Origin: Pseudomonadales bacterium
GTDB lineage: Bacteria > Pseudomonadota > Gammaproteobacteria > Pseudomonadales > Pseudohongiellaceae
Length of the DNA stretch: 64,000 nucleotides
Direction of reading: 5' to 3'
NCBI GenBank assembly: GCA_036405915.1
Contig: DASWWP010000053.1
Location: forward strand, 26,343-90,342
Positions 1 through 64,000 of this stretch are shown here, one piece after another (within the stretch, counting starts at the first letter, position 1; the number at the start of each line of letters is the position of its first letter). A program made the translations under genes and the position numbers. Under the pieces are notes generated by a model, which worked only from the letters and a program-made list of their open reading frames with translations, had not been told where the DNA came from and searched no databases.

Positions 1-342
1 ATGCACGTCACGGCACGCGCCGTCGATCACGGTGCCGGCCAGGCCTTTCTTGTGCGCGAGATACGTCAGGATGTCACCCCATACGGTGGCATCTTCACGG
101 CCGCCATTGTCGATCACGGCAACGGTGCCCGGACCGAGCTTGTCGATGAAGTCACCCACGGTGCCCGGCTTCTCGGCATCGAGCGGACCGTAAAGGATCG
201 TGTAGGCGCGTCCGGCGAGGCGAAAATTCTGGTCGCGCGGCTTGATGCCGAGGCATTGGCCGGCGATGCGCAGCTTGTCGAGGGCGTCGCTGATCGTGGC
301 GGTGTCGAGTCTGGCGGCGCGTTCTACGTTTCTATCGTTCAT
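1..342 (-). CDS. RraA-family protein, C-terminal end cut by window edge
   Basis: Not in the ORF track (no stop in window). Reverse strand from ATG (complement of 340-342) reads MNDRNVERAARLDTATISDALDKLRIAGQCLG...VAVIDNGGREDATVWGDILTYLAHKKGLAGTVIDGACRDVH. SDALD and G-x-VIDG-x-x-RD are RraA/HMG-aldolase family hallmarks. The + ORF 1..447 is its antisense shadow. Confidence 0.8.
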   Translation of the reverse strand, partial: MNDRNVERAARLDTATISDALDKLRIAGQCLGIKPRDQNFRLAGRAYTILYGPLDAEKPGTVGDFIDKLGPGTVAVIDNGGREDATVWGDILTYLAHKKGLAGTVIDGACRDVH

Positions 343-419
343 GTTTTCCTCGTAGTTATGAAGACGTTCGGCCTTCGCCGGAATGACGGCGACCGGGACA
401 GCTCCTTGTCTACGGTGCC

Positions 420-1094
420 TCAATCCTTCTTCAACATATTCTCGTAATTGGTTCCCATGACTTCGGACACGGGCTTGCCGGCCAACACATCCTGCGTCAT
501 CAGCCGTTCCTTTTCGGCGATCGTCTCGGCCGTCTTCAGGATTTCGTCGATCCGCGCCTGCGGGATGAAAACGACACCGCTGCCGTCCGCGATCACGTAG
601 TCACCCGGCTGCACCGTGCCGTCGCCGACCATGACTGGCACGCCGAAGGCCTGTTCCCAAACGCGGCCGCGAGCGGTGCGGGGTGTCGTGTAGCGGGAAA
701 ATACCGGGAAGCCGATGTCTTCGTATTCGTCGATGTCGCGCGCAGGGCCTTCCATGATGACGCCACGGACACCCTTCTTGTGCGCCGCGTTCGCGAGCAC
801 CCCGCCCCAGCCGGCGCAGTCGATGCCGGTGCGCTGTTCGACGACGATGACGGTGAGATCGTCGGCTGCCTCGATGGCCGCCGTGCCCAGATGGCGCTTC
901 GATCCGCCCTCCGGCGCCTGCGCATGCAATTTGACCGTTTGCACGATGCCGGCGATGCGCCGACGCGTCGAGCGGCGGGCGATGCCGGAGTGCGCACCAG
1001 GCAGACCGGCAGCGTCGAGGGCATCCGATACGGCGCATGCATCGAGTTTTTCGAGCCGCGCGACGTACTGCGCGCGATCTGCTGGCTTTGTCAC
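420..1094 (-). CDS. RraA-family protein (second, complete paralogue)
   Basis: ORF 420..1160. Motifs AVSDALDAAGLPG and GGVLANAAHKKGVRGVIMEGPARD. Start placed at GTG (complement of 1092-1094) preceded by GGGGG. The track start at 1160 is a TTG and is the alternative. Confidence 0.8.
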   Translation of the reverse strand: MTKPADRAQYVARLEKLDACAVSDALDAAGLPGAHSGIARRSTRRRIAGIVQTVKLHAQAPEGGSKRHLGTAAIEAADDLTVIVVEQRTGIDCAGWGGVLANAAHKKGVRGVIMEGPARDIDEYEDIGFPVFSRYTTPRTARGRVWEQAFGVPVMVGDGTVQPGDYVIADGSGVVFIPQARIDEILKTAETIAEKERLMTQDVLAGKPVSEVMGTNYENMLKKD

Positions 1095-1249
1095 TTTACC
1101 CCCGAAAATCAATGCCTTGTTGAAGGCCCGCGATGATAACCGAATCGCCCGGGGGGACAAAGGCAGAGCTTTGGGGGTTTGACCGGTTGCACGGTCGCGC
1201 TTGCTGTTTTAATTTTTTCCCCGGTAAAACGCCACCGGGAGTATGGGCC

Positions 1250-2512
1250 ATGTATCTCAAACTACTGGAACAAAACATCAGGGCAGGCATCCTGCACCTG
1301 CACTTGCCGAATGGTCGTAATTACACCTTCGGCCGCGAAGGCCTCGAAGCCCATTGGCACGTGAAGGATGACGATGCGATGCAACGCATCGCTGCCGACT
1401 GGGAATACGAACTGGGCGAAACCTATCTTCAAGGCCGCTGGGATGCTGGCGCCACCGGCCTGCGCAACCTGATCTCGGTGCTGCGCGCAAACTTCACGGT
1501 ATACCAGCCGAACCGCTGGCTGGCTCCCTTCGCAAAACTGATGAAGGAGTGGAATCGCATCACGAAGAGCTACGATAACGTCGCGCACCACTACGACGTA
1601 CCGGAAGCCGTGTTCCGCAAATTCCTCGACAAGGAAATGTTCTACTCCTGCGGCTACTTCCCGAAAGCGAACCTGACGATCGAAGAGGCGCAGCAGGCGA
1701 AAGCGCGCCACATCGCGGCGAAGCTGCTGATCAAGCCAGGCGACAGCATCCTCGACATCGGTTGCGGCTGGGGCAGCATGGCCTTCCACCTGGCGCAGAA
1801 TTTCGACTGCGAGGTCACCGGCATCACGCTGTCACGCGAGCAGCTCGCCGCCGCGAAGCGTGAGCAGGAACGCCGCGGCGTGAAGAACGTGCGCTTCGAG
1901 CTGGCTGACTATCGCGAACATCGCGGCGCCTATGACCGCATCGTCAGCATCGGCATGTTCGAACACGTCGGCAAGCCGTATCACGATACCTACTTCCAGC
2001 GCGTGCGCGAACTGCTGAAGTCGGACGGCGTCGCGCTGGTCCACACGATTGGCCGCAGCGGCCCACCGGGCGTGACGAATCCATGGATCATGAAACACAT
2101 TTTCCCGGGCGGCGGTACGCCGTCGCTGTCGGAACTTGCCACGGCGATCGAAAACAGCAGGCTGAAAACCACGGACGCCGAAGTGTGGCGCCTGCACTAT
2201 GCATCGACGCTGCAGGCCTGGTACGAACGTTTCCTCGCGAATCGCGCCGAGATCGTCGAGATCATGGGCGAGGAGTTTTACCGAATGTGGGAATTCTACT
2301 TCGTGTCATGCGAGTCGGCCTTCCGCTACTCCGACCTCGTCGTGTACCAGTTGCAACTCGCGAAGCAGCACGGCGTCGTGCCGATCACGCGTGACTATCT
2401 CTACAACCAGGACACGCGCACTGACGAACTGCTGTATCGCATATTCGCACCAGTCATGGGCCGCGGTGCGCCGATCAAGGCAGCGCGCTCACCAATCCTC
2501 GCGGTTGGGTAA
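1250..2512 (+). CDS. Cyclopropane-fatty-acyl-phospholipid synthase family SAM-dependent methyltransferase
   Basis: ORF 1133..2512. HYDVPEAVFRKFLDKEMFYSCGYF, SAM-binding ILDIGCGWGSMAFHLAQ, MFEHVG, TLQAWYERF. Start moved to ATG 1250 (MYLKLLEQ, GGGA upstream) because the first 39 codons look non-coding. Confidence 0.85.
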   Translation: MYLKLLEQNIRAGILHLHLPNGRNYTFGREGLEAHWHVKDDDAMQRIAADWEYELGETYLQGRWDAGATGLRNLISVLRANFTVYQPNRWLAPFAKLMKEWNRITKSYDNVAHHYDVPEAVFRKFLDKEMFYSCGYFPKANLTIEEAQQAKARHIAAKLLIKPGDSILDIGCGWGSMAFHLAQNFDCEVTGITLSREQLAAAKREQERRGVKNVRFELADYREHRGAYDRIVSIGMFEHVGKPYHDTYFQRVRELLKSDGVALVHTIGRSGPPGVTNPWIMKHIFPGGGTPSLSELATAIENSRLKTTDAEVWRLHYASTLQAWYERFLANRAEIVEIMGEEFYRMWEFYFVSCESAFRYSDLVVYQLQLAKQHGVVPITRDYLYNQDTRTDELLYRIFAPVMGRGAPIKAARSPILAVG

Positions 2513-3199
2513 CAGCGCGCGGAGCTCTGCGTCGGTCAGGTTGCGCCAGGTGCCTGGTCGCAGGTGACCCAGCTTGATGTTCGAGATGCGTATGCGCCGC
2601 AACTGGCGCACGTTTTGTCCGAATGCTGCCGCCATCAAGCGGATCTGACGATTGAGCCCCTGCGTCAGGATGATGCGGAAGCCGAACTTGTTGTGCTTGT
2701 AGGCCTTGCATGGCAGGGTCTTCTGCCCGTGGATCACGACGCCACGCATCATGCCGCGCAGGAATTCGTCGTTCACCGCATGGCCCACTTCCACGAGATA
2801 TTCCTTCTCGTGCTTGTTCTCCGCGCGCAGGATCTCGTTGACGATGTCGCCATTGCTCGTCAGCAGGATCAATCCCTCGGAATCCTTGTCCAGGCGCCCG
2901 ATCGGAAACACGCGCCGCGGATGATCCACCGCGTCCACGATGTTGCCCTTCACGTTCGCCTCGGTCGTGCACGTGATGCCGACCGGCTTGTTATAGGCGA
3001 TATACACGTGCTTCTTCCCGGCCTTGCGGACCTGCGGCTGCACTTCGACGCCGTCGACCTCGACACGCGCGCCTTCCGGCACTTCGGCGCCGATGCTGGC
3101 AACATCGCCATTCAGCGTGACCTTGCCGTCGGCAATCAGCCGGTCGGCTTCGCGACGCGAGCAGAACCCCTGCTCACTGAGGAATTTGTTCAGGCGCAT
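2489..3199 (-). CDS. rluF: 23S rRNA pseudouridine synthase, RluF-like (RsuA family)
   Basis: S4 domain MRLNKFLSEQGFCSRREADRLIADGKVTLNG, catalytic FPIGRLDKDSEGLILLTSNGD, KEYLVEV, GLNRQIR. Converges on and overlaps the cfa-like gene end by 24 bp. Confidence 0.88.
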   Translation of the reverse strand: MRLNKFLSEQGFCSRREADRLIADGKVTLNGDVASIGAEVPEGARVEVDGVEVQPQVRKAGKKHVYIAYNKPVGITCTTEANVKGNIVDAVDHPRRVFPIGRLDKDSEGLILLTSNGDIVNEILRAENKHEKEYLVEVGHAVNDEFLRGMMRGVVIHGQKTLPCKAYKHNKFGFRIILTQGLNRQIRLMAAAFGQNVRQLRRIRISNIKLGHLRPGTWRNLTDAELRALLPNREDW

Positions 3200-3212
3200 T
3201 GGAGGAGTGGCT

Positions 3213-4868
3213 TCACTTCTTGCCGGCAGTGTTATCGGTATTCGGCCTGACCCGCAGGCGGCCGAACGCGGGGCGTTCTTCTTCAGTTTCCGCGCGCGCG
3301 GGCTGCGCCGTCACGCGCAAGGCATCGCTGGCGCTCGGCAGCATTTCGCCGAGGACGCGGCCGATCGAGCCGCTGGGTTGCGCAATGCCGAGCTGCGCGG
3401 CAAGCGTCGGCGCGATGTCGTGCACGGCAGCTTCGGCATGGTAATGACCTGGCTGCACGAGGTTCGGCGCGCCCCAGAAAATCACAGGTACGTGCGTGTC
3501 GTAAGAATATGGCGAGCCATGGTTCGTGCCGCCAAAGCCGCCGGCGAGCCAGTTCGGCTCGTGGATTGCGAGCACGTCGCCGGAGTGCAAGGTGTTGAAG
3601 CCGTTGCGCACGCGGCGATCTATGGCGTCACCGTTCACGAGGCCGGCCGCCAGTTCGCTGCGCGTATACACGCGCGCAACGCGCGGCTGCGTGCGCAACG
3701 TGTCCGCAGCCACGCGCTCCATGTCGGCATACGCGATCGACTTGCCGGGCACGGGCTCGCGGCGCAGGTAATAGCTGAAGTCCGCGACGCCTTCGACATA
3801 GTCGCCCGCACCGAATGCAGCGTCGAGGGCCGTCTCGACCGCCTCGCGCTCGGCGCGCGCATCGTAGCGTCCACCAGGCAGGCGCTTCGCGACGTTTTCT
3901 TCCGGCACCGGCGCCACGCCGTGGTCGGCCGTGAAGACGACGAGTACATTGCCGGCGCCGGCCTGTGCTTCGGCCGCCTCGATCAACTCTCCGACGCGCT
4001 CGTCGATCGCGAGCGCCATTTCACGGATCAGCGGCGTATCCGGGCCACTGCTGTGGCCGACATAGTCCATCGCCGAAAAACTCACGGAGAGCAGATCGGT
4101 TTGCGCATCGGTGCCGAGCTGCTCTGCTTCGAGCACCGTCAATGCGAAGTCGAGCACAAGCTGGTCAGCGAACGGCGACGCATCGATCTCGCCGTACAGG
4201 TCGATGCCAGCGGCAGGCATCGTCACGTCGCCGAAGCGCTCGCCCGCGAAACGGTCGGCATGTTTCGCCGCGTTGAAATCGGAAGCCCATGCGGGCAGTG
4301 CGTCGAAATACCAGGTGCTCGACACGAAGTTGCCGCTCGACCCGTCGAACCAGAATGCACCATCGGCCATGCGACCGGCAGGCAGGATTGCACTGCGGTC
4401 CTTCAGCGACACGCCGTATACCTTCCCGCCCTTGCCGGAAATCTTCAGTTCGTCGCCGATCGTCGACACGAGCAGGCGCTTCGGCGATGCGCCGGCACCG
4501 CCGCCGAGCGGCGAGACGTCGGCATCGGTGATGCTCTGCACGTTGCGGCCTTCGCTGCGCTCGTACCAGGTGTTGCCGGCGATGCCACTGACGGACGGCG
4601 TGGCGCCGCTGAGTATCGTCGAATGACCGACGGCGGTGACGGTCGGCGCTGCGTCGTAATTTGCGTTCGTGAATACGGCGCCCTCGTCGACCAGTCGTTT
4701 CAGCCCGCTGTCGAATTCGGCCTCGTAGCGGCCAAGGTAGTCGTAGCGCATCTGGTCGACGACGATCGCCAGCACGAGCGTCGGGCGCGCGGCGGGCGTT
4801 TCCTGCGCCGAGGCATGCGCGGAAGCAGCGAGCACCACTGCAGCGGCAAGCAGGTTTCGGGATGGCAT
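3213..4868 (-). CDS. Secreted alkaline phosphatase / nucleotide pyrophosphatase-phosphodiesterase (NPP) family enzyme
   Basis: ORF 3213..4949, start moved to ATG at 4868 (GAGGA upstream). Signal peptide MPSRNLLAAAVVLAASAHASA. VVDQMRYDY, TVTAVGHSTILSGATP, MDYVGHSSGPD, FTADHG metal/nucleophile motifs. Confidence 0.85.
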   Translation of the reverse strand: MPSRNLLAAAVVLAASAHASAQETPAARPTLVLAIVVDQMRYDYLGRYEAEFDSGLKRLVDEGAVFTNANYDAAPTVTAVGHSTILSGATPSVSGIAGNTWYERSEGRNVQSITDADVSPLGGGAGASPKRLLVSTIGDELKISGKGGKVYGVSLKDRSAILPAGRMADGAFWFDGSSGNFVSSTWYFDALPAWASDFNAAKHADRFAGERFGDVTMPAAGIDLYGEIDASPFADQLVLDFALTVLEAEQLGTDAQTDLLSVSFSAMDYVGHSSGPDTPLIREMALAIDERVGELIEAAEAQAGAGNVLVVFTADHGVAPVPEENVAKRLPGGRYDARAEREAVETALDAAFGAGDYVEGVADFSYYLRREPVPGKSIAYADMERVAADTLRTQPRVARVYTRSELAAGLVNGDAIDRRVRNGFNTLHSGDVLAIHEPNWLAGGFGGTNHGSPYSYDTHVPVIFWGAPNLVQPGHYHAEAAVHDIAPTLAAQLGIAQPSGSIGRVLGEMLPSASDALRVTAQPARAETEEERPAFGRLRVRPNTDNTAGKK

Positions 4869-5179
4869 GTCGGAATCCTCGGGGAACGGCGGTGCAACTG
4901 TACCGTAAGCACGGAAGCATCGGAACTGCCGTGTAGCCACGGCACACATTCACGCGACTCATGTGGAAAATTTTTCCGATCTTTACACGGCTTTCGCTGA
5001 CCAACAGGCAAAAAACAGCCTGCCGGAAGCCTATGTTGCCGACATCGTCGCTGGCATGGTTCTGGCAACGCTTCTGCAAACGGCGGTTCTCGCACGCTCC
5101 CGCACATGTCGCGAACGATCGCGACTGCATCCCAACATCACATCATTCGCACGTCATCGATCCACAGACGAGGTAAACC

Positions 5180-6361
5180 ATGAGAGCGCTCTGCTGGCAC
5201 GGCAAGGAAAAGGTAAGCATCGATTCGGTGCCCGATCCGAAAATCGAACACCCTGGCGACGTGATACTGCGCATCACGGCAACCGCAATCTGCGGTTCGG
5301 ACCTGCACCTGTACAACGCGCTCGTGCCTACGCTCGACGATGGCGACATCCTCGGCCACGAATTCATGGGCGAAGTCGTCGAGAAAGGCTCCGCCGTCAC
5401 GCGCCTGCAGGTCGGCGACCGCGTCGTCAATCCCTTCACGATCTCGTGTGGCCAATGCTTCTTCTGCAAGCGCGAGCAGTACTCCTGCTGCGACACGACG
5501 AACAACGACCCGAAACGCGCGCTCGCCGAAAAGATGATGGGCCATGCGACCGCTGGAATGTACGGCTACGGCCACATGACGGGCGGCTATCCCGGCGGCC
5601 AGGCGGAATACGTGCGCGTCCCGCATGCCGACATCGGCCCCATCAAGGTTCCGGCGGGCCTTCCCGACGACAAGGTGCTGTTCCTGTCCGACATCTTCCC
5701 GACCGGCTGGATGGCGGCGGAGAACGCGAACATCCAGCCAGGCGACACTGTCGCAGTATGGGGCGCGGGTCCTGTCGGCCTGTTCACGATGCGCAGCGCG
5801 TGGATGCAAGGGGCCGGCCGCGTGATCGCGATAGACGCCGTGCCTGAGCGCGTGGAACTCGCGCGCAGCTTCGGCCGCGCGGACGTCATCGCGAGTTTCG
5901 ACCCGACGGAAGTCTACGACACGCTGCAACAGATGACGGGCGGCCGCGGACCGGATAGCTGCATCGATGCCGTCGGCGCAGAAGCGCACGGCCATGGCGT
6001 CATCGACAACGTGATCGACCACACGAAGGATCTCGCCCACCTGCCGATGCCGCGCCCGCACGTGCTGCAGCAGATCGCGAAGTGCTGCCGCAAGGGCGGC
6101 TCGCTGTCGATACCGGGCGTCTACCTCGGCTTCGTCAACATGTTTCCGATCGGCACCGTGATGAACAAGGGACTGACGCTGAAAACGGGCCAGACGCACA
6201 TGCAGCGCTACCTGATGCCGCTGCTCGACCACGTCGTGCGCGGCGACATCGATCTCTCCGAGATCATCACGCACCGCCTTCCACTCAGCGACGCGCCCGA
6301 GGCTTACAAGATGTTCCAGGAGAAACGAGACGGCTGCGTGAAGGTGTTCATGACGCCATGA
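5180..6361 (+). CDS. Zinc-dependent alcohol/formaldehyde dehydrogenase family (MDR) enzyme
   Basis: [19 protein letters not shown], structural-zinc CGQCFFC..C, Rossmann GAGPVGL. 393 aa. Confidence 0.88.
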
Positions 6362-6422
6362 GACGGGTGGCTCACGGCTAAACAGCGTCAGCGCTCATCA
6401 GTTGTTAATTAGGACGAATGGC

Positions 6423-6448
6423 CGGCTCGGGGCCTGAGCCCCGAGCCG
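6423..6448. terminator. 11-bp GC-rich hairpin between convergent adh-like and fumarase genes (possible bidirectional terminator)
   Basis: CGGCTCGGGGC-CTGA-GCCCCGAGCCG, perfect stem. No clear U-run on either strand. Confidence 0.45.
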
Positions 6449-6460
6449 AGCGCGGCGAGG

Positions 6461-7984
6461 TCAGCTCACCTCGACCACGCGCTCCTCGATACGCTTTTTC
6501 CATTCCTGCGGGCCCGTGTTGTGCACGGACGTTCCATTCACGTCGACTGCCACCGTCACTGGCATGTCCTGGACCTCGAACTCATGGATCGCCTCCATGC
6601 CGAGATCGGCGAATGCGACGACACGCGCCTTCCTGATCGCCTTCGACACGAGATATGCCGCGCCGCCGACCGCCATGAGGTACACAGCCCTGTGCTTTCG
6701 TATGGCGTCGATCGCGACCGGCCCGCGCTCCGACTTGCCGATCATGCCGATAAGGCCCGATTTCTCGAGCAGTTTGTCCGTGAACTTGTCCATGCGCGTC
6801 GCCGTCGTGGGACCGGCGGGGCCCACCACTTCGTCGCGTACCGGATCGACCGGGCCGACGTAGTAAATGAACCTGCCTTTCAGGTCGACGCCTTCAGGCA
6901 GGCCCTTGCCGCTGTCATACAGTTCGATCATGCGTTTGTGCGCGGCGTCGCGGCCGGTGAGCATCTTGCCGCTCAGCAACAGCGTTTCACCGGGCTGCCA
7001 CGCGGCGATTTCCTCGCGCGTGACGGTGTCGAGATTCACGCGGCGTGCGCCGGGGCCGACGTCCCACGTGATCTTCGGATAGTCCTCCACGCGCGGCGGA
7101 TGCAGTTCGGCAGGGCCGGAGCCATCGAGCACGAAGTGCGCATGCCTTGTCGCCGCGCAGTTCGGAATCATCGCCACCGGCAACGAGGCTGCGTGCGTCG
7201 GGTAGTCCTTGATCTTCACGTCGAGGACGGTCGTCAAACCGCCGAGCCCCTGCGCGCCGATGCCGAGCGCGTTGACCTTATCCATGATCTCGAGGCGCAG
7301 TTCCTCGACGCGATTGCGTGGGCCGCGCGCTCTCAGTTCGTCGATGTCGACAGGATCCATCAGCGATTCCTTTGCCATGACGGCGGCTTTCTCCGCCGTG
7401 CCGCCGATGCCGATGCCGAGCATCCCGGGCGGGCACCAGCCGGCGCCCATCGTCGGCACGGTCTTCACGACCCAGTCGACGATGCTGTCGCTCGGATTCA
7501 GCATCACGAGCTTGCTCTTGTTTTCGGACCCGCCACCTTTCGCGGCCACCTGGAATTCGACCTTGTCGCCGGGAACGAGCCGCGTGTGGATCACGGCTGG
7601 CGTGTTGTCCTTCGTATTCTTGCGTGCGCCGGCGGGGTCGCTGAGGATCGACGCGCGCAGCACGTTGTCGGGATGCAAGTACGCGCGGCGCACGCCTTCG
7701 TTGATCATGTCCTCGAGCGTCATCGTGCCTTCCCACCGCACGTTCATGCCGACTTCGACAAACACGGTGACGATGCCGGTGTCCTGGCAGATCGGGCGCT
7801 TGCCTTCGGCGCACATGCGCGAGTTGATGAGGATCTGGGCCATCGCGTCCTTCGCGGCCTTGCTCTGCTCGCGTTCGTAGGCGCGATGCACGGCGTGGAT
7901 GAAGTCGAGCGGGTGGTAATACGAAATGAACTGCAGAGCATCGGCCACGCTGGCGATGACATCGTCCTGGCGGATAAGGGTCAT
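6461..7984 (-). CDS. fumA: Class I (Fe-S) fumarate hydratase
   Basis: 507 aa fused alpha/beta type. ICQDTGIVTVFVEVG, GGGSENKSKL, AGWCPPG and a C-terminal beta-domain GPTTATRMD. Confidence 0.92.
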   Translation of the reverse strand: MTLIRQDDVIASVADALQFISYYHPLDFIHAVHRAYEREQSKAAKDAMAQILINSRMCAEGKRPICQDTGIVTVFVEVGMNVRWEGTMTLEDMINEGVRRAYLHPDNVLRASILSDPAGARKNTKDNTPAVIHTRLVPGDKVEFQVAAKGGGSENKSKLVMLNPSDSIVDWVVKTVPTMGAGWCPPGMLGIGIGGTAEKAAVMAKESLMDPVDIDELRARGPRNRVEELRLEIMDKVNALGIGAQGLGGLTTVLDVKIKDYPTHAASLPVAMIPNCAATRHAHFVLDGSGPAELHPPRVEDYPKITWDVGPGARRVNLDTVTREEIAAWQPGETLLLSGKMLTGRDAAHKRMIELYDSGKGLPEGVDLKGRFIYYVGPVDPVRDEVVGPAGPTTATRMDKFTDKLLEKSGLIGMIGKSERGPVAIDAIRKHRAVYLMAVGGAAYLVSKAIRKARVVAFADLGMEAIHEFEVQDMPVTVAVDVNGTSVHNTGPQEWKKRIEERVVEVS

Positions 7985-8081
7985 GGAATTGCCTGATTAA
8001 AGCCTGGTTAATGAAAGCTGGGATAGAATCAGCGCGAAATTCTAGCACGGCACACTGCCGCTACAGCCCCGGAAGCCCACG

Positions 8082-8756
8082 ATGACCATGCGATACCGCA
8101 GCCGTTTCACCGCGTTCTTCTCGACCTTCGCCCCCGCTTTAGTCGCCGCGCTCGTGTTTACGAGCCATGTGTCCGCGGCGCACGCCGCACAGGCCGACGA
8201 CACGTTCACGATACTGTTCCTCGGCGATTCGCTGACCGAAGGCCTTGGTCTCGACGAGGCCGAAAATTTCCCGAGTCTGGTCGCACGGCGCCTCGAAGCC
8301 GACGGACGCGCGGACGTCGAAATCGTCAATGCCGGCGTCAGCGGTTCTACTTCCGCCAGCGGCCTCGGTCGCCTGCAATGGTTCGCACGTTCGCAGCCGG
8401 ACCTGCTCGTGCTCGCGCTCGGCGCGAACGATGGCCTGCGCGGCCTCGACGTGAACGACATGAAGAAGAACCTCGCGGCGACGATCGAGTTCGCGCAGGC
8501 AAACGGCATCGATGTCGCGCTGGCCGGCATGCTGGTACCGCCGAACATGGGTCCGGACTATACGAGCGCCTTTGCCCAGGTGTTCCCGGACCTCGCCGCG
8601 CAATACGACCTGCCGCTGCTCCCGTTCCTGCTCGAAGGCGTCGCTGCCGTGCCGGAGTTGAACCAGGCCGACGGCATTCATCCCAACGTCGAAGGCACGA
8701 AGATCGTCGCGGAAACGGTTTACGAGTTCCTGCTGCCACTGCTGCCGTCGTCCTGA
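8082..8756 (+). CDS. tesA: SGNH/GDSL arylesterase / acyl-CoA thioesterase I-like (TesA-like), secreted
   Basis: Signal peptide, block I FLGDSLTEG, block II GVSGSTS, block III GANDGLRG, block V DGIHPN. Collinear with my recollection of E. coli TesA. Confidence 0.85.
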   Translation: MTMRYRSRFTAFFSTFAPALVAALVFTSHVSAAHAAQADDTFTILFLGDSLTEGLGLDEAENFPSLVARRLEADGRADVEIVNAGVSGSTSASGLGRLQWFARSQPDLLVLALGANDGLRGLDVNDMKKNLAATIEFAQANGIDVALAGMLVPPNMGPDYTSAFAQVFPDLAAQYDLPLLPFLLEGVAAVPELNQADGIHPNVEGTKIVAETVYEFLLPLLPSS

Positions 8757-10024
8757 GAGTCGAGCGCACGGCGGAAACAGGAATTTCGTCCCTGCGCGAA
8801 AGGCCAGCTCCAGCCGTCGGGATCGTCGTCGCCGAAATCCATCGTATCCACGTCAGTGTCGCCAGGCATCGGCTTGCCGTTTAACACGAGCCACAGGCTG
8901 CCAAGGAGCGCGGCGATCAACGAGCCCGCGAGGATTGCCATCTTCGACGCCGCCACGAGCGCCGGCACGCCCGGGAACGCGAGGTTCGCGATGAAGATCG
9001 ACATCGTGAACCCGATCCCGCCCAGCAGGCCCGCACCGGCCACATGACGCCAGCCGAGGTCGAGCGGCAGCCGGCATAGCCCGGCCGATACGGCAAGCAG
9101 GCTCATCAGCACGATGCCGAGCGGCTTGCCGATGACGAGCCCGGCAATGATGCCAAGGCTGTTCGCCGACGCGAGCTCCTGCATCCAGTCCGACTCGACG
9201 ACGATTGCCGTGTTCGCCAGCGCGAATAAAGGCAGGATCAGGTACGCCACCGGCCTGTGCAATGCATGCTCGAGCCGGTGGGACGGCGACTTCACGTCAT
9301 CCTGGTAGGCCGAAAACGGAATCGCGAAAGCCAGCAGCACGCCGGCGATCGTTGCATGCACGCCCGACTTCAGCATCAGGTACCACATCAGCACGCCGCC
9401 GATCAGGTACGGCAACAGCAACATGACGCGCATGCGGTTCATGACGACCATCGCTGCGAATACCGCCAGCGCCGCGAGCAGGTAGTACGGCGCGAGATCG
9501 CTCGTGTAGAACAGCGCGATGACGATGATCGCGCAGAGGTCGTCGATCACGGCGAGCGCCGCGAGGAAGATCTTCAGCGAAGCTGGCACGCTGTTGCCGA
9601 GCAATGCGAGCACGCCGAGCGCGAACGCGATGTCCGTCGCCATCGGGATCCCGATGCCGGGCTGCGTCACGCTGCCCTGGTTCAGCGCGTAGTGAATGCC
9701 CGCCGGAATGGCGACGCCGCCAAGCGCAGCGGCGATCGGCAACAGCGCATTGCGGATGTCGCTCAACTCACCGTTGTACAGTTCGCGCTCGAGTTCCAGC
9801 CCTATCAGCAGGAAGAAGATGGCCATCAGGCCGTCGTTGATCCAGTGTTCGGCGCTGAGTCCCGCCAACTCCACATGCCACGCATCGATCCAGACATTGC
9901 CGGCCGCGGAATTGGCCAGCGCAAGCGACAGCGCCGTCATCGCGATCAGCACGACACCTTCGGCCTTCTTCGAGCGGAAGAATGCGAGGAAGGTTAACGA
10001 AAGCCTGCGCTGGATGACTGCCAT
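8720..10024 (-). CDS. nhaA: Na+/H+ antiporter NhaA
   Basis: ORF 8720..10213, start moved to ATG at 10024 (MAVIQRRLS). AVIDDLCAIIVIALFYT (the NhaA Asp pair), multi-TM. Acidic ~45-aa C-terminal tail overlaps the tesA-like 3' end. Confidence 0.9.
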   Translation of the reverse strand: MAVIQRRLSLTFLAFFRSKKAEGVVLIAMTALSLALANSAAGNVWIDAWHVELAGLSAEHWINDGLMAIFFLLIGLELERELYNGELSDIRNALLPIAAALGGVAIPAGIHYALNQGSVTQPGIGIPMATDIAFALGVLALLGNSVPASLKIFLAALAVIDDLCAIIVIALFYTSDLAPYYLLAALAVFAAMVVMNRMRVMLLLPYLIGGVLMWYLMLKSGVHATIAGVLLAFAIPFSAYQDDVKSPSHRLEHALHRPVAYLILPLFALANTAIVVESDWMQELASANSLGIIAGLVIGKPLGIVLMSLLAVSAGLCRLPLDLGWRHVAGAGLLGGIGFTMSIFIANLAFPGVPALVAASKMAILAGSLIAALLGSLWLVLNGKPMPGDTDVDTMDFGDDDPDGWSWPFAQGRNSCFRRALDSQDDGSSGSRNS

Positions 10025-10366
10025 GTTGACTCGTTGCTGCCGCTCTATTTCGTGGATGTTGCGAGAACGTTGCGTGACAACCGGCAAGCATAAATGCTCA
10101 GGCACGCAAAGCGCGCAAGGCAATGCACCCAATCGGTGATTGGATTTCGCTTGCCGTACCGCTCCACTCGTCATCGCCCCACTGGCGGGTGGCGGGGCGA
10201 AGGAACGTTGCACAACTGATCACCTGCGTCCCGCTGGAACAGGGTTTCACCTGAATATCGGCAAGGCCTATCGCGGTCATAGTGACAATCGATAAGCGGC
10301 CCGCGCAAACCGCTTTCTATACTCCCGCTCGCAATTTCCATAACGACAACAATGGAGGCAGACGTC

Positions 10367-10843
10367 ATGTCGAAAACTATGACCCTGCTCGCCACGCTGT
10401 TCGGCGGCTCACTCATGCTGCTGACTTCGCTGGCGCGCGCGGACGATGAACCCAACGCAAGTCCCGCAATCGACATCATTCCCCAGCAAACCTTGCTGAA
10501 CTATCTCGGCGGAAAGGAGAACTTCACGCTGATCGACGCCCGTTCCGCCGACGAATACGCCGCGGGCCACATCTGGGGCGCCGTACACGTCGCGCACGAT
10601 GCCGACCTTGCCGAGAGCGAACTACCGGACGATCCGGCCGCACCGATCGTCGTGTACTGCAAGTCCGGCATGCGCGCACAGCAACTACATGGACGCCTGA
10701 TCGAGGCTGGATACACCAACGTGCGCGTGCTCGGCCCGGCACAGATGCTGTGGGCCGATTCGCTGCCCGTCTTCAACTGCGGCGCGAGCGCGCCTGATGC
10801 CCCCGAACTCGCCACCGTAAATTCCGGAGGAACGCGTCAATGA
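10367..10843 (+). CDS. Periplasmic single-domain rhodanese (sulfurtransferase)
   Basis: GGAGG 8 nt upstream of ATG 10367. Signal peptide MSKTMTLLATLFGGSLMLLTSLARA. Active-site loop IVVYCKSGMRAQQ. Confidence 0.8.
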   Translation: MSKTMTLLATLFGGSLMLLTSLARADDEPNASPAIDIIPQQTLLNYLGGKENFTLIDARSADEYAAGHIWGAVHVAHDADLAESELPDDPAAPIVVYCKSGMRAQQLHGRLIEAGYTNVRVLGPAQMLWADSLPVFNCGASAPDAPELATVNSGGTRQ

Positions 10844-11958
10844 AACGCACTCTCACGCTGCTCGCCGTCGCGCTGTGCAGCACTGCGCTGTTCGCGCAAC
10901 CACCGCTCGGCCTGCCCGAGCTGAAAATTCCCGAAAACAATCCGCAGACGCCGGAGAAGATCGCGCTCGGCGAGAAGCTGTTCAAGGACACGCGCTTCAG
11001 CAGTACCGGCACCATCAGCTGCGCCAGCTGCCACGCGCCGGACAAGGCGTTCACCGATGAAACCGGCCCGCTGCTCGTGTCGCTCGGCATCAACGGCCTG
11101 ACTGGCACGCGCAACGCGCCGACCGTCGTCAATGCTGCCTACAACCGCACGCAGTTCTGGGATGGCCGCTCCCCCGACCTCGAAGACCAGGCCCAGCATC
11201 CGTTCCTGAATCCCGTCGAAATGGGCCTGGCGAACCACGACCCGATCATCGAAGTCGTGCGCAACGATCGCGACTACTCACGCGCCTTCGAGCAGGTGTT
11301 CGGCGTCAGTGGCGACGAAATCACGATGGAGCACGTCAAGATGGCGATCGCCTCGTTCGAACGCACGGCGATCGCCGGCAACAGTCCCTTTGACCGCTGG
11401 TACTTCGCCGGCGAGGACGACGCCATCAGTGAAGAAGCGAAGCGCGGCTTCGACGTGTTCCTGAAGCAGGGCCGCTGCGTATCCTGCCATGCGATGGAGC
11501 AGGATCATGCGCTGTTCACCGATCACAAGTTCCACAACATCGGTATCGGCATCAGCAACATCACGGACCGCGTGCCCGACCTCGCCGGCGCCTTCCTCGA
11601 AGCGAAAGCCGAAGGCGCCGACGTCGACGTCACTGTGCTGACCGACGCCGACACCTCGCACCTGGGTCGCTTCGCGGTAAGCGAGGAGTTCGGCGACATC
11701 GGCCAGTTCAAGACACCGACGCTGCGCAACGTCGCTGTCACGCCGCCCTACATGCACGACGGCAGCCTTGCGACACTGCGCGACGTGGTCGTGCACTACA
11801 ACAACGGCGGCGTCACGAATCCCGACGACCCGGTGACGCCGTACCTCAGCGGTGGCATACGGCCGCTGAACCTCACGGAGCAGCAGATCGACGACCTGGT
11901 CGCGTTCATGGAGTCGCTGACCAGCCCTGAATTTGCGACAGCAGGAGCCCTGCCATGA
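10840..11958 (+). CDS. Di-haem cytochrome c peroxidase (CCP/MauG family)
   Basis: Signal peptide. Two CxxCH (CASCH, CVSCH). FKTPTLRNV, PYMHDGS. ATGA start/stop overlap with the rhodanese gene. Confidence 0.9.
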   Translation: MKRTLTLLAVALCSTALFAQPPLGLPELKIPENNPQTPEKIALGEKLFKDTRFSSTGTISCASCHAPDKAFTDETGPLLVSLGINGLTGTRNAPTVVNAAYNRTQFWDGRSPDLEDQAQHPFLNPVEMGLANHDPIIEVVRNDRDYSRAFEQVFGVSGDEITMEHVKMAIASFERTAIAGNSPFDRWYFAGEDDAISEEAKRGFDVFLKQGRCVSCHAMEQDHALFTDHKFHNIGIGISNITDRVPDLAGAFLEAKAEGADVDVTVLTDADTSHLGRFAVSEEFGDIGQFKTPTLRNVAVTPPYMHDGSLATLRDVVVHYNNGGVTNPDDPVTPYLSGGIRPLNLTEQQIDDLVAFMESLTSPEFATAGALP

Positions 11959-13031
11959 ACAACATGAAAATGAATCGCCGCAACTTCATCAAGAAAACGA
12001 CGGCGGCGACGATCGCCGGCATCGTCCCGATGTCGCTGATCAAGATTGCCGGCGCGCAGGACAACCAGGACTTCACGTTCGCGTACATCTCCGATTCCCA
12101 TATCCAGCACATACGGGGCAACGAGTTCGTGCGGAACTGGGACCGAGGCCTGATCAACGCGGTAGCGGAAGCGAACCTGATGAACCCGCAGCCCGACTTC
12201 GTCGTGTTTGGCGGCGACCTCGCGCAGATGGGCACGAAGGCGGAACTCGACCACGGCATGGAATTCCTGTCGCAACTGAAAGCGCCGCTGCGTGGCGTGA
12301 TGGGCGAACACGACTTCTACCTCGACATGGGCGAATACTGGAGCGACGTGTTCAAGAGCGAGCACTACTACAGCTTCGACCACAAGGGCGTGCACTTCAT
12401 CGTGCTGAACTCCATCCTCACGTACGACGAGTGGAACAACAAGTGGGAAAGCGACGAACGCCGCATGGCCGAGATGGCGGGCCTCGACAATCCTAACGGC
12501 TCGCCGTTCATGATCGGCGACCGCCAGATGACCTGGCTCGCGGAGGATCTCGGCCGGCAGTCGAAGTCGACGCCGATCATCGTGCTGTCGCACTCGCCGC
12601 TGCAGCACATCTACAAGGGCTGGAACTTCTGGACGGAAGAAGCACCGCAGATCCAGGCACTGCTCGCGCCGTTCGAGAAGGTGAACGTAATCTACGGCCA
12701 CGTGCACCAGATCCAGTACAACCAGATCGGCAATATCGCGTTCAACAGCGTGATGGCGACTGCCTGGCCCTGGCCGTATCCCGATACCTACGCGAAATCG
12801 GGAAGCCATGTGCCGGTGATGACGGTGCCGATGAACAGGGCCGATCCCTTCAGCGAACGCGATGCAACCGGCTGGCAGCTCGTCAACGTGCACACGGGCC
12901 GCATCGACCTCGAGTACACGCTGTACGACAACACGAATCGCACGGTGGGCTGGAACGGCGCAACGGGACGTCCCGAAGACAAGCGCTTCCAGAACGAACG
13001 TGACCGCATTCCGCCGCAAAACCACTATTGA
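11955..13031 (+). CDS. Tat-exported metallophosphoesterase (calcineurin-like)
   Basis: Twin-arginine motif NRRNFIKKT. Motif series DSH / GGDL / GEHD / LNS / SHSP / GHVH. ATGA overlap with the peroxidase gene. Confidence 0.85.
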   Translation: MNNMKMNRRNFIKKTTAATIAGIVPMSLIKIAGAQDNQDFTFAYISDSHIQHIRGNEFVRNWDRGLINAVAEANLMNPQPDFVVFGGDLAQMGTKAELDHGMEFLSQLKAPLRGVMGEHDFYLDMGEYWSDVFKSEHYYSFDHKGVHFIVLNSILTYDEWNNKWESDERRMAEMAGLDNPNGSPFMIGDRQMTWLAEDLGRQSKSTPIIVLSHSPLQHIYKGWNFWTEEAPQIQALLAPFEKVNVIYGHVHQIQYNQIGNIAFNSVMATAWPWPYPDTYAKSGSHVPVMTVPMNRADPFSERDATGWQLVNVHTGRIDLEYTLYDNTNRTVGWNGATGRPEDKRFQNERDRIPPQNHY

Positions 13032-13041
13032 GGAGACGAAC

Positions 13042-13503
13042 ATGAGACAGGCGAAAGCACAAGCAAAGGCGGCAACGCTGCACCGCCCCTCCAATACGCT
13101 GTTGAAGGCCCTGCTGGTCGTGCTGATGCTCGGGGCGATCGTGCTCGTCGGGAGTGCGGCACGCGCCGACGAATTCCTGCCGGAAGACCTCGAACGCTGG
13201 CAGCAGCAGTTCGACGATGTCGCCACGCAGGGCCGCGCGCACTTCACCGACCCGGCACTCGGCAGCAACGGCGTCGTATGCGCGCAATGCCATCCGAACG
13301 CCGCGAACACGCATCCTGAGACCTATCCGAAATTCCAGAAGCAACTGGGCAAGGTCAGCATGCTGTGGGAAATGATCAACTGGTGCATCCGCAACCCGCT
13401 GCAGGGCGAAGAACTCGCTGCCGACGATCCGGCGATGATCGCGCTGCAGGCCTACATCGCGAAGGAGCGGGAAGGCGTCGAGCTGAGCCCGGGCAAGCAT
13501 TGA
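13042..13503 (+). CDS. Membrane-anchored or secreted mono-haem c-type cytochrome (SoxA/TsdA-like C-terminal motif)
   Basis: Part of ORF 12862..13503. GAGGAG then ATG 13042. Hydrophobic LLKALLVVLMLGAIVLVGSAARA. Single CAQCH. MINWCIRNPLQGEEL..DDPAMIALQAYI. Confidence 0.75.
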   Translation: MRQAKAQAKAATLHRPSNTLLKALLVVLMLGAIVLVGSAARADEFLPEDLERWQQQFDDVATQGRAHFTDPALGSNGVVCAQCHPNAANTHPETYPKFQKQLGKVSMLWEMINWCIRNPLQGEELAADDPAMIALQAYIAKEREGVELSPGKH

Positions 13504-13557
13504 GAACCCAAACCAGCGCCGTCATAGCGGCGGCGCGTAGCGCATGACCCTTCCTCT

Positions 13558-13596
13558 GCGCGGGCAGTACTGTGCCCGGTCTGTCCGCGCTTTTTT
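13558..13596 (+). terminator. Rho-independent terminator-like hairpin plus T6 after the cytochrome c gene
   Basis: GCGCGG...CCGCGC outer stem (with inner CGGGCA/TGCCCG alternative) immediately followed by TTTTTT. Confidence 0.55.
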
Positions 13597-13727
13597 AGCC
13601 ATTCCCTCGCCCGTCTTTTATCTCGTTATTTCCGGTCGAGTCGTCAGCTGCGCCGCGGTCGCAGAAGTCCAATTGAAACGGACACCCCTGCCCTGTATCT
13701 TCGCGGCAGCCTCTGGGAACCGCATTG

Positions 13728-14396
13728 ATGATTCTCGAAATTAGCAAGCTCTGTAAGACCTTCCAGTCGACCGCCCACCACGCCCCCGTCGAAGTCCTCA
13801 AGGACCTGAACCTCCGGATGGAGGCCGGCGAAACGCTGGCCATACTCGGGCAGTCCGGCAGCGGCAAGTCGACGCTGCTGACCCTGCTGGCGGGCCTCGA
13901 CAGCCCCACGTCCGGCTCCATCGTGCTTAACGGGCAGGACATGCAGAAGCTCAGCGAGGAACAGCTGTCGAAGTTCCGCGCGCAGAACATCGGCATCATC
14001 TTCCAGCAGTTTCACCTGATGTCGCACCTGACGGCGCTCGAAAACGTGTCGCTGCCGCTCGACCTGTTCAAGGACAGGGATGCCGAACGCAAGGCAAACG
14101 AAGCGCTCGAACAGGTGGGCCTCGGCAAACGCAAGGACCATTTCCCATTCCAGATGAGCGGCGGCGAGTGCCAGCGCGTGGCGATCGCGCGCGCAATGGT
14201 CGTGCGCCCTGCGATCCTGCTGGCCGACGAACCCACCGGTAACCTCGACAACGCAACCGGCGCGTACGTCTCCGACATGATTTTCGACCTCGTGAAGGAA
14301 CACAGGATGACCTTGCTGTTCGTCACGCACAACGAACAGCTCGCGAAGCGCTGCGGACGCGAACAGCGGCTGCAGAATGGACGATTCCTCGAATGA
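13728..14396 (+). CDS. ABC transporter ATP-binding protein (YbbA/LolD-like)
   Basis: Walker A GQSGSGKST, signature MSGGECQR, Walker B ILLADEPTGNLD. Confidence 0.9.
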   Translation: MILEISKLCKTFQSTAHHAPVEVLKDLNLRMEAGETLAILGQSGSGKSTLLTLLAGLDSPTSGSIVLNGQDMQKLSEEQLSKFRAQNIGIIFQQFHLMSHLTALENVSLPLDLFKDRDAERKANEALEQVGLGKRKDHFPFQMSGGECQRVAIARAMVVRPAILLADEPTGNLDNATGAYVSDMIFDLVKEHRMTLLFVTHNEQLAKRCGREQRLQNGRFLE

Positions 14397-14428
14397 CAAC
14401 GAGACGTTTTCACGTCTGGTAAAACGAC

Positions 14429-16978
14429 ATGCTCTGGCTCCGCCTCGCCTGGAAGGAAATCACGAACAACGGCAAGTTCAGCCTGTTCTTCGTGCTCAAC
14501 CTCAGCATCGGCCTGATCGGCTTCATCGCGCTCGACTCGTTCAAGCAGTCGATCGACCTGCACCTGCAGAACAATTCCAAGTCGATCCTGACGGCCGACG
14601 TGCAGATCTCGTCGAGCTTTCCGCTGACGGAGGTCGAAACGAATTTTGCGGAAGAGATCCTCGCAAGCGACTTCGAAGCCACCGACCAGACGGCCTTCAT
14701 GTCGATGGTCGCCGCGAACGGCAACACGCGACAGGCGATACTCGTCGGCATTGAAAACGGCTATCCGCAATACGGCGACATCATCCTGCAGGAGCGCGGG
14801 TCCGTCGTCGCCGGCAACGCACGCGAGGAACTGTTCAGCGGCGACAACGTGTGGGTCGCGCGCGACCTGATGGTGATCCTCAACCTCGAGATCGGCGATA
14901 GCCTGCGCATCGGCTCGAAGGACTTCACGGTGCAGGATGTCATCCTCGAAGACCCGACGAGCACGATCTCGGCGATGGTCACGTTCCCGCCGATCTACAT
15001 GGGCCTGCCGCAGCTCGAGTCGACGGGGCTCATCCAGCTCGGCAGCCGCATCACGTATTCACGCTTCTACAAATTGCCGGCAGGCTACGACGTCACTACG
15101 CTCGAAGACGTGTTCCGCGCACGCGAACTCGAGACCTTTCGCGACACGCGCCGCCTGTCGATGACGACGCACGAGGAAGAAAGCGAAGACCTCGCGCGCA
15201 TTTTGGGCCTCATGAACGATTACCTAGGCCTCATTGCGCTGATCGCGCTGTTCCTTGCCGGCGTCGGCGCTGCTTACCTGTTCCGCAGCTTCTTCACGAG
15301 CCGCTTCCGCGACATGGCCATCCTGATGTGCCTCGGCGGCACGCCGAAGCAGGCCTACCAGATGACGCTCGTGCAGATCGTATTGCTCGGCACGATCAGC
15401 GCGCTGATTGCCAGTTCGATTGCCTGGTTCCTCGTGCCGCTGCTGCCGATGCTGTTCGAAAACTTCCTGCCGCGCGGCTTCCGCAACGACATGGACCTGA
15501 ACTCGCTAGTGCTGGCGCTGTTCATGGGCACGATCGGCAGCATCATCTGTTGCCTGCCAATCCTGTCGAAGATCTACGACCTGAAACCGCTCGGCCTGTT
15601 CCACGAAACCGTGAACCCGACGATCGCGACGAAGCACTGGGGCCGCCACGCCGCCAGCTACGCGCCGATCCTGCTCGTGTTCTGGGGCCTCGCGATCTGG
15701 CAGTCGCAATCGCTGTTCTTCGGCACGGTATTCATCGCCGGCTTCCTCGCCGCGATTTCCATCATGGGCGCGATCGCCTGGTTCGTGCTGCGCCTGTGCG
15801 GACTGAATGCGAACTCGAAAGTCGTCACGCGCAAGCTCGCGCTGCGCAATCTCGACCGCAATCGCCTCGGCGCGCTGTCGTGCTTCCTCGCGATCGGCCT
15901 CGGCTCGCTGCTGATCAACCTGATCCCGCAGATACAGAAAGGTTTGCAGGAGGAAATATCGCAGCCGGTCGGCGTGTCGATGCCGGACTTCTTCATGTTC
16001 GACGTGCAGCCGGAGCAGCTCGAGGGCCTCGAAGCCCTGCTCGCCGAACGCGGCTACGGCCTCACGTTCCTGTCGCCGATGATCCGCGCGCGGCTCGAAG
16101 CGGTGAACGACCTCGTGATCGACGAAACGGAAGAAACACCCGACGAACAGCTGCTACAGCGCCGCCAGTACAACCTGACTTACCAGCTCGCATTGAAGGA
16201 CTCGGAGGAGCTCGTCGACGGCACGGTATGGACCGAAGCCTGGGACCCCGCATCGGGTGAAACGCCCGGCATTTCGCTCGAAGCGGGCTTTGCCGACCGC
16301 ATGGGCTTCGGGATCGGCGACCGGCTGCTGTTCGACGTGCAGAGCGTTCCGGTCGAGGGCGTCGTAGTGAACACGCGCACGGTGGACTGGAACAGCTTCC
16401 AGCCGAACTTCTTCATTTCGTTCCAGCCTGGCGTGCTCGACCCGGCGCCGAAGACCTTCGTCGCGGCGATCAGCAATGTCGCGGAGGAAGACCGCATTGC
16501 CGTGCAAAACGCGATCGTGCTTGCCTTCCCGAACATCTCGATCATCAACGTGACGCAGATCATCGCGCGCGTTCTCGACATCACCGAGCAGATTTCATGG
16601 GCGATCAAGGTGATGGCCTGGCTGTCGATCCTCGCGGGCCTCGTCGTACTGTTCTCGATCGCGCGCTACGAGGTGAAGTCGCGCTTCTGGGAGATCAACC
16701 TGCTGAAGATCCTCGGCGCGAATTTCCGCGACGTGAAGTCGATGGTCGAGATCGAATTCGGCATCCTCGGCTTTGCAGCGGCATTGACGGGCGTCGTGCT
16801 GAGCCTCGCGATGTCGTGGAGCATTTCGTGGTTCGTGTTCGACAACCTGTGGAGTTTCTCGGCGGGCATTACGGGTTTCAGCTTGCTGGCGATCACGGGC
16901 ATGAGCGTCTTGACGGCCCTGATGGCGACGATGTCGGTGTTGCGGCAGAAGCCTCTGGAGTTGTTGAGGGCTGCCTGA
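14429..16978 (+). CDS. FtsX-family ABC transporter permease (YbbP-like, duplicated FtsX domain)
   Basis: 849 aa. Two 4-TM FtsX-type blocks separated by large soluble regions. Follows the ATPase gene. Confidence 0.85.
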   Translation: MLWLRLAWKEITNNGKFSLFFVLNLSIGLIGFIALDSFKQSIDLHLQNNSKSILTADVQISSSFPLTEVETNFAEEILASDFEATDQTAFMSMVAANGNTRQAILVGIENGYPQYGDIILQERGSVVAGNAREELFSGDNVWVARDLMVILNLEIGDSLRIGSKDFTVQDVILEDPTSTISAMVTFPPIYMGLPQLESTGLIQLGSRITYSRFYKLPAGYDVTTLEDVFRARELETFRDTRRLSMTTHEEESEDLARILGLMNDYLGLIALIALFLAGVGAAYLFRSFFTSRFRDMAILMCLGGTPKQAYQMTLVQIVLLGTISALIASSIAWFLVPLLPMLFENFLPRGFRNDMDLNSLVLALFMGTIGSIICCLPILSKIYDLKPLGLFHETVNPTIATKHWGRHAASYAPILLVFWGLAIWQSQSLFFGTVFIAGFLAAISIMGAIAWFVLRLCGLNANSKVVTRKLALRNLDRNRLGALSCFLAIGLGSLLINLIPQIQKGLQEEISQPVGVSMPDFFMFDVQPEQLEGLEALLAERGYGLTFLSPMIRARLEAVNDLVIDETEETPDEQLLQRRQYNLTYQLALKDSEELVDGTVWTEAWDPASGETPGISLEAGFADRMGFGIGDRLLFDVQSVPVEGVVVNTRTVDWNSFQPNFFISFQPGVLDPAPKTFVAAISNVAEEDRIAVQNAIVLAFPNISIINVTQIIARVLDITEQISWAIKVMAWLSILAGLVVLFSIARYEVKSRFWEINLLKILGANFRDVKSMVEIEFGILGFAAALTGVVLSLAMSWSISWFVFDNLWSFSAGITGFSLLAITGMSVLTALMATMSVLRQKPLELLRAA

Positions 16979-17275
16979 AAGCCTCTCGTATTGTCGATGT
17001 GCGTCTATCTATAAGCCCGGGCATCGGAGAATGGTCCCGAACCGGTCATACTTCGCCGGGAGAAAGCGCACATCCATGTACTGCCGCTCGGGCCATCCCT
17101 GGCCCTCAGCGTCCCTGCAAGGCATTACCAGTCCGGAACTTTCAAGCATCGGAGAAATATTCCGGTGGATGTAGATGCATACTGACATTGAGAGCACATA
17201 ACGCTCTCCCCTACCCCCTTGCACGACATCAAAACCAGCGCGACGATCCGCCGCGGGAACAACAAGGAGTTATGG

Positions 17276-18424
17276 ATGCGCCTGAAGGGCAGGTTGAATC
17301 GCTGGGAGAAGCACGGCCTGATCAGCGCGGAGCAGCACAGCGCGATCCTGGACTACGAACGCCGCCATGGCTTCGGCTGGCAGGCGGGGCTGGCCTTCCT
17401 CGGCGTGTTCGCGATCGTGATGGGTGTTCTCGCGGTCGTCGCCGCGAACTGGCAGCTCGTGCCGGCCTGGGTAAAGCTCGGGGCGCACCTGCTGCTTAAC
17501 CTCGCGCTCGCTGCCGGCGTCCTGCGCGCGTGGCGCAACCCCGTGATTTCGCAACTGTGCCTGCTGGCGTGGTACGGGCTGACGCTGACCTTCATCGGCC
17601 TGATGGGCCAGGTCTTTCATCTTGCGGGTTCTACTGCCGGTGCACTCGTACTTTGGACGCTGCTGGCGTCACCCGCCGTACTGGCGTTTGCCAGGAGATC
17701 CATCGTGCTGTATCCGTGGACACTAGGCACGCTGATGACGCTGGTCGCCTCGTACGATGCTTTCGTGAGGCCGGTACTCGGCACCGACCTGTTGCTGCCC
17801 TGGCTCATGCTCGGCGCGATGTTGCCGGCGGTGCTGGCGATGATTGCCGCGCGCCTTCGCGACGTGCGATGGCATGCACTGAATAAACAGCTGTTGTGGC
17901 TCGCCGGTCTCCTGCCGGTCGTGACGGCCGCGATAGCCTGCCAGTTCTGGTACTCCGATTCGCTGCGCGCCGCGGCATTCACGGCATATGACGTGACCGC
18001 CACCGTTGCCGTCGCCGCGCTGGCTGTCGCACTCGCACTCAACAGCCGCCTCGCCGTGCCCGACTGGCTCGAAACGGCGGCGAACTTCCGGCTGCTGCTG
18101 CTCGTAAGCTGCGCGCTGATCACGCTGCCCTTCCTGTTCCCGCGCATCGAAGCCGACTGGCTCGCCGCCCTTGGCTTCGTCGCGCTATGGATGCTGCTCG
18201 GCTGGATTGGGCATCACACGCAGAGTCCTCGCCTCGTGTCACTCGCGATCTTCGCGATCGCGCTGCGACTCTTCATCGTTTACCTTGAAGTGTTCGGCAA
18301 CCTGCTGCTGACAGGCTTCGGGCTGATTTTCAGCGGGGTCGTGTTGCTGGCGCTACTGCATGTCGCGCGCCGCCTTAGCCGTAGCGCAACGCGTGCCGTG
18401 GCATCGGCCGAGGGAGGGCGGTGA
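17276..18424 (+). CDS. Polytopic membrane protein, DUF2157-type
   Basis: ORF 17219..18424. AAGGAG upstream of ATG 17276. N-terminal LNRWEKHGLISAEQHSAILDYERR followed by about ten hydrophobic segments. Family name from recollection only. Confidence 0.65.
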   Translation: MRLKGRLNRWEKHGLISAEQHSAILDYERRHGFGWQAGLAFLGVFAIVMGVLAVVAANWQLVPAWVKLGAHLLLNLALAAGVLRAWRNPVISQLCLLAWYGLTLTFIGLMGQVFHLAGSTAGALVLWTLLASPAVLAFARRSIVLYPWTLGTLMTLVASYDAFVRPVLGTDLLLPWLMLGAMLPAVLAMIAARLRDVRWHALNKQLLWLAGLLPVVTAAIACQFWYSDSLRAAAFTAYDVTATVAVAALAVALALNSRLAVPDWLETAANFRLLLLVSCALITLPFLFPRIEADWLAALGFVALWMLLGWIGHHTQSPRLVSLAIFAIALRLFIVYLEVFGNLLLTGFGLIFSGVVLLALLHVARRLSRSATRAVASAEGGR

Positions 18425-18957
18425 TGAACGCGCCGATGAAATACATAGTGCTGTTCGCCCCGATCCTCGCACTTGCCGGCCTCAGCCTGCTGCACGAATA
18501 CCGCCGCAGCACCGGCACCGTGTGGACCGTGCCGATCGCCGGCTACGATCCACGTGACATGCTGCGCGGCCACTACCTGCAATACCAGTACGAGTGGAAC
18601 CTCGACGATGCGGCCGCCGCCTGCAGCGGCCCGGACTGCGCGCTTTGCACCGATGCACCGGAGCGCTTCGATCCGCCGGTTCGGCTCGTGCCGCGTTCGG
18701 ACGCTGCGGAGGCATGCGCGAGTTTCATCGCGGTCGCGTTCGACCCAAGCAACGGCATCATGATCGCCGGTGCGCGCGACCGCCTCACGCGCTACTACGT
18801 CCCGGAATCCGAAGCGCTGCGCCTGCAAACGCTGCTGATACAAAGCGCGGACGCTCCCGAGTTCTCCATCGGCCTGCGCGTGACGGATTCCGGCACCGCC
18901 TATATCGAGGCGCTGTATGTCGATGGCACGCCGCTCGAGGAATGGCTGCGACGTTAG
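18424..18957 (+). CDS. GDYXXLXY-domain protein
   Basis: N-terminal TM, PIAGYDPRDMLRGHYLQYQYEW matches the GDYxxLxY-type motif. Start overlaps the preceding stop (GTGATGA). Confidence 0.7.
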   Translation: MNAPMKYIVLFAPILALAGLSLLHEYRRSTGTVWTVPIAGYDPRDMLRGHYLQYQYEWNLDDAAAACSGPDCALCTDAPERFDPPVRLVPRSDAAEACASFIAVAFDPSNGIMIAGARDRLTRYYVPESEALRLQTLLIQSADAPEFSIGLRVTDSGTAYIEALYVDGTPLEEWLRR

Positions 18958-19051
18958 GGCGGGACTACACCTCACCTGCACCCATGCCTGAGAGGGCCCG
19001 GACCCAGCTCGTATCTTCGTACGGGTGCGTTCGACAGGTACAATCGCCGCG

Positions 19052-20107
19052 ATGACCCAAGACAAATACACGATGTTCCGCAACCGCCTGCAGAAGGTGT
19101 TTGCGCACCGCCGCAAGGTAGCGAAGAAGCAGGGCGTCAGCTGTTACCGGCTGTACGACCTCGACCTCCCCGAATTCCCGCTCGCGATCGATCTCTACGA
19201 GGATCGCGTGCACGTGTCCGAATACCGGCGCAATCACACACTGAGCGAAGCCGAGCACGCGGGCTGGCTCGACGAAAGCACGACCGTGATCGCCGACGTG
19301 CTGCAACTGCCGCGCGAACACATCCACGTGAAGGAACGCGCCGTGATTGCCGATCGCAAGGAGCAGTACGGGCACTTCGCCAGTACCGGCGCGCGGCATG
19401 TCGTGCACGAAAACGGCTTGAAGTTCTACGTGAACCTCAGCGATTACCTCGATACCGGCCTGTTCCTCGACCATCGCCCGATGCGCGCCTTCGTGCGCGA
19501 GATCAGCCGCGGCAAGGATGTGCTTAACCTCTTCGCCTACACCGGCTCGTTCTCCGTGTATGCCGCCCATGGCGGCGCGCGCTCGGTGCACACGGTGGAC
19601 CTGTCGAATACCTACCTCGACTGGGCGCGCGACAACTTCACGCTGAACGGACTCGACACGAGGGCTCCCGCGTGGCGCTTCACGGCAGCCGACGTGATGG
19701 CCTTGCTGCCCACGCTGCCATCGGCCAGCTACGACCTGATCGTCTGCGACCCGCCGACCTTCAGCAACAGCAAACGCATGCGCGGCGTGTTCGACGTGCA
19801 GCGCGACCATCCGGCGCTGATCAACCAGTGCCTGCGACTGCTGCGGCCGACACGCCCGCGGCCAGGCGAGCCCGCGAGCGCGGAGCGCCTCGGGCCCGGC
19901 GAGCTTGCGAGCCAGGAAAGCCGGCTGCTGTTCAGCACGAACCAACGCCGCTTCAGGCTGTACGACGAACACATCGAGACGGACCGCATCCGCGACCTGA
20001 CGAAGCAGAGTACCGGCTTCGACTTCGACGGCAAGTTGAACCGCCTCTGCTACGAGTTTCGCTCATGCGAAACAGCGCACATTTCCGTGTCTCCGTGGCG
20101 GCGCTAA
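19052..20107 (+). CDS. Stand-alone RlmK-like (RlmL C-terminal half) class I SAM-dependent rRNA methyltransferase
   Basis: YRLYDLDLPEFPLAIDLYEDRVHVSEY, NLSDYLDTGLFLDHRPMR, LNLFAYTGSFSV, CDPPTFSNSKRM, DVQRDH. Collinear with my recollection of the E. coli RlmL C-terminal half. Confidence 0.85.
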   Translation: MTQDKYTMFRNRLQKVFAHRRKVAKKQGVSCYRLYDLDLPEFPLAIDLYEDRVHVSEYRRNHTLSEAEHAGWLDESTTVIADVLQLPREHIHVKERAVIADRKEQYGHFASTGARHVVHENGLKFYVNLSDYLDTGLFLDHRPMRAFVREISRGKDVLNLFAYTGSFSVYAAHGGARSVHTVDLSNTYLDWARDNFTLNGLDTRAPAWRFTAADVMALLPTLPSASYDLIVCDPPTFSNSKRMRGVFDVQRDHPALINQCLRLLRPTRPRPGEPASAERLGPGELASQESRLLFSTNQRRFRLYDEHIETDRIRDLTKQSTGFDFDGKLNRLCYEFRSCETAHISVSPWRR

Positions 20108-20271
20108 CTTTCGGATTTAGCGAGTTTTTCCGCATTCGTTAACGCGGGCATATTTCCACTGTTTGAATGTGGGGGTTTGCCCGATACCTTGCATCTCCCC
20201 CCCTCCGTAACCTCACGCCCACATCAGAACCGGGACATTCCGTCGCGGGCGTATATTCGGGGATGCTTCAA

Positions 20272-20985
20272 ATGGGTGGGATCGTCGGCTATGTGGGTAA
20301 CCGCGAGGCGCGGCAAATTCTCGTCGATTGCCTCGGCCGCCTCGAGAATAGCGACTACGATTCCGCCGGCATGGGCACCGTCGCCGCCGGCAAGCTGAAA
20401 ACGTTGCGCAGCCTCGGCAACACCCTCGCAAGCCAGGCCGGCAACCCGCCGCACCTCGCCAACCTGAAAGCCACGCTGAAGCGCTCACCGCTGAGCGGCA
20501 AGGTAGGCGTTGCGCATGCCTATCGCTCGGCCCGTGGCCAGGTCTACAACGCACATTCGCAGACCGACGGCGCCTTCATCGCCATCGTGCACGACGGCGG
20601 CAGCGACAACGAACGCGCCGTCGCACGCCTGCTCGAGCGCGATGGCAGCGTCGAAGCCATGCTGCCGGACACCGTGAAGGAACTGAGCGGCGATTTCGCG
20701 CTCGTCGGCGTCAGCAAGCATGAACCTGATCGCATCGTCGCGGCACGCCGCGGCGGCAAACCGCTCGTGATCGGCCACCATTACGACGGCTACTTCGTCA
20801 GCTCCGACCTGCCCGCGATCAGCCATTACGCGCGCGCCTGGCAGGTGCTCGAAGACGGCGAAATGGCCGTGATTTCGTACGGCGGCGTGAAGATCTGCAA
20901 GTTCGATGGCACGCAAGTCGAGCGTCCGCTGACGCAATGCCAGGACGAAGCACCGGCCATGATGGCCAGGAGCGCCGTCGGGTGA
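20272..20985 (+). CDS. Stand-alone GlmS-type class II glutamine amidotransferase domain with degenerate catalytic residues (predicted pseudoenzyme)
   Basis: ORF 20167..20985. MGGIVGYVGNREARQILVDCLGRLENSDYDSAGMG parallels GlmS MCGIVGAIA...RLEYRGYDSAG, but Cys1 is Gly. No SIS domains follow. Start chosen at ATG 20272 (GGGGA 8 nt upstream); ATG 20263 is possible. Confidence 0.7.
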   Translation: MGGIVGYVGNREARQILVDCLGRLENSDYDSAGMGTVAAGKLKTLRSLGNTLASQAGNPPHLANLKATLKRSPLSGKVGVAHAYRSARGQVYNAHSQTDGAFIAIVHDGGSDNERAVARLLERDGSVEAMLPDTVKELSGDFALVGVSKHEPDRIVAARRGGKPLVIGHHYDGYFVSSDLPAISHYARAWQVLEDGEMAVISYGGVKICKFDGTQVERPLTQCQDEAPAMMARSAVG

Positions 20986-21237
20986 ACCACATCGCCGCCA
21001 CTGGCAGCGTCGCACGGCAACGACCGCACCTGTGTGTGCCGCCCGTCCTGTTCCGCGAGCAGGAACCGTGCGGCTGGCACGTGCCGTGTACGCGTAACAA
21101 CTGCAAACGCTCCGTGTACGACCAGCTCGCGAACGAGGGTTACGGCGTAGGCATATCAATTAAAACCGAACCGGCCACCGGCCTGTTCATCCTGTCCGTC
21201 AACTCGCTGCGCAGAAGCGTAGCTGTGGAGGTTAATT

Positions 21238-22422
21238 GTGCAAACGTCGTTCCGGCCTGAGCCAAGGAAGTTCAGGGTTGGTAACAAAGTATTCCGGGTG
21301 GCACCGCTCGCGGCCGCCGTCGTCGGCGTGCTCGCGATAAGCGACACCGCCGAGGCTCGCGTCGTGTGGTCCATTGCGCCGTCGCTGACGGTTGCCGCGG
21401 TACATGACGACAACATTTTCCTGACGACGGAACCCGCCGTCGAAGACGACATCGTGCGCTATACCCCCGGCATCGCGATCGACTACACGGCCGACGCGCT
21501 GAACGTCGTCGCCCAGTACAGCCAGGACGCCGAGTATTACCGCGACAACGACCAGCTGGATTCGTCGTCGATTCGCCGCAACGGCGTGTTCCTGATGACC
21601 TACCAGGCAAGCGAACGCATGACCTGGGGCCTCAATGCCTCCTACTTCAAGACCCCGACGCCCGGCGAACTGAACCTCGGCGATGGCCTCATTCAACTCG
21701 GCCGCACGCCGACGACGCGCCAGAGCGCCGGTGCGACGCTCGACTACGCCTTCACGCCGACGCTCGACGGCGCCTTCGCATACACGGCGATCCGCGACGA
21801 AACGCAGCTCGGCATCGGCGGCGACACGCACGAAGCTCGCAGCGAATTCCAGAAGGACCTGTCCGCGCGCGACTCCTTGCTGTTTGGATACACGTACCGC
21901 CAGTTCCGTTTCAACAATGCCAGCGAGCAGGACTCGCACACCGGCATGCTCGGCTGGGAGCATCTGTTCTCGCCGCGTACGACTTTCCGCATCATGGCGG
22001 GCCCGCGCTTTTTCGGCGACGACGTCGAACCGAACATCGAAAGCTCGCTGAGCCACGAGTTCGCCACGGGCGAATTCACGCTCGTCTACAACCGCGGCGA
22101 AGTGCTGCTGGCCGGCTCGTCGACGCGCGTCGAAAGCGAACTGGCGAGCTTCGTGTACACGCAGCGCATCGGCAACCGCTTCACGTTCAGCATCGCGCCT
22201 GCCTTCGGCGAAACCAGCAGTCCGCTGGGTTCCAAAGTGCAGGTGCGCCAGATCGGCGCCGACGCGCGCTACTCCTTCAACGATTACATCTCGGTCAGTG
22301 CCAACTGGCTGGGCAGTCGCCAGGAAGAAAACATAGTCGGCGGATTTGAACGCAAGATACCGCGCGACATAGCAACCGTAGCCCTCAACTTTACATATCC
22401 GCTACGCGGGGAGAGAGAGTGA
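21238..22422 (+). CDS. Predicted outer-membrane beta-barrel protein of the EPS locus
   Basis: GTG start. Signal peptide ending AEA. Alternating-hydrophobic strand pattern rich in Y/F/N/G/D. Positioned directly upstream of the Wza-like gene, as the barrel gene is in XrtA-type EPS loci (recollection). Confidence 0.65.
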   Translation: MQTSFRPEPRKFRVGNKVFRVAPLAAAVVGVLAISDTAEARVVWSIAPSLTVAAVHDDNIFLTTEPAVEDDIVRYTPGIAIDYTADALNVVAQYSQDAEYYRDNDQLDSSSIRRNGVFLMTYQASERMTWGLNASYFKTPTPGELNLGDGLIQLGRTPTTRQSAGATLDYAFTPTLDGAFAYTAIRDETQLGIGGDTHEARSEFQKDLSARDSLLFGYTYRQFRFNNASEQDSHTGMLGWEHLFSPRTTFRIMAGPRFFGDDVEPNIESSLSHEFATGEFTLVYNRGEVLLAGSSTRVESELASFVYTQRIGNRFTFSIAPAFGETSSPLGSKVQVRQIGADARYSFNDYISVSANWLGSRQEENIVGGFERKIPRDIATVALNFTYPLRGERE

Positions 22423-22427
22423 TCGAC

Positions 22428-23042
22428 ATGCAAACGAAAACGAACCGCGCCACTTCGCGCCTGATGATGATCGTCGCATTCGTACTGACGTTCATCGCCG
22501 GCTGCAGCTCGACGAGCGACGCCCCGGGCCAGGTAATCCAGCCCCAGCGCCTGATGGAATACATCATCGGCCCATCCGACGTGCTGTCGATCAGCGTCCT
22601 GAACCAGGACAACCTCGACCGCACCGTCACCGTGCGCCCGGACGGCATGATTTCGTTTCCGCTGATCGAGGAGGTGAATGCCGCAGGCCTCACGCCCGCG
22701 CAACTCGAGGAACTGATGGCCGCTTCGCTGTCGGAATACGTGGAAATCCTGCCCGGGGAATTGAGCGTAACCGTCGACGAAGTGCACAGCTATACGGTGT
22801 CCGTGCTCGGCGAGGTGCGTAATCCCGGCCGCTTCGAGTTCACGAACAGCGCCACGGTTCTCGACGCGCTCGCACTCGCCGGCGGCCTCACCGAGTTCGC
22901 ATCGGCCGACGACATCATGATCCTGCGCAACCAGCCCGACGGCATCCGCCGCATCCGCTTCAACTACAAGGAGCTGATGAAGGACCCCGACGGCAGCGTG
23001 GAACTCGGCGTGTATCCGGGCGATACCGTCCTCGTCCCGTAA
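22428..23042 (+). CDS. Polysaccharide export lipoprotein (Wza-like, Poly_export + SLBB)
   Basis: Lipobox LTFIAGC. ISFPLIEEVNAAGLTPAQLEE, VSVLGEVRNPGRFEF, VLDALALAGGL, GDTVLVP. Confidence 0.85.
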   Translation: MQTKTNRATSRLMMIVAFVLTFIAGCSSTSDAPGQVIQPQRLMEYIIGPSDVLSISVLNQDNLDRTVTVRPDGMISFPLIEEVNAAGLTPAQLEELMAASLSEYVEILPGELSVTVDEVHSYTVSVLGEVRNPGRFEFTNSATVLDALALAGGLTEFASADDIMILRNQPDGIRRIRFNYKELMKDPDGSVELGVYPGDTVLVP

Positions 23043-23089
23043 CCCAATCAAGCCAGCAACCAAGCCAGGAGCACAACAGGAAGAAGCCC

Positions 23090-24667
23090 ATGATTCCCGA
23101 TCACTACAACCGCATTCCGCTGAACGAACAGCTCGCCGGCATCTGGCAGCGCCGCAAATGGCTGTTCCTGATCGCCTTCTTCCTGGTGTTCCCGGCCGGC
23201 GTCGCGCTCGTGCTGTCGCTCCCGCCGCTGTATCGCGCGCAGACGACGCTGCTCGTCGGCCAGGGTGACATCGCGAACGGTGTCGTCCCCAACGGGGTTA
23301 CTGAAAGCGTCGCAGCGCGCCTCGACGTGATCCGCAAGGAAATCACGAGCCGTTCGAGCCTGCAGGAGCTGATCGAGCGCTTCGATCTCTACCCGCAATA
23401 CCGCGGCCAGCCGGTGGGCTTCGTCGTCGACCGCCTGCGCAAGGATATCGGCATCCGCCAGGAAGCCGTGGCCACGCAGGCCTGGAACGAAGAACCGACG
23501 ATCACGCTGACGCTCAGCTACCAGAGCCCGAACCCCGCCCTTGCGGCCGAGGTCGCGAACGAACTCGCCGCGATGTATGGCCAGCAGAACGAGGAACTGT
23601 TGCAGACTCGCAGCGCGCGCACAGCCGAATTCCTCGGCCGCCAGCTCGATGAAGTGAATGCGCGCCTCGCGCAGCAGGAAAAACTGATTCGGGACTTCCG
23701 CAACGAAAACCTGCGCGAGCTGCCGGAACAGCAGAGCTTCAGCCTGCAGATGCTCGAGCAGCTGAATACCGAACTGCGCATGAACAACGAAGCACAGCTC
23801 GCGCTGATGAATCGCCGCGACGCGATCCTGACCGGCAGCGGCGCGATGGGCTTCCTGTCCAACTCCTCGCTTGCCGAAGCGGCGAACGCCACCGGACTCT
23901 CGGAACTTGAACTCCGCCGCATCGAACTGACCCAGATGCTGGGCCGTTACACCGATCGCCATCCGCAGGTACAGCGCCTGCAGCGCGAGATCGAAAGGCT
24001 CGAAGCACTGCCCGCGCCGCCGCCGCGCGGCCGCAATGCGAGCGCTGAAGACGCCGCCGCACCGGCACGTAACCGCCCCGAACTCGACGGCATCGCACGC
24101 GACCTGAGCGACCTGCAGCAGGAAGGCGACGAGATCCGCGAACGCATCCGTGAAGTACAGACGCGCATCGAGTCCTCGCCAGGCCTCACGCAGGAACTGC
24201 TGTCGTTGAACAACGACTACAACGCCATCCGCCAGCAGCAGCAGTCGCTGCAGGGCCTCTACGAAGAAGCCAGACTGAACGCCTCGATGGAACAGGAACA
24301 GGACCGCCGCTTCCAGGTGCTCGAACCGGCGATTGCGCCGATCGCTCCGGCAGCACCGAACCATTTCCGGCTGATCGTCATGGGCTTCGTCCTGTCGCTC
24401 GGCTTCGCGGGGGGGCTCGTCTTCCTGCGCGAACAGTTCGACACCTCGTTCCACACGCTGCAGGAGGTCCGCGCATACACGAAGTTGCCGGTGCTCGGCA
24501 GCATCGCGCGCATCGAAACCACGCGCGAGAAGTTCCGCCACGCGTTCCGTAACCTCGCGATCGGTGCCGGCATGGTCGCCTGCATCCTCGTGCTGATGGT
24601 CGTCGCCCGCAATGTCGGCGAGGGCGGCCAGGAACTCGTATGGATACTCGCAGGCCGTGCGATCTGA
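23090..24667 (+). CDS. Polysaccharide chain-length determinant (Wzz/GumC-like)
   Basis: N-terminal TM after RRKWLFLIAFFLVF, long coiled-coil periplasmic region, P-rich segment before the C-terminal TM (PAIAPIAPAAPNHFRLIVMGFVL). Confidence 0.8.
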   Translation: MIPDHYNRIPLNEQLAGIWQRRKWLFLIAFFLVFPAGVALVLSLPPLYRAQTTLLVGQGDIANGVVPNGVTESVAARLDVIRKEITSRSSLQELIERFDLYPQYRGQPVGFVVDRLRKDIGIRQEAVATQAWNEEPTITLTLSYQSPNPALAAEVANELAAMYGQQNEELLQTRSARTAEFLGRQLDEVNARLAQQEKLIRDFRNENLRELPEQQSFSLQMLEQLNTELRMNNEAQLALMNRRDAILTGSGAMGFLSNSSLAEAANATGLSELELRRIELTQMLGRYTDRHPQVQRLQREIERLEALPAPPPRGRNASAEDAAAPARNRPELDGIARDLSDLQQEGDEIRERIREVQTRIESSPGLTQELLSLNNDYNAIRQQQQSLQGLYEEARLNASMEQEQDRRFQVLEPAIAPIAPAAPNHFRLIVMGFVLSLGFAGGLVFLREQFDTSFHTLQEVRAYTKLPVLGSIARIETTREKFRHAFRNLAIGAGMVACILVLMVVARNVGEGGQELVWILAGRAI

Positions 24668-24707
24668 CAGGCCCGCGGCTGAATTCATCATTACAGGTAC
24701 AAGTCAC

Positions 24708-25514
24708 ATGACGATATCTCTCGCACATCCGCACCAGGCAGGCAAAGCCAGACCCATCAGCGCCGATCCGACGCAGCCGGTCAGCAGCGGGCTGCCCGCC
24801 CATCACCGTGGCGAGCAGGTCGTCGCGCTGGAAACGAAGAAGATCTATACGCAGCTGATCAGCCTGCTGAAGCCGGATATGCCCGAAGCCGAGCACTACC
24901 GCCGGCTGCGCTACTCCGTCGAGCGCCTGAAGAAGAAAGGCGAAGGCCTCGTCATCGGCCTCACGAGCCCGGTATCCGGAGACGGCAAGACGCTGACGTC
25001 GATCAACCTCGCCGGCGCGCTCGCGCAGAATCCGCAGAACCGCGTGCTGCTCGTCGAACTCGACCTGCGCCAGCCGGTGAACACGCTGCGCAACTACCTC
25101 GGCGCACCGAAGAAGCTGACGGGGCCCGGCGTCGTCGACATGGTCGTCGATCCGTCCCTCGCCTGGGAAAAAGCCACCTATTACCTGCAGGATTACAACC
25201 TGTACATCCTGCCCGCCGGCGCGCCGACGCGCTCGCCGTACGAACTGCTGACGTCCGACCGCATGGACGAAATCCTGCGTGAAGCACGCCAGCGCTACGA
25301 CTACGTCATCGTCGACACGGCGCCGATCGTGCTGATGCCCGATAGCCAGCTGGTCGCGGATTCGGTGGACGGCTTCCTCGTCGTGCTGGCCGCAGACGTG
25401 ACGCCGAAGAAGTTGCTCGAGGAGGCGCTCGCGCTGATGGATCCGAGCAAGGTGCTCGGCCTCGTGTTCAATGGTTACCGCCCTGTAGGCGAACGATACG
25501 GCGGTTATTACTGA
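24708..25514 (+). CDS. BY-kinase-type P-loop ATPase (Wzc cytoplasmic domain / EpsG-like tyrosine autokinase)
   Basis: Walker A SPVSGDGKT, A' VLLVELDLRQP, Walker B YDYVIVDTAP, Tyr-containing tail RYGGYY. Start moved to ATG 24708. Confidence 0.85.
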   Translation: MTISLAHPHQAGKARPISADPTQPVSSGLPAHHRGEQVVALETKKIYTQLISLLKPDMPEAEHYRRLRYSVERLKKKGEGLVIGLTSPVSGDGKTLTSINLAGALAQNPQNRVLLVELDLRQPVNTLRNYLGAPKKLTGPGVVDMVVDPSLAWEKATYYLQDYNLYILPAGAPTRSPYELLTSDRMDEILREARQRYDYVIVDTAPIVLMPDSQLVADSVDGFLVVLAADVTPKKLLEEALALMDPSKVLGLVFNGYRPVGERYGGYY

Positions 25515-25604
25515 TGCGCGGAATCGGGCGGCAGTGAAGGCTTCGCAAGGAGTGGATCGGAAGGACGAGTTCGGCAGTAAAAGTGCAGTGGTGAGCGTGC
25601 AGTC

Positions 25605-26768
25605 ATGAATCAGGAATACAAAGGCAGTCCAACGTTGATACTGGGCACGGGCGCATTCGCCGCGGAGCTCGCAGAGGTGATCCTGGCCCAGCCCGAGGCC
25701 GGATACGCGCTGATCGGCGTCGTGTCGGCACAAACGACCGGCGCGAGCGGCTGGTTTCATGGCGTGCCGGTACTCGGTTCCGCCGACGAGCTGAACAGCA
25801 TCGTGTCACGCACCGGCGCCGAGCGCATCATCGTTGCGCTGCCGCCGAGCAGCGGCCTGTTGCCCGACCACCAGCTGATCGAGGCGCGCATCAGCAACGA
25901 GGTCATCGTCCTCGACGGCGACGACGTCTATGAGCTGTTGACCGGGAAGCTTCGCATCGAGGCGCTCGAGCCGCGACGCATGATCTTCAATCGCGAGCTG
26001 ACGCCATCGCGTTTCGCGATGGCCGCTGCCCGCTTCGCGAGTTTCATCACGGCTGTACCGGCGCTGCTCGTGCTCGCGCCCGTGCTGCTGCTCATCGCGC
26101 TCGCGATCAAGCTTGATTCGAAGGGCTCCGTGCTGTTCGTGCAGGAGCGCGTCGGCCTCGGCGGCAAGCCATTCAAACTCCTGAAATTCCGCTCGATGCG
26201 ACCGGAGGAAAATCGCAAGTCGGAATGGGCGGGCGACAACAGCCACCGCATCACGAAGGTTGGACGCATCCTGCGCAAGTATCGACTCGACGAGCTGCCG
26301 CAGCTGATCAACGTGCTGCGTGGCGACATGAACCTCGTGGGTCCGCGCCCGCATCCCGCCAGCAATTTCAGGATGTTCGTGCTCGTATCGCGCAACACGC
26401 CGGAGTGTGGTTTCCAGATTCCGTATTACTCGCTGCGCACGATGGTGCGTCCGGGCATCACGGGCTGGGCCCAGGTGCGCTACCGCTATGCGAACAACCT
26501 GACGGAGGAAATCGAGAAGCTGCGCTTCGACCTTTACTACGTGAAGCACTACTCGATCCTGCTCGACCTGCGGATCCTCTATGAAACCCTCGCCGTCGTG
26601 TTCTTCGGTCGCGAGTTCGCGACGGATCCGGCACCGGAAGAAGCAGCGCCCGCGAAGCGCGGCGCGAAGCCACGCCTTGCGGCGGTCGCCGCGGTTCCGG
26701 CTGAGGCTGCTCCCGCGGCTTTCGAAGAGCCTGCGGTCAAGCGTGCGGTGCCTGGGGCGAAGGGCTAA
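25605..26768 (+). CDS. Initiating polyprenyl-phosphate sugar-phosphate transferase (bacterial sugar transferase family)
   Basis: KGSVLFVQERVGLGGKPFKLLKFRSM, RLDELPQLINVLRGDMNLVGPRP. N-terminal Rossmann-like LILGTGAFAAE. Ala/Pro-rich tail. Confidence 0.9.
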   Translation: MNQEYKGSPTLILGTGAFAAELAEVILAQPEAGYALIGVVSAQTTGASGWFHGVPVLGSADELNSIVSRTGAERIIVALPPSSGLLPDHQLIEARISNEVIVLDGDDVYELLTGKLRIEALEPRRMIFNRELTPSRFAMAAARFASFITAVPALLVLAPVLLLIALAIKLDSKGSVLFVQERVGLGGKPFKLLKFRSMRPEENRKSEWAGDNSHRITKVGRILRKYRLDELPQLINVLRGDMNLVGPRPHPASNFRMFVLVSRNTPECGFQIPYYSLRTMVRPGITGWAQVRYRYANNLTEEIEKLRFDLYYVKHYSILLDLRILYETLAVVFFGREFATDPAPEEAAPAKRGAKPRLAAVAAVPAEAAPAAFEEPAVKRAVPGAKG

Positions 26769-26929
26769 GGGCTAAGCACATCCAGCGTTTCTCGTGCGGG
26801 CCCTCTGCGTGTCTGGACGCCCACTCGGGTCCGCGGCTCGCGTTGCATCGGCGATAGGGCCCGCTCCTCCCCTTAAGCGACCTCGAAGATTCCGTGCGGG
26901 CGCTGCACCCGCTTCACCGATAGTCGACA

Positions 26930-27036
26930 GGGCCGGGACCGGTAGCACTTCGCATGGCCGTTGAGGACCAGGATGGCCCGAGCGACGGCACATGGACGAG
27001 CGCTCTCTCCAGGCTAAGTACTACCGGGCTCGGACC
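26930..27036. repeat. Imperfect 21-nt inverted repeat (17/21 complementary) enclosing 65 nt, inside a 492-bp non-coding gap
   Basis: GGGCCGGGACCGGTAGCACTT (26930-26950) versus AAGTACTACCGGGCTCGGACC (27016-27036). Further internal stems (GGCCGTT..GATGGCC, GAGCG..CGCTC). Confidence 0.5.
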
Positions 27037-27260
27037 ATGCGTCCCTACCAGAGTGGTCCCCCGGATACGACACCAAAGTTCTGAAAACCTGTCTTGCACG
27101 ACACATTCGCCGTACGCACTACGGCACTCCGCAAGCACAGCAGTATTTACAGCCCCGTAAAAACGGAAAAACCACACTCCGATTCCAGCTTTTGCCGGAA
27201 TGACTTCACCTCTTCACGACACTACTTTGGCACCACTTCAATTACAGGGGCAGAGCCGCA

Positions 27261-28307
27261 ATGAGAGAAGCATTTCACCAGTACGCCGTTGGCGGTCCGG
27301 CCTATATGCCGGAAGTGCTCCCGGCTGCGCGAAATCCGCGTATTGTCGTGCTGGGTGGCGGCAATGGCCTGTCGACGATGCTGCGCGGTTTGCGGCCGCT
27401 GTACTTTCCGTCGAGCATCAAGACGCCGACGATGGCCGAGCGCGAAGCGCTGACTGCGATCGTCACGGTGGCCGACGATGGCGGCAGCACCGGCCAGCTG
27501 CGCAAGGCCTACCCGATGCTCGCCCCGGGCGACATCCGTTCGTGCCTGCTCGCACTGGCGCGCAACCAGAACACGCTGCAGTCACTGTTCGACTTCCGCT
27601 TCAACGGCGACGTCGGCAGCCACAGCCTCGGCAACCTGATCCTGACCGCGCTCGCGCAGACGGAAGGCGATTTCACGCGCGCAATCGAACGTGCCAGCGA
27701 GCTGCTCGACGTCTGCGGACGCGTGTTGCCGGCGACGAGCGACAACGTCGCGCTGCAGGCGCTGTTCAGCGATGGTACCCAGCTGCGCGGCGAATCAGCG
27801 ATCACGGCAGCGCGCAAGAAGATCGAACGTGTCGAACTCGTGCCGAAGCGTGCCGCGGCGCTGCCGCAGGCGGCTTCCGCACTCGTGAACGCAGACACCA
27901 TCGTGCTCGGCCCCGGCAGCCTGTACACGAGCATCATCCCGACGCTGCTCGTGCCCGGCATCGCCGACGCGATCGCCTCGTCGAGAGCCCGCGTGATCCT
28001 CGTCATGAACCTGATGACCGAACCCGGCGAAACCGACACGTACACGCCGCTCGACTTCCTGCGCGCTCTGCGCCGGCATGCGCCGGGCGTCGTAGTCGAT
28101 TACGTGCTGCAGAACAGCGCGCCGATTCCAAGCCAGCAGCGCGCGCGTTACGACATCAGCGGCGCCACGCAAATCGTCCCGAGCTCGCAGAAATTGCCAG
28201 GCTTCGCCTGCCGCCCGGTGTTCCGTAACCTGTTCACCCACGAGCCGGGCGCGAAGATTCGTCACGATTCCGACAAGCTCGCGCGCGCTATCCTCGAACT
28301 CAGCTGA
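27261..28307 (+). CDS. YvcK / CofD-like (UPF0052, 2-phospho-L-lactate transferase superfamily) protein
   Basis: IVVLGGGNGLSTMLRGL, VTVADDGGSTGQLR, GDIRSCLLALA, GPGSLYTSIIPTLLVPG. Confidence 0.85.
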   Translation: MREAFHQYAVGGPAYMPEVLPAARNPRIVVLGGGNGLSTMLRGLRPLYFPSSIKTPTMAEREALTAIVTVADDGGSTGQLRKAYPMLAPGDIRSCLLALARNQNTLQSLFDFRFNGDVGSHSLGNLILTALAQTEGDFTRAIERASELLDVCGRVLPATSDNVALQALFSDGTQLRGESAITAARKKIERVELVPKRAAALPQAASALVNADTIVLGPGSLYTSIIPTLLVPGIADAIASSRARVILVMNLMTEPGETDTYTPLDFLRALRRHAPGVVVDYVLQNSAPIPSQQRARYDISGATQIVPSSQKLPGFACRPVFRNLFTHEPGAKIRHDSDKLARAILELS

Positions 28308-29647
28308 TGAGCGTTCCCCAGATGCAACGCGCGGCGAACGAGCAGTGGTGGCGCGTCGCACCGCCGCCGGAACGTGGCGTAGTCAGCCTGCCGATCGACA
28401 CGATGCCGGAGAGCAAGTGGCCCTTCCGCATGCTGCTGGCCTTCACGTTCGTGATGCTGCTGGCGCCGCAGCAGGCCTTCCCGATACTGGCGCCGTTTCG
28501 CATCGCGATGCTGGTCGTCTTTCTCTCGGTGATGACCTACATGTATGCGCGCCTCGTGCGCGGCGAACCCTTCCTCGAGATGAAACCCGGCATACTGCCC
28601 GCGCTGCTGATCGGCGCGTGGTCCGTGATGACGGTGCCGATGTCGTACTGGCCCGGCGGCACGGTGTCGTTCCTGCTCGGCGAATACTTCAAGACGCTTG
28701 CCGTGTTCCTGCTCGTCTCGCACGTCATCGACAGCATCGGCAAGCTGCGCACGCTGCTGCTCGGACTCGTGCTGATGGGCCTGCCGCTCGCCATCACGGT
28801 ACTCATCGACTTTGCGGCCGGCAGCTTCAACCAGGCCGGCGACCGCGTGCTGCTCGTGTACAACGCGCCGCTGACCGCGAACCCGAACGACCTCGCGCTG
28901 ATGCTCAACATCCTGCTGCCGTTCGCGATCTCGCTGTTCCTCGCATCGAAAGGCAAAACGACGCTGCGCATCGCGCTCGGCGCAGCGATCTGCATCTTCG
29001 TGACGACGATCGTGCTGACCTTCTCGCGCGCCGGCTTCCTGGCGCTGTGCGTGATCTTCATGATCTACATGTGGCGCCTGCGCAGCCGTCCGGAACGCCT
29101 GTGGATCCCATTCGCGCTGCTGCTGATGGTATTCGCCCTCCCCTTCGTACCCGACACGTATTTCGATCGCCTGTCGACGATCACGAACATCGAGGCCGAC
29201 GAATCGCTGTCTGCGCAGAACCGCTACAGCGACATGCTCGTGGCGATCAAGCTGCTCGTGCAGAACCCGCTGATCGGCGCGGGCGCCGGCATGAACCTGT
29301 ACGCGATGAACGAAGCACGCGGGGAAGCCTCGCTCGAGATCCACAACGTATACCTGCAGTACGGCGTCGACCTCGGCCTGCCAGGCCTGCTGCTGTTCCT
29401 CGCCGTCTATTTCATCTGCCTGCGCTCGACCAGCGTCGTGATGCAGAAAGCTCGTTACATGCCCGCTCCGAACACGCTGTTCTACCTGGCCGAAGGCATC
29501 CGCGTGAGCCTCTGGGCCTTTGCCGTCGAAGCGATGTTCCACCCGGCGGCATACAACTTCTATTTCTACTACATCGCCGGCCTGGCAGTGGCGTTGCGCA
29601 CTGTCTGCGACCGGGAGGCGGGGATACATGAACAGAGCAGTGCTTGA
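28307..29647 (+). CDS. O-antigen ligase/polymerase (Wzy_C) family membrane protein
   Basis: About ten TM segments, TFSRAGFLAL motif region, periplasmic loop with SAQNRY. Start ATG overlaps the yvcK-like stop (TGATG). Confidence 0.75.
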   Translation: MSVPQMQRAANEQWWRVAPPPERGVVSLPIDTMPESKWPFRMLLAFTFVMLLAPQQAFPILAPFRIAMLVVFLSVMTYMYARLVRGEPFLEMKPGILPALLIGAWSVMTVPMSYWPGGTVSFLLGEYFKTLAVFLLVSHVIDSIGKLRTLLLGLVLMGLPLAITVLIDFAAGSFNQAGDRVLLVYNAPLTANPNDLALMLNILLPFAISLFLASKGKTTLRIALGAAICIFVTTIVLTFSRAGFLALCVIFMIYMWRLRSRPERLWIPFALLLMVFALPFVPDTYFDRLSTITNIEADESLSAQNRYSDMLVAIKLLVQNPLIGAGAGMNLYAMNEARGEASLEIHNVYLQYGVDLGLPGLLLFLAVYFICLRSTSVVMQKARYMPAPNTLFYLAEGIRVSLWAFAVEAMFHPAAYNFYFYYIAGLAVALRTVCDREAGIHEQSSA

Positions 29648-30899
29648 ACAGGCCCAGATCAATGAACTCGCGCCGCTGACGGCTGCGGGATCCGTTTCGC
29701 CCGCGGAAACCCGCGCGCAGACGGCGCCGATCCGCCTGGTGAAAGTCATGACGACCTTCGCGGCCGGCGGCACCGAAGGCCAGGTCGCCAACATCGCGCG
29801 CCGCATCGACCGCACGCGTTTCGACCTGCAGTTCGCCTGCCTCCGCAAATGGGGTTTCTACCTCGATGAAATCGAGCAGAACCGCATTCCGGTGATGGAA
29901 TATCCGCTGCGCAGCTTCTTCTCGCCGCGCGCCATGGTCCAGCAGGCGCGGTTTGCGAAATACCTGCGCGAACAGCACACGCAGATCGTGCACAGCTACA
30001 ACTTCTATTCGAACGTGTTCGCCGTGCCGGCCGCGAAACTCGCAGGCGTGCCGCTCGTCATCGCGTCGATCCGCGACCAGGGCGTGTACCTGTCGGCTGC
30101 CCAGCGGCACGCGCAACGCCTCGCCTGCCGCTTTGCCGACCTCGTGCTCGTCAATGCACACTCGATCCGCGAATGGCTGATCGAAGACGGCTATCCGGCC
30201 GACAAGGTGCGCATCATCCGCAATGGTATCGACCTGTCGCGCTATTCCGGCAAGGCCGGCGAAACGGGCGTGCGCCAGGAACTCGGACTGCCACCCGACG
30301 CACCGCTCGTGCTGATGCTGTCGCGCCTGAATCCGCAGAAAGGTGTCGACGACTTCATCAAGGCCGCGGCGATGGTCAGGCTGCAGCGCCCCGACGTGCG
30401 CTTCCTGCTGATCGGCGAAAAACTCACGTACCAGGGCGACGGCTTCGGCCCCGATGCGCCGTATCACAACTACCTGCACGAGCTGTGCGTGAACCTCGGC
30501 GTCGACGACCGCATCGTGTTCACCGGCCACCGCTCCGACGTGCCCGCCCTCCTTGCCGAAGGCGCGATCTCGGTGCTGCCGTCGCACAGCGAAGGGCTGT
30601 CGAACACGCTGCTCGAATCGATGACGGCCGGACTGCCGATCGTCGCGACGCGCGTCGGAGGCAACCCGGAACTCGTCGAGGACGGCCTGAACGGCATTCT
30701 CGTGCCGCCGCAGGCGCCAGCAACGCTCGCGAACGCGATCCTGCGCATACTCGCCGATCCGGCTCTCGCGGAGCGTTTCAGCACGGCCGCACGCGCGAAG
30801 GCCACGCAACACTTTGCCATGGACAAAATGATTCGTGACACGGAAGCCCTTTATGTCGACCAGCTGCGCGCACGCGGCGCGCTACAAGAGAATCAATAG
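29628..30899 (+). CDS. GT-B glycosyltransferase (GT4-like)
   Basis: Part of ORF 29520..30899. GGGAGGCGGGG before ATG 29628. FTGHRSDVPALLAEGAISVLPSHSEGLSNTLLESMTAGLPIVATRVGGNPELV (E-x7-E region). Confidence 0.85.
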   Translation: MNRAVLEQAQINELAPLTAAGSVSPAETRAQTAPIRLVKVMTTFAAGGTEGQVANIARRIDRTRFDLQFACLRKWGFYLDEIEQNRIPVMEYPLRSFFSPRAMVQQARFAKYLREQHTQIVHSYNFYSNVFAVPAAKLAGVPLVIASIRDQGVYLSAAQRHAQRLACRFADLVLVNAHSIREWLIEDGYPADKVRIIRNGIDLSRYSGKAGETGVRQELGLPPDAPLVLMLSRLNPQKGVDDFIKAAAMVRLQRPDVRFLLIGEKLTYQGDGFGPDAPYHNYLHELCVNLGVDDRIVFTGHRSDVPALLAEGAISVLPSHSEGLSNTLLESMTAGLPIVATRVGGNPELVEDGLNGILVPPQAPATLANAILRILADPALAERFSTAARAKATQHFAMDKMIRDTEALYVDQLRARGALQENQ

Positions 30900-30972
30900 C
30901 ACGCCGGAGGCGTGCTGAACGGGGATCCGCGGCCGCGCCGCGCTGAGCAGGACCCGCGCGCCGGAGGCGCGC
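30900..30972 (+). promoter_or_regulatory. Two related GGA-loop hairpins in the 95-bp leader of the acyltransferase gene
   Basis: CACGCC-GGA-GGCGTG (30900-30914) and GCGCGCC-GGA-GGCGCGC (30956-30972), each followed by CTGA. SD AGGAG at 30977-30981. Confidence 0.4.
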
Positions 30973-30994
30973 TGACAGGAGTAGTACCGGCACC

Positions 30995-32257
30995 ATGACA
31001 GTTTCAGTGAACATCGCCACTCGCATGGAGGGCGCCGCGCCGCTGTTGCGCGCGCGTGCCCTGGATACCGCAGTCATCGACACGGATGCCGCCTTTCACG
31101 CCCTGCGCGCGGAATGGACCGACCTGCTGCAGGCCAGTGCAGCCGACAACTTTTTCCTGACCTGGGAGTGGCTGTACACGTGGTGGAAGCACCTGCGTGG
31201 CAACCGCCGCCTGCACATCGTCACCGTGCGCCAGGAGGGCCGCCTCGTGGCGCTTGCGCCGCTCGCACTGCGCCCGCGCCAGTGGAAGCGGTTCGTGCCT
31301 TTCGAAATGCTCGAATTCCTCGGCTGCGGCAACGTCGGCTCCGACTACCTGTCTGTGATCGTGCGCCACGGCTTCGAAGAAACCGCAATGCCTGCGCTCG
31401 TCGCATGCCTGCGCGAAGGCGGCCACGTGCTCGAACTGTCGCATGTCGATCGCACGAGCGCGCAGATGAATGCCGCCGCCTCTGAACTGAGCGCCCAGGG
31501 CTGGCGCCAGCAATGCGCGACGATCGAGCGCTGCCCGTACATCACGCTCAAGGGCCACACCTGGGACAGCTACCTCGGCGCCCTCGGCCGCACGCACCGC
31601 ACGAATTTCCGCCGCAAGGTGAAGAAGCTGAACCAGCTGTACACCCTGCGCATCGACGAAGCGCGCACCGATGCCGAACGCCGTGCGGCGCTCGACGTGC
31701 TCGTGAACCTGCACCTGAAACGGCGGCGCGAAGTCGGCGGCTCCGATGCACTGCATACTCCGGAACTCATCGCCTTCCACGAGGAAGCGACGGCAATCGC
31801 GCTGCAGCGCGGATGGCTGAAACTCTACGTGATGTGGCTCGACGACGCGCCAGCAGCGGCGATGTACGGCTTCCAGTATGGGAAGACCTTCAACTTCTAC
31901 CAGAGCGGCTTCGATTCCGCGTATGCGACCTACAGCGTCGGCCTCGTGATGACCGGCCTTGCCGTGCAGACGGCGATCGAGCGCGGCATCGAGGATTTCG
32001 ACTTCCTGCACGGCGAAGAGCCGTACAAATACCTGTGGGCCAGCGCCGAACGCGAGCTGCTGCGCTTCCACTTTTTCCCGCCGCATGCGCGCGGCACGCT
32101 CCTCGACCGGACGATGCGTATGCGCCGCGGCACCCTGCAATTGCTCTCCCGCTGGCGGCCGGCGCGTTACGGCGCGCGTCCATCGACGGCCACGCGCCCG
32201 AATGCGCCTGAGTGGAGCACGAATCGAAGCGAGGCTGAAAACGACGATGCTACGTAA
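30995..32257 (+). CDS. CelD/BcsL-like GNAT (FemAB-related) acyltransferase
   Basis: WTDLLQASAADNFFLTWEWLYTWWKH, LYVMWLDDAPAAAMYGFQY, DFLHGEEPYKYLWA. Confidence 0.75.
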   Translation: MTVSVNIATRMEGAAPLLRARALDTAVIDTDAAFHALRAEWTDLLQASAADNFFLTWEWLYTWWKHLRGNRRLHIVTVRQEGRLVALAPLALRPRQWKRFVPFEMLEFLGCGNVGSDYLSVIVRHGFEETAMPALVACLREGGHVLELSHVDRTSAQMNAAASELSAQGWRQQCATIERCPYITLKGHTWDSYLGALGRTHRTNFRRKVKKLNQLYTLRIDEARTDAERRAALDVLVNLHLKRRREVGGSDALHTPELIAFHEEATAIALQRGWLKLYVMWLDDAPAAAMYGFQYGKTFNFYQSGFDSAYATYSVGLVMTGLAVQTAIERGIEDFDFLHGEEPYKYLWASAERELLRFHFFPPHARGTLLDRTMRMRRGTLQLLSRWRPARYGARPSTATRPNAPEWSTNRSEAENDDAT

Positions 32258-33341
32258 ACTGGCCAAGGCCGGCGCCGCCGCCGGCATTCACAAACTGGGC
32301 GTTGACCGCCTCGTCGGCACCGGCCGGCGGATGCAGAACATGCCGCTCGTACTGAGTTACCACCGTGTCGTCGAAAACTACACGCGCAGCACGGCGCACT
32401 CGATTTCTCCGATGCTCGTCAGCACCGAGAAATTCGAAGCGCAGATCGACTGGATCGGGCGCCACTACGACTTCGTCGGACTCGACGAACTCGGCCAGGT
32501 GCTCGAAAGCGGGGAAACCCGGCGCCGGCCTGTCGCGAGTGTGACCTTCGACGACGGTTATGGCGATTCGTACTACCACGCCTACCCGATCCTCAAGCGC
32601 AAGGGCATTCCGATGGCAGTGTTCGTCGTGACGGACCTCGTCAGCACGCCGGGCCTGCAGGTGCACGACGAACTGCACCTGTTGCTGGCGACCGCCTTCA
32701 AGCAGTGGAAGCAACCGGCACAGCAACTCGCCGCGCTCGCCGACCAGGCCGGCATAGAACCCGTCATCAAGGCGCGCATCAGCGCACCGGAGCTCGCCGC
32801 GTTCGCACGCACGCGCCTCTGCCTCGAGCTGCTGCAGCATTCGCAGATTGCGCGGCTGATCGAGCTTCTGCGTGGCAGCGTGCGCGTCACGGCCGACACG
32901 CTTGCCGAGTTCCACTCGCTGACCTGGGAAATGCTGCAGCACATGGTGGCCAACGGCATGACGATCGGCTCGCACACGAAGTCGCACAAGCTGCTCGTGA
33001 ACGAATCGTGGGACACGATCGTGGAGGAGGCACGCGGCTCGCGTTCCGAACTCGAACGCCGCCTCGGCCGCCGCATCGACCACTTCGCGTATCCCGATGG
33101 CCGCTTCAACGCCGATGCGCTGAACGCCGTCGCCCTCGCCGGCTTCCGTTACGCGTACACGACCTGCATGCATCGCGACCGCGAGAAACCGCTGTTGACG
33201 ATTCCGCGGCGCGTGCTGTGGGAAAAGTCCTGCGTCGACGCCTTCGACAAGTTCTCGCCGTCGGTACTCAGCTGCCAGATCAACGGCATCTTCGATCCCG
33301 CCGCCCGATGCCAGCAGACCCACTGGGCAGCCTCGGCCTGA
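32247..33341 (+). CDS. Polysaccharide deacetylase (NodB homology domain)
   Basis: Part of ORF 31959..33341. ATG 32247 overlaps the upstream gene end. VLSYHRV, VTFDDGYGDSY, IGSHTKSH. Confidence 0.8.
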   Translation: MLRKLAKAGAAAGIHKLGVDRLVGTGRRMQNMPLVLSYHRVVENYTRSTAHSISPMLVSTEKFEAQIDWIGRHYDFVGLDELGQVLESGETRRRPVASVTFDDGYGDSYYHAYPILKRKGIPMAVFVVTDLVSTPGLQVHDELHLLLATAFKQWKQPAQQLAALADQAGIEPVIKARISAPELAAFARTRLCLELLQHSQIARLIELLRGSVRVTADTLAEFHSLTWEMLQHMVANGMTIGSHTKSHKLLVNESWDTIVEEARGSRSELERRLGRRIDHFAYPDGRFNADALNAVALAGFRYAYTTCMHRDREKPLLTIPRRVLWEKSCVDAFDKFSPSVLSCQINGIFDPAARCQQTHWAASA

Positions 33342-33369
33342 ATCCCGGCCCCGACAGGAATCACACGCG

Positions 33370-34863
33370 ATGAGACCCACTGAAGCGATCTTCGGCCCTG
33401 CGCTGGTGCTGATGTCCGGCCGCGCGCTCGGCTTCGTGGCGGGCTTCATCGTACCGCTCGTGCTCGCTCGCGCATTTGGCCAGGCCGAATTCGGCACGTA
33501 CAAGCAGCTGTTCCTGCTGTACGGCACGCTGTTCGCGATCGCGCAGGTCGGCATGGCCGAAAGCCTGTATTACTTCCTGCCGTCGGAGCGCGAGCGCAAG
33601 GGCAACTACATCGTCAACGTGTTGATCGTGCTCGGCCTCGCGGGCATAACCGCCTTGCTTCTGCTGAGCTGGCAGCAGGACCGCATTGCCGCGATGCTGA
33701 ACAATCCCGCGCTGGCGCCTTACCTGCCGATGACAGGCCTGTTCCTGCTGCTGATGCTCGCCTCGCTCGTGCTCGAAATCGTCATGACGGCACAGAAGCA
33801 GCACGTTGGCGCTTCGGTGGCTTACGCGCTGACGGATCTCGGCCGCGCGTTGCTGATGGTCGTGCCGGTGCTGTTGTTCGGCGACCTGTTCTGGCTTCTG
33901 CTCGGCGCCGTGCTTTTCGCCATCGTGCGCTTCGCGATGACGCTCGGCTACCTGCGCCGCGCATTCGGCGAGGCGCTGCGGCCCGATCGCGCGCTGCTGC
34001 GCAAGCAACTCGCCTACGCCCTGCCCTTCGGCCTCGCCGGCCTCATTGAAGTCGTGCAGCTGAACCTGCACATGTACGTCGTGTCGTGGTACTTCGACGC
34101 GGCGACGTTCGCGATCTACGCCGTCGGCTGCCTGCAGTTGCCCATCATGGACTTCCTGATGACGTCGACGTCGAACGTCATGATGGTGCAGATGCGCGAA
34201 AAGCTGGGCGCTGGAAACGTCGCGGCCGTCCGCGCGATCTGGCTCGATGCCGTGCGCAAGCTCGCGCTGATCCTGTTCCCGATCGTCGGCGTGCTCGTCG
34301 TGCTCGCGCACGAACTGATCGTCGTCATGTTCACCGAAGCGTATGCGGACAGCGTGCCGGTGTTCGTCGTGTTCACGCTCGGCATGCTGCTGCTCGTACT
34401 GCTGAGCGATTCCGTCCTGCGCGTGTATGCGCAGAACCAGTACCTGATCGTGCAGAACCTGCTGCGACTGCTGCTGATCGTCGTGCTGATCAACTCTTTC
34501 CTCGAAAACTTCGGCCTCGTCGGCGCCGTGCTCGTCACGCTGCTGGCGAATGCCTGCGCGAAGGTATTCGCGCTCGCGCGCGTGAAGACGCTGCTCGACG
34601 TGCCCATCGCGCAGCTGTTGCCGTGGCGCAGCCTCGTGCTGGTGCTGGTGCTGACCGCAGTCGCCGGCCTCGTCGCCGAAGCGCTGCGGCGCACGCTGCC
34701 GCTTCCGCCGATCGCGCTGCTCGTCGTATGCGGCAGCGCCTTCATGTTGACTTATTACGTCGCGCTGCTTTGCTGCGGTCCGCTGCACGACGACGAAAAA
34801 CAGGAACTGCTGCGCCTGCCGCAGTTGCCGGTCGCCCGGTTGCGCCGGGCTTTAAAAGCATGA
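33370..34863 (+). CDS. Wzx-like / MOP-superfamily polysaccharide flippase
   Basis: 497 aa, about 12-14 TM segments, typical N-terminal SGRALGFVAGFIVPLVLAR. Confidence 0.75.
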   Translation: MRPTEAIFGPALVLMSGRALGFVAGFIVPLVLARAFGQAEFGTYKQLFLLYGTLFAIAQVGMAESLYYFLPSERERKGNYIVNVLIVLGLAGITALLLLSWQQDRIAAMLNNPALAPYLPMTGLFLLLMLASLVLEIVMTAQKQHVGASVAYALTDLGRALLMVVPVLLFGDLFWLLLGAVLFAIVRFAMTLGYLRRAFGEALRPDRALLRKQLAYALPFGLAGLIEVVQLNLHMYVVSWYFDAATFAIYAVGCLQLPIMDFLMTSTSNVMMVQMREKLGAGNVAAVRAIWLDAVRKLALILFPIVGVLVVLAHELIVVMFTEAYADSVPVFVVFTLGMLLLVLLSDSVLRVYAQNQYLIVQNLLRLLLIVVLINSFLENFGLVGAVLVTLLANACAKVFALARVKTLLDVPIAQLLPWRSLVLVLVLTAVAGLVAEALRRTLPLPPIALLVVCGSAFMLTYYVALLCCGPLHDDEKQELLRLPQLPVARLRRALKA

Positions 34864-34995
34864 CGCGGGCTTTTTCGAGCTCAGCAGCGGGAATCCCCCT
34901 ACAGGCAGCGGGAGACGGGCTCTCTACACTGCAGCCAGCGAACACTTCCGATTCCCCTTCGCGGGAATGACGGTACAGCGAGGAGAAACAGACGC

Positions 34996-36924
34996 ATGTG
35001 CGGAATAGCCGGAATCTTCGGCATCAACGGGCTGCCAGTGCGGCAGCAAGAACTCGAGCTGATGTGCAATGCCATGATCGCACGCGGCCCGGACGACGCA
35101 GGTTATTTCGTCGACGGCGCGATCGGCCTCGGCATGCGCCGCCTCAGCATCATCGACCTCGCCGGCGGCCACCAGCCAGTCGCCAACGAAGACGGCACGA
35201 TCCAGGTCGTGCTGAACGGCGAGATCTACAACTTCCGCGAACTGCGTAGCCAGCTCCAGTCGCGTGGCCACGTGTTCAAGACCACGAGCGACACGGAAGT
35301 GATCGTCCACGCCTACGAAGAGTATGGCACCGCGTGCGTCGAGCACCTGCGCGGCATGTTTGGCTTCGCGCTGTGGGATTCGGTTAAACGCCAGCTGCTC
35401 GTGGTGCGCGATCGCGCCGGCATCAAACCGCTTTATTACGGCGAATTCGGCGGACGCCTGCTCTTCGCGTCCGAATTGAAGTCGATCCTGGCGCTTGGCC
35501 AGGTGGACCGCGAGCTCAACTGGAGTTCGGTATCACACCTGTTCGCCTTCCTGACGACGCCGCGCGACGAAAGCATCGTGAAAGGCGTGCACAAGCTCGA
35601 GCCGGGACACCTCCTCATCGCTCGCCCGGGCCAGGCGCCCATCGTCCAGCGTTACTGGGACATGGACTTCCAGCCCGATTACGAAACCACCGAGGCACAG
35701 TTCGTCGACAAGCTGCGCGGACTGCTCGAGGAATCGGTAAAGCTGTGCATGATCAGCGACGTACCGCTCGGGGCCTTCCTCAGCGGCGGCATCGACTCCA
35801 GTTCGGTCGTCGCGACGATGTCGCGGCTGTCGGACCGCCCGGTGAAAACCTTTTCGATCGGCTTCCGCGAGCCCGCCTATGACGAATCGGCGCATGCGCG
35901 CCAGGTAGCCGAGGCCTTCGGCACCGAACATCACGAACTGATCCTCGACCCCGACATCTCCGGCTTCCTCGAAGACCTCGCATGGCATCTCGACGAACCG
36001 CTGGGCGATTCCTCCGCGATTCCGACGTACATGGTGTCGAAGCTCGCGGCGCAGCACGTGAAGGTCGTGCTGTCGGGCGACGGTGGCGACGAGCTGTTCG
36101 CCGGATACGAACGCTACGTCGTGGAACGCAACCAGCGTGATCGCCGCGTACCGGGTGTCGTGCGCAGCCTCGGCGGCTTCGTCAGCAGCCTGATGCCAGA
36201 CGGCATGAAGGGCCGGCGCTTCCTGCGCCACCTCGCACTGACCGGCAACGATCGCTACGTCAACTCGATGACGATGTTCGGCCGCGACGACCAGCGTTTC
36301 CTGTTCTGCGAAGGCATCGCGTCGCACATGCTCAAGCAGGATCACTGGCAGGATCTCGCGCAGTACATGTCGAAGGAAGACCACTGGCTGTCGCGCATGC
36401 AGTACCTCGACTTCAAGCACTATCTGCCGCTCGACATCCTGACGAAGGTCGACCGCATGAGCATGGCGCACTCGATCGAAGCACGCGTGCCGCTGCTCGA
36501 CCACAAGCTGTGCGAATTTGCGGCGACGATCCCGCCCGAGATGAAGATGCAGGGCAACAGCACGAAACACATCTTCAAGAAGGCGCTGCGAGGCATCCTG
36601 CCCGACAACGTGCTCGACCGGCGCAAACAGGGCTTCGCCGTGCCGCTCGGCCAGTGGTTCCGTAACGAGCCGCGCGGCTTCCTGCACGACCTGCTGCTGT
36701 CCGACCGCAGCCGCGCGCGGGGAATTTTCAACAGCGACTACATCGAACGCATGCTTGCGATCCACCAGCGCGGACGCGCGATGGATCTCGAACTGTGGAC
36801 GCTGATCAGTTTCGAACTGTGGTGCCGCCGCTTCCTCGACAGCCCGGTGACCTTTGCCGCGCGCAAACCGGCGCGCGCACCCGAAGCAGGCTTCAGCGAC
36901 GTCCCCGCCACACAATATTCCTGA
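34996..36924 (+). CDS. Asparagine synthase (glutamine-hydrolysing) family amidotransferase, copy 1
   Basis: MCGIAGIFG Ntn nucleophile, RGPDD, NGEIYN, PP-loop FLSGGIDSS. Confidence 0.9.
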   Translation: MCGIAGIFGINGLPVRQQELELMCNAMIARGPDDAGYFVDGAIGLGMRRLSIIDLAGGHQPVANEDGTIQVVLNGEIYNFRELRSQLQSRGHVFKTTSDTEVIVHAYEEYGTACVEHLRGMFGFALWDSVKRQLLVVRDRAGIKPLYYGEFGGRLLFASELKSILALGQVDRELNWSSVSHLFAFLTTPRDESIVKGVHKLEPGHLLIARPGQAPIVQRYWDMDFQPDYETTEAQFVDKLRGLLEESVKLCMISDVPLGAFLSGGIDSSSVVATMSRLSDRPVKTFSIGFREPAYDESAHARQVAEAFGTEHHELILDPDISGFLEDLAWHLDEPLGDSSAIPTYMVSKLAAQHVKVVLSGDGGDELFAGYERYVVERNQRDRRVPGVVRSLGGFVSSLMPDGMKGRRFLRHLALTGNDRYVNSMTMFGRDDQRFLFCEGIASHMLKQDHWQDLAQYMSKEDHWLSRMQYLDFKHYLPLDILTKVDRMSMAHSIEARVPLLDHKLCEFAATIPPEMKMQGNSTKHIFKKALRGILPDNVLDRRKQGFAVPLGQWFRNEPRGFLHDLLLSDRSRARGIFNSDYIERMLAIHQRGRAMDLELWTLISFELWCRRFLDSPVTFAARKPARAPEAGFSDVPATQYS

Positions 36925-36933
36925 GGCTTTCCC

Positions 36934-37326
36934 ATGCCCGCGCACGCGCAACGCATCGCATTCATGCCGCTGCTGTTGCTCGCCGCGCAGGCTGGGGCGC
37001 AGACCTTGCCACTGCCGACGGAACGCGCGGTAGCGGCTGCGCAGGAACAGCAGGTGTCGTTGAATGGCCCGGCCGCGAACTGGCCGAAAGCACCGAGCGA
37101 CGGCACGCAAACCTCCTTCACGATCCGCCACGATGCGTCCGACGGCACGGTCGTCGGGATGAACCTGCAACAAAGCCGCTATCCATCGCTGCTGCTCCGC
37201 GTCGAAGTGGTCCCTCCCGGCTACGGGCCTGCCGTCGAAACCGACAATCAACACAGCCCAGCCGCGCCGGTCATCGACCAGAATTTGCGGACGGTGCACA
37301 AGGTGTCTCTGCGATACCGGTTTTGA
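36934..37326 (+). CDS. Small secreted hypothetical protein with OMP-like C-terminal signature
   Basis: GAGG 7 nt upstream. Signal peptide-like MPLLLLAAQAGAQT. Ends VHKVSLRYRF (alternating hydrophobic, terminal Phe). No family recognised. Confidence 0.5.
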   Translation: MPAHAQRIAFMPLLLLAAQAGAQTLPLPTERAVAAAQEQQVSLNGPAANWPKAPSDGTQTSFTIRHDASDGTVVGMNLQQSRYPSLLLRVEVVPPGYGPAVETDNQHSPAAPVIDQNLRTVHKVSLRYRF

Positions 37327-37425
37327 CGTCTTCTGCTAATGCGCGGGTTCTATGGTGACTGAATGGGCCGGGTCCGGACCTTGCGCATAAACCCTCAGCG
37401 TGAGTCCCTGACGATCATGGACCTC

Positions 37426-37440
37426 GTGTAATCGTTACAC
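37426..37440. promoter_or_regulatory. Perfect 6-3-6 palindrome GTGTAA-TCG-TTACAC in a 388-bp internal gap of the EPS locus
   Basis: Read directly. Lies about 275 bp upstream of the next glycosyltransferase start. Confidence 0.25.
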
Positions 37441-37714
37441 AACTCAGGCGATTTCCGCGATAACGAAGCCCGCAGTACCGCGTGTCACATGGCAGGGGAA
37501 ACTAGCGAATGGCTTAGGGGAATCTCCCGATGGTTGCCCTTACGCATGCGCTCGTATTCTGCGTGCGAAGTTTACAGACCCAACCAGCCAGCATGCAGAA
37601 AAGGCCACACTTTCCCCGCCGCTCGACTGGAGGAAGGGACAGAGTTTTGCGCCGCTCGCATGCCACGGCGCGTAACAGTTGCCCCTCAGGCACAAGAAGC
37701 AACAGGGAAAGGCC

Positions 37715-38833
37715 ATGAATACGACCGCTTATCCGGCCGCGGCAAGCAAACAGACCGGCAATAAGCCCACGATCGCCGTGGTCGCACCGAGCCTCGACAT
37801 CCTGGGAGGCCAGGGTGTCCAGGCCAAATCCCTGATGGACGCGTTGCGCGACGAAGGCTTCAACATCCTCTTCGTGCCGATCAACCCGCGCTTCCCGAAA
37901 TGGCTGCAATGGGCGCGCAAGATTCCCGGCTTCCGCACGCTGATCAACCAGGCGCTGTACATTCCGAGCCTGCGCCGCCTGCGGCATGCCGATGTCGTGC
38001 ATGTGTTCTCCGCGTCGTACTGGTCGTTCCTGATTGCGCCGGTGCCTGCGATTCTCGCATCGCGCCTGTTCCACAAACCGGTACTGCTGAATTACCACAG
38101 CGGCGAAGCCGGCGACCATCTCGCGCACTGGGGCTGGCGCGTACATCCGTGGCTGAACCTCGTGCAGGAAATCGTCGTGCCGTCGGAGTACCTCGAGAAA
38201 GTTTTCGCACATCACGGTTACGACGCTCGCGTGATTCGCAACATGATCGACACGCGCAGCTTCCGCTACCGCGAACGCGTGCCGCTGAAGCCACGCCTGC
38301 TGTCGAATCGCAACCTCGAGACGCACTACCGCGTCGACAACACGCTGAAAGCCTTTGCGCTCGTGCAACAGGAATATCCCGACGCGACGCTCACCGTGGC
38401 CGGCTACGGCAGCCAGGCAGCGGCGCTGAAAGAACAGGCGAAGGACATGACAGGCGTCACGTTCATCGGCCGGGTCGAACCGCAGGACATGCCGGCGCTG
38501 TACGACTCCGCCGACATCTTCGTGAACTCGTCCGACGTCGACAACCAGCCGATCTCGATCCTCGAAGCATTTTCCGCGGGCCTCGCCGTCGTCTCGACGC
38601 CGACCGGCGACATTCCTTCCATGCTGCTTAACGGCGCGCGCGGCCACCTCGTGCCGCACGACGATCCGCAGGCGATGGCCACGGCCATCCTCTGTGCGCT
38701 CGAGAACGCCGCAGGCGTCACGACGATGACGCGCGGCGCGCGCCTCGAAGCCGAACGCTATACCGGCCCGATGGTCTGCCGCGAATGGATCGATCTTTAT
38801 AACAACCACGCCTACGTCACCAGCGCTGCCTGA
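37715..38833 (+). CDS. GT-B glycosyltransferase (GT4-like)
   Basis: Part of ORF 37679..38833. IAVVAPSLDILGGQGV, FVNSSDVDNQPISILEAFSAGLAVVSTPTGDIPSML. Confidence 0.85.
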   Translation: MNTTAYPAAASKQTGNKPTIAVVAPSLDILGGQGVQAKSLMDALRDEGFNILFVPINPRFPKWLQWARKIPGFRTLINQALYIPSLRRLRHADVVHVFSASYWSFLIAPVPAILASRLFHKPVLLNYHSGEAGDHLAHWGWRVHPWLNLVQEIVVPSEYLEKVFAHHGYDARVIRNMIDTRSFRYRERVPLKPRLLSNRNLETHYRVDNTLKAFALVQQEYPDATLTVAGYGSQAAALKEQAKDMTGVTFIGRVEPQDMPALYDSADIFVNSSDVDNQPISILEAFSAGLAVVSTPTGDIPSMLLNGARGHLVPHDDPQAMATAILCALENAAGVTTMTRGARLEAERYTGPMVCREWIDLYNNHAYVTSAA

Positions 38834-38846
38834 AGAGAGAGAAACC

Positions 38847-41063
38847 GTGAAACTGCAAAGACTGCTTGCGATGTCCCCCGCCGAACTCCTTTCCCGCAGC
38901 ACGCAGGAAGCCTTCAAGACCCTCGACCGACTGACGCTGAACACGGCGGGCGCCGAAGCCCCGTGCCTGTTCCGCAAACTGAAGGACGACGAAACGCACA
39001 CCGGCATCATCCGCCAGTTCCGCAGCGGCCACGGCGACAGCGCAGAGCGCCAGGTGGCGCGCCAGTTCCAGACGACAGCGCCCGCGCGCTTCTTTGCCGG
39101 CGCCGGTGAAAACGGCGTAGCGGAACTCGTCAATGACGTGTGCCCGTCCGAGCAGGCCGGTATCCTGAAGAGCGCCGATGCGATCTGCCGCGGCGACTTT
39201 CCGATCCTCGGCTACGGCACGATCTCGTTCGGCAAGCCGATCGACTGGCACCTCGATCCGATTTCCGGCAAGCGCGCGCCGATGGTGCACTGGAGCAAGA
39301 TCAACCACCTCGACCCGAACGCCGTCGGCGACCACAAGGTCGTCTGGGAACTGAGCCGCCACCAGTGGATGCTCGATCTCGGCCAGGCTTACCGCTTCTC
39401 CGGCAACGAGCGCTATGCGAAGACTTTCGCACAGGGCATCGGCGACTGGATGCGCAGCAACCCGCCCGGCCTCGGCATCAACTGGAGCAGCTCGCTCGAA
39501 GCCTCGATGCGGTTGATCGCGTGGTGCTGGTCGCTGTTCCTGTTCCGCGGCTCGAAGTGGCTGACGCCGAGCCTGCAGGTGGAAATGATCGCGTGGATCG
39601 AAACGCACGCGAGCTACATCGAACGCTACCTGTCGCGTTATTTCTCGCCGAACACGCATCTCACCGGCGAAGCGCTCGGCCTGTATTACGTCGGCACGCT
39701 GCTGCCAGGCCTCAAGGATGCCCAGCACTGGGCGGAACTAGGCCGTGAAATCCTGCTGCAGCAACTGCACCACCAGGTGCACGCCGACGGCGTGTATTTC
39801 GAACAGGCCACGCGCTACCAGTACTACACGATCGAGATCTACATGCATTTCGCCGTGCTCGCGCGCCGCAACGGTGACGAACTGCCGGAAGAAGTGAACA
39901 CCGCGCTGCGCAAGATGCTCGACTTCGTGCTCGCACTGCGCAAGCCGAACGGCCAGATCCCGCAGATCGGCGACACCGACGGCGGCTGGCTGTTGCCGCT
40001 CGTGCGCCGCGCGCCCGACGATTTCTCCGGCCTGTTCTCCACCGCCGCCGTGCTGTTCCATCGCGCCGACTATGCCTGGGCCGCCGGCGGCCTCGCGTCC
40101 GAAACGCTGTGGATGCTCGGCACGCAGGCCCACAAGGATTTCGCCGCGCTGCGTCCGGCGCCTCCGCACAGCACTTCCATGCACGTGTTCCGCGACGGCG
40201 GTTATGCCGTGATGCGCAACGGCTGGCAGTCGAAAGCGCACCACATGATCTTCGACGTCGGCCCGCTCGGCTGCGGTCTAAGCGGCGCGCACGGCCATGC
40301 CGACCTGCTGTCGATCCAGGCCAGCGTATTCGGCGAGCCATACATCATCGATGCCGGCACCGGCAGCTACCGCGCCGACGACGAATGGCGCAACTACTTC
40401 CGCGGCACGCGCGCGCACTCGACCATCATGGTCGACGGCATCGGGCAGGCCGAGCCGGCGGGTCCGTTCGCGTGGCGCCAGCCGCGTCCGGCCGCCCGCC
40501 TCGTCCACCACGCGAGCTCTGCCGACATCGACCTCGTCGAAGCCGTGCACGATGCCTACGGCACGCTGCGCGATCCGGTCACGCATCGCAGGCGCATCCT
40601 GTTCGTGAAGGGAGGCGCCGGTTACTGGGTCATCGTCGACGACCTGAGCGGCACCGCGCCGCACAAGCTCGAACTCCGCTACCAGCTCGCCGCGCTCGAC
40701 GTTCGCCGCGAGCAGGAATGGACCCGCATCCGCGGCCGCAACGGCAGCGCGCTGCTCCTGCGCGCCTTCGCGCCGGTGGAGCTCGACACCGAGCTCTGCG
40801 AAGGCCAGCTCGATCCGATCGGCGGCTGGATGTCGCCGAACTACGGCCAGCGCCTGCCCACGCCCTGCCTGACGTATCGCACCGAGCACCAGCTGCCGCT
40901 GCGGATCGTCACGCTGCTGTATCCGCTGCAACACGCCGATAACGCCGCGCCGGACGTCAGCGCACAGATCCGCAGCAGCACCGGCGAGCTCGAACTGACG
41001 ACGGTGACGGGCCGCGAACACTGGATTCGCATCGATGACGACAAGATCGTCATTCGCCAGTAA
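38847..41063 (+). CDS. Heparinase II/III-like protein (alginate-lyase-like N domain + Hepar_II_III domain)
   Basis: 738 aa, GTG start. WHLDP, NHLDPNAVGDHKVVWELSRHQW, GAHGHADLLSIQASVFGEPYIIDAGTGSY. Confidence 0.85.
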   Translation: MKLQRLLAMSPAELLSRSTQEAFKTLDRLTLNTAGAEAPCLFRKLKDDETHTGIIRQFRSGHGDSAERQVARQFQTTAPARFFAGAGENGVAELVNDVCPSEQAGILKSADAICRGDFPILGYGTISFGKPIDWHLDPISGKRAPMVHWSKINHLDPNAVGDHKVVWELSRHQWMLDLGQAYRFSGNERYAKTFAQGIGDWMRSNPPGLGINWSSSLEASMRLIAWCWSLFLFRGSKWLTPSLQVEMIAWIETHASYIERYLSRYFSPNTHLTGEALGLYYVGTLLPGLKDAQHWAELGREILLQQLHHQVHADGVYFEQATRYQYYTIEIYMHFAVLARRNGDELPEEVNTALRKMLDFVLALRKPNGQIPQIGDTDGGWLLPLVRRAPDDFSGLFSTAAVLFHRADYAWAAGGLASETLWMLGTQAHKDFAALRPAPPHSTSMHVFRDGGYAVMRNGWQSKAHHMIFDVGPLGCGLSGAHGHADLLSIQASVFGEPYIIDAGTGSYRADDEWRNYFRGTRAHSTIMVDGIGQAEPAGPFAWRQPRPAARLVHHASSADIDLVEAVHDAYGTLRDPVTHRRRILFVKGGAGYWVIVDDLSGTAPHKLELRYQLAALDVRREQEWTRIRGRNGSALLLRAFAPVELDTELCEGQLDPIGGWMSPNYGQRLPTPCLTYRTEHQLPLRIVTLLYPLQHADNAAPDVSAQIRSSTGELELTTVTGREHWIRIDDDKIVIRQ

Positions 41064-41079
41064 CCGAAAGTAGACATGA

Positions 41080-41135
41080 CCCTGTTGTCATCGCCGCCGT
41101 GGACATTCCTGGTTCGGCGACGACAACAGGGGTTT
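41080..41135 (+). terminator. Long hairpin (15/16 bp) after the heparinase-like gene, followed by GTTTG
   Basis: CCCTGTTGTCATCGCC (41080-41095) pairs with GGCGACGACAACAGGG (41116-41131). The U-run is weak. Confidence 0.5.
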
Positions 41136-41274
41136 GCCCCCCGCTTTCCTGCACACCGAGGGTCTGTCCCCGCACAAGTTCGGTCTTTTTCCCAATACCG
41201 CGGCGGAACTCATCCACGCATCCTTCGCGCAGGTTCATCTCTTTAGCCGATAAGCATTTCCGAGGACCACGCCC

Positions 41275-43239
41275 ATGTGCGGCATCGCCGGCATCCTGAA
41301 ATTCAATTCGCAAGACAACATCGACGAATCTCGCCTGCTGGCCATGCGCGACAGCGTATGGCACCGCGGGCCCGACGAAGGCGGCCTGATCATCGACGGC
41401 CGCGCCGGGCTCGCGCATCGCCGCCTGTCGATCATCGACCTCGCGAGCGGCCAGCAGCCGATGAGCAATGCGCAGCGCACGGTGTGGATCTCGTACAACG
41501 GCGAGGTCTACAACTTCCGCGAACTGCGCACGAGGCTCGAAGCCCTCGGCGCGCGCTTCTCGACGCGTTCCGACACCGAGGTCGTGCTGCGTGCATACGA
41601 GTATTACGGCGAAGACTGCGTCGAGCACCTGCAGGGCATGTTCGCATTCGCCATCTGGGACGCGCCGAAGCAGCGCCTGTTCCTCGCGCGCGACCGCCTC
41701 GGCATCAAGCCGCTGTACTACATGATCTCCGACACGCAGCTGCTGTTCGGCTCCGAGATCAAGGCGATTCTGGCCGAAGGCAGCGTCAAACCCGAATTCA
41801 ACCGCGCCGTGCTGCCCGAGTTCCTTGCGAGCCGCTACGTCACCGGTTCCGAGACCTTCTTCAAGGGCGTCAACAAGCTGCTGCCGGGCCACACGCTGTC
41901 GTGGACGGCGAGCACCGGTTTCCGCAAACGCCGCTACTGGAACCTGTCGGCCGCGCCGCAGGGCCCCGAGCTGTCGCGTGCCGACTACGTCGACATGGTG
42001 CGTTCGAGCCTGAAGGACGCCGTCCAGAGCCACATGATCGCCGACGTGCCGTGCGGCCTGTTCCTGTCGGGCGGCCTCGACTCGAGCATCCTGGCGTCGC
42101 TGATGACGCAGGTGTCGAGCGAACCGGTGCACAGTTTCTCCGTGGCATTCAGCGAGGCACATGCGAACGAACTGGAATATGCGCGCATGGCGGCGCAGCA
42201 CGCCGGCACGCAGCATCACGAGGTGATGGTGTCGCCGGAAGAATTCTTCTCGGCGCTGCCGCACCTTGTGTGGCATGAGGACGAGCCGGTGGCATGGACA
42301 TCGAGCGTGCCGCTGCACGCGGTGTCTTGCCTCGCCCGCAAGCACGTGAAAGTGGTGCTTACCGGCGAAGGCTCAGACGAACTGTTCCTCGGCTACGACT
42401 ACCGCTATCGCGTCACGCACTGGAACAAGCGCCTCGGCGCGATGTACGAAAAACTGCCGCGCGCGATGCGCTCCGGCGTCAGCGGCGCGATCGGCGCGCT
42501 GCCAGGCAGCGCCCGCCGCTATGCCGAGCGCACCTTCCTCGCGCTCGACACCGATCCGCGCCACATGTTCTTCGAGAACTTCTCGGTGTTCCGCCATGAC
42601 CTGCGCAACGCGATGCTGCGACCGGAGCATGGCTTCACGGACAACCCGTACGTCAATGCGCTGAAGCATTACCACGCAGCGGGCGACAACACGCTGCAAT
42701 GCATGAGCCACGCCGACCTGCAGACCTTCCTCGTGGAGCTGCTGATGAAACAGGACCAGATGAGCATGGCTGCGTCGATCGAAAGCCGCGTGCCATTCCT
42801 CGACCACCGCCTCGTCGAACAGGTCGCGACGATCCCGTCGCACGAGAAGCTGCGCTTCTGGCAGACGAAGGCCCTGTTACGCGATGCAGTGAAAGACCTG
42901 GTACCGCGCGCGATCCTCGAACGCAAGAAGATGGGATTCCCGGTGCCGACAAGCGACTGGCTGCGCGGCAAGTACTGGCCCGTCGTCGAGGAATTCGTGC
43001 TCGGGGGCCGTGCGCTCGAGCGCGGCCATTTCAATGCCGATGTCGTGCAGCGCCTCGCGCAGGATCATCGCAGCGGCCGCGCTGACAATGGCGAACGGCT
43101 GTGGCTGCTGATCAACCTCGAAATGTGGCAGCGCATCTTCCTCGACGGTGAAAAGCCAGCTGATCTGTATCCGCGCCAGAAGCCCGTGCTGAGCGAATTC
43201 GCAAGCGAATTCCCGCAGCCCGCGCTCGCCTTGCACTGA
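41275..43239 (+). CDS. Asparagine synthase (glutamine-hydrolysing) family amidotransferase, copy 2
   Basis: MCGIAGILK, RGPDE, NGEVYN, PP-loop FLSGGLDSS. Confidence 0.9.
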   Translation: MCGIAGILKFNSQDNIDESRLLAMRDSVWHRGPDEGGLIIDGRAGLAHRRLSIIDLASGQQPMSNAQRTVWISYNGEVYNFRELRTRLEALGARFSTRSDTEVVLRAYEYYGEDCVEHLQGMFAFAIWDAPKQRLFLARDRLGIKPLYYMISDTQLLFGSEIKAILAEGSVKPEFNRAVLPEFLASRYVTGSETFFKGVNKLLPGHTLSWTASTGFRKRRYWNLSAAPQGPELSRADYVDMVRSSLKDAVQSHMIADVPCGLFLSGGLDSSILASLMTQVSSEPVHSFSVAFSEAHANELEYARMAAQHAGTQHHEVMVSPEEFFSALPHLVWHEDEPVAWTSSVPLHAVSCLARKHVKVVLTGEGSDELFLGYDYRYRVTHWNKRLGAMYEKLPRAMRSGVSGAIGALPGSARRYAERTFLALDTDPRHMFFENFSVFRHDLRNAMLRPEHGFTDNPYVNALKHYHAAGDNTLQCMSHADLQTFLVELLMKQDQMSMAASIESRVPFLDHRLVEQVATIPSHEKLRFWQTKALLRDAVKDLVPRAILERKKMGFPVPTSDWLRGKYWPVVEEFVLGGRALERGHFNADVVQRLAQDHRSGRADNGERLWLLINLEMWQRIFLDGEKPADLYPRQKPVLSEFASEFPQPALALH

Positions 43240-43338
43240 ATTGCCGGGCTGATTCAGCGTTTGGCCTGATACAAACGACGGCGCATCACCGCTGTACTAC
43301 GCGCACTTAATTAGAACCTCGACAGGGGCTGAAAAAAG

Positions 43339-44631
43339 ATGCGTATTTTGTGGGTGAAGATCGGCGGGCTGTGGCCCGCCAACTCCGGTGGCCGGTTGCG
43401 CAGCTACCACATCCTGAACGAACTGGCGCGACAGCACGAAGTCACGATCGTGACGACGCGCCGCCCCGATGAAGACCCGCGCGTGCTCGATGCACAGCTC
43501 GCGCACTGCGAGCAGATCATCCAGGTCCCGGTGAACGCGCCGAAGCACGGCTCGCCGGGCTTCATCAAGGCACTCGCGCAGTCGTGGTTCTCGGACCTGC
43601 CGGTCGACCTGTACAAGTACCGCATTCCGGCGATGCGCCGCGAAGTCGGCAAGCTGCTGCGCCAGGGTAACTTCGACGTGTGCATCGCCGACTTCCTGAC
43701 CGGCCTGCCGAACGTGCCCGAAGGCATCGTGGGCCCCGATGGCGCCCCGGTCCCGGTCGTACTGTTCACGCACAATGTCGAACACATGATCTGGCAGCGC
43801 CTGTGCACGAACGAACGCAATCCGTTGAAACGCCTGCTGCTCGCGATCGAGTGGCGCAAGATGCGCCGCTACGAGCGCCTCGCCTGCCAGCGCGCCGACC
43901 TGACGCTGACGGTGTCCGACGCCGACAAGCAGCTGTTCGAGCAAATGGCCCCAGGGCTGACTGCGCACGCGATTCCGACCGGAGTGGACATCGACTACTT
44001 CAGGCCTGCCACTGACGCTTCCGAGCGCGACCAGCACGTCGTATTCAGCGGTTCGATGGACTGGTTCCCGAATGAAGACGGCATGCTGTGGTTCATGGAA
44101 AGCATGCTGCCGCTGATCCGCGCGCAGCAGAAAGGCATCAGCGTGACGATCGTCGGGCGCAACCCGTCGGCAAAACTCAAACGCATGGCCGAGGAACATG
44201 GCGTCCATGTCACGGGAACGGTCGACGACGTGCGCCCGAGCGTGCATGAAGCGGCCGTCTATATCGTGCCGCTGCGCGTCGGCGGCGGTACGCGCCTGAA
44301 AATTTTCGAAGCACTGGCGATGGGCAAGGCCATCGTCTCCACCACCGTCGGCGCGGAAGGATTACCGCTCGAAGACGGCACGCACCTGGTACTGGCGGAC
44401 ACGCCAGAAGCCTTTGCCAGCCAGGTTCTGCAACTCATCAATGACCCGATGCTCCGCGCGCGGCTTGGCCGCGCCGGCCGTGAGCTCGTACAGGCACGGT
44501 ATTCGTGGCAGCGGGTAGCGGGAGATTTCGAGGCGTTGTGCCGGGCAGCAATGTCGCGCAGGCAGTTCGACACCGCAGGCAACACGTCCAACCAACACCA
44601 ACAGATAGTTACCGGAGGAAGTGAGATATGA
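43339..44631 (+). CDS. GT-B glycosyltransferase (GT4-like)
   Basis: MRILWVKIGGLWPANSGGRLRSYHIL, VVFSGSMDWFPNEDG, VPLRVGGGTRLKIFEALAMGKAIVSTTVGAEGL. Confidence 0.85.
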   Translation: MRILWVKIGGLWPANSGGRLRSYHILNELARQHEVTIVTTRRPDEDPRVLDAQLAHCEQIIQVPVNAPKHGSPGFIKALAQSWFSDLPVDLYKYRIPAMRREVGKLLRQGNFDVCIADFLTGLPNVPEGIVGPDGAPVPVVLFTHNVEHMIWQRLCTNERNPLKRLLLAIEWRKMRRYERLACQRADLTLTVSDADKQLFEQMAPGLTAHAIPTGVDIDYFRPATDASERDQHVVFSGSMDWFPNEDGMLWFMESMLPLIRAQQKGISVTIVGRNPSAKLKRMAEEHGVHVTGTVDDVRPSVHEAAVYIVPLRVGGGTRLKIFEALAMGKAIVSTTVGAEGLPLEDGTHLVLADTPEAFASQVLQLINDPMLRARLGRAGRELVQARYSWQRVAGDFEALCRAAMSRRQFDTAGNTSNQHQQIVTGGSEI

Positions 44632-45935
44632 AAAAAATCAGCGTGTTCGGTCTCGGTTACGTCGGCTGCGTCAGCGCAGCATGTCTCGCCGCAGCGGGAC
44701 TCGAAGTGACCGGCGTCGAGCTCAATAGCGACAAGGTCAACATGATCAACAAGGGCCAGTCGCCGATCGTCGAGCCGGGGCTTGCCGAGCTGCTCGAGAA
44801 AGTAGTCAGCGAAGGCCGCCTGCATGCGACGACGTCGTGTGCCGAAGCCGTGCGCGACTCGTATCTCGCATTCGTCTGCGTCGGTACGCCCGGCGACGGC
44901 AATGGCCAGCTGAGCCTCGATGCACTGCAGCGCGTGTGCTACGAAATCGGCCAGGCACTGCGCGGCGCAGGCCGCATCTACACCGTGGTCGTGCGCAGCA
45001 CGATCCTGCCCGGCACCATCCGCAATGTAGTGACGAGCGCACTGATCGCCGGCGCCGGTGAAGAATTCCGTCCGTTCCTGCGCGTTGCCGTGAACCCGGA
45101 GTTCATCCGCGAAGGCACGGCACTGAAAGACTTCCGCAATCCGCCGTTCACGCTGGTAGGCGCCGAAGACGCGCCGACCGTGCAGCTGCTGCGCTCGATC
45201 TACTCCTCGGTGGATGCGCCGTTCGTCGAAACGACGATCGAAACCGCAGAAACCGTCAAGTATGTCTGCAACACCTTCCACGCTCTGAAAGTCGCCTTCG
45301 CGAACGAAATCGGCGACACCTGCGCCGCGATGGGCGTCGACGGCGTCGAAGTCATGCGCATCGCGTGCATGGACCGCAAGCTGAACATCTCGGAAGCCTA
45401 CCTGCGTCCTGGCTTCGCCTTCGGCGGTTCGTGCCTGCCGAAAGACGTGAAGGCACTCGTGTACGCCGCGCACCATCGCGACGTGCAGGTGCCGCTGCTC
45501 GACGCGATCCTGCCGTCGAACAACGCACAGATCCGCCATGGCATCCAGAACGTGCTGAATACCGGCAAGAAGCGCATCGGCGTGGTCGGCCTGTCGTTCA
45601 AGGAGAACACCGACGACCTGCGCGAAAGCCCACTCGTCACGCTCGTCGAGGCGCTGATCGGCAAGGGCTGCGACCTGAAGATCCTCGACAAGAACGTGTC
45701 GATCGCGCGCCTGATGGGTGCGAACCGCCAGTACATCGAGGAAGAGATCCCGCACATTGCCAACCTGATGTGCGACTCGCCGCAGCAGCTCGTCGAGCAT
45801 GCCCAGGTGATCGTGATCGGCTGCGACAGTCCCGAAGCGCGCAAGGTGCTCGAAAACCTGCGTTCCGACCAGAAGGTCATCGACCTCACGCGCATCACGT
45901 ACAAGGATGCACCGCGCTCGAAGGCTGCTGCATGA
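44628..45935 (+). CDS. Nucleotide-sugar 6-dehydrogenase, AlgD-like (probable GDP-mannose 6-dehydrogenase)
   Basis: MKKISVFGLGYVGCVSAACLA, INKGQSPIVEPGL, FVCVGTP, catalytic GGSCLPKD. Length and N-terminus parallel my recollection of AlgD. ATGA overlap with the upstream GT. Confidence 0.85.
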   Translation: MKKISVFGLGYVGCVSAACLAAAGLEVTGVELNSDKVNMINKGQSPIVEPGLAELLEKVVSEGRLHATTSCAEAVRDSYLAFVCVGTPGDGNGQLSLDALQRVCYEIGQALRGAGRIYTVVVRSTILPGTIRNVVTSALIAGAGEEFRPFLRVAVNPEFIREGTALKDFRNPPFTLVGAEDAPTVQLLRSIYSSVDAPFVETTIETAETVKYVCNTFHALKVAFANEIGDTCAAMGVDGVEVMRIACMDRKLNISEAYLRPGFAFGGSCLPKDVKALVYAAHHRDVQVPLLDAILPSNNAQIRHGIQNVLNTGKKRIGVVGLSFKENTDDLRESPLVTLVEALIGKGCDLKILDKNVSIARLMGANRQYIEEEIPHIANLMCDSPQQLVEHAQVIVIGCDSPEARKVLENLRSDQKVIDLTRITYKDAPRSKAAA

Positions 45936-47518
45936 AAATAGTCCGCACGGTTCTGGCCCTGTACCTGGCGATGGCGGGCGCACTTGCGTCCGCCGACGCG
46001 CCGGAACCTGCGGCGCTGCCCGAACAAAGCGTCGATACGGCGATGCCGGCGAATACCGCGACTCCAATCGCGGTACGCGCCGGCGACAGCTTCCAGGCTG
46101 CACTCGACAGTGCGCAGCCTGGCGACGTGATCGAACTGGAAGCAGGCGCTGAATTCCGCGGCCCCTTTACCCTGCCGAACAAGCAGGGCGAAGGCTGGAT
46201 CGTCGTTCGCAGCGCGCAACATGCGAACCTGCCCGAAGCCGGCACGCGCATCGAGCCGGCGCATGCCGCCTCGATGCCAGTGCTCACGGCCGAAGGCGAA
46301 CCCGTGCTGGCGACCGCGCCGGGCGCGCACCATTTCCGTTTCATCGGCATCGAAATACGCCCGGTGGACGGCAGCTTCATCTACAACCTCGTCGAACTCG
46401 GTGACGGCACCGACACTGCCGACGAGATGGCACACCACATCGTATTCGATCGCTGCTACCTGCACGGCGACCCGCAGAAAGGCGCACGCCGCGGCATTGC
46501 GATGAACAGCGCGCACACCGCCGTGATCGATTCATGGCTCTCCGACTTCAAGGAACCGGGCGCGGACTCGCAGGCCATCGCCGGCTGGGGCGGTCCCGGT
46601 CCGTTCCTGATCCGCAACAACCACCTCGAGGGCGCCGGCGAAAACATCATGTTTGGCGGCGGCGGTCGTCCCGGCATCGAAGGCCTCGTGCCGAGCGACA
46701 TCGAGATTCGCGGCAACTACATGACGAAGCCGCTCGCGTGGAAGGCCGACCATCCGGATTTCGACGGCACGCAGTGGAGCATCAAGAACCTGTTCGAGCT
46801 GAAGAACGCGCGCCGCGTGCTCGTCGAAGGCAATGTATTCGAAAACAACTGGGCGCAGGCGCAGAACGGCATGGCCATCCTGTTCACCGTGCGCAACGAG
46901 GACGGCATCGTGCCGTGGGCCACGATCGAAGACGTGACCTTCACGAACAACGTCATCGCGAACGTGCCGGGTGGCGTGAACATCCTGGCCCGTGACGACG
47001 GCGGCGGCGAAGGCACCGGCCGCGCCGCGCGCATCGTGATCAGCAACAACCTGTTCCGCGACATGCGCGGCGGCGGCCACCTGTTCCAGATCCTCGGTGG
47101 GCCCACGGACCTGACGATCGAACGCAACACGGCGCTGAACCCCGCGAACATCATCATGACCGAAGGCGATCCGACCGAAGACCTGCGCTTTGCCGGCAAC
47201 ATCGTCCGGCACAACGAGTACGGCATCATCGGCAGCGGCACCGGTCCCGGCCTGCAGACGATCGACCGCTACATGCCAGGTGCCGAGATCACCGGCAACG
47301 TGATCGTCGGCGGCAACATGCGCTCGTATCCCGAAGGCAATGACTTCCCCGTTTCCATGGACGACGTCGGCTTTGCCGACAGCGAAGCCGGCGACTTCCG
47401 CGTCAGCCCCTCCAGCCGGCGCGGCAACACGATCACGGCAGGCGCCGACATAGATGCGCTGTGTTCCGCATTCGCCGAGCCCGAGCGCGCGCGACAGTGC
47501 GGTCCGGCACAACAATGA
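45932..47518 (+). CDS. Secreted right-handed parallel beta-helix repeat protein (lyase or epimerase-like)
   Basis: Part of ORF 45365..47518. ATG 45932 overlaps the dehydrogenase stop. Signal peptide MKIVRTVLALYLAMAGALASA. Repeated xxNNxxxG coils (IRNNHLEGAG, VEGNVFENN, FTNNVIANV, ISNNLFRDM, FAGNIVRHN, ITGNVIVGG). Confidence 0.75.
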   Translation: MKIVRTVLALYLAMAGALASADAPEPAALPEQSVDTAMPANTATPIAVRAGDSFQAALDSAQPGDVIELEAGAEFRGPFTLPNKQGEGWIVVRSAQHANLPEAGTRIEPAHAASMPVLTAEGEPVLATAPGAHHFRFIGIEIRPVDGSFIYNLVELGDGTDTADEMAHHIVFDRCYLHGDPQKGARRGIAMNSAHTAVIDSWLSDFKEPGADSQAIAGWGGPGPFLIRNNHLEGAGENIMFGGGGRPGIEGLVPSDIEIRGNYMTKPLAWKADHPDFDGTQWSIKNLFELKNARRVLVEGNVFENNWAQAQNGMAILFTVRNEDGIVPWATIEDVTFTNNVIANVPGGVNILARDDGGGEGTGRAARIVISNNLFRDMRGGGHLFQILGGPTDLTIERNTALNPANIIMTEGDPTEDLRFAGNIVRHNEYGIIGSGTGPGLQTIDRYMPGAEITGNVIVGGNMRSYPEGNDFPVSMDDVGFADSEAGDFRVSPSSRRGNTITAGADIDALCSAFAEPERARQCGPAQQ

Positions 47519-47578
47519 AAAAGTAAGGCGCTGACAGGGCGCGACACTGACAACAATAACGAGAAGAGGTAATCCCAT

Positions 47579-48808
47579 ATGGAAGCCGGCAATGTACTGA
47601 CTATTGCGAGTGATGGCTTTGGTGCGGCGGAAATCGTGTTCTGGAGCGCCGCGTTCCTGCTCGCGTACACCTACGTCGGCTATCCCCTTCTCGCCTGGTT
47701 GCGCAGCCGGCTGTTCCGCCGTGCGCCGCGCAAGAGCGACATCACGCCGCGCATAAGCATCCTGTGCGTTGCACACAACGAAGCCCGGCGCATCCGCGAC
47801 CGCATCGAAAACCTGCTGGCACTCGACTATCCGCGCGAGCTCGTCGAAATCGTCATCGCGTCCGACGCGTCGACCGACGGCACCGTGGACATCGCGCAGG
47901 AATATGCCGCATCCGGCGTGCGCGTCGTGCAGTTCCACGAGCACCGCGGCAAGCCTGCCGTGCTGAACGAACTGATTCCACAGCTGCGCGGCGAAATCGT
48001 CGTGCTGATGGATGCACGCCAGCGCATCGACCTGCAGGCACTGCGCGAACTCGCCGCGAACTTTGCCGACCCGCGCGTAGGCGCCGTCAGCGGCGAACTG
48101 CTGCTCGACCCGGAATCCGGCGATGCACGCACGGGCAAGGGCGTCGGCTTCTACTGGCGCTACGAAAAATTCATCCGCTTCCACGAGAGCCGCGCCGATT
48201 CGACCGTCGGCGCTACTGGTGCGCTGTATGCGCTGCGGCATCGCCTCTTCCAGCCGATTCCGTCCGATACGCTGCTCGACGACGTGCTGATCCCGATGCA
48301 GATCGCGCGCCAGGGCTACCGCGTGCTGTTCGAGCCAGCCGCGCGTGCGTACGACGTCGTCGCGGCGTCGCCGCAGGCCGAGATGACGCGCAAGGTGCGC
48401 ACGATTGCCGGCAACTTCCAGCTGATGTGGCGCGAGCGCTGGCTGCTGAATCCACGCCGTAACCGCCTGTGGTTCCAGACGCTGTCGCACAAGTACTTCC
48501 GGCTGCTCGGCCCCGTCTGCCTTGCACTCGTACTCGCCAGCAACCTGCTGCTGCTCGAATATCCGTTCTATGACGTCGTCCTCGCGCTGCAGGTGCTGTT
48601 CTACGCCGCGGCCGTTGCGGGCCACATGAGGAAGAATGCCTCCGGATCGTCGATGCTGATGAACGTCGCCTATGCCTTCTGCATGCTGAACTGGGCGACG
48701 GTGCTCGGCTGCTACCGCTTTGCCTGCGGACGCCAGCAGGTCACCTGGCAGAAAGCGCAGCACGCCGCTCCGGCGCCTGCCGCGCAACCTTCCGCCGGAG
48801 ACCAGTAA
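47579..48808 (+). CDS. Membrane-embedded family-2 glycosyltransferase
   Basis: N-terminal TM, ISILCVAHNEA, ASDASTDGT, VLMDARQ. Three or four C-terminal TM segments. Confidence 0.85.
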   Translation: MEAGNVLTIASDGFGAAEIVFWSAAFLLAYTYVGYPLLAWLRSRLFRRAPRKSDITPRISILCVAHNEARRIRDRIENLLALDYPRELVEIVIASDASTDGTVDIAQEYAASGVRVVQFHEHRGKPAVLNELIPQLRGEIVVLMDARQRIDLQALRELAANFADPRVGAVSGELLLDPESGDARTGKGVGFYWRYEKFIRFHESRADSTVGATGALYALRHRLFQPIPSDTLLDDVLIPMQIARQGYRVLFEPAARAYDVVAASPQAEMTRKVRTIAGNFQLMWRERWLLNPRRNRLWFQTLSHKYFRLLGPVCLALVLASNLLLLEYPFYDVVLALQVLFYAAAVAGHMRKNASGSSMLMNVAYAFCMLNWATVLGCYRFACGRQQVTWQKAQHAAPAPAAQPSAGDQ

Positions 48809-48810
48809 CC

Positions 48811-49245
48811 ATGACAACCGACGAAGCGACGATCGCGACGCGTACCGCGCAAACACTACACGCCGACGCGGCGGTCGCAACGCAGCACGCCACGCGCCCG
48901 TGGGGCGGCTGGAAAGTGCTGAACGGGGGCGACGGCTTCACAGTCAGGATGATCGAGGTAATGCCGGGCCACCGCACGAGCCTGCACTACCACTATAACC
49001 GCTCGGAACACTGGGTCGTCGTCGCCGGCAAGGCGCGCATCATCATCGGCCAGCAGCGCTACGACATGCACCTGATGCAGTCGGTGCTGATTCCCGCGCG
49101 CACGATCCACCGGATCGAGAATCCATACACGGATACGCTGCAGATCGTCGAAATACAGCGAGGCGACCGCCTCGATGAGGACGACATCGTGCGGCTCGAA
49201 GACGATTACCAACGTTTACATCTTGCTGGAGGAATCAGACTATGA
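48811..49245 (+). CDS. Cupin domain protein, type II phosphomannose isomerase C-terminal domain-like
   Basis: RPWGGWKVL, MPGHRTSLHYHYNRSEHWVVVAG, HRIENP, IVEIQRGDRLDEDDIVRLEDDY. Confidence 0.8.
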   Translation: MTTDEATIATRTAQTLHADAAVATQHATRPWGGWKVLNGGDGFTVRMIEVMPGHRTSLHYHYNRSEHWVVVAGKARIIIGQQRYDMHLMQSVLIPARTIHRIENPYTDTLQIVEIQRGDRLDEDDIVRLEDDYQRLHLAGGIRL

Positions 49246-50174
49246 AATATCTCGTAACAGGCGGCGGCGGTTTCATCGGTTCGCACATCACCGCGGCGCT
49301 CGCTGCGTCGGGCAAGGACGAAGTCGTCGTATTCGACAACTTCTCGACCGGCAACCGCGCGAACATCAAGGACGTCAACTGCACTATCGTCGAAGGCGAC
49401 CTGCGCAACCAGGCTGCACTCGACGAAGCCATGAAAGGCGTGGACACCGTATTCCACCACGCCGCGCTGTGTTCGGTGGCGAAGTCGATGGAAGATCCCT
49501 CTACTACGCACGACGTGAACGTCACCGGCACGCTGAACCTGCTCGAAGCCTGCCGCAAGGCGGGTGTGCGCCGCGTCGTGTTCGCTTCGTCGTCGTCCGT
49601 GTACGGCGATTCCGAAACGTTGCCGAAGACGGAAAAGGATCCCGTGGCACCGCTGTCGCCATACGCCGTGTCGAAACTGATCGGCGAGCATTACTGCCAG
49701 CTGTATTTCAAGACCTTCGGCCTCGAGACCGTCGCACTGCGCTACTTCAACGTATTCGGCCCGCGCCAGTACCCGAACTCGGAGTATGCGGCGGTGATCC
49801 CGCGCTTCGTCAGCGCGATGCTGCAGGGTCGCACGCCGGAAGTGTACGGCGACGGCTCGCAGACGAGGGACTTCACGTACGTCGGCGACATCGTGCAGGC
49901 GAACCTCGCCGCGGCGAGTTCGAAAGACGCGCCGGGGCAGATCATGAACATCGCCTGCGGCGGCCGCTTCAGCCTGCTGGACCTCCTCGACAACCTGAAG
50001 AAAATGACGAACATCGATGTGAAACCCATCCTGCATCCATGGCGCGCCGGAGACGTGCGCCATTCGCAGGCATCGATCGAACGTGCTAAAGAGGTGCTGA
50101 ACTTCGCACCGCGTGTAGCCTTCAGTGAAGGCCTGCGCGAAACGGTTGCGTGGTATCAGCAAGCATACCGATGA
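49242..50174 (+). CDS. NAD-dependent nucleotide-sugar epimerase (extended SDR, WbpP/TviC-like)
   Basis: VTGGGGFIGSH, SSSSVYG, catalytic SPYAVSK. ATGA overlap upstream. Confidence 0.88.
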   Translation: MKYLVTGGGGFIGSHITAALAASGKDEVVVFDNFSTGNRANIKDVNCTIVEGDLRNQAALDEAMKGVDTVFHHAALCSVAKSMEDPSTTHDVNVTGTLNLLEACRKAGVRRVVFASSSSVYGDSETLPKTEKDPVAPLSPYAVSKLIGEHYCQLYFKTFGLETVALRYFNVFGPRQYPNSEYAAVIPRFVSAMLQGRTPEVYGDGSQTRDFTYVGDIVQANLAAASSKDAPGQIMNIACGGRFSLLDLLDNLKKMTNIDVKPILHPWRAGDVRHSQASIERAKEVLNFAPRVAFSEGLRETVAWYQQAYR

Positions 50175-51535
50175 ACGCGGTCGCCGCGCTGCGGCGGCGC
50201 ATCGACGCGAAGCGGGACCCGCACGGCCTGCTGAACACGCCGCTGGCGGCGTATACGCTTGGCACTGCACAACTCGTTGCGAGCCACCTTCCCTTCCCTG
50301 TGGCTCGCAAACTGTCTCTGCTCAGCGCCGCGTCGCGGCGCTTTACGCGTGGCTTCATGCTCGAACGCTGCCGCCGTGCGTTGCAGCCGTGGCTCACACC
50401 GGAGAAGGTCGATGCCTGGCGCGCGCACCAGATCGGCTGGCAGCGCTACTACGGCAGCTTCGGCGCGATCAACAGCAACCGCGCGCTGACCACGAGCCTG
50501 CTGCTGAAGGAGCCCGGGCCGAACGGCGAGAAAGGCGTGCTGTACTGTTCGTTCGAGTTCAACTGGATGAAGTTGCTCGCGAACCACGACATCCGCCGCT
50601 TCCTCGCCGACTACCTGCTCGTCGGGGCATCGTCGTACTCGCCCGGCGACCACCGCGTCATGGCCAGCCTGTGCGGCCTGGCGCCAGACCCGCTGTTCAT
50701 CGGCATATCGAATCGCACCGACATCGCGCAGTACGACCTGTTCGCTCCGTGGATACGGCCGGTGCCGATCATGGCCTGCGACTGGCTCGACGAAGACAAC
50801 TTTCACCCCGTCCCGCAGCGGGAGCGCAGCATCGACATCCTGATGGTCGCGCACTTCGCGCACCTGAAGCGGCACTGGATCCTGTTCGAGGCGCTGAGCA
50901 AGATGCGCCCCGACCTGCGCGTGACGTTGATCGGCCGACCCGGCGACGGCCGCACGGCGCAATCGCTGCGCGACGACGCGAAGGCCTTTGGCGTGCCCCA
51001 GGAGCTGACGATCGTGTCGAACGCGGAGTTCGACGAGGTGACGAATCATCTGTGCAATGCGAAGGTCTCGCTCGTTCTGACGCGCCGCGAAGGCTCCTGC
51101 GTATCGGTCACCGAATCGATGTTCGCCGACACACCGGTGATCCTGATGGAGCGTTCGCACATCGGTTCCGGCGCCTACATCAACCGCCATACGGGGCGTT
51201 TCGCGACGCGCGCGACGCTGCCACAGACGCTTACCGAACTGATCGAACATCCGGGCCTGTGCAGCCCGCGCGCGTGGGCCATCGACAACATCTCGGCACG
51301 CATCGCGTCACGCAAGCTGAATACGATCCTGAAACAGCATTGCATGGAGACGGGCCAGCCGTGGACGCGCGACATCGCTCCGCTCTGCTGGCGCTACGTT
51401 CCGCGCTATCTCGACTCGATCGATGCGCTGCGCCTGCGCGGCGGGGTCGATCGCCTGCGAGAACAGCACGGCATCGTGCTCGAGGAATTCGTCTCCGAGC
51501 AGCATGCCCTGCAGCGGCACCGGCGGGCTTCCTAG
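50171..51535 (+). CDS. Glycosyltransferase-like protein (GT-B C-terminal half recognisable, N-terminal half unassigned)
   Basis: Part of ORF 50150..51535. ATGA overlap. ILMVAHFAHLKRHWILFEAL, VSLVLTRREGSCVSVTESMFADTPVIL resembles the GT1/GT4 E-x7-E region. Confidence 0.55.
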   Translation: MNAVAALRRRIDAKRDPHGLLNTPLAAYTLGTAQLVASHLPFPVARKLSLLSAASRRFTRGFMLERCRRALQPWLTPEKVDAWRAHQIGWQRYYGSFGAINSNRALTTSLLLKEPGPNGEKGVLYCSFEFNWMKLLANHDIRRFLADYLLVGASSYSPGDHRVMASLCGLAPDPLFIGISNRTDIAQYDLFAPWIRPVPIMACDWLDEDNFHPVPQRERSIDILMVAHFAHLKRHWILFEALSKMRPDLRVTLIGRPGDGRTAQSLRDDAKAFGVPQELTIVSNAEFDEVTNHLCNAKVSLVLTRREGSCVSVTESMFADTPVILMERSHIGSGAYINRHTGRFATRATLPQTLTELIEHPGLCSPRAWAIDNISARIASRKLNTILKQHCMETGQPWTRDIAPLCWRYVPRYLDSIDALRLRGGVDRLREQHGIVLEEFVSEQHALQRHRRAS

Positions 51536-51667
51536 CCTCGCGCGCAGGCAACACCTGAACCTCGAGCGTGATCGCTCGACCAAAAATGCGTGGATCACCT
51601 CAGTGATCAGCAGAGCTCGACGCGAAATACTCGCGCCCCACCACAGGTTCACAAGGGGACACTCCAC

Positions 51668-52561
51668 ATGAAAGCTCTGTTTGCCGCTGGCCTTCTGTTC
51701 GCATCCGCTACCGCGCTCGCACAGCCCGTCGCATGGCCGTATGCCGAGGAAGAAGGCATCCACTGGATCGAAGGGAAGACCGTCAACATCACCTATTCGC
51801 ATACCGACGCACCGGCGACCGTGACGCAGGCGATGGCGAACCAGGTGCTGGCCGACGTCGAGGCGCGTTTGAACGGCCTCGGCATCTCGGGACTGAACGT
51901 AACGATCGGGCGCCGTGACATCACGACGGCCTGTTCGTACCGCGAACGCAACTCGGTCCATATCTGCTGGGAACCGCGTGACGGCCGCCGCGCCGACTCG
52001 ATCAACACCGGTTACACCGACGGCAGCGAATTCTGGCGCGAAGGCCTCATCATCCTCGGCAACCAGGCCGACTGGACGGACCAGACGCGTCCGCTGTACC
52101 AGCAGGTGCAGCACTATCTGCTGCACATCCTCGGCTTCGCCCATCCGGAACGCGAACCCGATCGCGCCATTTCCGTCATCAACAACAACTCGCTGGACCT
52201 GACCCAGCTCGACATCGACGGCCTGCGCACGATGTACGGCGGCGGCCGCTGCGCGTTGCGGTATGAATCCAACGGCACCGTGCGCGTCCCGTTCGTGATG
52301 TACCAGGGCAGCGCCTACACCGCGCGTCTGCAGCACGACGGCGGCCGTGGCCTGACGATCGTGCCGGGCAGCCTCGGCCGCTACGGCAACGCCAGCTTCA
52401 ACGTCAGCAAGCCGATTCCGACTACGCCGTGCCACGGCCTTTCGATCGACGGAAGCGGCGAATTCCATGTTCCCGAAGTATGGATCGGCGGGCAGTTGCG
52501 CTGGGCCACGCTGCGGATGGCGAACGGCGGATTCACCGTCACGAATTCGGGCGTGAAATAA
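51668..52561 (+). CDS. Secreted matrixin-like (metzincin-like) protein with HYxxHxxGxxH motif, copy 1
   Basis: Part of ORF 51590..52561. Signal peptide MKALFAAGLLFASATALAQP. IHWIEGKTVNITYS, QHYLLHILGFAHP, LDIDGLRTMYG. Unassigned ~110-aa C-terminal domain. Confidence 0.6.
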   Translation: MKALFAAGLLFASATALAQPVAWPYAEEEGIHWIEGKTVNITYSHTDAPATVTQAMANQVLADVEARLNGLGISGLNVTIGRRDITTACSYRERNSVHICWEPRDGRRADSINTGYTDGSEFWREGLIILGNQADWTDQTRPLYQQVQHYLLHILGFAHPEREPDRAISVINNNSLDLTQLDIDGLRTMYGGGRCALRYESNGTVRVPFVMYQGSAYTARLQHDGGRGLTIVPGSLGRYGNASFNVSKPIPTTPCHGLSIDGSGEFHVPEVWIGGQLRWATLRMANGGFTVTNSGVK

Positions 52562-52619
52562 CGCGCCGCGCCGTACCGGAATCCATACTCACAACAAACT
52601 ACATATGCGGGGATCCATC

Positions 52620-53474
52620 ATGAAATTGTCAGCCTCCTGTTTATTCGCAGCAGCAACGCTCGTGTCCGGCATCGCGTTCGCGCAGCCGGCGCCCTACTCG
52701 GCCCAGGAACGCATCCACTGGATCGATGGCCAAACGGTGACGATCACGTACTCGCCCGCCGGCGCGCCGGCGCAGGTATCGAGCGCAGCGGCAGCCAAGG
52801 TGCTTGCCGACATCGAGGCGAAATTCGACAGCCTCGGCATCGCCGGCCTCGACGTCGCGATCGGCAACCGCGAAGTCGCGAATGGCTGTGCCGGCGTGGG
52901 CCGCAATACCGTGCACATCTGCTGGGAGCCGCGCACCGGCACGACGGCAGACGCACGCAACACCGGCAATACCGACGGTTCGGTGTTCTGGCGCGAAGGC
53001 ACGATCATCCTGTCTTCGTCGACGACGTGGACCGAAGCATCTGTATACGCGACGCTTATGCACTACATGCTGCACGTGCTCGGCTTCGGCCATCCGGTGG
53101 GGGACTCCGTGCAGAACGGCGCGGCAGACCTGACGGCGCTCGACATCAGCGGCCTGCAGACGATGTATGGCGCCGGCTCCTGCGCGCTGACCTATGACGC
53201 GACCCTGCGCCAGGTGGAAATTCCGTTCGTGAAATATCGCGGCGGCACGTATACCGCGCGGCTGCAGCACAATGGCGGCAACGACTTCACGATCGTGCCT
53301 GGCAGCATTGGCATGCTGAATTCGGCGAACATGCCGACTTCGCGCTGCCATGGCCTCGCGATCGACGCCAACAACGACCTGTACATCCCGCAGGTGAACG
53401 TCGGTAACAGCCTGTTCTGGGCCAACCTGCGATTCGAGAATGGCCGCCTGACGCTGACCGGCCGCGGCCAGTAA
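52620..53474 (+). CDS. Secreted matrixin-like (metzincin-like) protein with HYxxHxxGxxH motif, copy 2
   Basis: Part of ORF 52605..53474. Signal peptide MKLSASCLFAAATLVSGIAFAQP. IHWIDGQTVTITYS, MHYMLHVLGFGHP, LDISGLQTMYG. Collinear with copy 1. Confidence 0.6.
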   Translation: MKLSASCLFAAATLVSGIAFAQPAPYSAQERIHWIDGQTVTITYSPAGAPAQVSSAAAAKVLADIEAKFDSLGIAGLDVAIGNREVANGCAGVGRNTVHICWEPRTGTTADARNTGNTDGSVFWREGTIILSSSTTWTEASVYATLMHYMLHVLGFGHPVGDSVQNGAADLTALDISGLQTMYGAGSCALTYDATLRQVEIPFVKYRGGTYTARLQHNGGNDFTIVPGSIGMLNSANMPTSRCHGLAIDANNDLYIPQVNVGNSLFWANLRFENGRLTLTGRGQ

Positions 53475-53550
53475 CCACGCCACACGAAATCGGGGCCAGT
53501 CCTGCATCGATCGACGTTCGATCGGTGCGGGGCTGGCCCCGAACTCATTT

Positions 53551-53979
53551 TCAGGCCCTTTTGATTGCCGCCCAGAACGTCGCGCGCACGAGCGTGTGCC
53601 CGGGCCGGCTTTCGATCCGGAATTCATCGGCCATGCGGTTGATGCCGGGCAGGCCGAGGCCTGGATCGCCCGAGCTCGAGTAGCCGGCGAGCATCGCCTC
53701 GTTCAGGTCGGCGATGCCGGGGCCCTCGTCCCATGCCACGATGCTGAGTCCCGCGCGCGAGCCATTCGAACAGAAGCCGAGCCGGATCTCGCCGGTTTTC
53801 GCGTACGTGAGGATGTTGCGTGCGAGTTCGGAGATGGCGGTCGTGACCATCAGCACGCGCGGGGCGGGAAATTCGAGTTGCAGCGCAAGCGCCCTGCCTT
53901 CGGCGCGCGCCTGTGCGATCACGTCGACGCTGCCGGGTTCCTCGAGGCGGAAACGGGTGAGCGTCTGCAAATCCGTCAT
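53551..53979 (-). CDS. Orphan RsbT-type serine kinase (HATPase_c_2) paralogue
   Basis: TAISELARNILTYAKTGEI, DEGPGIADL, GYSSSGDPGLGLPGINRMADEF. About half the positions match the operon-encoded RsbT at 58872..59351 by eye. Confidence 0.8.
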   Translation of the reverse strand: MTDLQTLTRFRLEEPGSVDVIAQARAEGRALALQLEFPAPRVLMVTTAISELARNILTYAKTGEIRLGFCSNGSRAGLSIVAWDEGPGIADLNEAMLAGYSSSGDPGLGLPGINRMADEFRIESRPGHTLVRATFWAAIKRA

Positions 53980-53992
53980 AGTTGAAACGCAT

Positions 53993-54026
53993 GCGGGGAC
54001 AGACCGGTATCCCGATCTGTCCCCGC
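53993..54026 (-). terminator. 11-bp perfect hairpin between the 992-aa gene and the orphan rsbT-like gene (terminator, attenuator or RNA-stability element)
   Basis: GCGGGGACAGA (53993-54003) / TCTGTCCCCGC (54016-54026). Only 13 nt separate it from the downstream ATG and no strong U-run follows. Confidence 0.4.
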
Positions 54027-54052
54027 CCCTTGGTCTTGCGGTTGTAGTGCTG

Positions 54053-57031
54053 TTACTGCGCGCGAATCACGGCGTCCTTGACGGTGCCGCCCACCGAGTA
54101 CAACAGTGCGGCGGCGCGCAGCGTCGTCGTGGCCCGCGCAGGGCTCGAGTAGAACGCTACACCATTCTTCACGTAGCTGACGACACCATTTTCCACGGTG
54201 ATACGTAACGTATCGCCTTCGTTGAACGTGGTGTCGGCCATGTACTTGCCGCTGTCACGCGCTTCGGCGATGTTGCCCTGCAGGCGCAGGCTGTAGGCAA
54301 GCGTGGCGCCGTCGGAGCTCAGGCCGATGTAACGTACCTTGTCTTCGACCGTCGCGCTGATCTGCATGGAGCCGTTGCCGTTCTCGATGCTCTGCGTTGC
54401 AACTGCCATCGCATCGGCGCAACCGTCGCAGCCGGCGCTCTTGCGCACGCGGCCTTCTTCGGCCGTCACGTTGATGAGGTTGCTCCAGGTCACCGCGCTG
54501 ACCGGCGTCGCGATCTGCGCGCCGGCGATGCCGCTGCCCGTCGAGTACAACGCCACGTCGCCGCGCAGTACGGCAGCCGGTGCCGCGGTGCTGGTGTAGA
54601 ACACCGTGCCGTTCTTCGCGTAATTCACCTTGCCGCCGTCCACAGTGATACGGAACACATCGCCAGCGACGAAGGTCGTATCCCACTTGTACACGCCGTT
54701 TTCACGCACTTCCACAGCGGTGCCCTGCAGGCGCAGTGCATAGTCGATGTCCAGTGCGGTCGGGCCGGTATTACGCGCGCCGAGGCCGATGAAGCGCAGG
54801 CTGTCTTCGACCGTGGCGGTGAACTCCAGGTAGCCGCGGCCTTCGATTTTCTGCATCGATACCGCGCCCGCGTCGGAACAACCGTCGCAACCGCTCATCT
54901 TGCGCACCCAGCCGTTCGCGTCGCCGAAGGTATTGACGGTTTCCGTCCACGCGATCGGGGCAGGCGTACCGGACAGCGGCGTGCCGGCCGTGATGGTGTA
55001 GTCGGGCGAAGTCGCGACGTTGCCGGCGGCATCGCGCGAGCGCACGCGGTAGTGGTAGACCTTACCCGGCGAGAGGCCGGCCAGTTCGACAGCGTGGTGC
55101 ATGTCGAACGTGGCGCTGATCGTCGTTACCCGCTCGTACGCGGTCGTCAGTCCGTACTCGACGCGCTGCTGTGCGGGTTCGTTCGTCGACCAGTTCACTT
55201 TCACGCTGCTCGAGCCCGTGTTCGTCGCGCGGATGTTCGTCAGCAGCGGCGCGGCCAGGTCCTCACCACCGACGTTCGGCAGCAGGCCCGGCGTCGTGAA
55301 GGTCTGGTTGGCCGAGTAGCTTGCATTGCCGTCCGCATCGGCCGACTGCACGCGGTAGTGGTACGTCGTGCTCGGCTTGAGACCCATCAGGATGTGGGCG
55401 TGCGTCGTGCCGGTCTTGGCGCCGAGCGAGGCCGTCAGGCCGTACGCGGTCGTCGTGCCGTATTCGATGCTGCCGTCGGTGACTTCGCTCGTCTGCCATG
55501 CAATCGCAGCGGCGTTGCTGGTGATCAGGCCGGCGCTGACGTTGCTGATCTGCGGCGGCGTTGCGTCGCCCGTTTTCGACGGCCACGTCGGCGCGGGAGC
55601 CGGAACAGGCAGTGTCGGAGTGGCTTCCGATCCTGGCGCGGGAGCCGGTGCCGGGGCGGGAGCCGTGATCGGCGCGCCGTTCGTCAGCAATTGCGACGGC
55701 ACTTTCACGAGGAAGGCGTCGAGGCGCGAGCCGCCCATGTTGCTGGTCCAGATGAAGTACTGGCCGGTGACGTCGAGGTTGCCCTTAGGCATGTTGTCGT
55801 AGTCGTCGGTCTTGCGGCTGTCGAGGTTCGTCATGACGGGCGCGACGACCAGCGTGCGGCCCGAGCCATCGAGCATGAAGCAGACGATTTCGTTCGATTC
55901 GCCAGCGTTGCGGCGGTTCGCGCTGCTGCCGCAGGAATACTGCGATGCCGGGCTCGCGTTCAATGCGTTCGTGTGCGTGACGTGGTTCGGCGCGCCGACG
56001 TTCCAGTCGGTGTTCGAATACGCGACTACACCGCTCAGCGTGCTCTTGTTGAAGTCCCAGACTTTCCAGGTGTTCGCTTTCGGCGCCCAGTTGTCGTTCG
56101 CCACCATGTAGCCGAAACCGAGGTCGGAATGGCCGCCGGCGCCGTCACTGTCGCGCAGCAGGCGTTCGCTGCCGGTCGCGAGGTCGATGATGCGGTTGTC
56201 TTCACCTTCGGCGCCGTCGACGTTTTCCTTGATCACGAGCCACTTGCCGCTCCTGTCGATCTGGCACTCGTCGTAGTCGCCCTTCTTCGGGAAGTACTGC
56301 AATTTGCCGGTGTCGGTTTCATAAGCCATGCAGCCCAGCGACGCGTAGGTCGTCGAGTCCTTGATCGTGGCCGAATGCACGCGGTCGTCGTTGCTCGAAT
56401 GGATCTGGAAAACGATGCGGTTCGCGCCGAGCTTGGCGGATACGTCGACGATGGTCTCGTACTGCTTCGTCATCACGTCATAGCGCAGGATCTTCGAGCC
56501 GGAGTGCAGGTAGATCTTGGTCGGTAGTGTCGCGCTGAAGTAATAGCCTTCGCCGCTGGCACCGGAATACGCCGTGTTCGAATCGAAAACGGGGCCGAGG
56601 TTCGTCAGTTGCTCGGTGACCTTGTTGTACTGCAGCAGCGTCAAACCGGCGCCGCCCTTGGTCTTGTTCAGCCCGATCATGATCAGCATCGTGTCCTTGC
56701 CGACATGGTTGTTGATGTTGCGCCAGTACGAATAGCCAATCGCGCTGACGCAGTCGGCGCCGCCGCAATCGGCGGCATTCGTCAGGCGCACGCCCTGCGT
56801 GTTGTAGGGCGCCGGGAACGTGAACTTGCCCTTGCTTGGAAGGAAGGAATTTATCTGCGACGGCGACAGCAGCGGCTCGACGACGTTGCTCAGCGTGGCT
56901 GGCAATTCGACGAATCCGCCGAGCACCTGGGACTGCGCTGCGACGGGAGCAAGGCTGAAGAGAAGCGAGAAAACTGATGGAACGAGCGTATGGGCGCGGA
57001 GGAGGCGCGCCGCCGGTGGAAACGAAAACAT
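54053..57031 (-). CDS. Large secreted multidomain protein: propeller-like N domain, Pro/Ala linker, two Fn3 domains, two LamG/concanavalin-like repeats
   Basis: 992 aa. Signal peptide (..APVAAQ|SQ). aa ~35-450 unassigned, beta-rich. APITAPAPAPAPAPG linker. Two Fn3 units (IEYGTTTAYG..TTYHYRVQSADADGN and VEYGLTTAYE..KVYHYRVRSRDAAGN). Two ~150-aa C-terminal repeats. Confidence 0.8.
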   Translation of the reverse strand: MFSFPPAARLLRAHTLVPSVFSLLFSLAPVAAQSQVLGGFVELPATLSNVVEPLLSPSQINSFLPSKGKFTFPAPYNTQGVRLTNAADCGGADCVSAIGYSYWRNINNHVGKDTMLIMIGLNKTKGGAGLTLLQYNKVTEQLTNLGPVFDSNTAYSGASGEGYYFSATLPTKIYLHSGSKILRYDVMTKQYETIVDVSAKLGANRIVFQIHSSNDDRVHSATIKDSTTYASLGCMAYETDTGKLQYFPKKGDYDECQIDRSGKWLVIKENVDGAEGEDNRIIDLATGSERLLRDSDGAGGHSDLGFGYMVANDNWAPKANTWKVWDFNKSTLSGVVAYSNTDWNVGAPNHVTHTNALNASPASQYSCGSSANRRNAGESNEIVCFMLDGSGRTLVVAPVMTNLDSRKTDDYDNMPKGNLDVTGQYFIWTSNMGGSRLDAFLVKVPSQLLTNGAPITAPAPAPAPAPGSEATPTLPVPAPAPTWPSKTGDATPPQISNVSAGLITSNAAAIAWQTSEVTDGSIEYGTTTAYGLTASLGAKTGTTHAHILMGLKPSTTYHYRVQSADADGNASYSANQTFTTPGLLPNVGGEDLAAPLLTNIRATNTGSSSVKVNWSTNEPAQQRVEYGLTTAYERVTTISATFDMHHAVELAGLSPGKVYHYRVRSRDAAGNVATSPDYTITAGTPLSGTPAPIAWTETVNTFGDANGWVRKMSGCDGCSDAGAVSMQKIEGRGYLEFTATVEDSLRFIGLGARNTGPTALDIDYALRLQGTAVEVRENGVYKWDTTFVAGDVFRITVDGGKVNYAKNGTVFYTSTAAPAAVLRGDVALYSTGSGIAGAQIATPVSAVTWSNLINVTAEEGRVRKSAGCDGCADAMAVATQSIENGNGSMQISATVEDKVRYIGLSSDGATLAYSLRLQGNIAEARDSGKYMADTTFNEGDTLRITVENGVVSYVKNGVAFYSSPARATTTLRAAALLYSVGGTVKDAVIRAQ
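54056..54955 (-). repeat. Internal tandem duplication encoding two ~150-aa domains, each with a GCDGC motif
   Basis: GWVRKMSGCDGCSDAGAVSMQKIE..ATVEDSLRFIGL..YALRLQG..FRITVDGGKVNYAKNGTVFY versus GRVRKSAGCDGCADAMAVATQSIE..ATVEDKVRYIGL..YSLRLQG..LRITVENGVVSYVKNGVAFY. Confidence 0.8.
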
Positions 57032-57181
57032 TGAAGAACCTCGGGGGCTTTTATAATCGGTGGTGTCGGGTGTTTTATTGCTCGCGAGGTATGCCCACCC
57101 CTGCTAGCGGGGCTTTTTATACTGGACACTTGAAACATATTTATGACGTGGATGTAACACAGTGGTAAAACACCGTCTGAT

Positions 57182-57202
57182 TGTGGCCACTTTGTGACCA
57201 CA
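57182..57202. promoter_or_regulatory. Near-perfect 9-3-9 inverted repeat TGTGGCCAC-TTT-GTGACCACA in the divergent control region
   Basis: Read directly. One mismatch. Sits between the divergent 992-aa gene and rsbR. Confidence 0.3.
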
Positions 57203-57522
57203 CTCACGTTACAAGACTGAGGTACAAAAGAGTGGGGAACCTTTGCCCGATCTGCTTGACGCGACGTGGCGTTTGGCGCCAGCAAAGGCCCTCCGGCAGG
57301 GGTTCTTGCAGGCCTTTCCCCGATGCCTTTTCGGGTATTCGCCTGATATAGCACAGGAAGGGACCCTAGTAGTTTGCCGCCCACACTGCGGTCGGTCCGG
57401 ATGGAAAATAACCCTAATGGCGCTACGGTATTGCCGTAGCAGGGTCCCGGCGGAACCGCAGGCGGGTTCAGGCAGCTTTCTGAAACCGGCAACAAGCAAA
57501 TTCAAAACAGGGTGATTGCGAT

Positions 57523-58497
57523 ATGAGAGACGACAAAGAAGGAAAACGCGGCCTGGCCCCCGTAAAGACGGCGCGGCGCGTAGGGCAGCGGCCACAGTAT
57601 CTGGCCAGTGAGGAGCTGTTGAGCCCGCCTGTCGATGAATCCTACATTGAAGTTCTGCGCGAACTCGTCGCTCACCTGCGCCAGAAGCGTACCGAACTGC
57701 GCGAGGAATGGGCCCGCCGCATCATGCAGGCGCGACTGTTGAAGGCGATGACCGAGGACGAGATCCTCGCCGAGTGTTCGGCCGTATACGACAACTACCT
57801 CGGTACGCTCGAAACCGGTTCGCTCGAAGCCCTCGAAGCCTACGCTCGCGACCTTTCCGAACGCATCATTCCGCGTGGCGTCGAAACGCATGAGGTACTC
57901 GGCATCGTACTGCTGCTGAGGGACGTACTCGCCCGCTCGCTGTTCGCGAAGTACGGCCACAACGAAAGCATCCTGTTCCGCGTACTCGACGCGTACGAAC
58001 CGGCTGCAAACAGGATCGCAAACACGGTGGCCGTCGGCTTCGTGCAGGAGCGCGAACGCGTCATCCGCCAGCAGCAGGAAGCCATTCGCGAACTGTCGAC
58101 TCCAGTATTGCCGGTACGCGAACGCCTGCTGATTCTTCCCATCATCGGCATCATCGATCCGCAGCGCGCGCGCCAGCTTACTGAACAGGTACTGCGCGGC
58201 ATCCGCGTGAACCGCGCACGCGTCGTCGTAATGGACCTCACCGGCGTACCGTCGGTCGACGCGGCCGTTGCAAACCATCTTGTCCAGACCGTGGAAGCCT
58301 CGCGCCTCGTCGGCGCGAACGTGATCGTGACGGGCCTGTCGCCCGAACTGTCGCAGACCCTCGTCACGATCGGCGTGGACCTCGGCAAGATGTTCACGGT
58401 GGGCGACCTCCAGGGCGGTATCGAAGAAGCCGAAAAACTCCTCGGCTACAAGGTCGTACCGATGAATCCCAAAAACGACTTCTCGTCGGTAGGCTAA
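57523..58497 (+). CDS. rsbR: RsbR-type stressosome sensor (N-terminal helical sensor domain + C-terminal STAS)
   Basis: ELSTPVLPVRERLLILPIIGIIDPQRARQLTEQVL, VVVMDLTGVPSVDAAVANHL, GANVIVTGLSPELSQTLV. Confidence 0.85.
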   Translation: MRDDKEGKRGLAPVKTARRVGQRPQYLASEELLSPPVDESYIEVLRELVAHLRQKRTELREEWARRIMQARLLKAMTEDEILAECSAVYDNYLGTLETGSLEALEAYARDLSERIIPRGVETHEVLGIVLLLRDVLARSLFAKYGHNESILFRVLDAYEPAANRIANTVAVGFVQERERVIRQQQEAIRELSTPVLPVRERLLILPIIGIIDPQRARQLTEQVLRGIRVNRARVVVMDLTGVPSVDAAVANHLVQTVEASRLVGANVIVTGLSPELSQTLVTIGVDLGKMFTVGDLQGGIEEAEKLLGYKVVPMNPKNDFSSVG

Positions 58498-58501
58498 GGC
58501 T

Positions 58502-58879
58502 GTGGAAATCCCAATTCTCAAACAGCGGGATTATCTGATCGCATCGGTGCAGTCCGTACTGACCGACGAGGATCTGGTGAATCTGCGCGACAAGCTTGTC
58601 CAGCAGGTGGGCCGCTACCGTTCCGACGGCGTGATCCTCGACGTAACCGGCATGGATGTAATCGATTCCTTCTCCGTGCGCACGCTTCGCGACCTTGCGC
58701 ACATGATTCGCCTGCGCGGCGCGACGACCGTGATCGTCGGCATCCAGCCCGAGGTTGCCTTTTCGATGATCCAGCTCGGCCTGCGCCTGAAAGACGTGCC
58801 GACCGCCCTGGATCTCGAGGAAGGCCTCGCGTATCTCGACCGCAAGAAAGGGAAAAGGACGCTGCCGCCGCATGAGTGA
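58502..58879 (+). CDS. rsbS: RsbS-type STAS-domain stressosome scaffold / antagonist
   Basis: GTG start. IPILKQRDYLIASVQSVLTDEDL, VILDVTGMDVIDSFSVRTL (conserved Ser), VIVGIQPEVAFSMIQLG. Confidence 0.85.
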   Translation: MEIPILKQRDYLIASVQSVLTDEDLVNLRDKLVQQVGRYRSDGVILDVTGMDVIDSFSVRTLRDLAHMIRLRGATTVIVGIQPEVAFSMIQLGLRLKDVPTALDLEEGLAYLDRKKGKRTLPPHE

Positions 58880-59351
58880 GAAACCACCCAGCCTGCCTTT
58901 CGGGTCAGGAGGCGCCGGTACGATTCCCGGCGGCAAGAACAGCCCCCGCGACGTGCGCGTAGAAGCACGGGTCACGATCAAGGCTGTCGAAGACATCGTG
59001 GAAGCACGGCAAAAAGGCCGCGCACTGGCGCAGGAGCTCGGGTTCTCGATGACCCAGTCCACGCTCGTCGCGACCGCCATTTCCGAGCTCGCACGCAACA
59101 TCGTGCTGTATGCGAAGACCGGCGAAATCATCCTCTCGCGCGTCAGCACGGATCATCACGTAGGCCTCATCATCATCGCCGCGGACAAAGGTCCCGGCAT
59201 AGCCAATATCCAGCATGCGCTGATGAGCGGTTATTCCTCGTCCGGCGGGCTTGGCCTCGGCCTTCCCGGCGTTCGGCAGATGGTCGACGAGTTCGACATC
59301 AAGAGCCGCCCGGGCGAAGGGACGCAGGTTACCGCGCTGATGTGGTTGTAA
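58872..59351 (+). CDS. rsbT: RsbT-type serine/threonine kinase
   Basis: Overlaps the rsbS end by 8 nt. TAISELARNIVLYAKTGEI, DKGPGIANI, GYSSSGGLGLGLPGVRQMVDEF. Confidence 0.88.
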   Translation: MSEKPPSLPFGSGGAGTIPGGKNSPRDVRVEARVTIKAVEDIVEARQKGRALAQELGFSMTQSTLVATAISELARNIVLYAKTGEIILSRVSTDHHVGLIIIAADKGPGIANIQHALMSGYSSSGGLGLGLPGVRQMVDEFDIKSRPGEGTQVTALMWL

Positions 59352-59379
59352 GGCGCGTGCGCGCGAAGGACGGCAGGGA

Positions 59380-59988
59380 ATGAAGAAGACCGGCATCGTG
59401 GAGTGGTCGGTGCGAGAACGCACGCTTCCCGGAGAGACCTATTCCGGCGACCGCTGCCTCGTGAAGGAAGTTTGGGAAGGCGTACTGATCGCCGTCATCG
59501 ACGGCATCGGGCACGGCGAAGAAGCTGCGAAGGCGGCCGACTGCGCGGTGGCCACGATCGAAGAGAACGCCGACCGCTCGTTTTCGCTGCTGCTGCAGAA
59601 ATGCCATGCGAACCTGCAGAAGACGCGCGGTGTCGTCATGAGCCTCGCGTACGTCGATGACCAGAGAACGATGACGTGGATGGGCGTCGGCAACGTGGAA
59701 GGCCGGCTTATCCGGCGCCGCATACAGTACTCGGACAAGACCGAGGCACTGCTGCTGCGCACCGGCGTCATCGGCGGCGATGCGGAGTTCACGCCGAGCT
59801 TCTACCCGCGAGGGCTCGCGCTCGTGCGTGGCGACCTGCTGATCATGGCGACCGATGGCATCAGGAGCGACTTCGACGTCGATGTCGACATCGCCTCGGG
59901 TCCCCGGCGGATCGCGGACGATATCATCGAAAACAAGTGCAAACCGAATGATGACGCACTGGTCTTCGTCGGCCGGTATACCGGATAG
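59380..59988 (+). CDS. rsbX: RsbX-like PP2C/SpoIIE-family phosphatase
   Basis: 202 aa. SGDRCLV, IAVIDGIGHGEEAA, LIMATDGI, DDALVFVGRY. Confidence 0.8.
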   Translation: MKKTGIVEWSVRERTLPGETYSGDRCLVKEVWEGVLIAVIDGIGHGEEAAKAADCAVATIEENADRSFSLLLQKCHANLQKTRGVVMSLAYVDDQRTMTWMGVGNVEGRLIRRRIQYSDKTEALLLRTGVIGGDAEFTPSFYPRGLALVRGDLLIMATDGIRSDFDVDVDIASGPRRIADDIIENKCKPNDDALVFVGRYTG

Positions 59989-59996
59989 AACCTGGG

Positions 59997-60932
59997 ATGG
60001 GGATCCAACTGAACGTGGCCGAGAACCTGAACGACTTTTCCAGCCAGTATCAGAAGATGCTGAAGAGATACCTGCTGGAGGGCGGCGAAGAATATTTGCA
60101 CGGCGCGTACGAGCTCGGGCGCAAGGCGCTGGGCGGCGGGCTGGGCCTGCTCGACATCACGTATGCACACCAGGCCGCATTGCCCGTGCTGCTGCAGAAT
60201 ACCGAAGACGACCGGTTCCTGCTGCTCGTGCGCGCAGCCAACCGCTTTCTCGACGAGACGCTGTCACCATTCGAAGTCTCGCGCCTGAGCAGCATGGATG
60301 CGAACTCCGCGCTGCGGCGCCTGTACGATGTGCTGGAAGAAGAAGCCAAGCGCATCGCGCACGTGCTTCATGACGATGCCTCGCAGCTGCTCGCGGTGGC
60401 CTACCTGGAACTCGCGGACATCGTGCGCACGTCGCCGGGCCCGGTGGCCGAACGCGTCGGCGTCGTCATCACGCACCTCGACGAGATACGCGAACAGATT
60501 CGCCGGCTGTCGCACGAACTGCGGCCGCTGATTCTCGACCAGCTTGGCCTCGTGCCGGCCCTGAACTTCCTCGCGAACGGCTTCACGAAGCGCTCGAGCC
60601 TCCAGATCGTGATCACAGGCGATACCGGCGGCCGCCTGCCGCAGGCCATCGAGACGGTGCTGTATCGCTGCGTGCAGGAGGCCCTGAACAACGTGAACCG
60701 CCATGCAAAGGCGACACGCGTGGACATCAAGGTGTGGGTCGAGGACGAATGCATCCACTGCGTCGTGCGCGACAACGGAGTTGGTTTTGAGGTACCCGAG
60801 GACCGGAAACGCATGTTCCGCGGCCTCGGTCTGGTAGGCATACATGAGCGCGTGGGTGCGCTCCATGGTGAATGCAAACTTTCATCCGCTCCTGGAGAGG
60901 GAACGGAACTGCAGGTGGTGATCCCGCTATGA
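59997..60932 (+). CDS. Soluble histidine kinase: RsbU_N-like N-terminal domain + HisKA_3 + HATPase_c
   Basis: N-terminus FSSQYQKMLKRYLLEGGEEYLHGAYELGRKAL...DITYAHQAALPVLL parallels my recollection of the RsbU N-terminal (RsbT-binding) domain. H-box RIAHVLHDDASQLL. N-box QEALNNVNRHA. G-box DNGVGF, GLGLVGIHERV. No TM segment. Confidence 0.8.
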   Translation: MGIQLNVAENLNDFSSQYQKMLKRYLLEGGEEYLHGAYELGRKALGGGLGLLDITYAHQAALPVLLQNTEDDRFLLLVRAANRFLDETLSPFEVSRLSSMDANSALRRLYDVLEEEAKRIAHVLHDDASQLLAVAYLELADIVRTSPGPVAERVGVVITHLDEIREQIRRLSHELRPLILDQLGLVPALNFLANGFTKRSSLQIVITGDTGGRLPQAIETVLYRCVQEALNNVNRHAKATRVDIKVWVEDECIHCVVRDNGVGFEVPEDRKRMFRGLGLVGIHERVGALHGECKLSSAPGEGTELQVVIPL

Positions 60933-61573
60933 ACGTAGACATGAAGAAACACATCGTACTTGCCGACGACCATTCCATGTTCCGCCAGGGCCTGGCCGCG
61001 CTTCTCGAACGGGAAGGCTTCCACGTCGTGGGCCAGGCCACCAACGGCCACGAAGCGATCCAGCTCGTGCAGCAGCACAAACCGCTGCTCGCGATCCTCG
61101 ACTTCGGCATGCCGCTGCTGAACGGCATCGACGCCGCGCGCGAGATCCACAAGCGCGCACCGGATACGCAGGTATTGCTCCTCACGATGTTCGAGGACGA
61201 TGCCTATGTGCTCGAGGCTCTGCGTGCCGGCATCCGTGGCTACGTGCTGAAGGCGCAGGCCGCGCGCGACCTGATCAATGCGATCAGCGAAATCCTGCGA
61301 GGTTCGATCTACCTCAGCCCCGGCATCTCCGAGGCGGTGGTGAAGGCCTACATGTCGAAGGACGAACAGCCCGCGGAAGTGCTGACCGATCGCGAACGCC
61401 AGGTGCTGCAGCTGATCGCCGAAGGGCATACGACGAAGAAGACGGCGTCGCTGCTCGACCTCAGCGTCAAGACCGCCGAGTCGCATCGCACGCGCATCAT
61501 GCAGAAGCTCGACATTCACGACACGGCGGGCCTCGTGCGCTACGCAATCCGCCGCGGCCTGATCAAGCCCTGA
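60929..61573 (+). CDS. NarL/FixJ (LuxR-type HTH) response regulator 1
   Basis: ATGA overlap with the kinase gene. LADDHSMFRQGL, ILDFGMP, LLLTMF, YVLK, LTDRERQVLQLIAEGHTTKKTA. Confidence 0.9.
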   Translation: MNVDMKKHIVLADDHSMFRQGLAALLEREGFHVVGQATNGHEAIQLVQQHKPLLAILDFGMPLLNGIDAAREIHKRAPDTQVLLLTMFEDDAYVLEALRAGIRGYVLKAQAARDLINAISEILRGSIYLSPGISEAVVKAYMSKDEQPAEVLTDRERQVLQLIAEGHTTKKTASLLDLSVKTAESHRTRIMQKLDIHDTAGLVRYAIRRGLIKP

Positions 61574-61610
61574 GGCGCAACACCATCCACCCGGGGCGGT
61601 CTTTGCCGAC

Positions 61611-62255
61611 ATGATACGGATTCTGCTGGCGGACGATCACGCGTTGTACCGCGAAGGACTGCGCCTGCTCCTCGAGCGGGCCGGCTCGTTCACGATCGTC
61701 GGCGAAGCAGCCGACGGCGGCGAAGCCGTGCGCCTCGCCTTCGAACTGCTGCCTGACGTGATCCTGCTGGACATCAGCATGCCGGTTTACAACGGCATCG
61801 AAGCGACGGCGCGGATCCGCAAGGCCTGGCCGCACGCCAAGATCGTGCTGCTATCTATGCATGAAGACGAAACGACGATCCTCGAAGCCCTGAAGGCCGG
61901 CGTGAACGGCTACGTGTTCAAGACGCAGACGGAGCGCGACCTCGTGCACACGATCGAAGTCGTCGCGGACGGCGCATTCTTCCTTGGCCCGAACATTCCG
62001 CACAGCGTGATCGACGCGCTGACGCACAATGCGTCGCATGTATCCGATGCGCTGACGGAGCGCGAACAGCAGATCGTCGCGCTGATCGCTGACGGGAAAA
62101 CCTCGCGTGAGATCGCGGAGATCCTTCACCTGAGCCCGAAAACCATCGAGTCGCACCGCGCGCGAATCATGCAGAAATTGAAGCTCCAGCAGACGACCCA
62201 GCTCGTCTGTTACGCCGTGCGCGCGCAGATGCAGCGTCTCGCACCTCTTCGTTAA
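61611..62255 (+). CDS. NarL/FixJ (LuxR-type HTH) response regulator 2
   Basis: LADDHALYREGL, LLDISMP, VLLSMH, YVFK, LTEREQQIVALIADGKTSREIA. Confidence 0.9.
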   Translation: MIRILLADDHALYREGLRLLLERAGSFTIVGEAADGGEAVRLAFELLPDVILLDISMPVYNGIEATARIRKAWPHAKIVLLSMHEDETTILEALKAGVNGYVFKTQTERDLVHTIEVVADGAFFLGPNIPHSVIDALTHNASHVSDALTEREQQIVALIADGKTSREIAEILHLSPKTIESHRARIMQKLKLQQTTQLVCYAVRAQMQRLAPLR

Positions 62256-62408
62256 CGAAGCGTTGCCTCGCTAGGGTCTTTTCCCCCGCCGCTCTCAGGC
62301 ACATTTCCGGGCTGAAAGCAGGCATTTCCCGCTGTGATGAGCTGCGTTACACGAGTACCTTTTCACCCGTTTCAGGGAATTCCTCAACAACAACTCAGGA
62401 GTGCTTTC

Positions 62409-63041
62409 ATGCGCATCATCCTTGCTGACGACCACACAATGTTCCGCCGCAGCCTCGCCCAACTCCTCGAGAGGGAAGGCTTTGAAATCATGGCGGAGGC
62501 TTCTGACGGGATGGAAACTGTCGCACTGGCCGCAAAACTCGACCCCGACGCCGTCGTATGCGACATGAACATGCCGCACCTCAACGGTGTCGAAGTAACC
62601 CGCGAACTGCAACGCCAGGGGCTGCGCGCGAAAACCGTGATCCTGACGATGTTCGAAGACGATGTCAGCGTACGTGAAGCACTGCGTGCCGGCGCCACCG
62701 GCTACGTCCTGAAGACCCAGGCCCCGACGGACCTCGTCCAGGCCCTGCGCGAACTCGCCGATGGCCATCGTTACCTGAGCCCCGGCATCACGAATTCCGT
62801 CGTCGACGCGTGCCTGCGCCGTAACGACGACGAGGACCAGGCCGACGCCCTGACCTCGCGCGAGCGCCAGATCCTGCAGCTCGTTGCCGAAGGCAACGCC
62901 ACGAAGGAAATCGCCCGCCTGCTCAATCTCACGATCAAGACCGTCGAATCGCATCGCAGCCGCCTGATGCGCAAGCTCGACACCGGCAACATCGCAGGCC
63001 TCGTACGCCACGCGGTGCGCCAGGGCATCATCCGTCCGTAA
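62409..63041 (+). CDS. NarL/FixJ (LuxR-type HTH) response regulator 3
   Basis: Part of ORF 62334..63041. AGGAG before ATG 62409. LADDHTMFRRSL, VCDMNMP, VILTMF, YVLK, LTSRERQILQLVAEGNATKEIA. Confidence 0.9.
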   Translation: MRIILADDHTMFRRSLAQLLEREGFEIMAEASDGMETVALAAKLDPDAVVCDMNMPHLNGVEVTRELQRQGLRAKTVILTMFEDDVSVREALRAGATGYVLKTQAPTDLVQALRELADGHRYLSPGITNSVVDACLRRNDDEDQADALTSRERQILQLVAEGNATKEIARLLNLTIKTVESHRSRLMRKLDTGNIAGLVRHAVRQGIIRP

Positions 63042-63172
63042 GCGATCGTGAAGCGCCGCATCGCCCGATGCGCGCAATCGCGAAGCTGAAATGCGCCGCG
63101 TGAGCGGCGCAGCACAAAGTGTTTGTTGCTCCACGTTTGTCTGTCTGCTCCATGCTTCTACTACGCTGGTTC

Positions 63173-63205
63173 CCCTGCTGTGCAGTTCGCGGCAGGGCTT
63201 TTCTT
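63173..63205 (+). terminator. Rho-independent terminator-like hairpin downstream of response regulator 3
   Basis: 10-bp stem CCCTGCTGTG / CGCGGCAGGG (two G-U pairs), 5-nt loop, then CTTTTCTT. Confidence 0.55.
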
Positions 63206-63330
63206 CGTCCGACTTCCATGTTCCACCCACTTCAGCGCGCCATGCTGCTGCGCGATGATTTCCGCACCTCGTGAGTTCCGACTCGCAAGGAGCCCCTGAA
63301 ATCCTGGAACCCCTCCAGGTACCCTTTGAT

Positions 63331-63366
63331 GGAGCGGAGAAGTGGCCTTCACCGCTCCTTTTTTTT
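63331..63366 (+). terminator. Canonical rho-independent terminator with no annotated gene in front of it
   Basis: GGAGCGG-A-GAAG...CTTC-A-CCGCTCC followed by T8. Confidence 0.75.
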
Positions 63367-63565
63367 CTGCGCCGATTTTGAACGCACCCCTTCCGCCTGC
63401 AGGCTCCATCCGTGCAGGCAGGCAACTGGCAGAGTGGCGCTGGCAGCGATACCAGTCGCCCGCGATGCAGCGGTGCCGGTGTAGCGGAAGGTATAGCGGA
63501 CGGGTTTCGTCCGGATTCAGATCGACGGGAAGAATGGAGACGCGAGATGCGTCTTCGGGCCGACA

Positions 63566-63591
63566 GGAAAGGCGCGACAGCCGAAGCTGTC
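63566..63591 (-). terminator. UUCG-tetraloop hairpin overlapping the stop of the OmpR-type gene
   Basis: Minus strand reads TGACAGC-TTCG-GCTGTC-GCGCCTTTCC. The U-run is weak. Confidence 0.4.
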
Positions 63592-64000
63592 AGCGCTTGA
63601 TCCAGTCCAGCGCAATGTCGATGCGGTAGCCGATGTTGCGGACCGTGATGATGTGCCCACCGGTTGGATCGATCTTGCTGCGCAGGCGGCCGATGTGGAC
63701 ATCGACGGTGCGCGTGTTGATGTCGAGTTCCTTGTCATGCCCCCAGACGCGCTGCAGCAGCGTGTCGCGCGTGAGCACCCTGCCCTTCGCTTCGAGCAGC
63801 TCCTGTAGCAGTCTCGCTTCCTTGATCGTCAGGTTCACCGGGGCGCCGTTCACCGTCACCGCCCAGCGATCCAGGTCCATCTCGATGCCGCCTGCGCGCA
63901 GGATGCGCGGCGCCTTGCCGCCCTGGCGTCGCTGCAGGGACTTGATGCGCGCAAGCAGCTCTTCCATGTTGAAGGGGCTTATCAGGTAATCGTCGGCGCC
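63590..64000 (-). CDS. OmpR/PhoB-type response regulator, N-terminal receiver mostly outside the window
   Basis: Reading frame is open to the window edge (ADDYLISPFNMEELLARIKSLQRR). Winged-helix LTIKEARLLQELL, RDTLLQRVWG, RTVDVHIGRLRSKI, VRNIGYR. Confidence 0.88.
   Translation of the reverse strand, partial: GADDYLISPFNMEELLARIKSLQRRQGGKAPRILRAGGIEMDLDRWAVTVNGAPVNLTIKEARLLQELLEAKGRVLTRDTLLQRVWGHDKELDINTRTVDVHIGRLRSKIDPTGGHIITVRNIGYRIDIALDWIKR

Follow-up and report, generated by a model that had tools for sequence, protein, structure and literature searches.

A stressosome cassette beside an EPS cluster and a secreted propeller protein gene in a Pseudomonadales bacterium: conserved synteny points to a candidate target

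The SigB pathway of Bacillus subtilis and Listeria consists of RsbR-RsbS-RsbT, RsbU, RsbV, RsbW and SigB. In this pathway RsbT is first sequestered and then released to bind the RsbU_N domain of a PP2C phosphatase, and RsbX acts as the reset phosphatase. Beyond these bacteria, the targets of stressosome control are largely an open question. Gram-negative bacteria possess rsbRSTX modules with outputs other than sigma-B (Pané-Farré, Lewis and Stülke 2005, as represented by its citation as ref. 22 in PMC9237108). In some alpha-, beta- and gamma-Proteobacteria the RsbU_N domain is located on a downstream signalling protein, and a route from RsbT through this domain to downstream signalling proteins has been proposed (PMC9237108). 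One such module is the Vibrio vulnificus system, VvRsbRSTX-VvD1-VvD2; the phenotype of its stressosome mutant concerns iron metabolism, and for Vibrio both the partner of RsbT and the regulon are described as unclear (PMC9237108).

We analysed a 64,000-nt stretch from a Pseudomonadales bacterium (GCA_036405915.1 DASWWP010000053.1:26343-90342), hereafter the window. A previous sequence-only reading had placed at 50171-63041 the end of an EPS locus, two pseudo-metzincins, a large secreted protein with an RsbT paralogue, a divergent control region and an RsbRSTX-kinase-regulator block. Every gene was found in that order by Pfam. The features of the locus are as follows.

38847-41063, + strand: heparinase II/III-like protein, upstream EPS gene (NCBIfam and Pfam)
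41275-43239, + strand: AsnB-like amidotransferase, upstream EPS gene (NCBIfam and Pfam)
43339-44631, + strand: GT4, upstream EPS gene (NCBIfam and Pfam)
44628-45935, + strand: NDP-sugar dehydrogenase, upstream EPS gene (NCBIfam and Pfam)
about 45941-47518, + strand: beta-helix protein, upstream EPS gene (NCBIfam and Pfam)
47579-48808, + strand: membrane GT2, upstream EPS gene (NCBIfam and Pfam)
48811-49245, + strand: PMI-type cupin, EPS tail (Pfam)
49242-50174, + strand: NAD epimerase/dehydratase, EPS tail (Pfam)
50150-51535, + strand: GT1 (GT4-type), EPS tail (Pfam)
51668-52561, + strand: pMZ1, secreted matrixin-fold protein with HYLLHILGFAH (translation, family alignment, fold of its paralogue)
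52620-53474, + strand: pMZ2, paralogue of pMZ1 with HYMLHVLGFGH (translation, family alignment, AF2/Foldseek)
53551-53979, - strand: oRsbT, orphan RsbT-like GHKL serine kinase (Pfam HATPase_c_2, 41.7 bits)
54053-57031, - strand: 992-aa secreted propeller protein (Pfam for Fn3, AF2, Foldseek)
57032-57522, no strand: divergent control region, a 491-nt gap (five-locus footprint)
57113-57175, no strand: conserved block holding TGTAAC-N5-GGTAAAAC at 57153-57171
57193-57208, no strand: CRP-like box TGTGA-N6-TCACG (five-locus footprint)
about 57311-57350, no strand: conserved block (five-locus footprint)
57361-57377, no strand: conserved block GGACCCTAGTAGTTTGC (five-locus footprint)
57523-58497, + strand: RsbR (STAS 52 bits, cut-off 22.6; RsbRD_N 23.5 bits, cut-off 24.3)
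58502-58879, + strand: RsbS, a single STAS (44.8 bits) with the Ser of VIDSFS, which we take to correspond to B. subtilis Ser59
58872-59351, + strand: RsbT (Pfam HATPase_c and HATPase_c_2)
59380-59988, + strand: RsbX, PP2C phosphatase (SpoIIE 31.5 bits)
59997-60932, + strand: soluble histidine kinase, RsbU_N + HisKA_3 + HATPase_c (Pfam, translation)
60929-61573, + strand: RR1, NarL/FixJ-type regulator, REC + GerE (Pfam), its gene overlapping that of the kinase at ATGA
61611-62255, + strand: RR2, NarL/FixJ-type regulator, REC + GerE (Pfam)
62409-63041, + strand: RR3, NarL/FixJ-type regulator, REC + GerE (Pfam)
63590-63967, - strand: OmpR-C, receiver-less OmpR/PhoB-type winged-helix protein of 125 aa (Trans_reg_C 84 bits)

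The signalling genes resemble the Gram-negative modules and that of V. vulnificus. The order R-S-T-X can be read off the coordinates, RsbV, RsbW and SigB are missing, and the next gene encodes a two-component protein. RsbR carries an N-terminal sensor domain of the RsbRD_N type, just below the cut-off, and a C-terminal STAS domain, and RsbT has the N, G1 and G2 boxes of a GHKL serine kinase (ISELARN, DxGPGI, GLGLPG). The only RsbU_N domain in the genome (PF08673, 37.6 bits against a cut-off of 25.5) occupies residues 17-94 at the N-terminus of the kinase encoded 3' of rsbX, whose H-box reads AHVLHD. In the alignment none of the three regulators has lost its acidic pocket, acceptor Asp, T/S or Lys, and kinase and regulators have the features of the NarL/HisKA_3 class of two-component systems. 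The OmpR-C gene lies beyond the range covered by the sequence-only reading, yet it travels with the module. Unlike in V. vulnificus, where RsbR has a globin N-terminus and the output consists of a hybrid kinase and a second downstream signalling protein, here a soluble HisKA_3 kinase and three NarL-type regulators form the output, and an EPS cluster is physically linked to the cassette. In contrast to B. subtilis and Listeria, the RsbU_N domain is located on a histidine kinase and there is no partner switch or sigma factor. The sequence-only reading knew of no described system with this composition. That holds for the coupling between stressosome and EPS genes, which was not found in the literature searched, but an RsbRSTX module followed by an RsbU_N protein has been published (PMC9237108), and the signalling half has been reported before (Pané-Farré 2005; Heinz 2022).

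We consider it fairly probable, judging from genome sequences, that a biosynthetic EPS cluster has been joined to a plug-in regulatory cassette acting on the divergent region. As in the SigB pathway, RsbR and RsbS would hold RsbT until a signal leads it to phosphorylate RsbS; RsbT would then be released and dock on the RsbU_N domain of the kinase. The kinase would in turn phosphorylate at least one of the three NarL-type regulators, RR1 being its core partner, and RsbX would reset the system. The regulators, perhaps together with OmpR-C and a Crp-family protein, would act on the 491-nt region and thereby determine how strongly the propeller-oRsbT unit and the rsbR operon are transcribed. We infer these contacts among proteins and with DNA, and likewise the sign of the regulation, from comparative genomics of mostly uncultured bacteria.

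Footprint alignment of five orthologous loci showed what is conserved in the divergent region, namely the CRP-like box and three other blocks. The operator-like palindrome reported earlier does exist (9-3-9 at 57182-57202, 8 of 9 pairs complementary), but the orthologous regions have not kept its left arm. The blocks occur once in the window and once in the genome, and what they share with the gaps at 37.3-37.7 kb and 26.8-27.3 kb does not exceed chance. Control of the other EPS operons, suggested in the sequence-only reading, is therefore without sequence support. Upstream of propeller genes with an adjacent RR1 orthologue, the heptamer GTAAAAC was present in 9 of 26 cases against 1.0 expected, a count made in the same dataset in which the motif was discovered; it was present in 1 of 52 propeller genes without adjacent RR1.

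The EPS tail, the 992-aa gene, the orphan rsbT and the rsbRSTX-kinase-regulator block occur together and in identical order in two congeneric genomes (G004 and G017) and on metagenome contigs (L115-117, L120), so the co-occurrence asked of them was borne out. The order of the three EPS-tail genes is conserved in both genomes, and their RsbRSTX proteins are 85-94% identical to those of the window. The full cassette also adjoins the propeller gene in other arrangements (L054, L079, L061, L071). A reduced RsbT-kinase-regulator cassette, with or without OmpR-C and lacking RsbR/S/X, does so in about 10 further species, and at some loci only RR1 and the small OmpR-C protein stand beside the propeller gene. 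Among 45 fully flanked propeller loci, drawn mostly from MAGs and including related, non-independent genomes, a GT2 gene lies within 8 kb in 29, RR1 is adjacent in 15 (50-94% identity), OmpR-C in 11 (50-90%), RsbT in 10, the kinase in 10 and RsbR/S/X in 5; most loci with propeller and GT2 have no adjacent signalling genes. Neither RsbS nor RsbR was found in G008 (100% complete) or G011 (98%), and most kinases encoded beside RsbT-like and propeller genes without RsbR/S have no recognisable RsbU_N. In 400 evenly drawn Gammaproteobacteria genomes the propeller was found in none and an RsbU_N kinase in one, and adjacency is unlikely to be due to chance because both partners are too rare. Since the pairing of cassette and EPS genes recurs in several rearranged forms, the EPS genes are a testable candidate target.

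It is also conceivable, but we think it unlikely, that the linkage carries no regulation: the cassette and EPS cluster might have moved together or been inherited together while the regulator targets lie elsewhere, for example in a general stress regulon. Co-transfer as an island would produce the same linkage, and the patchy occurrence of the propeller family over phyla, at 45-69% identity, suggests transfer. One complete genome (G153) carries RsbRSTX-HK-RR1, with genes for a PAS-GGDEF protein and a Crp-like regulator next in line, and has no propeller gene. The cassette is therefore modular. The single island proposed earlier is otherwise largely supported by the synteny. The presence of three regulators for one kinase suggests several targets, and the other EPS gaps share no motif. 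However, besides the rarity of both partners, the adjacency persists through at least four gene orders and through the loss of RsbR/S/X, RR1 and OmpR-C orthologues accompany the propeller and GT2 genes across phyla, even in Nitrospirota, and the enrichment of GTAAAAC is restricted to loci carrying RR1.

In as many as 48 loci from several phyla, homologues of the upstream EPS genes (38847-48808) are neighbours of the propeller gene. In the reading that we favour, the heparinase II/III-like, AsnB-like, GT4, dehydrogenase, beta-helix, GT2 and propeller genes make up one conserved, uncharacterised EPS cluster. More tentatively, we suggest that this multi-phylum system may have RR1 and OmpR-C as its dedicated regulators, to which some lineages added a stressosome or a stressosome-free RsbT-kinase pair. 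Among PDB sequences the GT2 is most similar to 6yv7 (E 1e-21), an entry deposited as 'Glycosyl transferase, family 2'. XrtA/PEP-CTERM EPS loci are similar in that their amidotransferase (TIGR03108) and stp1 (TIGR03087) are the best NCBIfam matches of the AsnB-like protein and the GT4. They were rejected as an assignment: the scores of 585 and 259 bits fall below the curated cut-offs of 816.9 and 316.65, and the 91%-complete source genome yielded no exosortase (PF09721).

The 992-aa protein consists of a signal peptide, a seven-bladed beta-propeller (about aa 36-455), a Pro/Ala linker, two Fn3 domains and two C-terminal GCDGC repeats. The propeller was modelled with AF2 at a pLDDT of 90.6 and a pTM of 0.91, and its top Foldseek matches, 3pe7 and 3c5m, are both oligogalacturonate lyases of family PL22 (for 3pe7, TM 0.61 on the query and 0.69 on the target, E 5.5e-13; other propellers 0.3-0.48). 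It is not a member of the PL22 sequence family: none of 44 family members has a Pfam match at E <= 1, and the family profile matches no PDB sequence at E <= 10. The family comprises 925 clusters at 50% identity and has no Pfam model. Across the 44 sequences several His, Gln, Arg, Asp and Glu residues are invariant, which would be compatible with the Mn site (His/His/His/Gln) and the catalytic His and Arg of PL22. The GCDGC repeats matched nothing in Pfam or among PDB sequences, which leaves the former LamG-like label unsupported; a true Laminin_G_3 insert is found only in the G017 orthologue. Rather than the structural matrix protein or adhesin supposed before, the 992-aa protein is probably an EPS-processing enzyme, as suggested by its predicted fold and EPS-gene neighbours. 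Because the fold is nearest to PL22 and the NDP-sugar dehydrogenase of the cluster supplies uronate, its most likely action is to cleave or trim a polymer that contains uronate.

The secreted or periplasmic glycan-cleaving enzymes AlgL (alginate), PslG, PelA and BcsZ are encoded in EPS operons and conserved with them. The propeller protein, a predicted enzyme, is similarly encoded alongside synthase genes and conserved with them, but it combines a PL22-like propeller with Fn3 and GCDGC modules, and its gene lies outside the EPS operon, in convergent or divergent orientation to it. From PL22 it differs in being secreted, multidomain and linked to biosynthesis. It might alternatively be a secreted lyase that forages on foreign acidic polysaccharides, in which case the cassette would tune nutrient acquisition and not the cell's own matrix. 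The PL22-like fold would suit this, as would the Fn3 and binding-type modules, which are common in secreted enzymes degrading glycans, and the neighbourhood of a propeller-only paralogue on contig C13, which adjoins a gene for a TonB-dependent receptor. We nevertheless regard foraging as improbable, as the neighbours conserved across phyla are biosynthetic (GT2, GT4, NDP-sugar dehydrogenase, AsnB-like) and not transporters or genes of sugar catabolism.

The RsbT paralogue was earlier described as attached to the large protein. It is present, but as a separate gene on the same strand, 73 nt 3' of the 992-aa gene and unfused; no terminator-like site was seen between the two. It has retained intact N, G1 and G2 boxes, and the orphan RsbTs of four loci form a single clade (support 98/99) on a long stem. 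The feedback from matrix-gene expression that the sequence-only reading ascribed to oRsbT would be a putative role. That RsbT-like kinases including oRsbT phosphorylate or bind the EPS machinery directly, with transcription secondary, is very improbable: RsbT-like genes do stay beside the propeller without RsbR/S and mostly with kinases lacking a recognisable RsbU_N, oRsbT keeps its ATP-binding motifs, and Moorella RsbT phosphorylates a diguanylate cyclase according to a report known here through its citation in PMC4976288, but the linked cassette always includes DNA-binding regulators, and the EPS proteins revealed no cytoplasmic domain that would be a candidate target.

The two HYxxH proteins, about 50% identical to each other, have no Pfam match. 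The family has kept the Gly and all three His without exception, and the position of the catalytic Glu is Tyr (as in pMZ1), His or Gln in 15 of 15 members; the metzincin/matrixin motif HExxHxxGxxH is thus absent, as Glu follows the first His in 0 of 15. All top Foldseek matches of the AF2 model (pLDDT 81) are MMP catalytic domains (TM on target 0.55-0.65, E 1e-4 to 1e-3), and the pseudo-metzincin label thus stands at fold level. The proteins share the HxxxHxxGxxH spacing and fold of matrixins but lack the general-base Glu and carry an appended beta-sandwich. They are a very rare add-on to the island. The family has just 11 clusters among 5.8 billion proteins, and the genes, confined to close kin, lie inside the island in 4 of 5 contexts, but are missing from the otherwise matching islands of G004 and G017. 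They are encoded on the strand of the EPS operon, their 3' end is marked by a terminator-like hairpin (53528-53541, after pMZ2), and the divergent region does not serve them. Any function of theirs in the matrix would be putative.

Conserved synteny thus supplies a specific candidate target, the EPS cluster with its secreted propeller enzyme, together with DNA blocks. The signalling input appears layered, with regulators alone, then an RsbT-kinase pair, then a full stressosome, and genomes that encode RsbT-like kinases but neither RsbR nor RsbS call into question whether RsbT works solely via the stressosome. If the proposed control is true, this would be the first concrete regulon named for a Gram-negative stressosome, and RsbT-type kinases would be able to drive histidine kinases without the RsbR/RsbS scaffold.

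The window lies in a 3.88-Mb metagenome-assembled genome with a completeness of 91%. Pfam scans and translations confirmed the gene content described in the sequence-only reading: all of the listed genes are present in the order stated, and some labels were corrected. The features are as follows.

Features between the distal end of the EPS genes and the end of the signalling genes
50150-51535: glycosyltransferase GT1 (Pfam)
51668-52561 and 52620-53474, plus strand: two secreted paralogues with the motifs HYLLHILGFAH and HYMLHVLGFGH (HYxxH proteins)
53551-53979, minus strand: RsbT-like GHKL kinase (Pfam), the orphan RsbT
54053-57031, minus strand: secreted protein of 992 aa that contains two Fn3 domains (Pfam), the propeller protein
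57032-57522: intergenic gap of 491 nt between the 992-aa gene and RsbR
after the gap, plus strand: RsbR, then RsbS, then RsbT, then RsbX (Pfam)
after RsbX: soluble kinase with RsbU_N, HisKA_3 and HATPase domains (Pfam; RsbU_N match 37.6 bits, cut-off 25.5)
3' of the kinase: three REC+GerE regulators (RR1, RR2 and RR3), the phospho-acceptor pocket intact in each
63590-63967, minus strand: OmpR/PhoB-type winged-helix protein of 125 aa without a receiver domain (OmpR-C), just beyond the range first read

The N-terminal 450 residues of the 992-aa protein are conserved far above the remainder in the alignment, and they have no match in Pfam, NCBIfam or PDB sequences. An AlphaFold2 model of this domain, built from 44 homologues, was confident (pLDDT 90.6, pTM 0.91) and folds as a beta-propeller. 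The best structural matches in the PDB are 3pe7 and 3c5m, both oligogalacturonate lyases of family PL22 (TM 0.61 by query and 0.69 by target), whereas TolB, WD40 and peptidase propellers score only 0.3-0.48. Membership of PL22 by sequence was rejected since no sequence-level match exists. The family comprises 925 clusters at 50% identity. The label "LamG-like" given to this protein is unverified because its two C-terminal GCDGC repeats found no match; a genuine Laminin_G_3 insert is present in the orthologue of one genome of the same genus (G017) only. The window's own genome also carries a propeller-only paralogue of 481 aa (contig C13, 7749-9194, minus strand), which is 81-86% identical to the N-terminal domain, stops at the start of the linker and adjoins a TonB-dependent receptor gene. 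Tandem propeller genes, in two or three copies, occur in several lineages (loci L054, L079, L058, L064 and others).

A survey with one genome per species yielded 80 propeller loci (45-69% identity) from Gammaproteobacteria, Acidobacteriota, Nitrospirota, NC10, Verrucomicrobiia, Binatia and others. Their neighbours were searched by tblastn with the window's proteins, and 45 loci have full flanks. In 29 of these 45, a homologue of the membrane glycosyltransferase GT2 (47579-48808) lies within 8 kb of the propeller gene, usually directly convergent on it. Beyond GT2, homologues of the beta-helix protein, the NDP-sugar dehydrogenase, GT4, the AsnB-like amidotransferase and the heparinase II/III-like protein follow in many phyla. 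The EPS cluster at 38847-48808, given as seven genes (in the order heparinase II/III-like, AsnB-like, GT4, NDP-sugar dehydrogenase, beta-helix protein, GT2), is conserved beside the propeller gene across phyla. Because GT2 and the upstream EPS homologues adjoin the propeller loci, we count the propeller protein among the conserved components of a biosynthetic EPS cluster. The cluster bears only a loose resemblance to XrtA/PEP-CTERM loci; membership was rejected since both family scores fall under the curated cut-offs, and no exosortase was found in the 91%-complete genome.

Polymer-processing enzymes belong to other EPS systems, as with AlgL, PslG, PelA and BcsZ. Together with the tie to the biosynthetic cluster, the lyase-like fold of the model and the uronate-forming dehydrogenase of the cluster make a polymer-processing enzyme the best reading of the propeller protein. 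Our literature search found no paper linking a PL22-like propeller with EPS biosynthesis.

The gene blocks had been proposed to form a single functional island, and their co-occurrence was found in part. The RsbR-S-T-X, kinase and regulator cassette recurs beside the propeller gene in two genomes of the same genus (G004 and G017) and at loci L054, L079, L061 and L071; on the other side, one genome has the cassette and no propeller gene, and G004 and G017 lack the HYxxH genes. The order in the latter two is otherwise identical to the window: GT2, PMI, epimerase, GT1, orphan RsbT, propeller gene, RsbR-S-T-X, kinase, RR1-3. At L054 and L079 the full cassette is co-directional with three tandem propeller genes, at L061 it is divergent from the propeller gene with GT2 on the opposite flank, and at L071, from a metagenome-assembled genome of Acidobacteriota, RR1 and an OmpR-C gene lie between the kinase and the propeller gene.

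A reduced cassette, made up of an RsbT-like protein, a kinase, OmpR-C and either one or two regulators, stands beside the propeller gene in about 10 further species. Among these are two genomes of the window's genus, G008 (100% complete) and G011 (98%), both of which lack RsbS and RsbR genome-wide. At the loci of these genomes (L029 on contig C3 of G008; L030 and L006 in G011) and at a second copy in G004 (L031 and L032), the reduced cassette is divergent from the propeller gene and consists of an RsbT-like kinase, a HisKA_3 kinase without a recognisable RsbU_N domain and two regulators. An RsbU_N domain in the reduced-cassette kinases was rejected, their N-termini failing to align except at L044. 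The second of the two regulators has DG for DD, and its acceptor residue is Glu, which makes it a pseudo-receiver. In Nitrospirota, the propeller gene and GT2 are accompanied only by a receiver, an OmpR-C protein and an RR1 orthologue that is 54-62% identical; OmpR-C orthologues (50-90% identity) accompany RR1 and the pair of propeller gene and GT2 at many loci, those of Nitrospirota included. Among the 45 fully flanked loci, RR1 is near the propeller gene in 15, OmpR-C in 11, RsbT and the kinase in 10 each, RsbR/S/X in five and the HYxxH genes in none.

This repeated adjacency is not due to chance because both elements are rare and the pairing recurs in several gene orders. Among 400 background genomes drawn evenly from the class, the propeller gene was found in none and an RsbU_N kinase in one. 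The adjacency is compatible with shared function and shared transfer alike. The cassette itself is modular, since the complete gammaproteobacterial genome G153, the sole class-level genome that carries it, has no propeller gene anywhere. Its locus (L123, contig C1, 1834000-1853999) contains RsbRSTX, the RsbU_N kinase and RR1; after these come genes for a diguanylate cyclase with PAS-GGDEF domains and for a Crp-like regulator. RsbR and RsbS show unusually high conservation in distant lineages (L054, L079, L123, L071 and L061), at 70-89% and 65-83% identity respectively, and identity falls to 40-55% for the kinase and RsbX beside them.

The N, G1 and G2 boxes of the orphan RsbT are preserved. 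In the tree, the orphan RsbTs of four loci group in a single clade (support 98/99) whose stem is long, whereas the canonical RsbTs show hardly any variation. This pattern indicates one duplication in this sub-lineage and rapid divergence after it. Between the orphan RsbT and the propeller gene, no terminator-like site was found. The suggestion that this protein gives feedback from propeller-gene expression is a conjecture.

The HYxxH proteins form a very small family, with 11 clusters among 5.8 billion proteins, and occur in none of 40 genomes of relatives. The model (pLDDT 81) matches the catalytic domains of MMPs and has an extra C-terminal beta-sandwich; in the alignment, no family member has the catalytic Glu. 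On the contigs with context (L115-117, L118 and L120), the gene lies between the PMI, epimerase and GT1 genes and the propeller gene. L115-117 have the same order as the window, L118 carries the gene twice and lacks the orphan RsbT, and L120 has one copy (48% identity), no orphan RsbT and the full cassette alongside. A third HxxxH paralogue in the window's own genome (contig C142, 8350-9321, plus strand), in which the residue after the first zinc ligand is His instead of Tyr, stands away from EPS and signalling genes among housekeeping genes (pyruvate kinase, SDR, QueA, malate dehydrogenase). In the window, the two genes come after GT1, on the plus strand. A GC-rich hairpin with a T-run at 53528-53541, between the convergent ends of the second gene and the orphan RsbT, closes the run as a possible terminator of the plus-strand transcript. 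These genes belong to the EPS-operon side rather than the divergent unit.

The alignment of five orthologous gaps revealed four conserved blocks in the divergent control region.

Conserved blocks of the divergent gap
57113-57175: block A, including TGTAAC-N5-GGTAAAAC at 57153-57171
57193-57208: CRP-like box, TGTGA-N6-TCACG
about 57311-57350: block C, conserved, no motif named
57361-57377: block D, GGACCCTAGTAGTTTGC

The 9-3-9 palindrome, described earlier as operator-like, was rejected as the operator: its left arm is unconserved among the orthologous gaps, and its overlap with the CRP-like box is limited to the left half of that box. Nor did an operator common to this gap and the EPS gaps at 37.3-37.7 and 26.8-27.3 kb hold, since shared 12-mers were not above shuffles; block A, block D and the CRP-like box are each found a single time in the 64-kb window, and block D once in the whole genome. 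Nor can the CRP-like box be taken as typical of propeller promoters in general: with up to one mismatch allowed, it matched only 3 of 74 upstream regions. This exceeds the control rate of 0.3%, yet the matches are limited to close kin and to L044 and L038. A Crp-family gene homologous to that of G153 is split over two contig ends (C59 and C216) in the window's genome. A consensus scan found no sigma-70 promoter in the gap, an Rfam scan of 56900-57700 gave no match at E <= 1, and RNA structure in blocks C-D was rejected on an unfavourable covariation term.

When k-mers were counted without bias in 26 upstream regions, GGTAAAA, GTAAAAC and ATGTAAC ranked top, above the shuffled maxima. Of the 26 loci where an RR1 orthologue adjoins the propeller gene, 9 have GTAAAAC upstream of that gene (about 1.0 expected; none of 500 shuffles reached 9), as does 1 of the 52 loci without RR1, counts drawn from related genomes and from the same data in which the motif was discovered. 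This heptamer is a candidate half-site for RR1.

The signalling half of the island is already of known type because rsbRSTX modules without SigB, described as widespread (PMC9237108, as it cites Pané-Farré 2005), and RsbU_N-bearing downstream proteins, read as stressosome outputs in some alpha-, beta- and gamma-Proteobacteria (PMC9237108), have been published. The stressosome locus of Vibrio is tied to two-component genes, and its mutant phenotype concerns iron metabolism (PMC9237108). Our literature search found no paper describing a stressosome locus that adjoins an EPS cluster. Control of the other EPS operons, which the sequence-only reading had considered, is not borne out, as their gaps share no operator, and neither is the proposed feedback. 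Synteny gives partial support to a regulatory island that would join the signalling cassette with the propeller and EPS genes.

Follow-up and report, generated by a model that had tools for sequence, protein, structure and literature searches.

The two genes described here, A and B, lie in tandem on the forward strand of a 64-kb stretch of Pseudomonadales DNA, hereafter called the window. ORF analysis gives a product of 297 aa for gene A (51668..52561) and of 284 aa for gene B (52620..53474), as had been read in a first-pass annotation of this DNA made from the sequence alone. The mechanical open reading frames open at GTG 51590 for A and at ATG 52605 for B, and we have chosen ATG 51668 and ATG 52620 as the starts. 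The orthologues of A and B begin at the same MK.., in agreement with this choice, and a Shine-Dalgarno-like GGGGA can be read on the same strand 8 nt 5' of the A start (51655..51659) and 6 nt 5' of the B start (52609..52613). GC3 is 0.81 for A and 0.83 for B, similar to the adjacent genes. The two proteins are colinear and 50% identical (BLASTP, E 8e-103), very close to the earlier estimate of about one half. The gene A product corresponds to P0001 at 100% identity, with orthologues that are 55-83% identical to it. The gene B product corresponds at 100% identity to P0054, known at NCBI as 'MAG TPA: hypothetical protein VGE69_04510 [Pseudomonadales bacterium]', and the clade-B orthologues P0055-59 are 77-86% identical to B. 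A GC hairpin with a T-run, resembling a terminator (53528..53551, forward strand), is found between B and a convergent HATPase_c_2 gene; it is a pattern match only, from a consensus scan that returned 2 sites versus 1.5 expected.

Both proteins are predicted to carry a Sec-type signal peptide, as already proposed. The hydrophobic N-termini terminate in ALA/Q (A) and AFA/Q (B), and by crude hydropathy the mean for aa 1-18 of A is 1.97 versus -0.38 for the remaining protein. The putative signal peptides thus cover aa 1-18 of A (MKALFAAGLLFASATALA, cut before Q; 51668..51721) and aa 1-21 of B (MKLSASCLFAAATLVSGIAFA, cut before Q; 52620..52682). In the family alignment a Gln is nearly invariant at +1 of the predicted cleavage site. 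The signal peptide of B contains a Cys (Cys7). We considered that B could be a lipoprotein and rejected this, as Cys7 has neither a lipobox nor a preceding hydrophobic stretch and AFA/Q suits signal peptidase I. The mature part of A is predicted to consist of a matrixin-fold (metzincin-like) domain (aa ~22-192; 51731..52243), which contains C89 and C100, and of a C-terminal all-beta domain of ~105 aa (52244..52558), which contains C195 and C255 and is built of two hairpin-meander repeats. Given the 50% identity and colinearity with A and the family alignments, B would have the same layout, with a matrixin-fold domain at aa ~25-185 (52692..53174; C90 and C101) and a C-terminal all-beta domain at 53175..53471 (C188 and C243). 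The four Cys outside the signal peptides, noted earlier as conserved between the two copies, are invariant family-wide, and Cys7 is the one additional Cys of B.

The putative zinc-site motifs are located at 52112..52144 in A (H149-Y150-LL-H153-IL-G156-FA-H159, i.e. HYLLHILGFAH, HYLLHILGFAHP) and at 53061..53093 in B (H148-Y149-ML-H152-VL-G155-FG-H158, i.e. HYMLHVLGFGH, HYMLHVLGFGHP). In a six-frame translation of the window they are the only open-frame matches to HxxxHxxGxx[HD]. The three His and the Gly have the HxxxHxxGxxH/D spacing of the metzincin clan and align to HELGHSLGLSH of MMP-1, with Tyr150 of A (codon TAT, 52115-52117) and Tyr149 of B (codon TAC, 53064-53066) in the place of the general-base Glu of HExxH. 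The HYxxHxxGxxH reported for both proteins is therefore real, and its Tyr aligns with the catalytic Glu of MMP-1. H149, H153, G156, H159, P160 and the four Cys were invariant in a first alignment of 17 sequences; with distant relatives added, the three His are still invariant and G156 is nearly so. The B motif is unchanged in 5 out of 5 clade-B orthologues. The absence of a clear Met-turn, also remarked on before, was borne out by the alignment: no Met is found at the Met-turn position, where the aligned triplet reads SVI in A, SVQ in B and S[VI]L in other members. By motif-spacing comparison with P0023, P0027, P0032 and P0050, S169-V170-I171 of A (52172..52180) may be the counterpart of the S-[LIV]-M turn, with Ile for Met. 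This assignment is tentative because pLDDT is low (about 45 in the AF2 model) for the loop that follows the third His.

The metzincin fold consists of a five-stranded sheet with one antiparallel edge strand and of helices A, B (the active-site helix) and C. The AF2 model of A (pLDDT 80, pTM 0.77) contains five strands (39-43, 78-80, 96-102, 109-117 and 122-131) and three helices (54-70, 143-155 and 180-190) in the correct order. A Foldseek comparison, proposed in the first-pass annotation, returned the catalytic domains of MMP-1/7/8/9/10/11/13/20 as all of its best 50 matches (E 2e-5 to 1e-3, target TM 0.53-0.67, probability 1.0). In addition, the family profile matches MMP-1 with an E of 5.4e-5, placing HyllH over HELGH and the Tyr upon the catalytic Glu, and matches astacin weakly (E 0.056). 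In view of the MMP-1 profile match and the Foldseek probability, the matrixin similarity exceeds chance, and on the modelled structure and the profile alignment the N-terminal domain does have a metzincin fold of the matrixin type, as had been suspected. The segments IHWI.G.TV.ITYS, LDIDGLRTMYG and LDISGLQTMYG, seen earlier as reminiscent of matrixins, are indeed present. Neither protein reaches the gathering threshold of Pfam PF00413 (Peptidase_M10): A scores 14.4 bits (E 0.035, cut-off 24) and B gives no match to this model. Two marks of M10A are also missing. Only ~20 residues, none of them Cys, separate the predicted cleavage site from the first strand, leaving no cysteine-switch prodomain (PRCGxPD), and the third His is followed by Pro, not Ser.

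The C-terminal domain had been described as unassigned, and it still has no match in Pfam, NCBIfam, PDB or BFVD. Its separate AF2 model (pLDDT 80) finds no significant counterpart in PDB (best E 0.35, probability <0.2, lectins and CBMs included) or BFVD (best E 0.11). Likenesses to propeller blades and to RSL lectin were set aside as not significant. The same module also ends Kelch, Lcl_C, GH39, sortilin/BNR, M64 and BACON proteins and occurs in tandem arrays. The analysis of A and B has thus brought to light an unannotated beta module that is common to many secreted proteins.

The family to which A and B belong is undescribed and very small. When 1.84 billion proteins were searched exhaustively with an HMM, just a handful of clusters came back, all of unnamed metagenome or MAG proteins. 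A wider alignment (A3) run against a 5.8-billion collection, in which the 8000 most word-rich candidates were scored, gave fewer members than single-sequence queries. Scanning the GTDB species representatives with [LV][LM]H[IV][LV]G[FL][AST]HP yielded 23 pattern matches and no relative; reference genomes therefore lack the family, at least its A type, as this pattern would miss the GFGHP of the B type. Collection of homologues and scoring of the Tyr, another check that had been suggested, showed Y at the Glu position in 22 out of 22 sequences of the A and B clades. These clades are 44-56% identical to each other, and the Y clade as a whole spans 45-83% identity. Elsewhere in the family the residue is H (P0014, P0016), N (P0015), Q (P0017, P0018, P0061) or, in P0019 only, E. 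More distant two-domain relatives with HExxHxxG/AxxH (P0023, P0026, P0027, P0032, P0036 and P0050) match the family profile at E 6e-19 to 8e-4. Against PF00413, P0027, P0032 and P0050 score above the cut-off, whereas P0023 and P0036 are slightly under it; an S[LIVM]M turn is present in all of the six except P0036, which has SVL. In a neighbour-joining tree rooted on these HE relatives the family is monophyletic in 100 out of 100 bootstraps and the Y clade in 99 out of 100. The E/Q clade is placed at the base, and the Y clade has the Q/H/N clade as its sister. This topology fits a single-nucleotide path GAR to CAR to CAY to TAY; among the codons seen, L008 has CAC and the Y clade TAC or TAT. 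The HExxH two-domain relatives are likely active ancestors or cousins.

In the first-pass annotation, homologues with Glu at this position were named as a finding that would make the genes simply two decaying copies. Formally such a homologue exists, P0019, and others have Q, H or N, and yet decay is not indicated. These residues show descent from active-type metzincins instead. The dN/dS of orthologue pairs is about 0.2 (0.15-0.26), and in 5 out of 6 close pairs the protease-like domain (0.07-0.16) evolves more slowly than the C-terminal domain (0.29-0.38); for the winB/L004 pair the values are 0.23 and 0.25. The Tyr is kept despite a synonymous TAT/TAC difference, and A and B each have orthologues bearing the same motif. 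Both copies are under purifying selection, with the protease-like domain usually more constrained. Together with the orthologues, this means that A and B are not decaying copies, and the earlier proposal of a selected function is upheld.

A and B are located between an EPS cluster, which lies 5' of A on the same strand and includes acetyltransferase and deacetylase genes, and stressosome genes. The conserved order is the last EPS glycosyltransferase, A (then B), the convergent HATPase_c_2 gene with a ~1000-aa secreted protein, and the RsbR/S/T genes. It is seen in the window, in L001, L002 and L004-L007 and in the P0004 contig, down to 60% identity. In the window the large secreted protein has 992 aa (54053-57031). 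Orthologues of A and B also stand in tandem on other contigs. Not every contig has the pair: L001 carries one copy, and the copy of L007 is trailed by the convergent gene only. P0014, P0018 and P0019 have unrelated neighbourhoods with no EPS context. The position between EPS and stressosome genes given in the first-pass annotation is thus correct, but the EPS link that it implied is weaker because sister clades occupy unrelated contexts. Only this lineage, and not the family as a whole, has the EPS neighbourhood, and we have downgraded the assignment of an EPS function from synteny. No active canonical metzincin paralogue was found in the window, where the other HExxH strings are all in antisense frames of known genes. 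A model in which A and B regulate an active cousin is therefore left without a local partner.

A and B combine homology to active peptidases, replacement of an essential catalytic residue and maintenance by selection, which are among the features that characterize pseudopeptidases. We consider it probable, with moderate confidence in the explanation as a whole, that they are ancient tandem paralogues of a family descended from canonical two-domain HExxHxxGxxH proteases, which would have lost the general-base Glu and the Met-turn Met, and that they act as pseudopeptidases by binding, possibly as an A/B pair. The proteins would be exported by Sec, with the signal peptide cut before the conserved Gln, and would fold outside the cytoplasm with two disulfides, C89-C100 and C195-C255, a pairing suggested by the domain-wise conservation of the Cys. 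The invariant H149, H153 and H159 could then hold a metal, most likely zinc. In metzincins the Glu carboxylate activates the zinc-bound water. Tyr150, one residue past the first His on the active-site helix, would occupy the usual place of this carboxylate. From the established metzincin mechanism, peptide hydrolysis would be abolished or strongly reduced because the phenol caps the metal or fills the space of the catalytic water and S1'. Most likely the proteins bind zinc and are catalytically inert, the inactivity being deduced from the missing Glu alone. The preserved cleft may hold a ligand that is not cut, such as an acidic group or a stretch of peptide from a surface or matrix protein, and the C-terminal beta domain may serve for targeting or anchoring. 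Conservation of the Tyr in 22 sequences of clades as distant as A and B would also fit a specific chemical role of this residue and not a mere plug.

Alternatively, A and B could still be active zinc hydrolases of a non-canonical type, in which the base is Tyr150 (as a phenolate lowered by zinc) or E102/E125 and the substrate is a peptide or a non-peptide, e.g. an EPS substituent. The strong purifying selection on the three His, the Gly and the entire protease-like domain, the invariant Tyr of the A and B clades, the invariance of E102 and E125 in the first family alignment and, in this lineage, the preceding EPS cluster with its acetyltransferase and deacetylase genes would all suit such an enzyme. 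We nevertheless regard it as unlikely. Sister clades have Q, H or N at this position while the remaining site is equally conserved, which looks like tolerance after loss of catalysis, and P0014, P0018 and P0019 are without EPS context. A migrated general base, either E125 of the W-R-E motif or E102, was rejected: E125 is no compensating change, since E/D at 125 is common in the canonical HE relatives and E125 is missing in P0061 (HQ). To our knowledge no metzincin uses Tyr as general base, and in the literature searched no paper contains the string 'HYxxH'. A role in the EPS/matrix machinery of the lineage, in which A and B would depend on zinc to bind or organise either the exopolysaccharide or the neighbouring ~1000-aa secreted fn3 protein and might link the matrix state to the stressosome, is a special case of the pseudopeptidase explanation and not an alternative to it. 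It could account for the gene order that persists at 60% identity and for the co-occurrence of the C-terminal module with the glycan-related domains GH39, BACON, Kelch and BNR. All syntenic contigs are from one lineage, however, and the synteny may therefore be inherited and not functional; moreover, members beyond the A and B clades have unrelated surroundings, and the C-terminal domain resembles no lectin or CBM significantly. We hold this more specific role to be unlikely, a shade below the hydrolase.

Finally, the genes could be decaying or recently inactivated protease genes, or the metzincin motif could be due to chance. The lacking general base and Met-turn Met and the Pfam results below threshold point this way, but both reading frames are uninterrupted and have ordinary GC3 values. 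The dN/dS lies near 0.2, and in none of the close pairs is the protease-like domain less constrained than the C-terminal domain. Furthermore, orthologues of both copies carry identical motifs, the Y clade is old given its 45-83% identity span, and the similarity to MMPs is significant in both the structural and the profile comparison. This possibility is very remote and is refuted as far as computation goes. Going beyond the pseudopeptidase explanation, one may speculate, at rather long odds, that His3-Tyr is no dead remnant but a working metal centre of a new kind. It might be a zinc-tyrosinate site for binding or chemically modifying an acidic ligand or a non-peptide substrate, or else a 'tyrosine-capped' zinc that can be switched. 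A and B would use it at the cell surface, perhaps coupling the exopolysaccharide/matrix state to the ~1000-aa protein and the stressosome. If true, the metzincin active site would have been repurposed in a way that has not been seen before.

Inactive zinc-protease homologues are known mainly from animals (ADAMs, M14 CPX proteins), and their bacterial roles are largely unexplored. In this family a path can be followed from canonical HExxH through Q and H to a fixed Tyr, with the zinc ligands kept and the 'dead' domain usually the most constrained part. For these reasons it may be a clean natural system for asking what use is made of a metzincin cleft that does not cut. The practical impact is modest, the hosts being uncultured and the family rare.

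Among known systems, MMP catalytic domains (M10A, PF00413; MMP-1 1fbl, MMP-8, MMP-13) share with A and B the fold found by Foldseek, the HxxxHxxGxxH spacing, the D-I-D-G-[IL]-x-x-[ML]-Y-G helix C and a domain start with a W....[LI]TY strand, at 13-21% sequence identity. Unlike MMPs, A and B have Tyr for Glu, no Met-turn Met, Pro instead of Ser after the third His and no prodomain with a cysteine switch. His/Asp residues for structural zinc and calcium sites are not evident in them; what is conserved instead is the C89-C100 pair. The canonical relatives P0023, P0026, P0027, P0032, P0036 and P0050 resemble A and B in the signal peptide, the metzincin domain with the same two Cys and the C-terminal beta domain with its own two, but have kept HExxH and mostly the Met-turn. 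Serralysins (M10B) have, like A and B, a Pro after the third His (HExxHxxGxxHP). In serralysins and astacins (M12A) a Tyr is the fifth zinc ligand, so that a Tyr-zinc contact is chemically normal in the metzincin clan. In contrast to A and B, however, this Tyr is supplied by the Met-turn segment (SxMxY) and the Glu is still in place; RTX or CUB-type domains are not found in A and B.

Among zincins, substitutions in the HExxH site occur commonly and non-randomly (PMC3650047). In the M12B proteins ADAM7 (HQLGH) and ADAM29 (HHLGH) the general base is replaced with the three His kept, and both are considered to serve in binding or adhesion without catalysis (PMC11266112). Their Q and H are the states of the sister clades of A and B, but these ADAMs are membrane proteins of eukaryotes that carry disintegrin and EGF domains and retain the Met of the Met-turn, no Tyr variant is among them, and the homology is at clan level only. 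The M14 pseudo-carboxypeptidases AEBP1/ACLP, CPXM2 and CPD domain III, in which the general-base E270 has become Y270, are conserved and functional non-catalytic extracellular proteins (PMC11266112). They have an unrelated funnelin fold and have lost some zinc ligands, whereas A and B keep all three, but they have taken the same Glu-to-Tyr route to a pseudopeptidase.

The two neighbouring genes for secreted matrixin-like proteins, gene A (297 aa, 51668-52561, + strand) and gene B (284 aa, 52620-53474, + strand), are co-directional, and their products share 50% identity over the full length (E 8e-103). Mechanical ORF prediction starts both further upstream and in-frame, at GTG 51590 for A and ATG 52605 for B. 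A GGGGA sequence is located 6-8 nt upstream of each internal ATG (51668 and 52620) and all orthologues of A and B begin at the same MK.. sequence, and these internal ATGs are therefore the likely starts. The upstream starts would add 26 and 5 residues, respectively, ahead of the signal peptide, spoiling its prediction. GC3 is 0.81 for A and 0.83 for B, comparable to neighbour genes, and a terminator-like hairpin is present 3' of B (53528-53541, pattern match only). All the sequence features listed in the first-pass annotation were found in A and B: Sec signal peptides (hydrophobic N-termini with ends ALA/Q in A and AFA/Q in B), the IHWI.G.TV.ITYS segment, the zinc-site motifs HYLLHILGFAHP and HYMLHVLGFGHP, the LDIDGLRTMYG and LDISGLQTMYG endings, four conserved Cys and the lack of a Met-turn Met. 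In a six-frame translation of the window, HYLLHILGFAHP and HYMLHVLGFGHP are the sole open-frame HxxxHxxGxx[HD] strings, and the rest of the 64 kb encodes no canonical metzincin.

Taken as single sequences, the proteins give weak support for a metzincin identity. Pfam Peptidase_M10 matches A at E 0.035 (14 bits), no Peptidase_M10 match was obtained for the gene B protein in this single-sequence search, and phmmer against PDB sequences reached MMP-1 at E 1.3. A profile of 17 family members matched MMP-1 at E 5.4e-5, with astacin next at E 0.056. This profile aligns H-y-l-l-H-v-l-G-f-a-H over HELGHSLGLSH of MMP-1, and the Tyr (Tyr150 in A) therefore falls on the catalytic Glu. The AlphaFold2 model of A (pLDDT 80.3, pTM 0.77) shows the metzincin succession of five strands and three helices, with residues 143-155 as the active-site helix; the loop past the third His, where the Met-turn is expected, has a pLDDT of ~45 and warrants no structural reading. 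The top 50 Foldseek matches of this model in the PDB are all MMP catalytic domains (E 1.8e-5 to 1e-3, probability 1.0, target-normalised TM 0.53-0.67). Foldseek and the profile thus agree with the fold suspected at first reading. We have shown that A and B have a matrixin-type fold and are related to matrixin-type metzincins. They keep the three zinc-binding His and lack two clan-defining features, the general-base Glu and the Met-turn Met. Because of these two absences, and of Pfam M10 scores under the threshold, we file them as a putative new metzincin-fold pseudopeptidase family and not as matrixins.

This family is tiny. A word-indexed search of 5.8 billion clusters returned 16 proteins with the A query and 11 with the B query, and an exhaustive HMM search of 1.84 billion representatives gave 37 matches at E <=1e-3, only 5 of them at <=1e-30. 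All family matches are nameless metagenome or MAG proteins, B itself being identical to the NCBI entry 'MAG TPA: hypothetical protein VGE69_04510 [Pseudomonadales bacterium]', and no member was found among 185,579 GTDB species representatives scanned with an A-type pattern. Members are rare and their hosts uncultured. Six weaker HMM matches (P0023, P0026, P0027, P0032, P0036 and P0050) have the two-domain architecture and the four Cys positions of A and B together with a canonical HExxHxxG/AxxH, and an S-[LIVM]-M Met-turn except in P0036 (SVL). The PF00413 cut-off is passed by P0027, P0032 and P0050 and narrowly missed by P0023 and P0036. The A/B family therefore descended from ordinary-looking metzincins.

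The Glu position was tallied over the family. It is Tyr in all 16 clade-A and all 6 clade-B sequences (the orthologue groups of A and B), and the other members carry Glu (P0019 only), Gln (P0017, P0018, P0061), His (P0014, P0016) or Asn (P0015); the Tyr shared by the two copies is conserved throughout both clades. In a neighbour-joining tree rooted on the canonical relatives, the family is recovered in 100/100 bootstraps and the Y clade, i.e. A plus B, in 99/100. Basal in the family is the E/Q clade, and the Y clade has the Q/H/N clade as its sister. The codon is CAC in L008, a further locus with a homologue; in the Y clade it is TAC in seven genes and TAT in gene A of the window. The branching order matches a presumed single-nucleotide path GAR (E) to CAR (Q) to CAY (H) to TAY (Y) or AAY (N). 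Tree order and codon path therefore indicate an early loss of the base and a later drift among polar residues, with Tyr fixed in a single event preceding the A/B duplication. In the basal clade, the sister relatives P0019 (HELMH) and P0061 (HQLLH) are otherwise similar, and their Glu/Gln switch is therefore recent, or repeated. P0019 might be the one family member that could still be active.

In A, residues ~193-297 make up an all-beta module of two similar hairpin-meander halves (..VRVPFVMYQGSAYTARLQH..LTIV.. and ..FHVPEVWIGGQLRWATLRM..FTVT..) with two conserved Cys, encoded at 52244-52558 in A and at 53175-53471 in B. Its ~100-aa consensus reads ..NNCAA..LxLHIPxIxYxGxxYWADLQY..FTL..C..LSSDxKLHIPVxxxxGxSYWADLQY..FTLTGAGQN. 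The C-terminal domain, initially left unassigned, has no Pfam or NCBIfam match, and structure searches of PDB and BFVD gave it no significant neighbour. With the family profile, the module is found at the extreme C-terminus of unrelated secreted Kelch, Lcl_C, GH39, sortilin/BNR, Peptidase_M64 and BACON proteins, and as 4-8 tandem copies in giant proteins; carriers in the two settings are P0024, P0029, P0031, P0035, P0037, P0040, P0044, P0048, P0051 and P0052. It is an unannotated domain family. Its distribution is typical of modules for targeting, anchoring or ligand binding, and a role in sorting could also be considered.

Gene order confirms that A and B lie between an EPS locus and a stressosome region. 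Upstream of both genes, and with the same strand orientation, lies a Wzx/Wzy-type exopolysaccharide cluster of ~30 kb; it encodes a Wzz-like protein, an AAA_31 kinase-like protein, a Bac_transf priming transferase, Wzy_C, a flippase, several GT4, GT2 and GT1 glycosyltransferases, an acetyltransferase, a polysaccharide deacetylase, two Asn-synthase paralogues (34996-36924 and 41275-43239), a heparinase II/III-like protein, UDP-glucose dehydrogenase, a beta-helix protein and an epimerase. Three cluster genes are unusual (20167-20985, 21238-22422 and 27261-28307). They encode a 272-aa protein whose match is limited to the amidotransferase portion at the N-terminus of GlmS, a protein that matches TIGR03016 (PEP-CTERM-system-associated outer-membrane protein) below threshold, and a CofD/YvcK-family protein. 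The cluster resembles exosortase-type EPS loci; the ORFs scanned include no exosortase. Convergent with A and B on the - strand are a HATPase_c_2 (RsbT/RsbW-like) gene (142 aa, 53551-53979) and a gene for a 992-aa secreted fn3-containing protein (54053-57031) with an Ala-Pro linker, two fn3/Pur_ac_phosph_N domains and two C-terminal ~130-aa repeats. The former lies directly downstream of the latter, co-oriented, and a cytoplasmic-type switch kinase is an odd neighbour for a secreted giant protein. The pair is kept in loci L004-L006 and on the P0004 contig, L001 has the ~1000-aa protein but lacks the small kinase gene, and the L002 contig ends too early to show it. The stressosome-like module (57523-62255, + strand) comprises an RsbR-like STAS protein (57523-58497), a STAS protein (RsbS, 58502-58879), an RsbT-like kinase (58872-59351), a SpoIIE/PP2C phosphatase (59380-59988) and an RsbU_N-HisKA_3-HATPase kinase (59997-60932), all on the + strand. 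Three LuxR-type response regulators come next in the syntenic locus L004. In this Pseudomonadales MAG, stressosome output seems to run through a two-component system and not through a sigma-B cascade.

That A and B are decaying copies, or resemble metzincins by chance, is very improbable and is excluded as far as computation allows. Their orthologues occur in tandem on other contigs (L002, L003, L004-L006 and the P0004 contig), and the clade-B motif MHYMLHVLGFGHPVGDSVQNG is identical in 6/6 sequences. For close orthologue pairs, dN/dS (Nei-Gojobori) is 0.15-0.26 over the whole gene, 0.07-0.23 in the protease-like domain and 0.25-0.38 in the C-terminal domain. The former domain is clearly lower in 5/6 pairs, and the two are nearly equal in the window B/L004 pair (0.23 versus 0.25); the 'broken'-looking domain is thus usually the most constrained. 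H149, H153, G156, H159, P160 and the four Cys are invariant in the first 17-sequence alignment, as are several residues described as charged or aromatic, namely W101, E102, R104, D118, W123, E125, W136, T137 and D182. Selection on A and B is purifying, and the view taken from the sequence at first reading, that they are selected and not decaying, holds.

On balance, A and B are probably binding pseudopeptidases. They would be exported by Sec, stabilised by disulfides within domains (putatively C89-C100 and C195-C255), and would hold zinc and lack the means of activating the catalytic water. In the established metzincin mechanism, the residue that follows the first His is directed at the metal-bound water. 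The Tyr could become a metal ligand, a role that Tyr takes from a different position in astacins and serralysins, or else fill the water/S1' space; A and B would then act as binders by way of the preserved cleft together with the C-terminal module. That A and B, with their three His in place, are still-active non-canonical hydrolases appears rather unlikely. A specific EPS- or matrix-linked role, a special case of the pseudopeptidase model, is also unlikely. Gene order is conserved in every clade-A/B contig long enough, down to 60% identity, but P0014, P0018 and P0019 are found in contexts unrelated to the EPS locus. The EPS association is thus a lineage trait and not a family trait, and this neighbourhood is a weak hint to function.

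A zincin homologue that is inactive but keeps its metal ligands belongs to a kind already known. New are this family of secreted bacterial two-domain proteins, an HExxH motif with Tyr in place of Glu, a series that can be read from E through Q and H to Y, and the C-terminal module, which lacks annotation. The string 'HYxxH' was not found in the literature searched, and the pseudopeptidase tables of a 2024 review have no M10-family row (PMC11266112). Substituted HExxH sites are common and conserved in zincins, their role being not known (PMC3650047). ADAM7 (HQLGH) and ADAM29 (HHLGH), regarded as non-catalytic, likewise retain the metzincin His triad with the general base replaced, and in the M14 pseudo-carboxypeptidases AEBP1, CPXM2 and CPD-III the general base E270 is replaced by Tyr (PMC11266112), as is the Glu in A and B. 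These precedents support the pseudopeptidase reading of A and B.

Follow-up and report, generated by a model that had tools for sequence, protein, structure and literature searches.

A second RsbT-family kinase gene behind a secreted propeller-protein gene, divergent from a gammaproteobacterial stressosome operon, and its possible part in output-coupled feedback

RsbT of the Bacillus and Listeria stressosomes is a GHKL-type Ser/Thr switch kinase, whose output depends on the balance between free and sequestered RsbT and which can signal without the stressosome (PMC11821858). In engineered deletion strains of B. subtilis, RsbT with kinase activity drives the output in the absence of RsbR and RsbS (Khadka et al. 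2025; PMC11821858). In Gram-negative modules of the Vibrio vulnificus type, genes for signalling proteins follow rsbR-S-T-X, and some of these proteins have an RsbU_N domain as the supposed receiver of RsbT; the target genes of these modules are not defined from the locus (PMC9237108). The known feedback in the Bacillus stressosome is described as negative and as running through sigma-B-dependent RsbX (PMC9237128). In the literature searched, we found no description of a stressosome locus with a second RsbT.

We describe here such a gene, designated RsbT2 or the orphan, from a 64-kb stretch of DNA of a Pseudomonadales bacterium, which was analysed as a whole and is referred to as the window (Table 1). 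The divergent operon encodes RsbR, RsbS, RsbT and an RsbX-type PP2C phosphatase in this order (57523-59988, by Pfam), followed by a histidine kinase and three regulators, the first of which was assigned by Pfam (Response_reg and GerE) and the other two by phmmer similarity to the first only. The same core is found in published Gram-negative rsbRSTX and two-component modules, e.g. that of V. vulnificus (PMC9237108), to which the locus in the window adds a second RsbT, a conserved secreted neighbour, here called BIG, and a conserved candidate operator in the BIG promoter. BIG and the orphan stand head-to-head with this whole array, and the orphan is found not downstream of rsbS but behind BIG, on the strand opposite to rsbR and 3.5 kb from it. 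A preceding sequence-only reading had noticed a second RsbT paralogue 73 bp behind, and on the same strand as, a large exported protein, no obvious Shine-Dalgarno (SD) sequence in front of it, and a divergent stressosome operon with an RsbU_N kinase; all of these hold, as seen from the ORF coordinates, the Pfam domains and the 5' flank of the gene. The composition check gave 62-66% GC across the locus with no anomaly, and a compositional island or horizontal transfer was rejected on this ground.

Table 1. Features of the BIG-rsbT2 locus and of the divergent stressosome operon (window coordinates)
Feature	Position	Strand	Basis
Hairpin between convergent orphan and pMZ1, likely bidirectional terminator	53497..53541	.	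Fold and terminator scan
Orphan RsbT-family Ser/Thr switch kinase (RsbT2), 142 aa	53551..53979	-	Pfam HATPase_c_2, clade, dN/dS
TGCGTT tail directly 3' of intercistronic hairpin, weak U-tract	53986..53991	-	Present in all six hairpin-bearing junctions
Intercistronic hairpin, 15-bp stem, GAUA loop, terminator-like	53993..54026	-	Fold energy, conservation, covariation
BIG, secreted 992-aa protein	54053..57031	-	AlphaFold2, Foldseek, Pfam
-10-like TATAAA, putative BIG promoter, 90 nt before ATG	57116..57121	-	Invariant in alignment of window, L001, L012 and L013
Direct repeat TTAC-N6-GTTAC, candidate response-regulator operator	57154..57168	-	Sole exact match in window
Dyad block TAACGTGA-N-GGTCACAAA, upstream of direct repeat	57191..57211	-	Conserved in window, L001, L012 and L013
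rsbR (RsbRD_N and STAS)	57523..58497	+	Pfam
rsbS (STAS)	58502..58879	+	Pfam
Canonical rsbT	58872..59351	+	Pfam
rsbX-like PP2C phosphatase	59380..59988	+	Pfam SpoIIE/PP2C_2
RsbU_N-HisKA_3-HATPase histidine kinase, presumed RsbT target	59997..60932	+	Pfam RsbU_N (2.6e-9), HisKA_3, HATPase_c
Three consecutive LuxR/GerE-type response regulators (60872-61573, 61611-62255, 62334-63041)	60872..63041	+	Pfam, phmmer

Domain, phylogeny and selection mark the orphan as a real gene and a true paralogue of RsbT. HATPase_c_2 (1.4e-10, residues 21-134) is its Pfam match, no other domains are present, and its length is within the ~130-160 aa typical of RsbT-type GHKL/HATPase_c_2 proteins; it shares 55% identity over 121 residues with the canonical RsbT (58872-59351), its closest relatives are RsbTs from operons with the order rsbR-rsbS-rsbT, and those in the database bear the name RsbT from JGI. 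All three ATP-binding motifs are preserved (N-box E51..N55; G1 D84-x-G-x-G88, here D84-E-G-P-G88; G2 G107-L-G-L-P-G112), with N-box E51/N55, G1 and G2 invariant within the orphan clade. Fold family and ATP-binding motifs are common to the orphan and the RsbT of Bacillus and Listeria, from which it differs in its position away from rsbS as the apparent tail gene of a secreted-protein operon, its separate clade and its own substitutions. The PDB gave no match at 1e-3 to the orphan sequence and only SpoIIAB-type kinases to the orphan profile, the nearest solved relatives being the SpoIIAB anti-sigma F kinases. Orthologues share 70-94% identity, followed by a drop to <=56% where the canonical RsbTs begin, and the clade received 100/100 bootstrap support in the NJ tree. 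Tree and bootstrap rule out a recent duplicate of the local rsbT; on this evidence the clade is old and not derived from the local canonical RsbT. The orphan shows a dN/dS of 0.10-0.19 (0.057 for canonical rsbT), measured at dS values reaching about 1.2, and about 25 orthologues retain both the reading frame and the motifs; the copy in L013 carries a 1-nt frameshift. There is no earlier in-frame start codon upstream of the ATG, and no AGGAG-like sequence precedes it (CAUGCGUUUCAACUAUG).

The sequence-only reading had left the recurrence of this arrangement as a question; a BIG homologue is found directly upstream, on the same strand, for every member of the orphan clade with enough upstream DNA, and a full rsbRSTX operon adjoins the pair in each orphan locus for which enough DNA is available. 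A metagenome scan for further orphan loci yielded three short contigs only. The orphan is absent from other loci with rsbRSTX divergent from BIG (L015, L018, L029, L060 and L065), and the system therefore functions without it. The BIG homologue and the orphan overlap by ATGA in L007, P0013 and P0014, share one base as called on the P0009 contig, are 4 nt apart in L013, where GGAGG is placed inside the 3' end of BIG, and 20 nt apart in some relatives; the other junctions have a gap of 53-87 nt with a hairpin within, and related lineages possess the same junction without any hairpin. Since the genes overlap or are separated by 4 or 20 nt in these relatives, we infer that in the window, too, the orphan is almost certainly read from the BIG transcript, the operon consisting of BIG and, behind it, the orphan, in agreement with the dependence on the upstream transcript that had been supposed for it.

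The intercistronic hairpin (GCGGGGACAGAUCGG-GAUA-CCGGUCUGUCCCCGC), earlier described as a perfect 11-bp hairpin 13 nt before the ATG, is indeed at that position, but its stem is longer, 15 bp including one G-U pair. A sliding fold scan, which replaced an inverted-repeat tool swamped by low-complementarity palindromes, ranked it first in stability among the 40-nt folds of both strands of the whole window (-33.8 kcal/mol); the 101-nt region around it folds with z = -4.5, and no shuffle was as good. Across six contigs the hairpin is 76-97% identical, versus 47-54% for the adjacent spacer, with 97.8% of the alignment cells paired and compensatory changes at two pairs. In Rfam, nothing in the window reached the gathering score, and the junction had no match at E<=1. 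A REP-like or mobile repeat was rejected, as the 11-mer arm has a single other exact match in the window (41163), without an inverted partner.

The hairpin has the GC-rich stem-loop of an intrinsic (Rho-independent) terminator and resembles the one following the orphan, which ranks second in stability among the 40-nt folds of the window (-31.9 kcal/mol); in the latter, the terminator scan located a site on the + strand (53528-53541, AACTCATTTT tail), and the tail on the orphan's strand is weak too. TGCGTT is preceded by TTT in L001 and by TTTT in L093 (tails: window, AUGCGUUUC; L001, UUUGCGUUU; L093, UUUUGCGUU); the U-tract in the window is poor, and the consensus terminator scan gave no call there. 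The hairpin looks like a terminator, presumably a leaky one, and not like a mere filler of the gap, and it could also terminate efficiently in this organism. Terminators and attenuators within operons, serving unequal expression, likewise place a stable GC-rich stem-loop with a U-containing tail between co-oriented genes; here, in contrast, the U-tract is poor (AUGCGUUUC), the hairpin is missing in related lineages and the read-through is predicted.

BIG comprises a signal peptide, a seven-bladed beta-propeller (residues ~40-460), two Fn3 domains (495-580 and 597-681) and two jelly-rolls (695-840 and 849-991), with a mean pLDDT of 87.7 for its AlphaFold2 model. Its Pfam matches are fn3 and Pur_ac_phosph_N, with no match to PL22, and a PDB sequence search with the profile of the BIG family found nothing. 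The best single-domain Foldseek match to the propeller was PL22 oligogalacturonate lyase (3pe7/3c5m; TM 0.68, E 1e-11, about 376 residues). The modelled N-domain of BIG would share the seven-bladed propeller fold with this enzyme, with which BIG is 11% identical and from which it differs in being outside the sequence family, secreted and extended by Fn3 and jelly-roll domains. BIG has 1199 homologues, and H301, H350, H353 and Q364 are invariant; the PL22 site is made up of Mn-binding His/Gln residues and a catalytic His. The earlier label 'adhesin-like' gives way before this structural match and the position of the gene beside an exopolysaccharide cluster. A lyase-like secreted protein, as modelled, together with exopolysaccharide genes suggests matrix remodelling as the physiological output.

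In eight loci the TATAAA element upstream of BIG keeps a fixed 37-nt distance to the GTTAC repeat. Of the 28 exact matches to TTAC-N6-GTTAC in 78 genome loci, 21 are positioned 211-324 nt before the start of the BIG propeller (binomial P ~7e-35), an enrichment that includes second BIG loci of one and the same metagenome-assembled genome (MAG) with no module within 10 kb. In class B loci a GTGA-N5-9-TCAC dyad recurs upstream of BIG, 60 nt from GTTAC; a search for the N5-spaced dyad missed the site in the BIG promoter, where the spacing is N4. We infer that the regulators of the locus bind these conserved repeats; the repeats could also belong to another factor, and the restriction of TTAC-N6-GTTAC mainly to Gammaproteobacteria could partly reflect phylogeny. 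An RsbT-like gene is found within 10 kb in 29 of the 78 BIG loci from species-representative genomes, usually with a kinase and regulators, the module being either divergent from BIG or on the same strand. Because its promoter carries conserved operator-like repeats and its homologues adjoin RsbT/kinase/LuxR modules in many taxa, BIG is probably the output of the pathway.

We favour, with moderate confidence, a reading in which RsbT2 is a functional kinase encoded by the distal gene of the BIG operon, driven by the output of the pathway, limited by the hairpin and acting back on the same partner switch. The BIG promoter with its operator-like repeats would most likely be driven by the LuxR-type regulators of the adjacent cascade, which runs from the stressosome through RsbT to the RsbU_N histidine kinase, and RsbT2 would be made only when, and in proportion as, this output promoter fires. 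The conserved terminator-like hairpin and the weak ribosome-binding site would hold it far below BIG. The extra RsbT would then act back on the switch, most likely as positive feedback, either by exceeding the capacity of RsbS/RsbR to sequester RsbT or by direct binding to the RsbU_N domain of the kinase. Sigma-B-dependent RsbX of Bacillus is likewise a pathway component expressed from its own output and acting back on the stressosome; it is, however, a phosphatase acting negatively, whereas here a kinase paralogue with a putative link to the output is concerned. The feedback proposed in the sequence-only reading gains from the conserved BIG promoter and the widespread modules, and an output-coupled feedback through RsbT2 is plausible; its target and sign are conjectural.

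Another reading, which we consider unlikely, is that RsbT2 activates the RsbU_N kinase, or some other target, independently of the stressosome, in the manner of the RsbTs of STAS-less RsbT-kinase-regulator modules, and that its place behind BIG merely provides a convenient promoter. It draws on 17 species loci in which RsbT, kinase and regulator adjoin BIG with no STAS gene within 10 kb, on the signalling of B. subtilis RsbT without the stressosome (PMC11821858), and on the age of the orphan clade and its origin outside the local canonical RsbT; as compared with the deletions of Khadka et al. 2025 (PMC11821858), these natural loci carry RsbT outside, or wholly without, an rsbRS operon. However, the orphan clade is separate from the STAS-less RsbTs in the tree, the full rsbRSTX operon is next door in every orphan locus with enough DNA, and, with the BIG promoter driven by the pathway, any action of RsbT2 on the kinase would by construction be feedback.

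It is rather doubtful that RsbT2 ends the response once the output has been made, by occupying RsbU_N without activating the kinase or by over-phosphorylating the damping site of RsbR. Negative feedback through RsbX is the precedent in Bacillus (PMC9237128), selection on the orphan is somewhat more relaxed than on the canonical RsbT, and the clade-specific changes D20V, V22A, L106P (G2 region) and T132R, at otherwise conserved positions, could alter the choice of partner; the cryo-EM papers searched give no list of the residues at the RsbT interfaces. Yet the orphan retains every kinase motif as well as the N-terminal helix motif AR..GR.LA..L.F, rsbX is already present in the operon for resetting, and no feature marks RsbT2 as a non-activating binder.

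Separate regulation of the orphan, with the hairpin as the full terminator of BIG and a promoter in the 3' end of BIG or in the gap, appears improbable: the hairpin is very stable and terminator-like, and a promoter within the coding region is conceivable, but only 13 nt separate its end from the ATG, the sigma-70 scan of 53300-57700 gave no promoter-like site (it missed the evident BIG promoter too), the two genes overlap or are 4-20 nt apart in relatives, and the same-strand adjacency kept in all contigs favours an operon. A silent duplicate decaying behind a terminator, as the frameshifted L013 copy and the missing SD of the window copy might suggest, is very improbable in view of the dN/dS at this divergence and of the intact orthologues.

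Returning to output-coupled feedback, we may tentatively extend it to the family: in Gammaproteobacteria and in some other phyla, a widespread family of secreted PL22-like propellers would be the dedicated transcriptional target of RsbT -> RsbU_N kinase -> LuxR cascades acting via TTAC-N6-GTTAC; in many of these cascades, as they have no STAS proteins, the sensor would be RsbT; and in one lineage a second RsbT, moved into the target operon, would form a self-reinforcing switch from stress sensing to the remodelling of the exopolysaccharide matrix.

In stressosomes outside the Firmicutes, targets and the shaping of the output are largely unknown, and the locus offers three testable handles. BIG is a candidate target gene with a defined candidate operator, through which a reporter could follow signalling from the stressosome via the kinase to the LuxR regulator. 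A natural second RsbT wired to the output would give a form of feedback that has not been described in partner-switch pathways, and it is relevant to the recent claim that the sensor is RsbT and not the stressosome. The natural STAS-less RsbT-kinase-regulator loci could test this claim beyond engineered Bacillus strains.

The ORF list, the sequence and Pfam bore out the earlier description of the locus: the orphan RsbT-family gene (RsbT2) begins 73 nt downstream of, and on the same strand as, the gene for the 992-aa secreted protein (hereafter BIG), and 491 nt separate the start of BIG from the divergent start of rsbR. By Pfam, the plus-strand operon encodes, in order, RsbR (RsbRD_N and STAS), RsbS (STAS), the canonical RsbT (RsbT1), a PP2C/SpoIIE phosphatase and an RsbU_N-HisKA_3-HATPase histidine kinase. 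Three successive regulator genes follow, the first with Response_reg and GerE domains and the other two resembling it (phmmer). The first response-regulator ORF shares 61 nt with the end of the kinase gene, and its translation probably begins at a Met further along (MNVDMKKH). In the STAS domain of RsbR, Ala occupies what we take to be the position of Thr171 in Bacillus subtilis RsbRA (GVPSVDAAVA), while the presumed equivalent of Thr205 is retained (ELSQTLV).

RsbT2 matches HATPase_c_2 (Pfam, 1.4e-10) and is 55% identical to the RsbT of the operon, in agreement with its initial recognition as a second RsbT paralogue. A database search returned approximately 25 clusters of orthologues (70–94% identity), all metagenomic, below which identity falls to 56% or less with the onset of canonical RsbTs. 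In a tree of all RsbT-like ORFs of the collected loci, computed by neighbour joining only, the orphans form one clade (bootstrap 100/100) apart from the local canonical RsbT. Their dN/dS is 0.10–0.19 at dS 0.44–1.2, compared with 0.057 for canonical RsbT and 0.28 for BIG. The N-box, G1 and G2 motifs and the N-terminal helix AR..GR.LA..L.F are kept, and the clade has its own substitutions at otherwise conserved positions (D20V, V22A, L106P and T132R) and a 3-residue insertion; the start codon is fixed by the conserved N-terminus MTDLQTLTRFR. Judged by these comparisons, RsbT2 is a real, old and selected gene. It has the sequence features of RsbT, but lacks the adjacency to rsbS that defines the RsbT context, and on this basis is filed as an RsbT-family paralogue. 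The host organism is known from metagenomes only. In L013, a locus from a species-representative genome, the orphan reading frame shifts by 1 nt after codon 31; either the assembly is wrong at this point or the copy is a pseudogene.

When the synteny was surveyed in other genomes, as the sequence-only reading had suggested, the pair was found to recur, BIG first and on one strand, in every orphan-bearing contig with enough DNA, with rsbRSTX divergent from it wherever the contig extends far enough. Given the range of junction states (see table), an operon is the only economical reading of the two genes; the same comparison shows that the tightness of their coupling varies between lineages. We consider it very probable that a functional RsbT paralogue is co-transcribed with BIG.

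The hairpin described in the gap is present, although with 15 pairs (one of them G-U) and a GAUA loop rather than 11 bp. No other 40-nt fold on either strand of the whole 64-kb window is as stable (-33.8 kcal/mol; z = -4.5 for the region), and the runner-up (53497-53536) lies just beyond the orphan stop codon. Neither an SD-like sequence, as noted before, nor an earlier in-frame start codon was seen in front of the orphan ATG. Across the six junctions sharing the hairpin, the stem is 76–97% identical to that of the window versus 47–54% for the adjacent spacer, 97.8% of the cells in the alignment are paired, and two pairs show compensatory changes. The tail TGCGTT is conserved in all six, preceded by TTT in L001 and TTTT in L093. 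The element has no further copy in the window and no Rfam match. It resembles the terminator after the orphan, the U-tract of which is equally poor on that strand. Our interpretation is a leaky terminator, or an attenuator, by which the kinase would be held far below BIG, some transcripts presumably reading through. The second hairpin, which lies where the orphan and pMZ1 genes converge, is second in stability within the window and probably terminates transcription in both directions; the two strongest local folds of the 64 kb thus stand one on either side of the orphan. Nearby, the plus strand encodes a pair of paralogous secreted proteins (~290–320 aa) without a Pfam or NCBIfam match. Both possess H-Y-x-x-H-x-x-G-x-x-H, which resembles the zinc motif of metzincins except that Tyr replaces the catalytic Glu. 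In L001-L009 and L093-L095, one or both are likewise encoded beside the orphan, in convergent orientation.

Features of the locus, BIG-orphan junctions and locus classes (window positions unless a locus, L, or contig, P, is named; module, RsbT, RsbU_N kinase and LuxR regulators)
Feature	Position or loci	Strand	Remark
Secreted paralogues	51590-52561; 52605-53474	+	
Hairpin between orphan and pMZ1	53497-53541		
Orphan (RsbT2), 142 aa	53551-53979	-	ORF list, sequence
Hairpin in BIG-orphan gap	53993-54026		
BIG, 992 aa	54053-57031	-	ORF list, sequence
BIG N-terminal region	56927-57031	-	absent from database call
TTAC-N6-GTTAC	57154-57168	-	also upstream of BIG genes in L010-L054
GACCCTAGTAGTTTGC	57366-57381	+	
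rsbR start	57523	+	
RsbR STAS sites	58150-58260		
Kinase/regulator overlap	60872-60932		regulator start ~60929-60944
L013 orphan frameshift	L013 11007-11110		
rsbRSTX beside Wza/Wzz/Wzy-type genes	L099 12970-20423; L101 4478-8338		Sulfurifustis sp.; Logan contig
Junction: ATGA overlap	L007, P0013, P0014		conserved MSC[HY]FA extension
Junction: one shared base	contig of P0009		in the called genes
Junction: 4-nt gap	L013		GGAGG within BIG 3' end
Junction: 68-86 nt gap	L001, L091, L092, L093, L096		hairpin of the window present
Junction: 53 or 87 nt gap	L008, L090		GC-rich hairpin unrelated to that of the window
Class A with orphan	L012, L013		rsbRSTX-kinase-regulators divergent from BIG
Class A without orphan	L015, L018, L029, L060, L065		as above
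Class B	L043, L048, L052, L056, L062		rsbRSTX-kinase-regulators upstream of one to three BIG copies, same strand
Class B, cut by contig end	L049, L057, L059		
Class C	L011, L016, L017, L027, L028, L030, L032, L034-L037, L042, L045, L046, L050, L054, L055		RsbT-kinase-regulator beside BIG, divergent except L034
BIG alone			no module; mostly Acidobacteriota

The AlphaFold2 model of BIG (112 homologues, mean pLDDT 87.7) comprises a signal peptide, a seven-bladed propeller (~40–460), two Fn3 and two jelly-roll domains. By structure, the closest single-domain match is that to PL22 oligogalacturonate lyase (3pe7, 3c5m; TM 0.68), a family with no sequence-level match to BIG. Invariant positions of the propeller are occupied by His, Gln, Asp and Cys (H301, H350, H353 and Q364 among the invariant residues), which suggest an enzyme, and on the other side of the locus lies an exopolysaccharide cluster with GT4 and GT2 glycosyltransferases, an epimerase, a UDP-glucose/GDP-mannose dehydrogenase and a beta-helix protein. 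Because of this fold match and the cluster next door, the label 'adhesin-like' given to BIG earlier is unsupported, and a secreted polysaccharide-active enzyme is the better lead. The ATG at 57031 yields a typical Sec signal ending VAA-QS; the database call (957 aa, from a GTG at codon 36) would lose it. At two unrelated loci (L099 and L101), rsbRSTX and genes for an RsbU_N kinase and LuxR regulators directly adjoin polysaccharide export/synthesis genes, echoing the cluster that flanks the locus of the window below 51535.

A BIG profile run against one genome per GTDB species gave 78 loci, 29 of them with an RsbT-like ORF within 10 kb, and classes were assigned by mapping the proteins of the window onto them. 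The class A layout together with the orphan is also that of the window and of metagenome contigs L001-L006. Among species genomes the downstream orphan occurs in L012 and L013 only, and the arrangement is therefore confined to one uncultured Pseudomonadota lineage. In the 17 species-representative loci of class C, an RsbT-like gene, a HisKA_3 kinase (Pfam recognises RsbU_N in that of L036) and one or two LuxR regulators adjoin the BIG homologue, at about 6.7–9.9 kb in full-length loci, and no STAS gene (RsbR/RsbS) lies within 10 kb. These look like natural stressosome-less RsbT modules.

The divergent intergenic region was aligned for the window, L001, L012 and L013, the BIG proteins of which are only 61–67% identical. 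Its invariant blocks are a TATAAA box, the direct repeat TTAC-N6-GTTAC and the dyad ACGTGA...GGTCAC. In eight class A and class C loci the distance from GTTAC to TATAAA is constant at exactly 37 nt. This puts the repeat at about -45 to -63, where activator sites typically lie. Of the 28 exact matches in the 78 loci (2.8 Mb, both strands counted), 21 sit 211–324 nt before the start of a BIG propeller (binomial P ~7e-35), including tandem second copies, and the sole exact match in the window is at the BIG promoter. Also among these 21 are second BIG loci without a module within 10 kb, each from a MAG in which another BIG locus does have a module (L041/L037, L051/L054), which suggests a small regulon. 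Since LuxR-type regulators are the recurrent DNA-binding proteins of these loci, BIG is most likely their target, and we infer that they bind this candidate operator. The invariant 16-nt block GACCCTAGTAGTTTGC (rsbR strand), ~150 nt upstream of rsbR and common to the same four loci, does not fit sigma-54 spacing and may be a promoter or operator of rsbR.

RsbT, rsbRSTX and RsbU_N-bearing outputs are known parts (PMC9237108). The literature searched does not describe a second RsbT tied to an output operon, a BIG-like secreted neighbour of such loci or STAS-less RsbT-kinase modules. The evidence throughout is comparative, and the following scheme is proposed from it. Under stress, RsbT1 would be freed from RsbR/RsbS and act on the kinase through its RsbU_N domain; one or more of the LuxR regulators, once phosphorylated, would then switch on the BIG-rsbT2 operon, so that RsbT2 would be made alongside the output in a small, hairpin-limited amount. 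That RsbT2 feeds back on the same pathway is a reading we hold tentatively, at somewhat short of even odds. It may instead damp or compete within the pathway, or may act on another partner. Feedback would most simply be positive, because the output of the pathway is set by free versus sequestered RsbT and RsbT is able to signal without the stressosome (PMC11821858): extra RsbT would strengthen the ON state.
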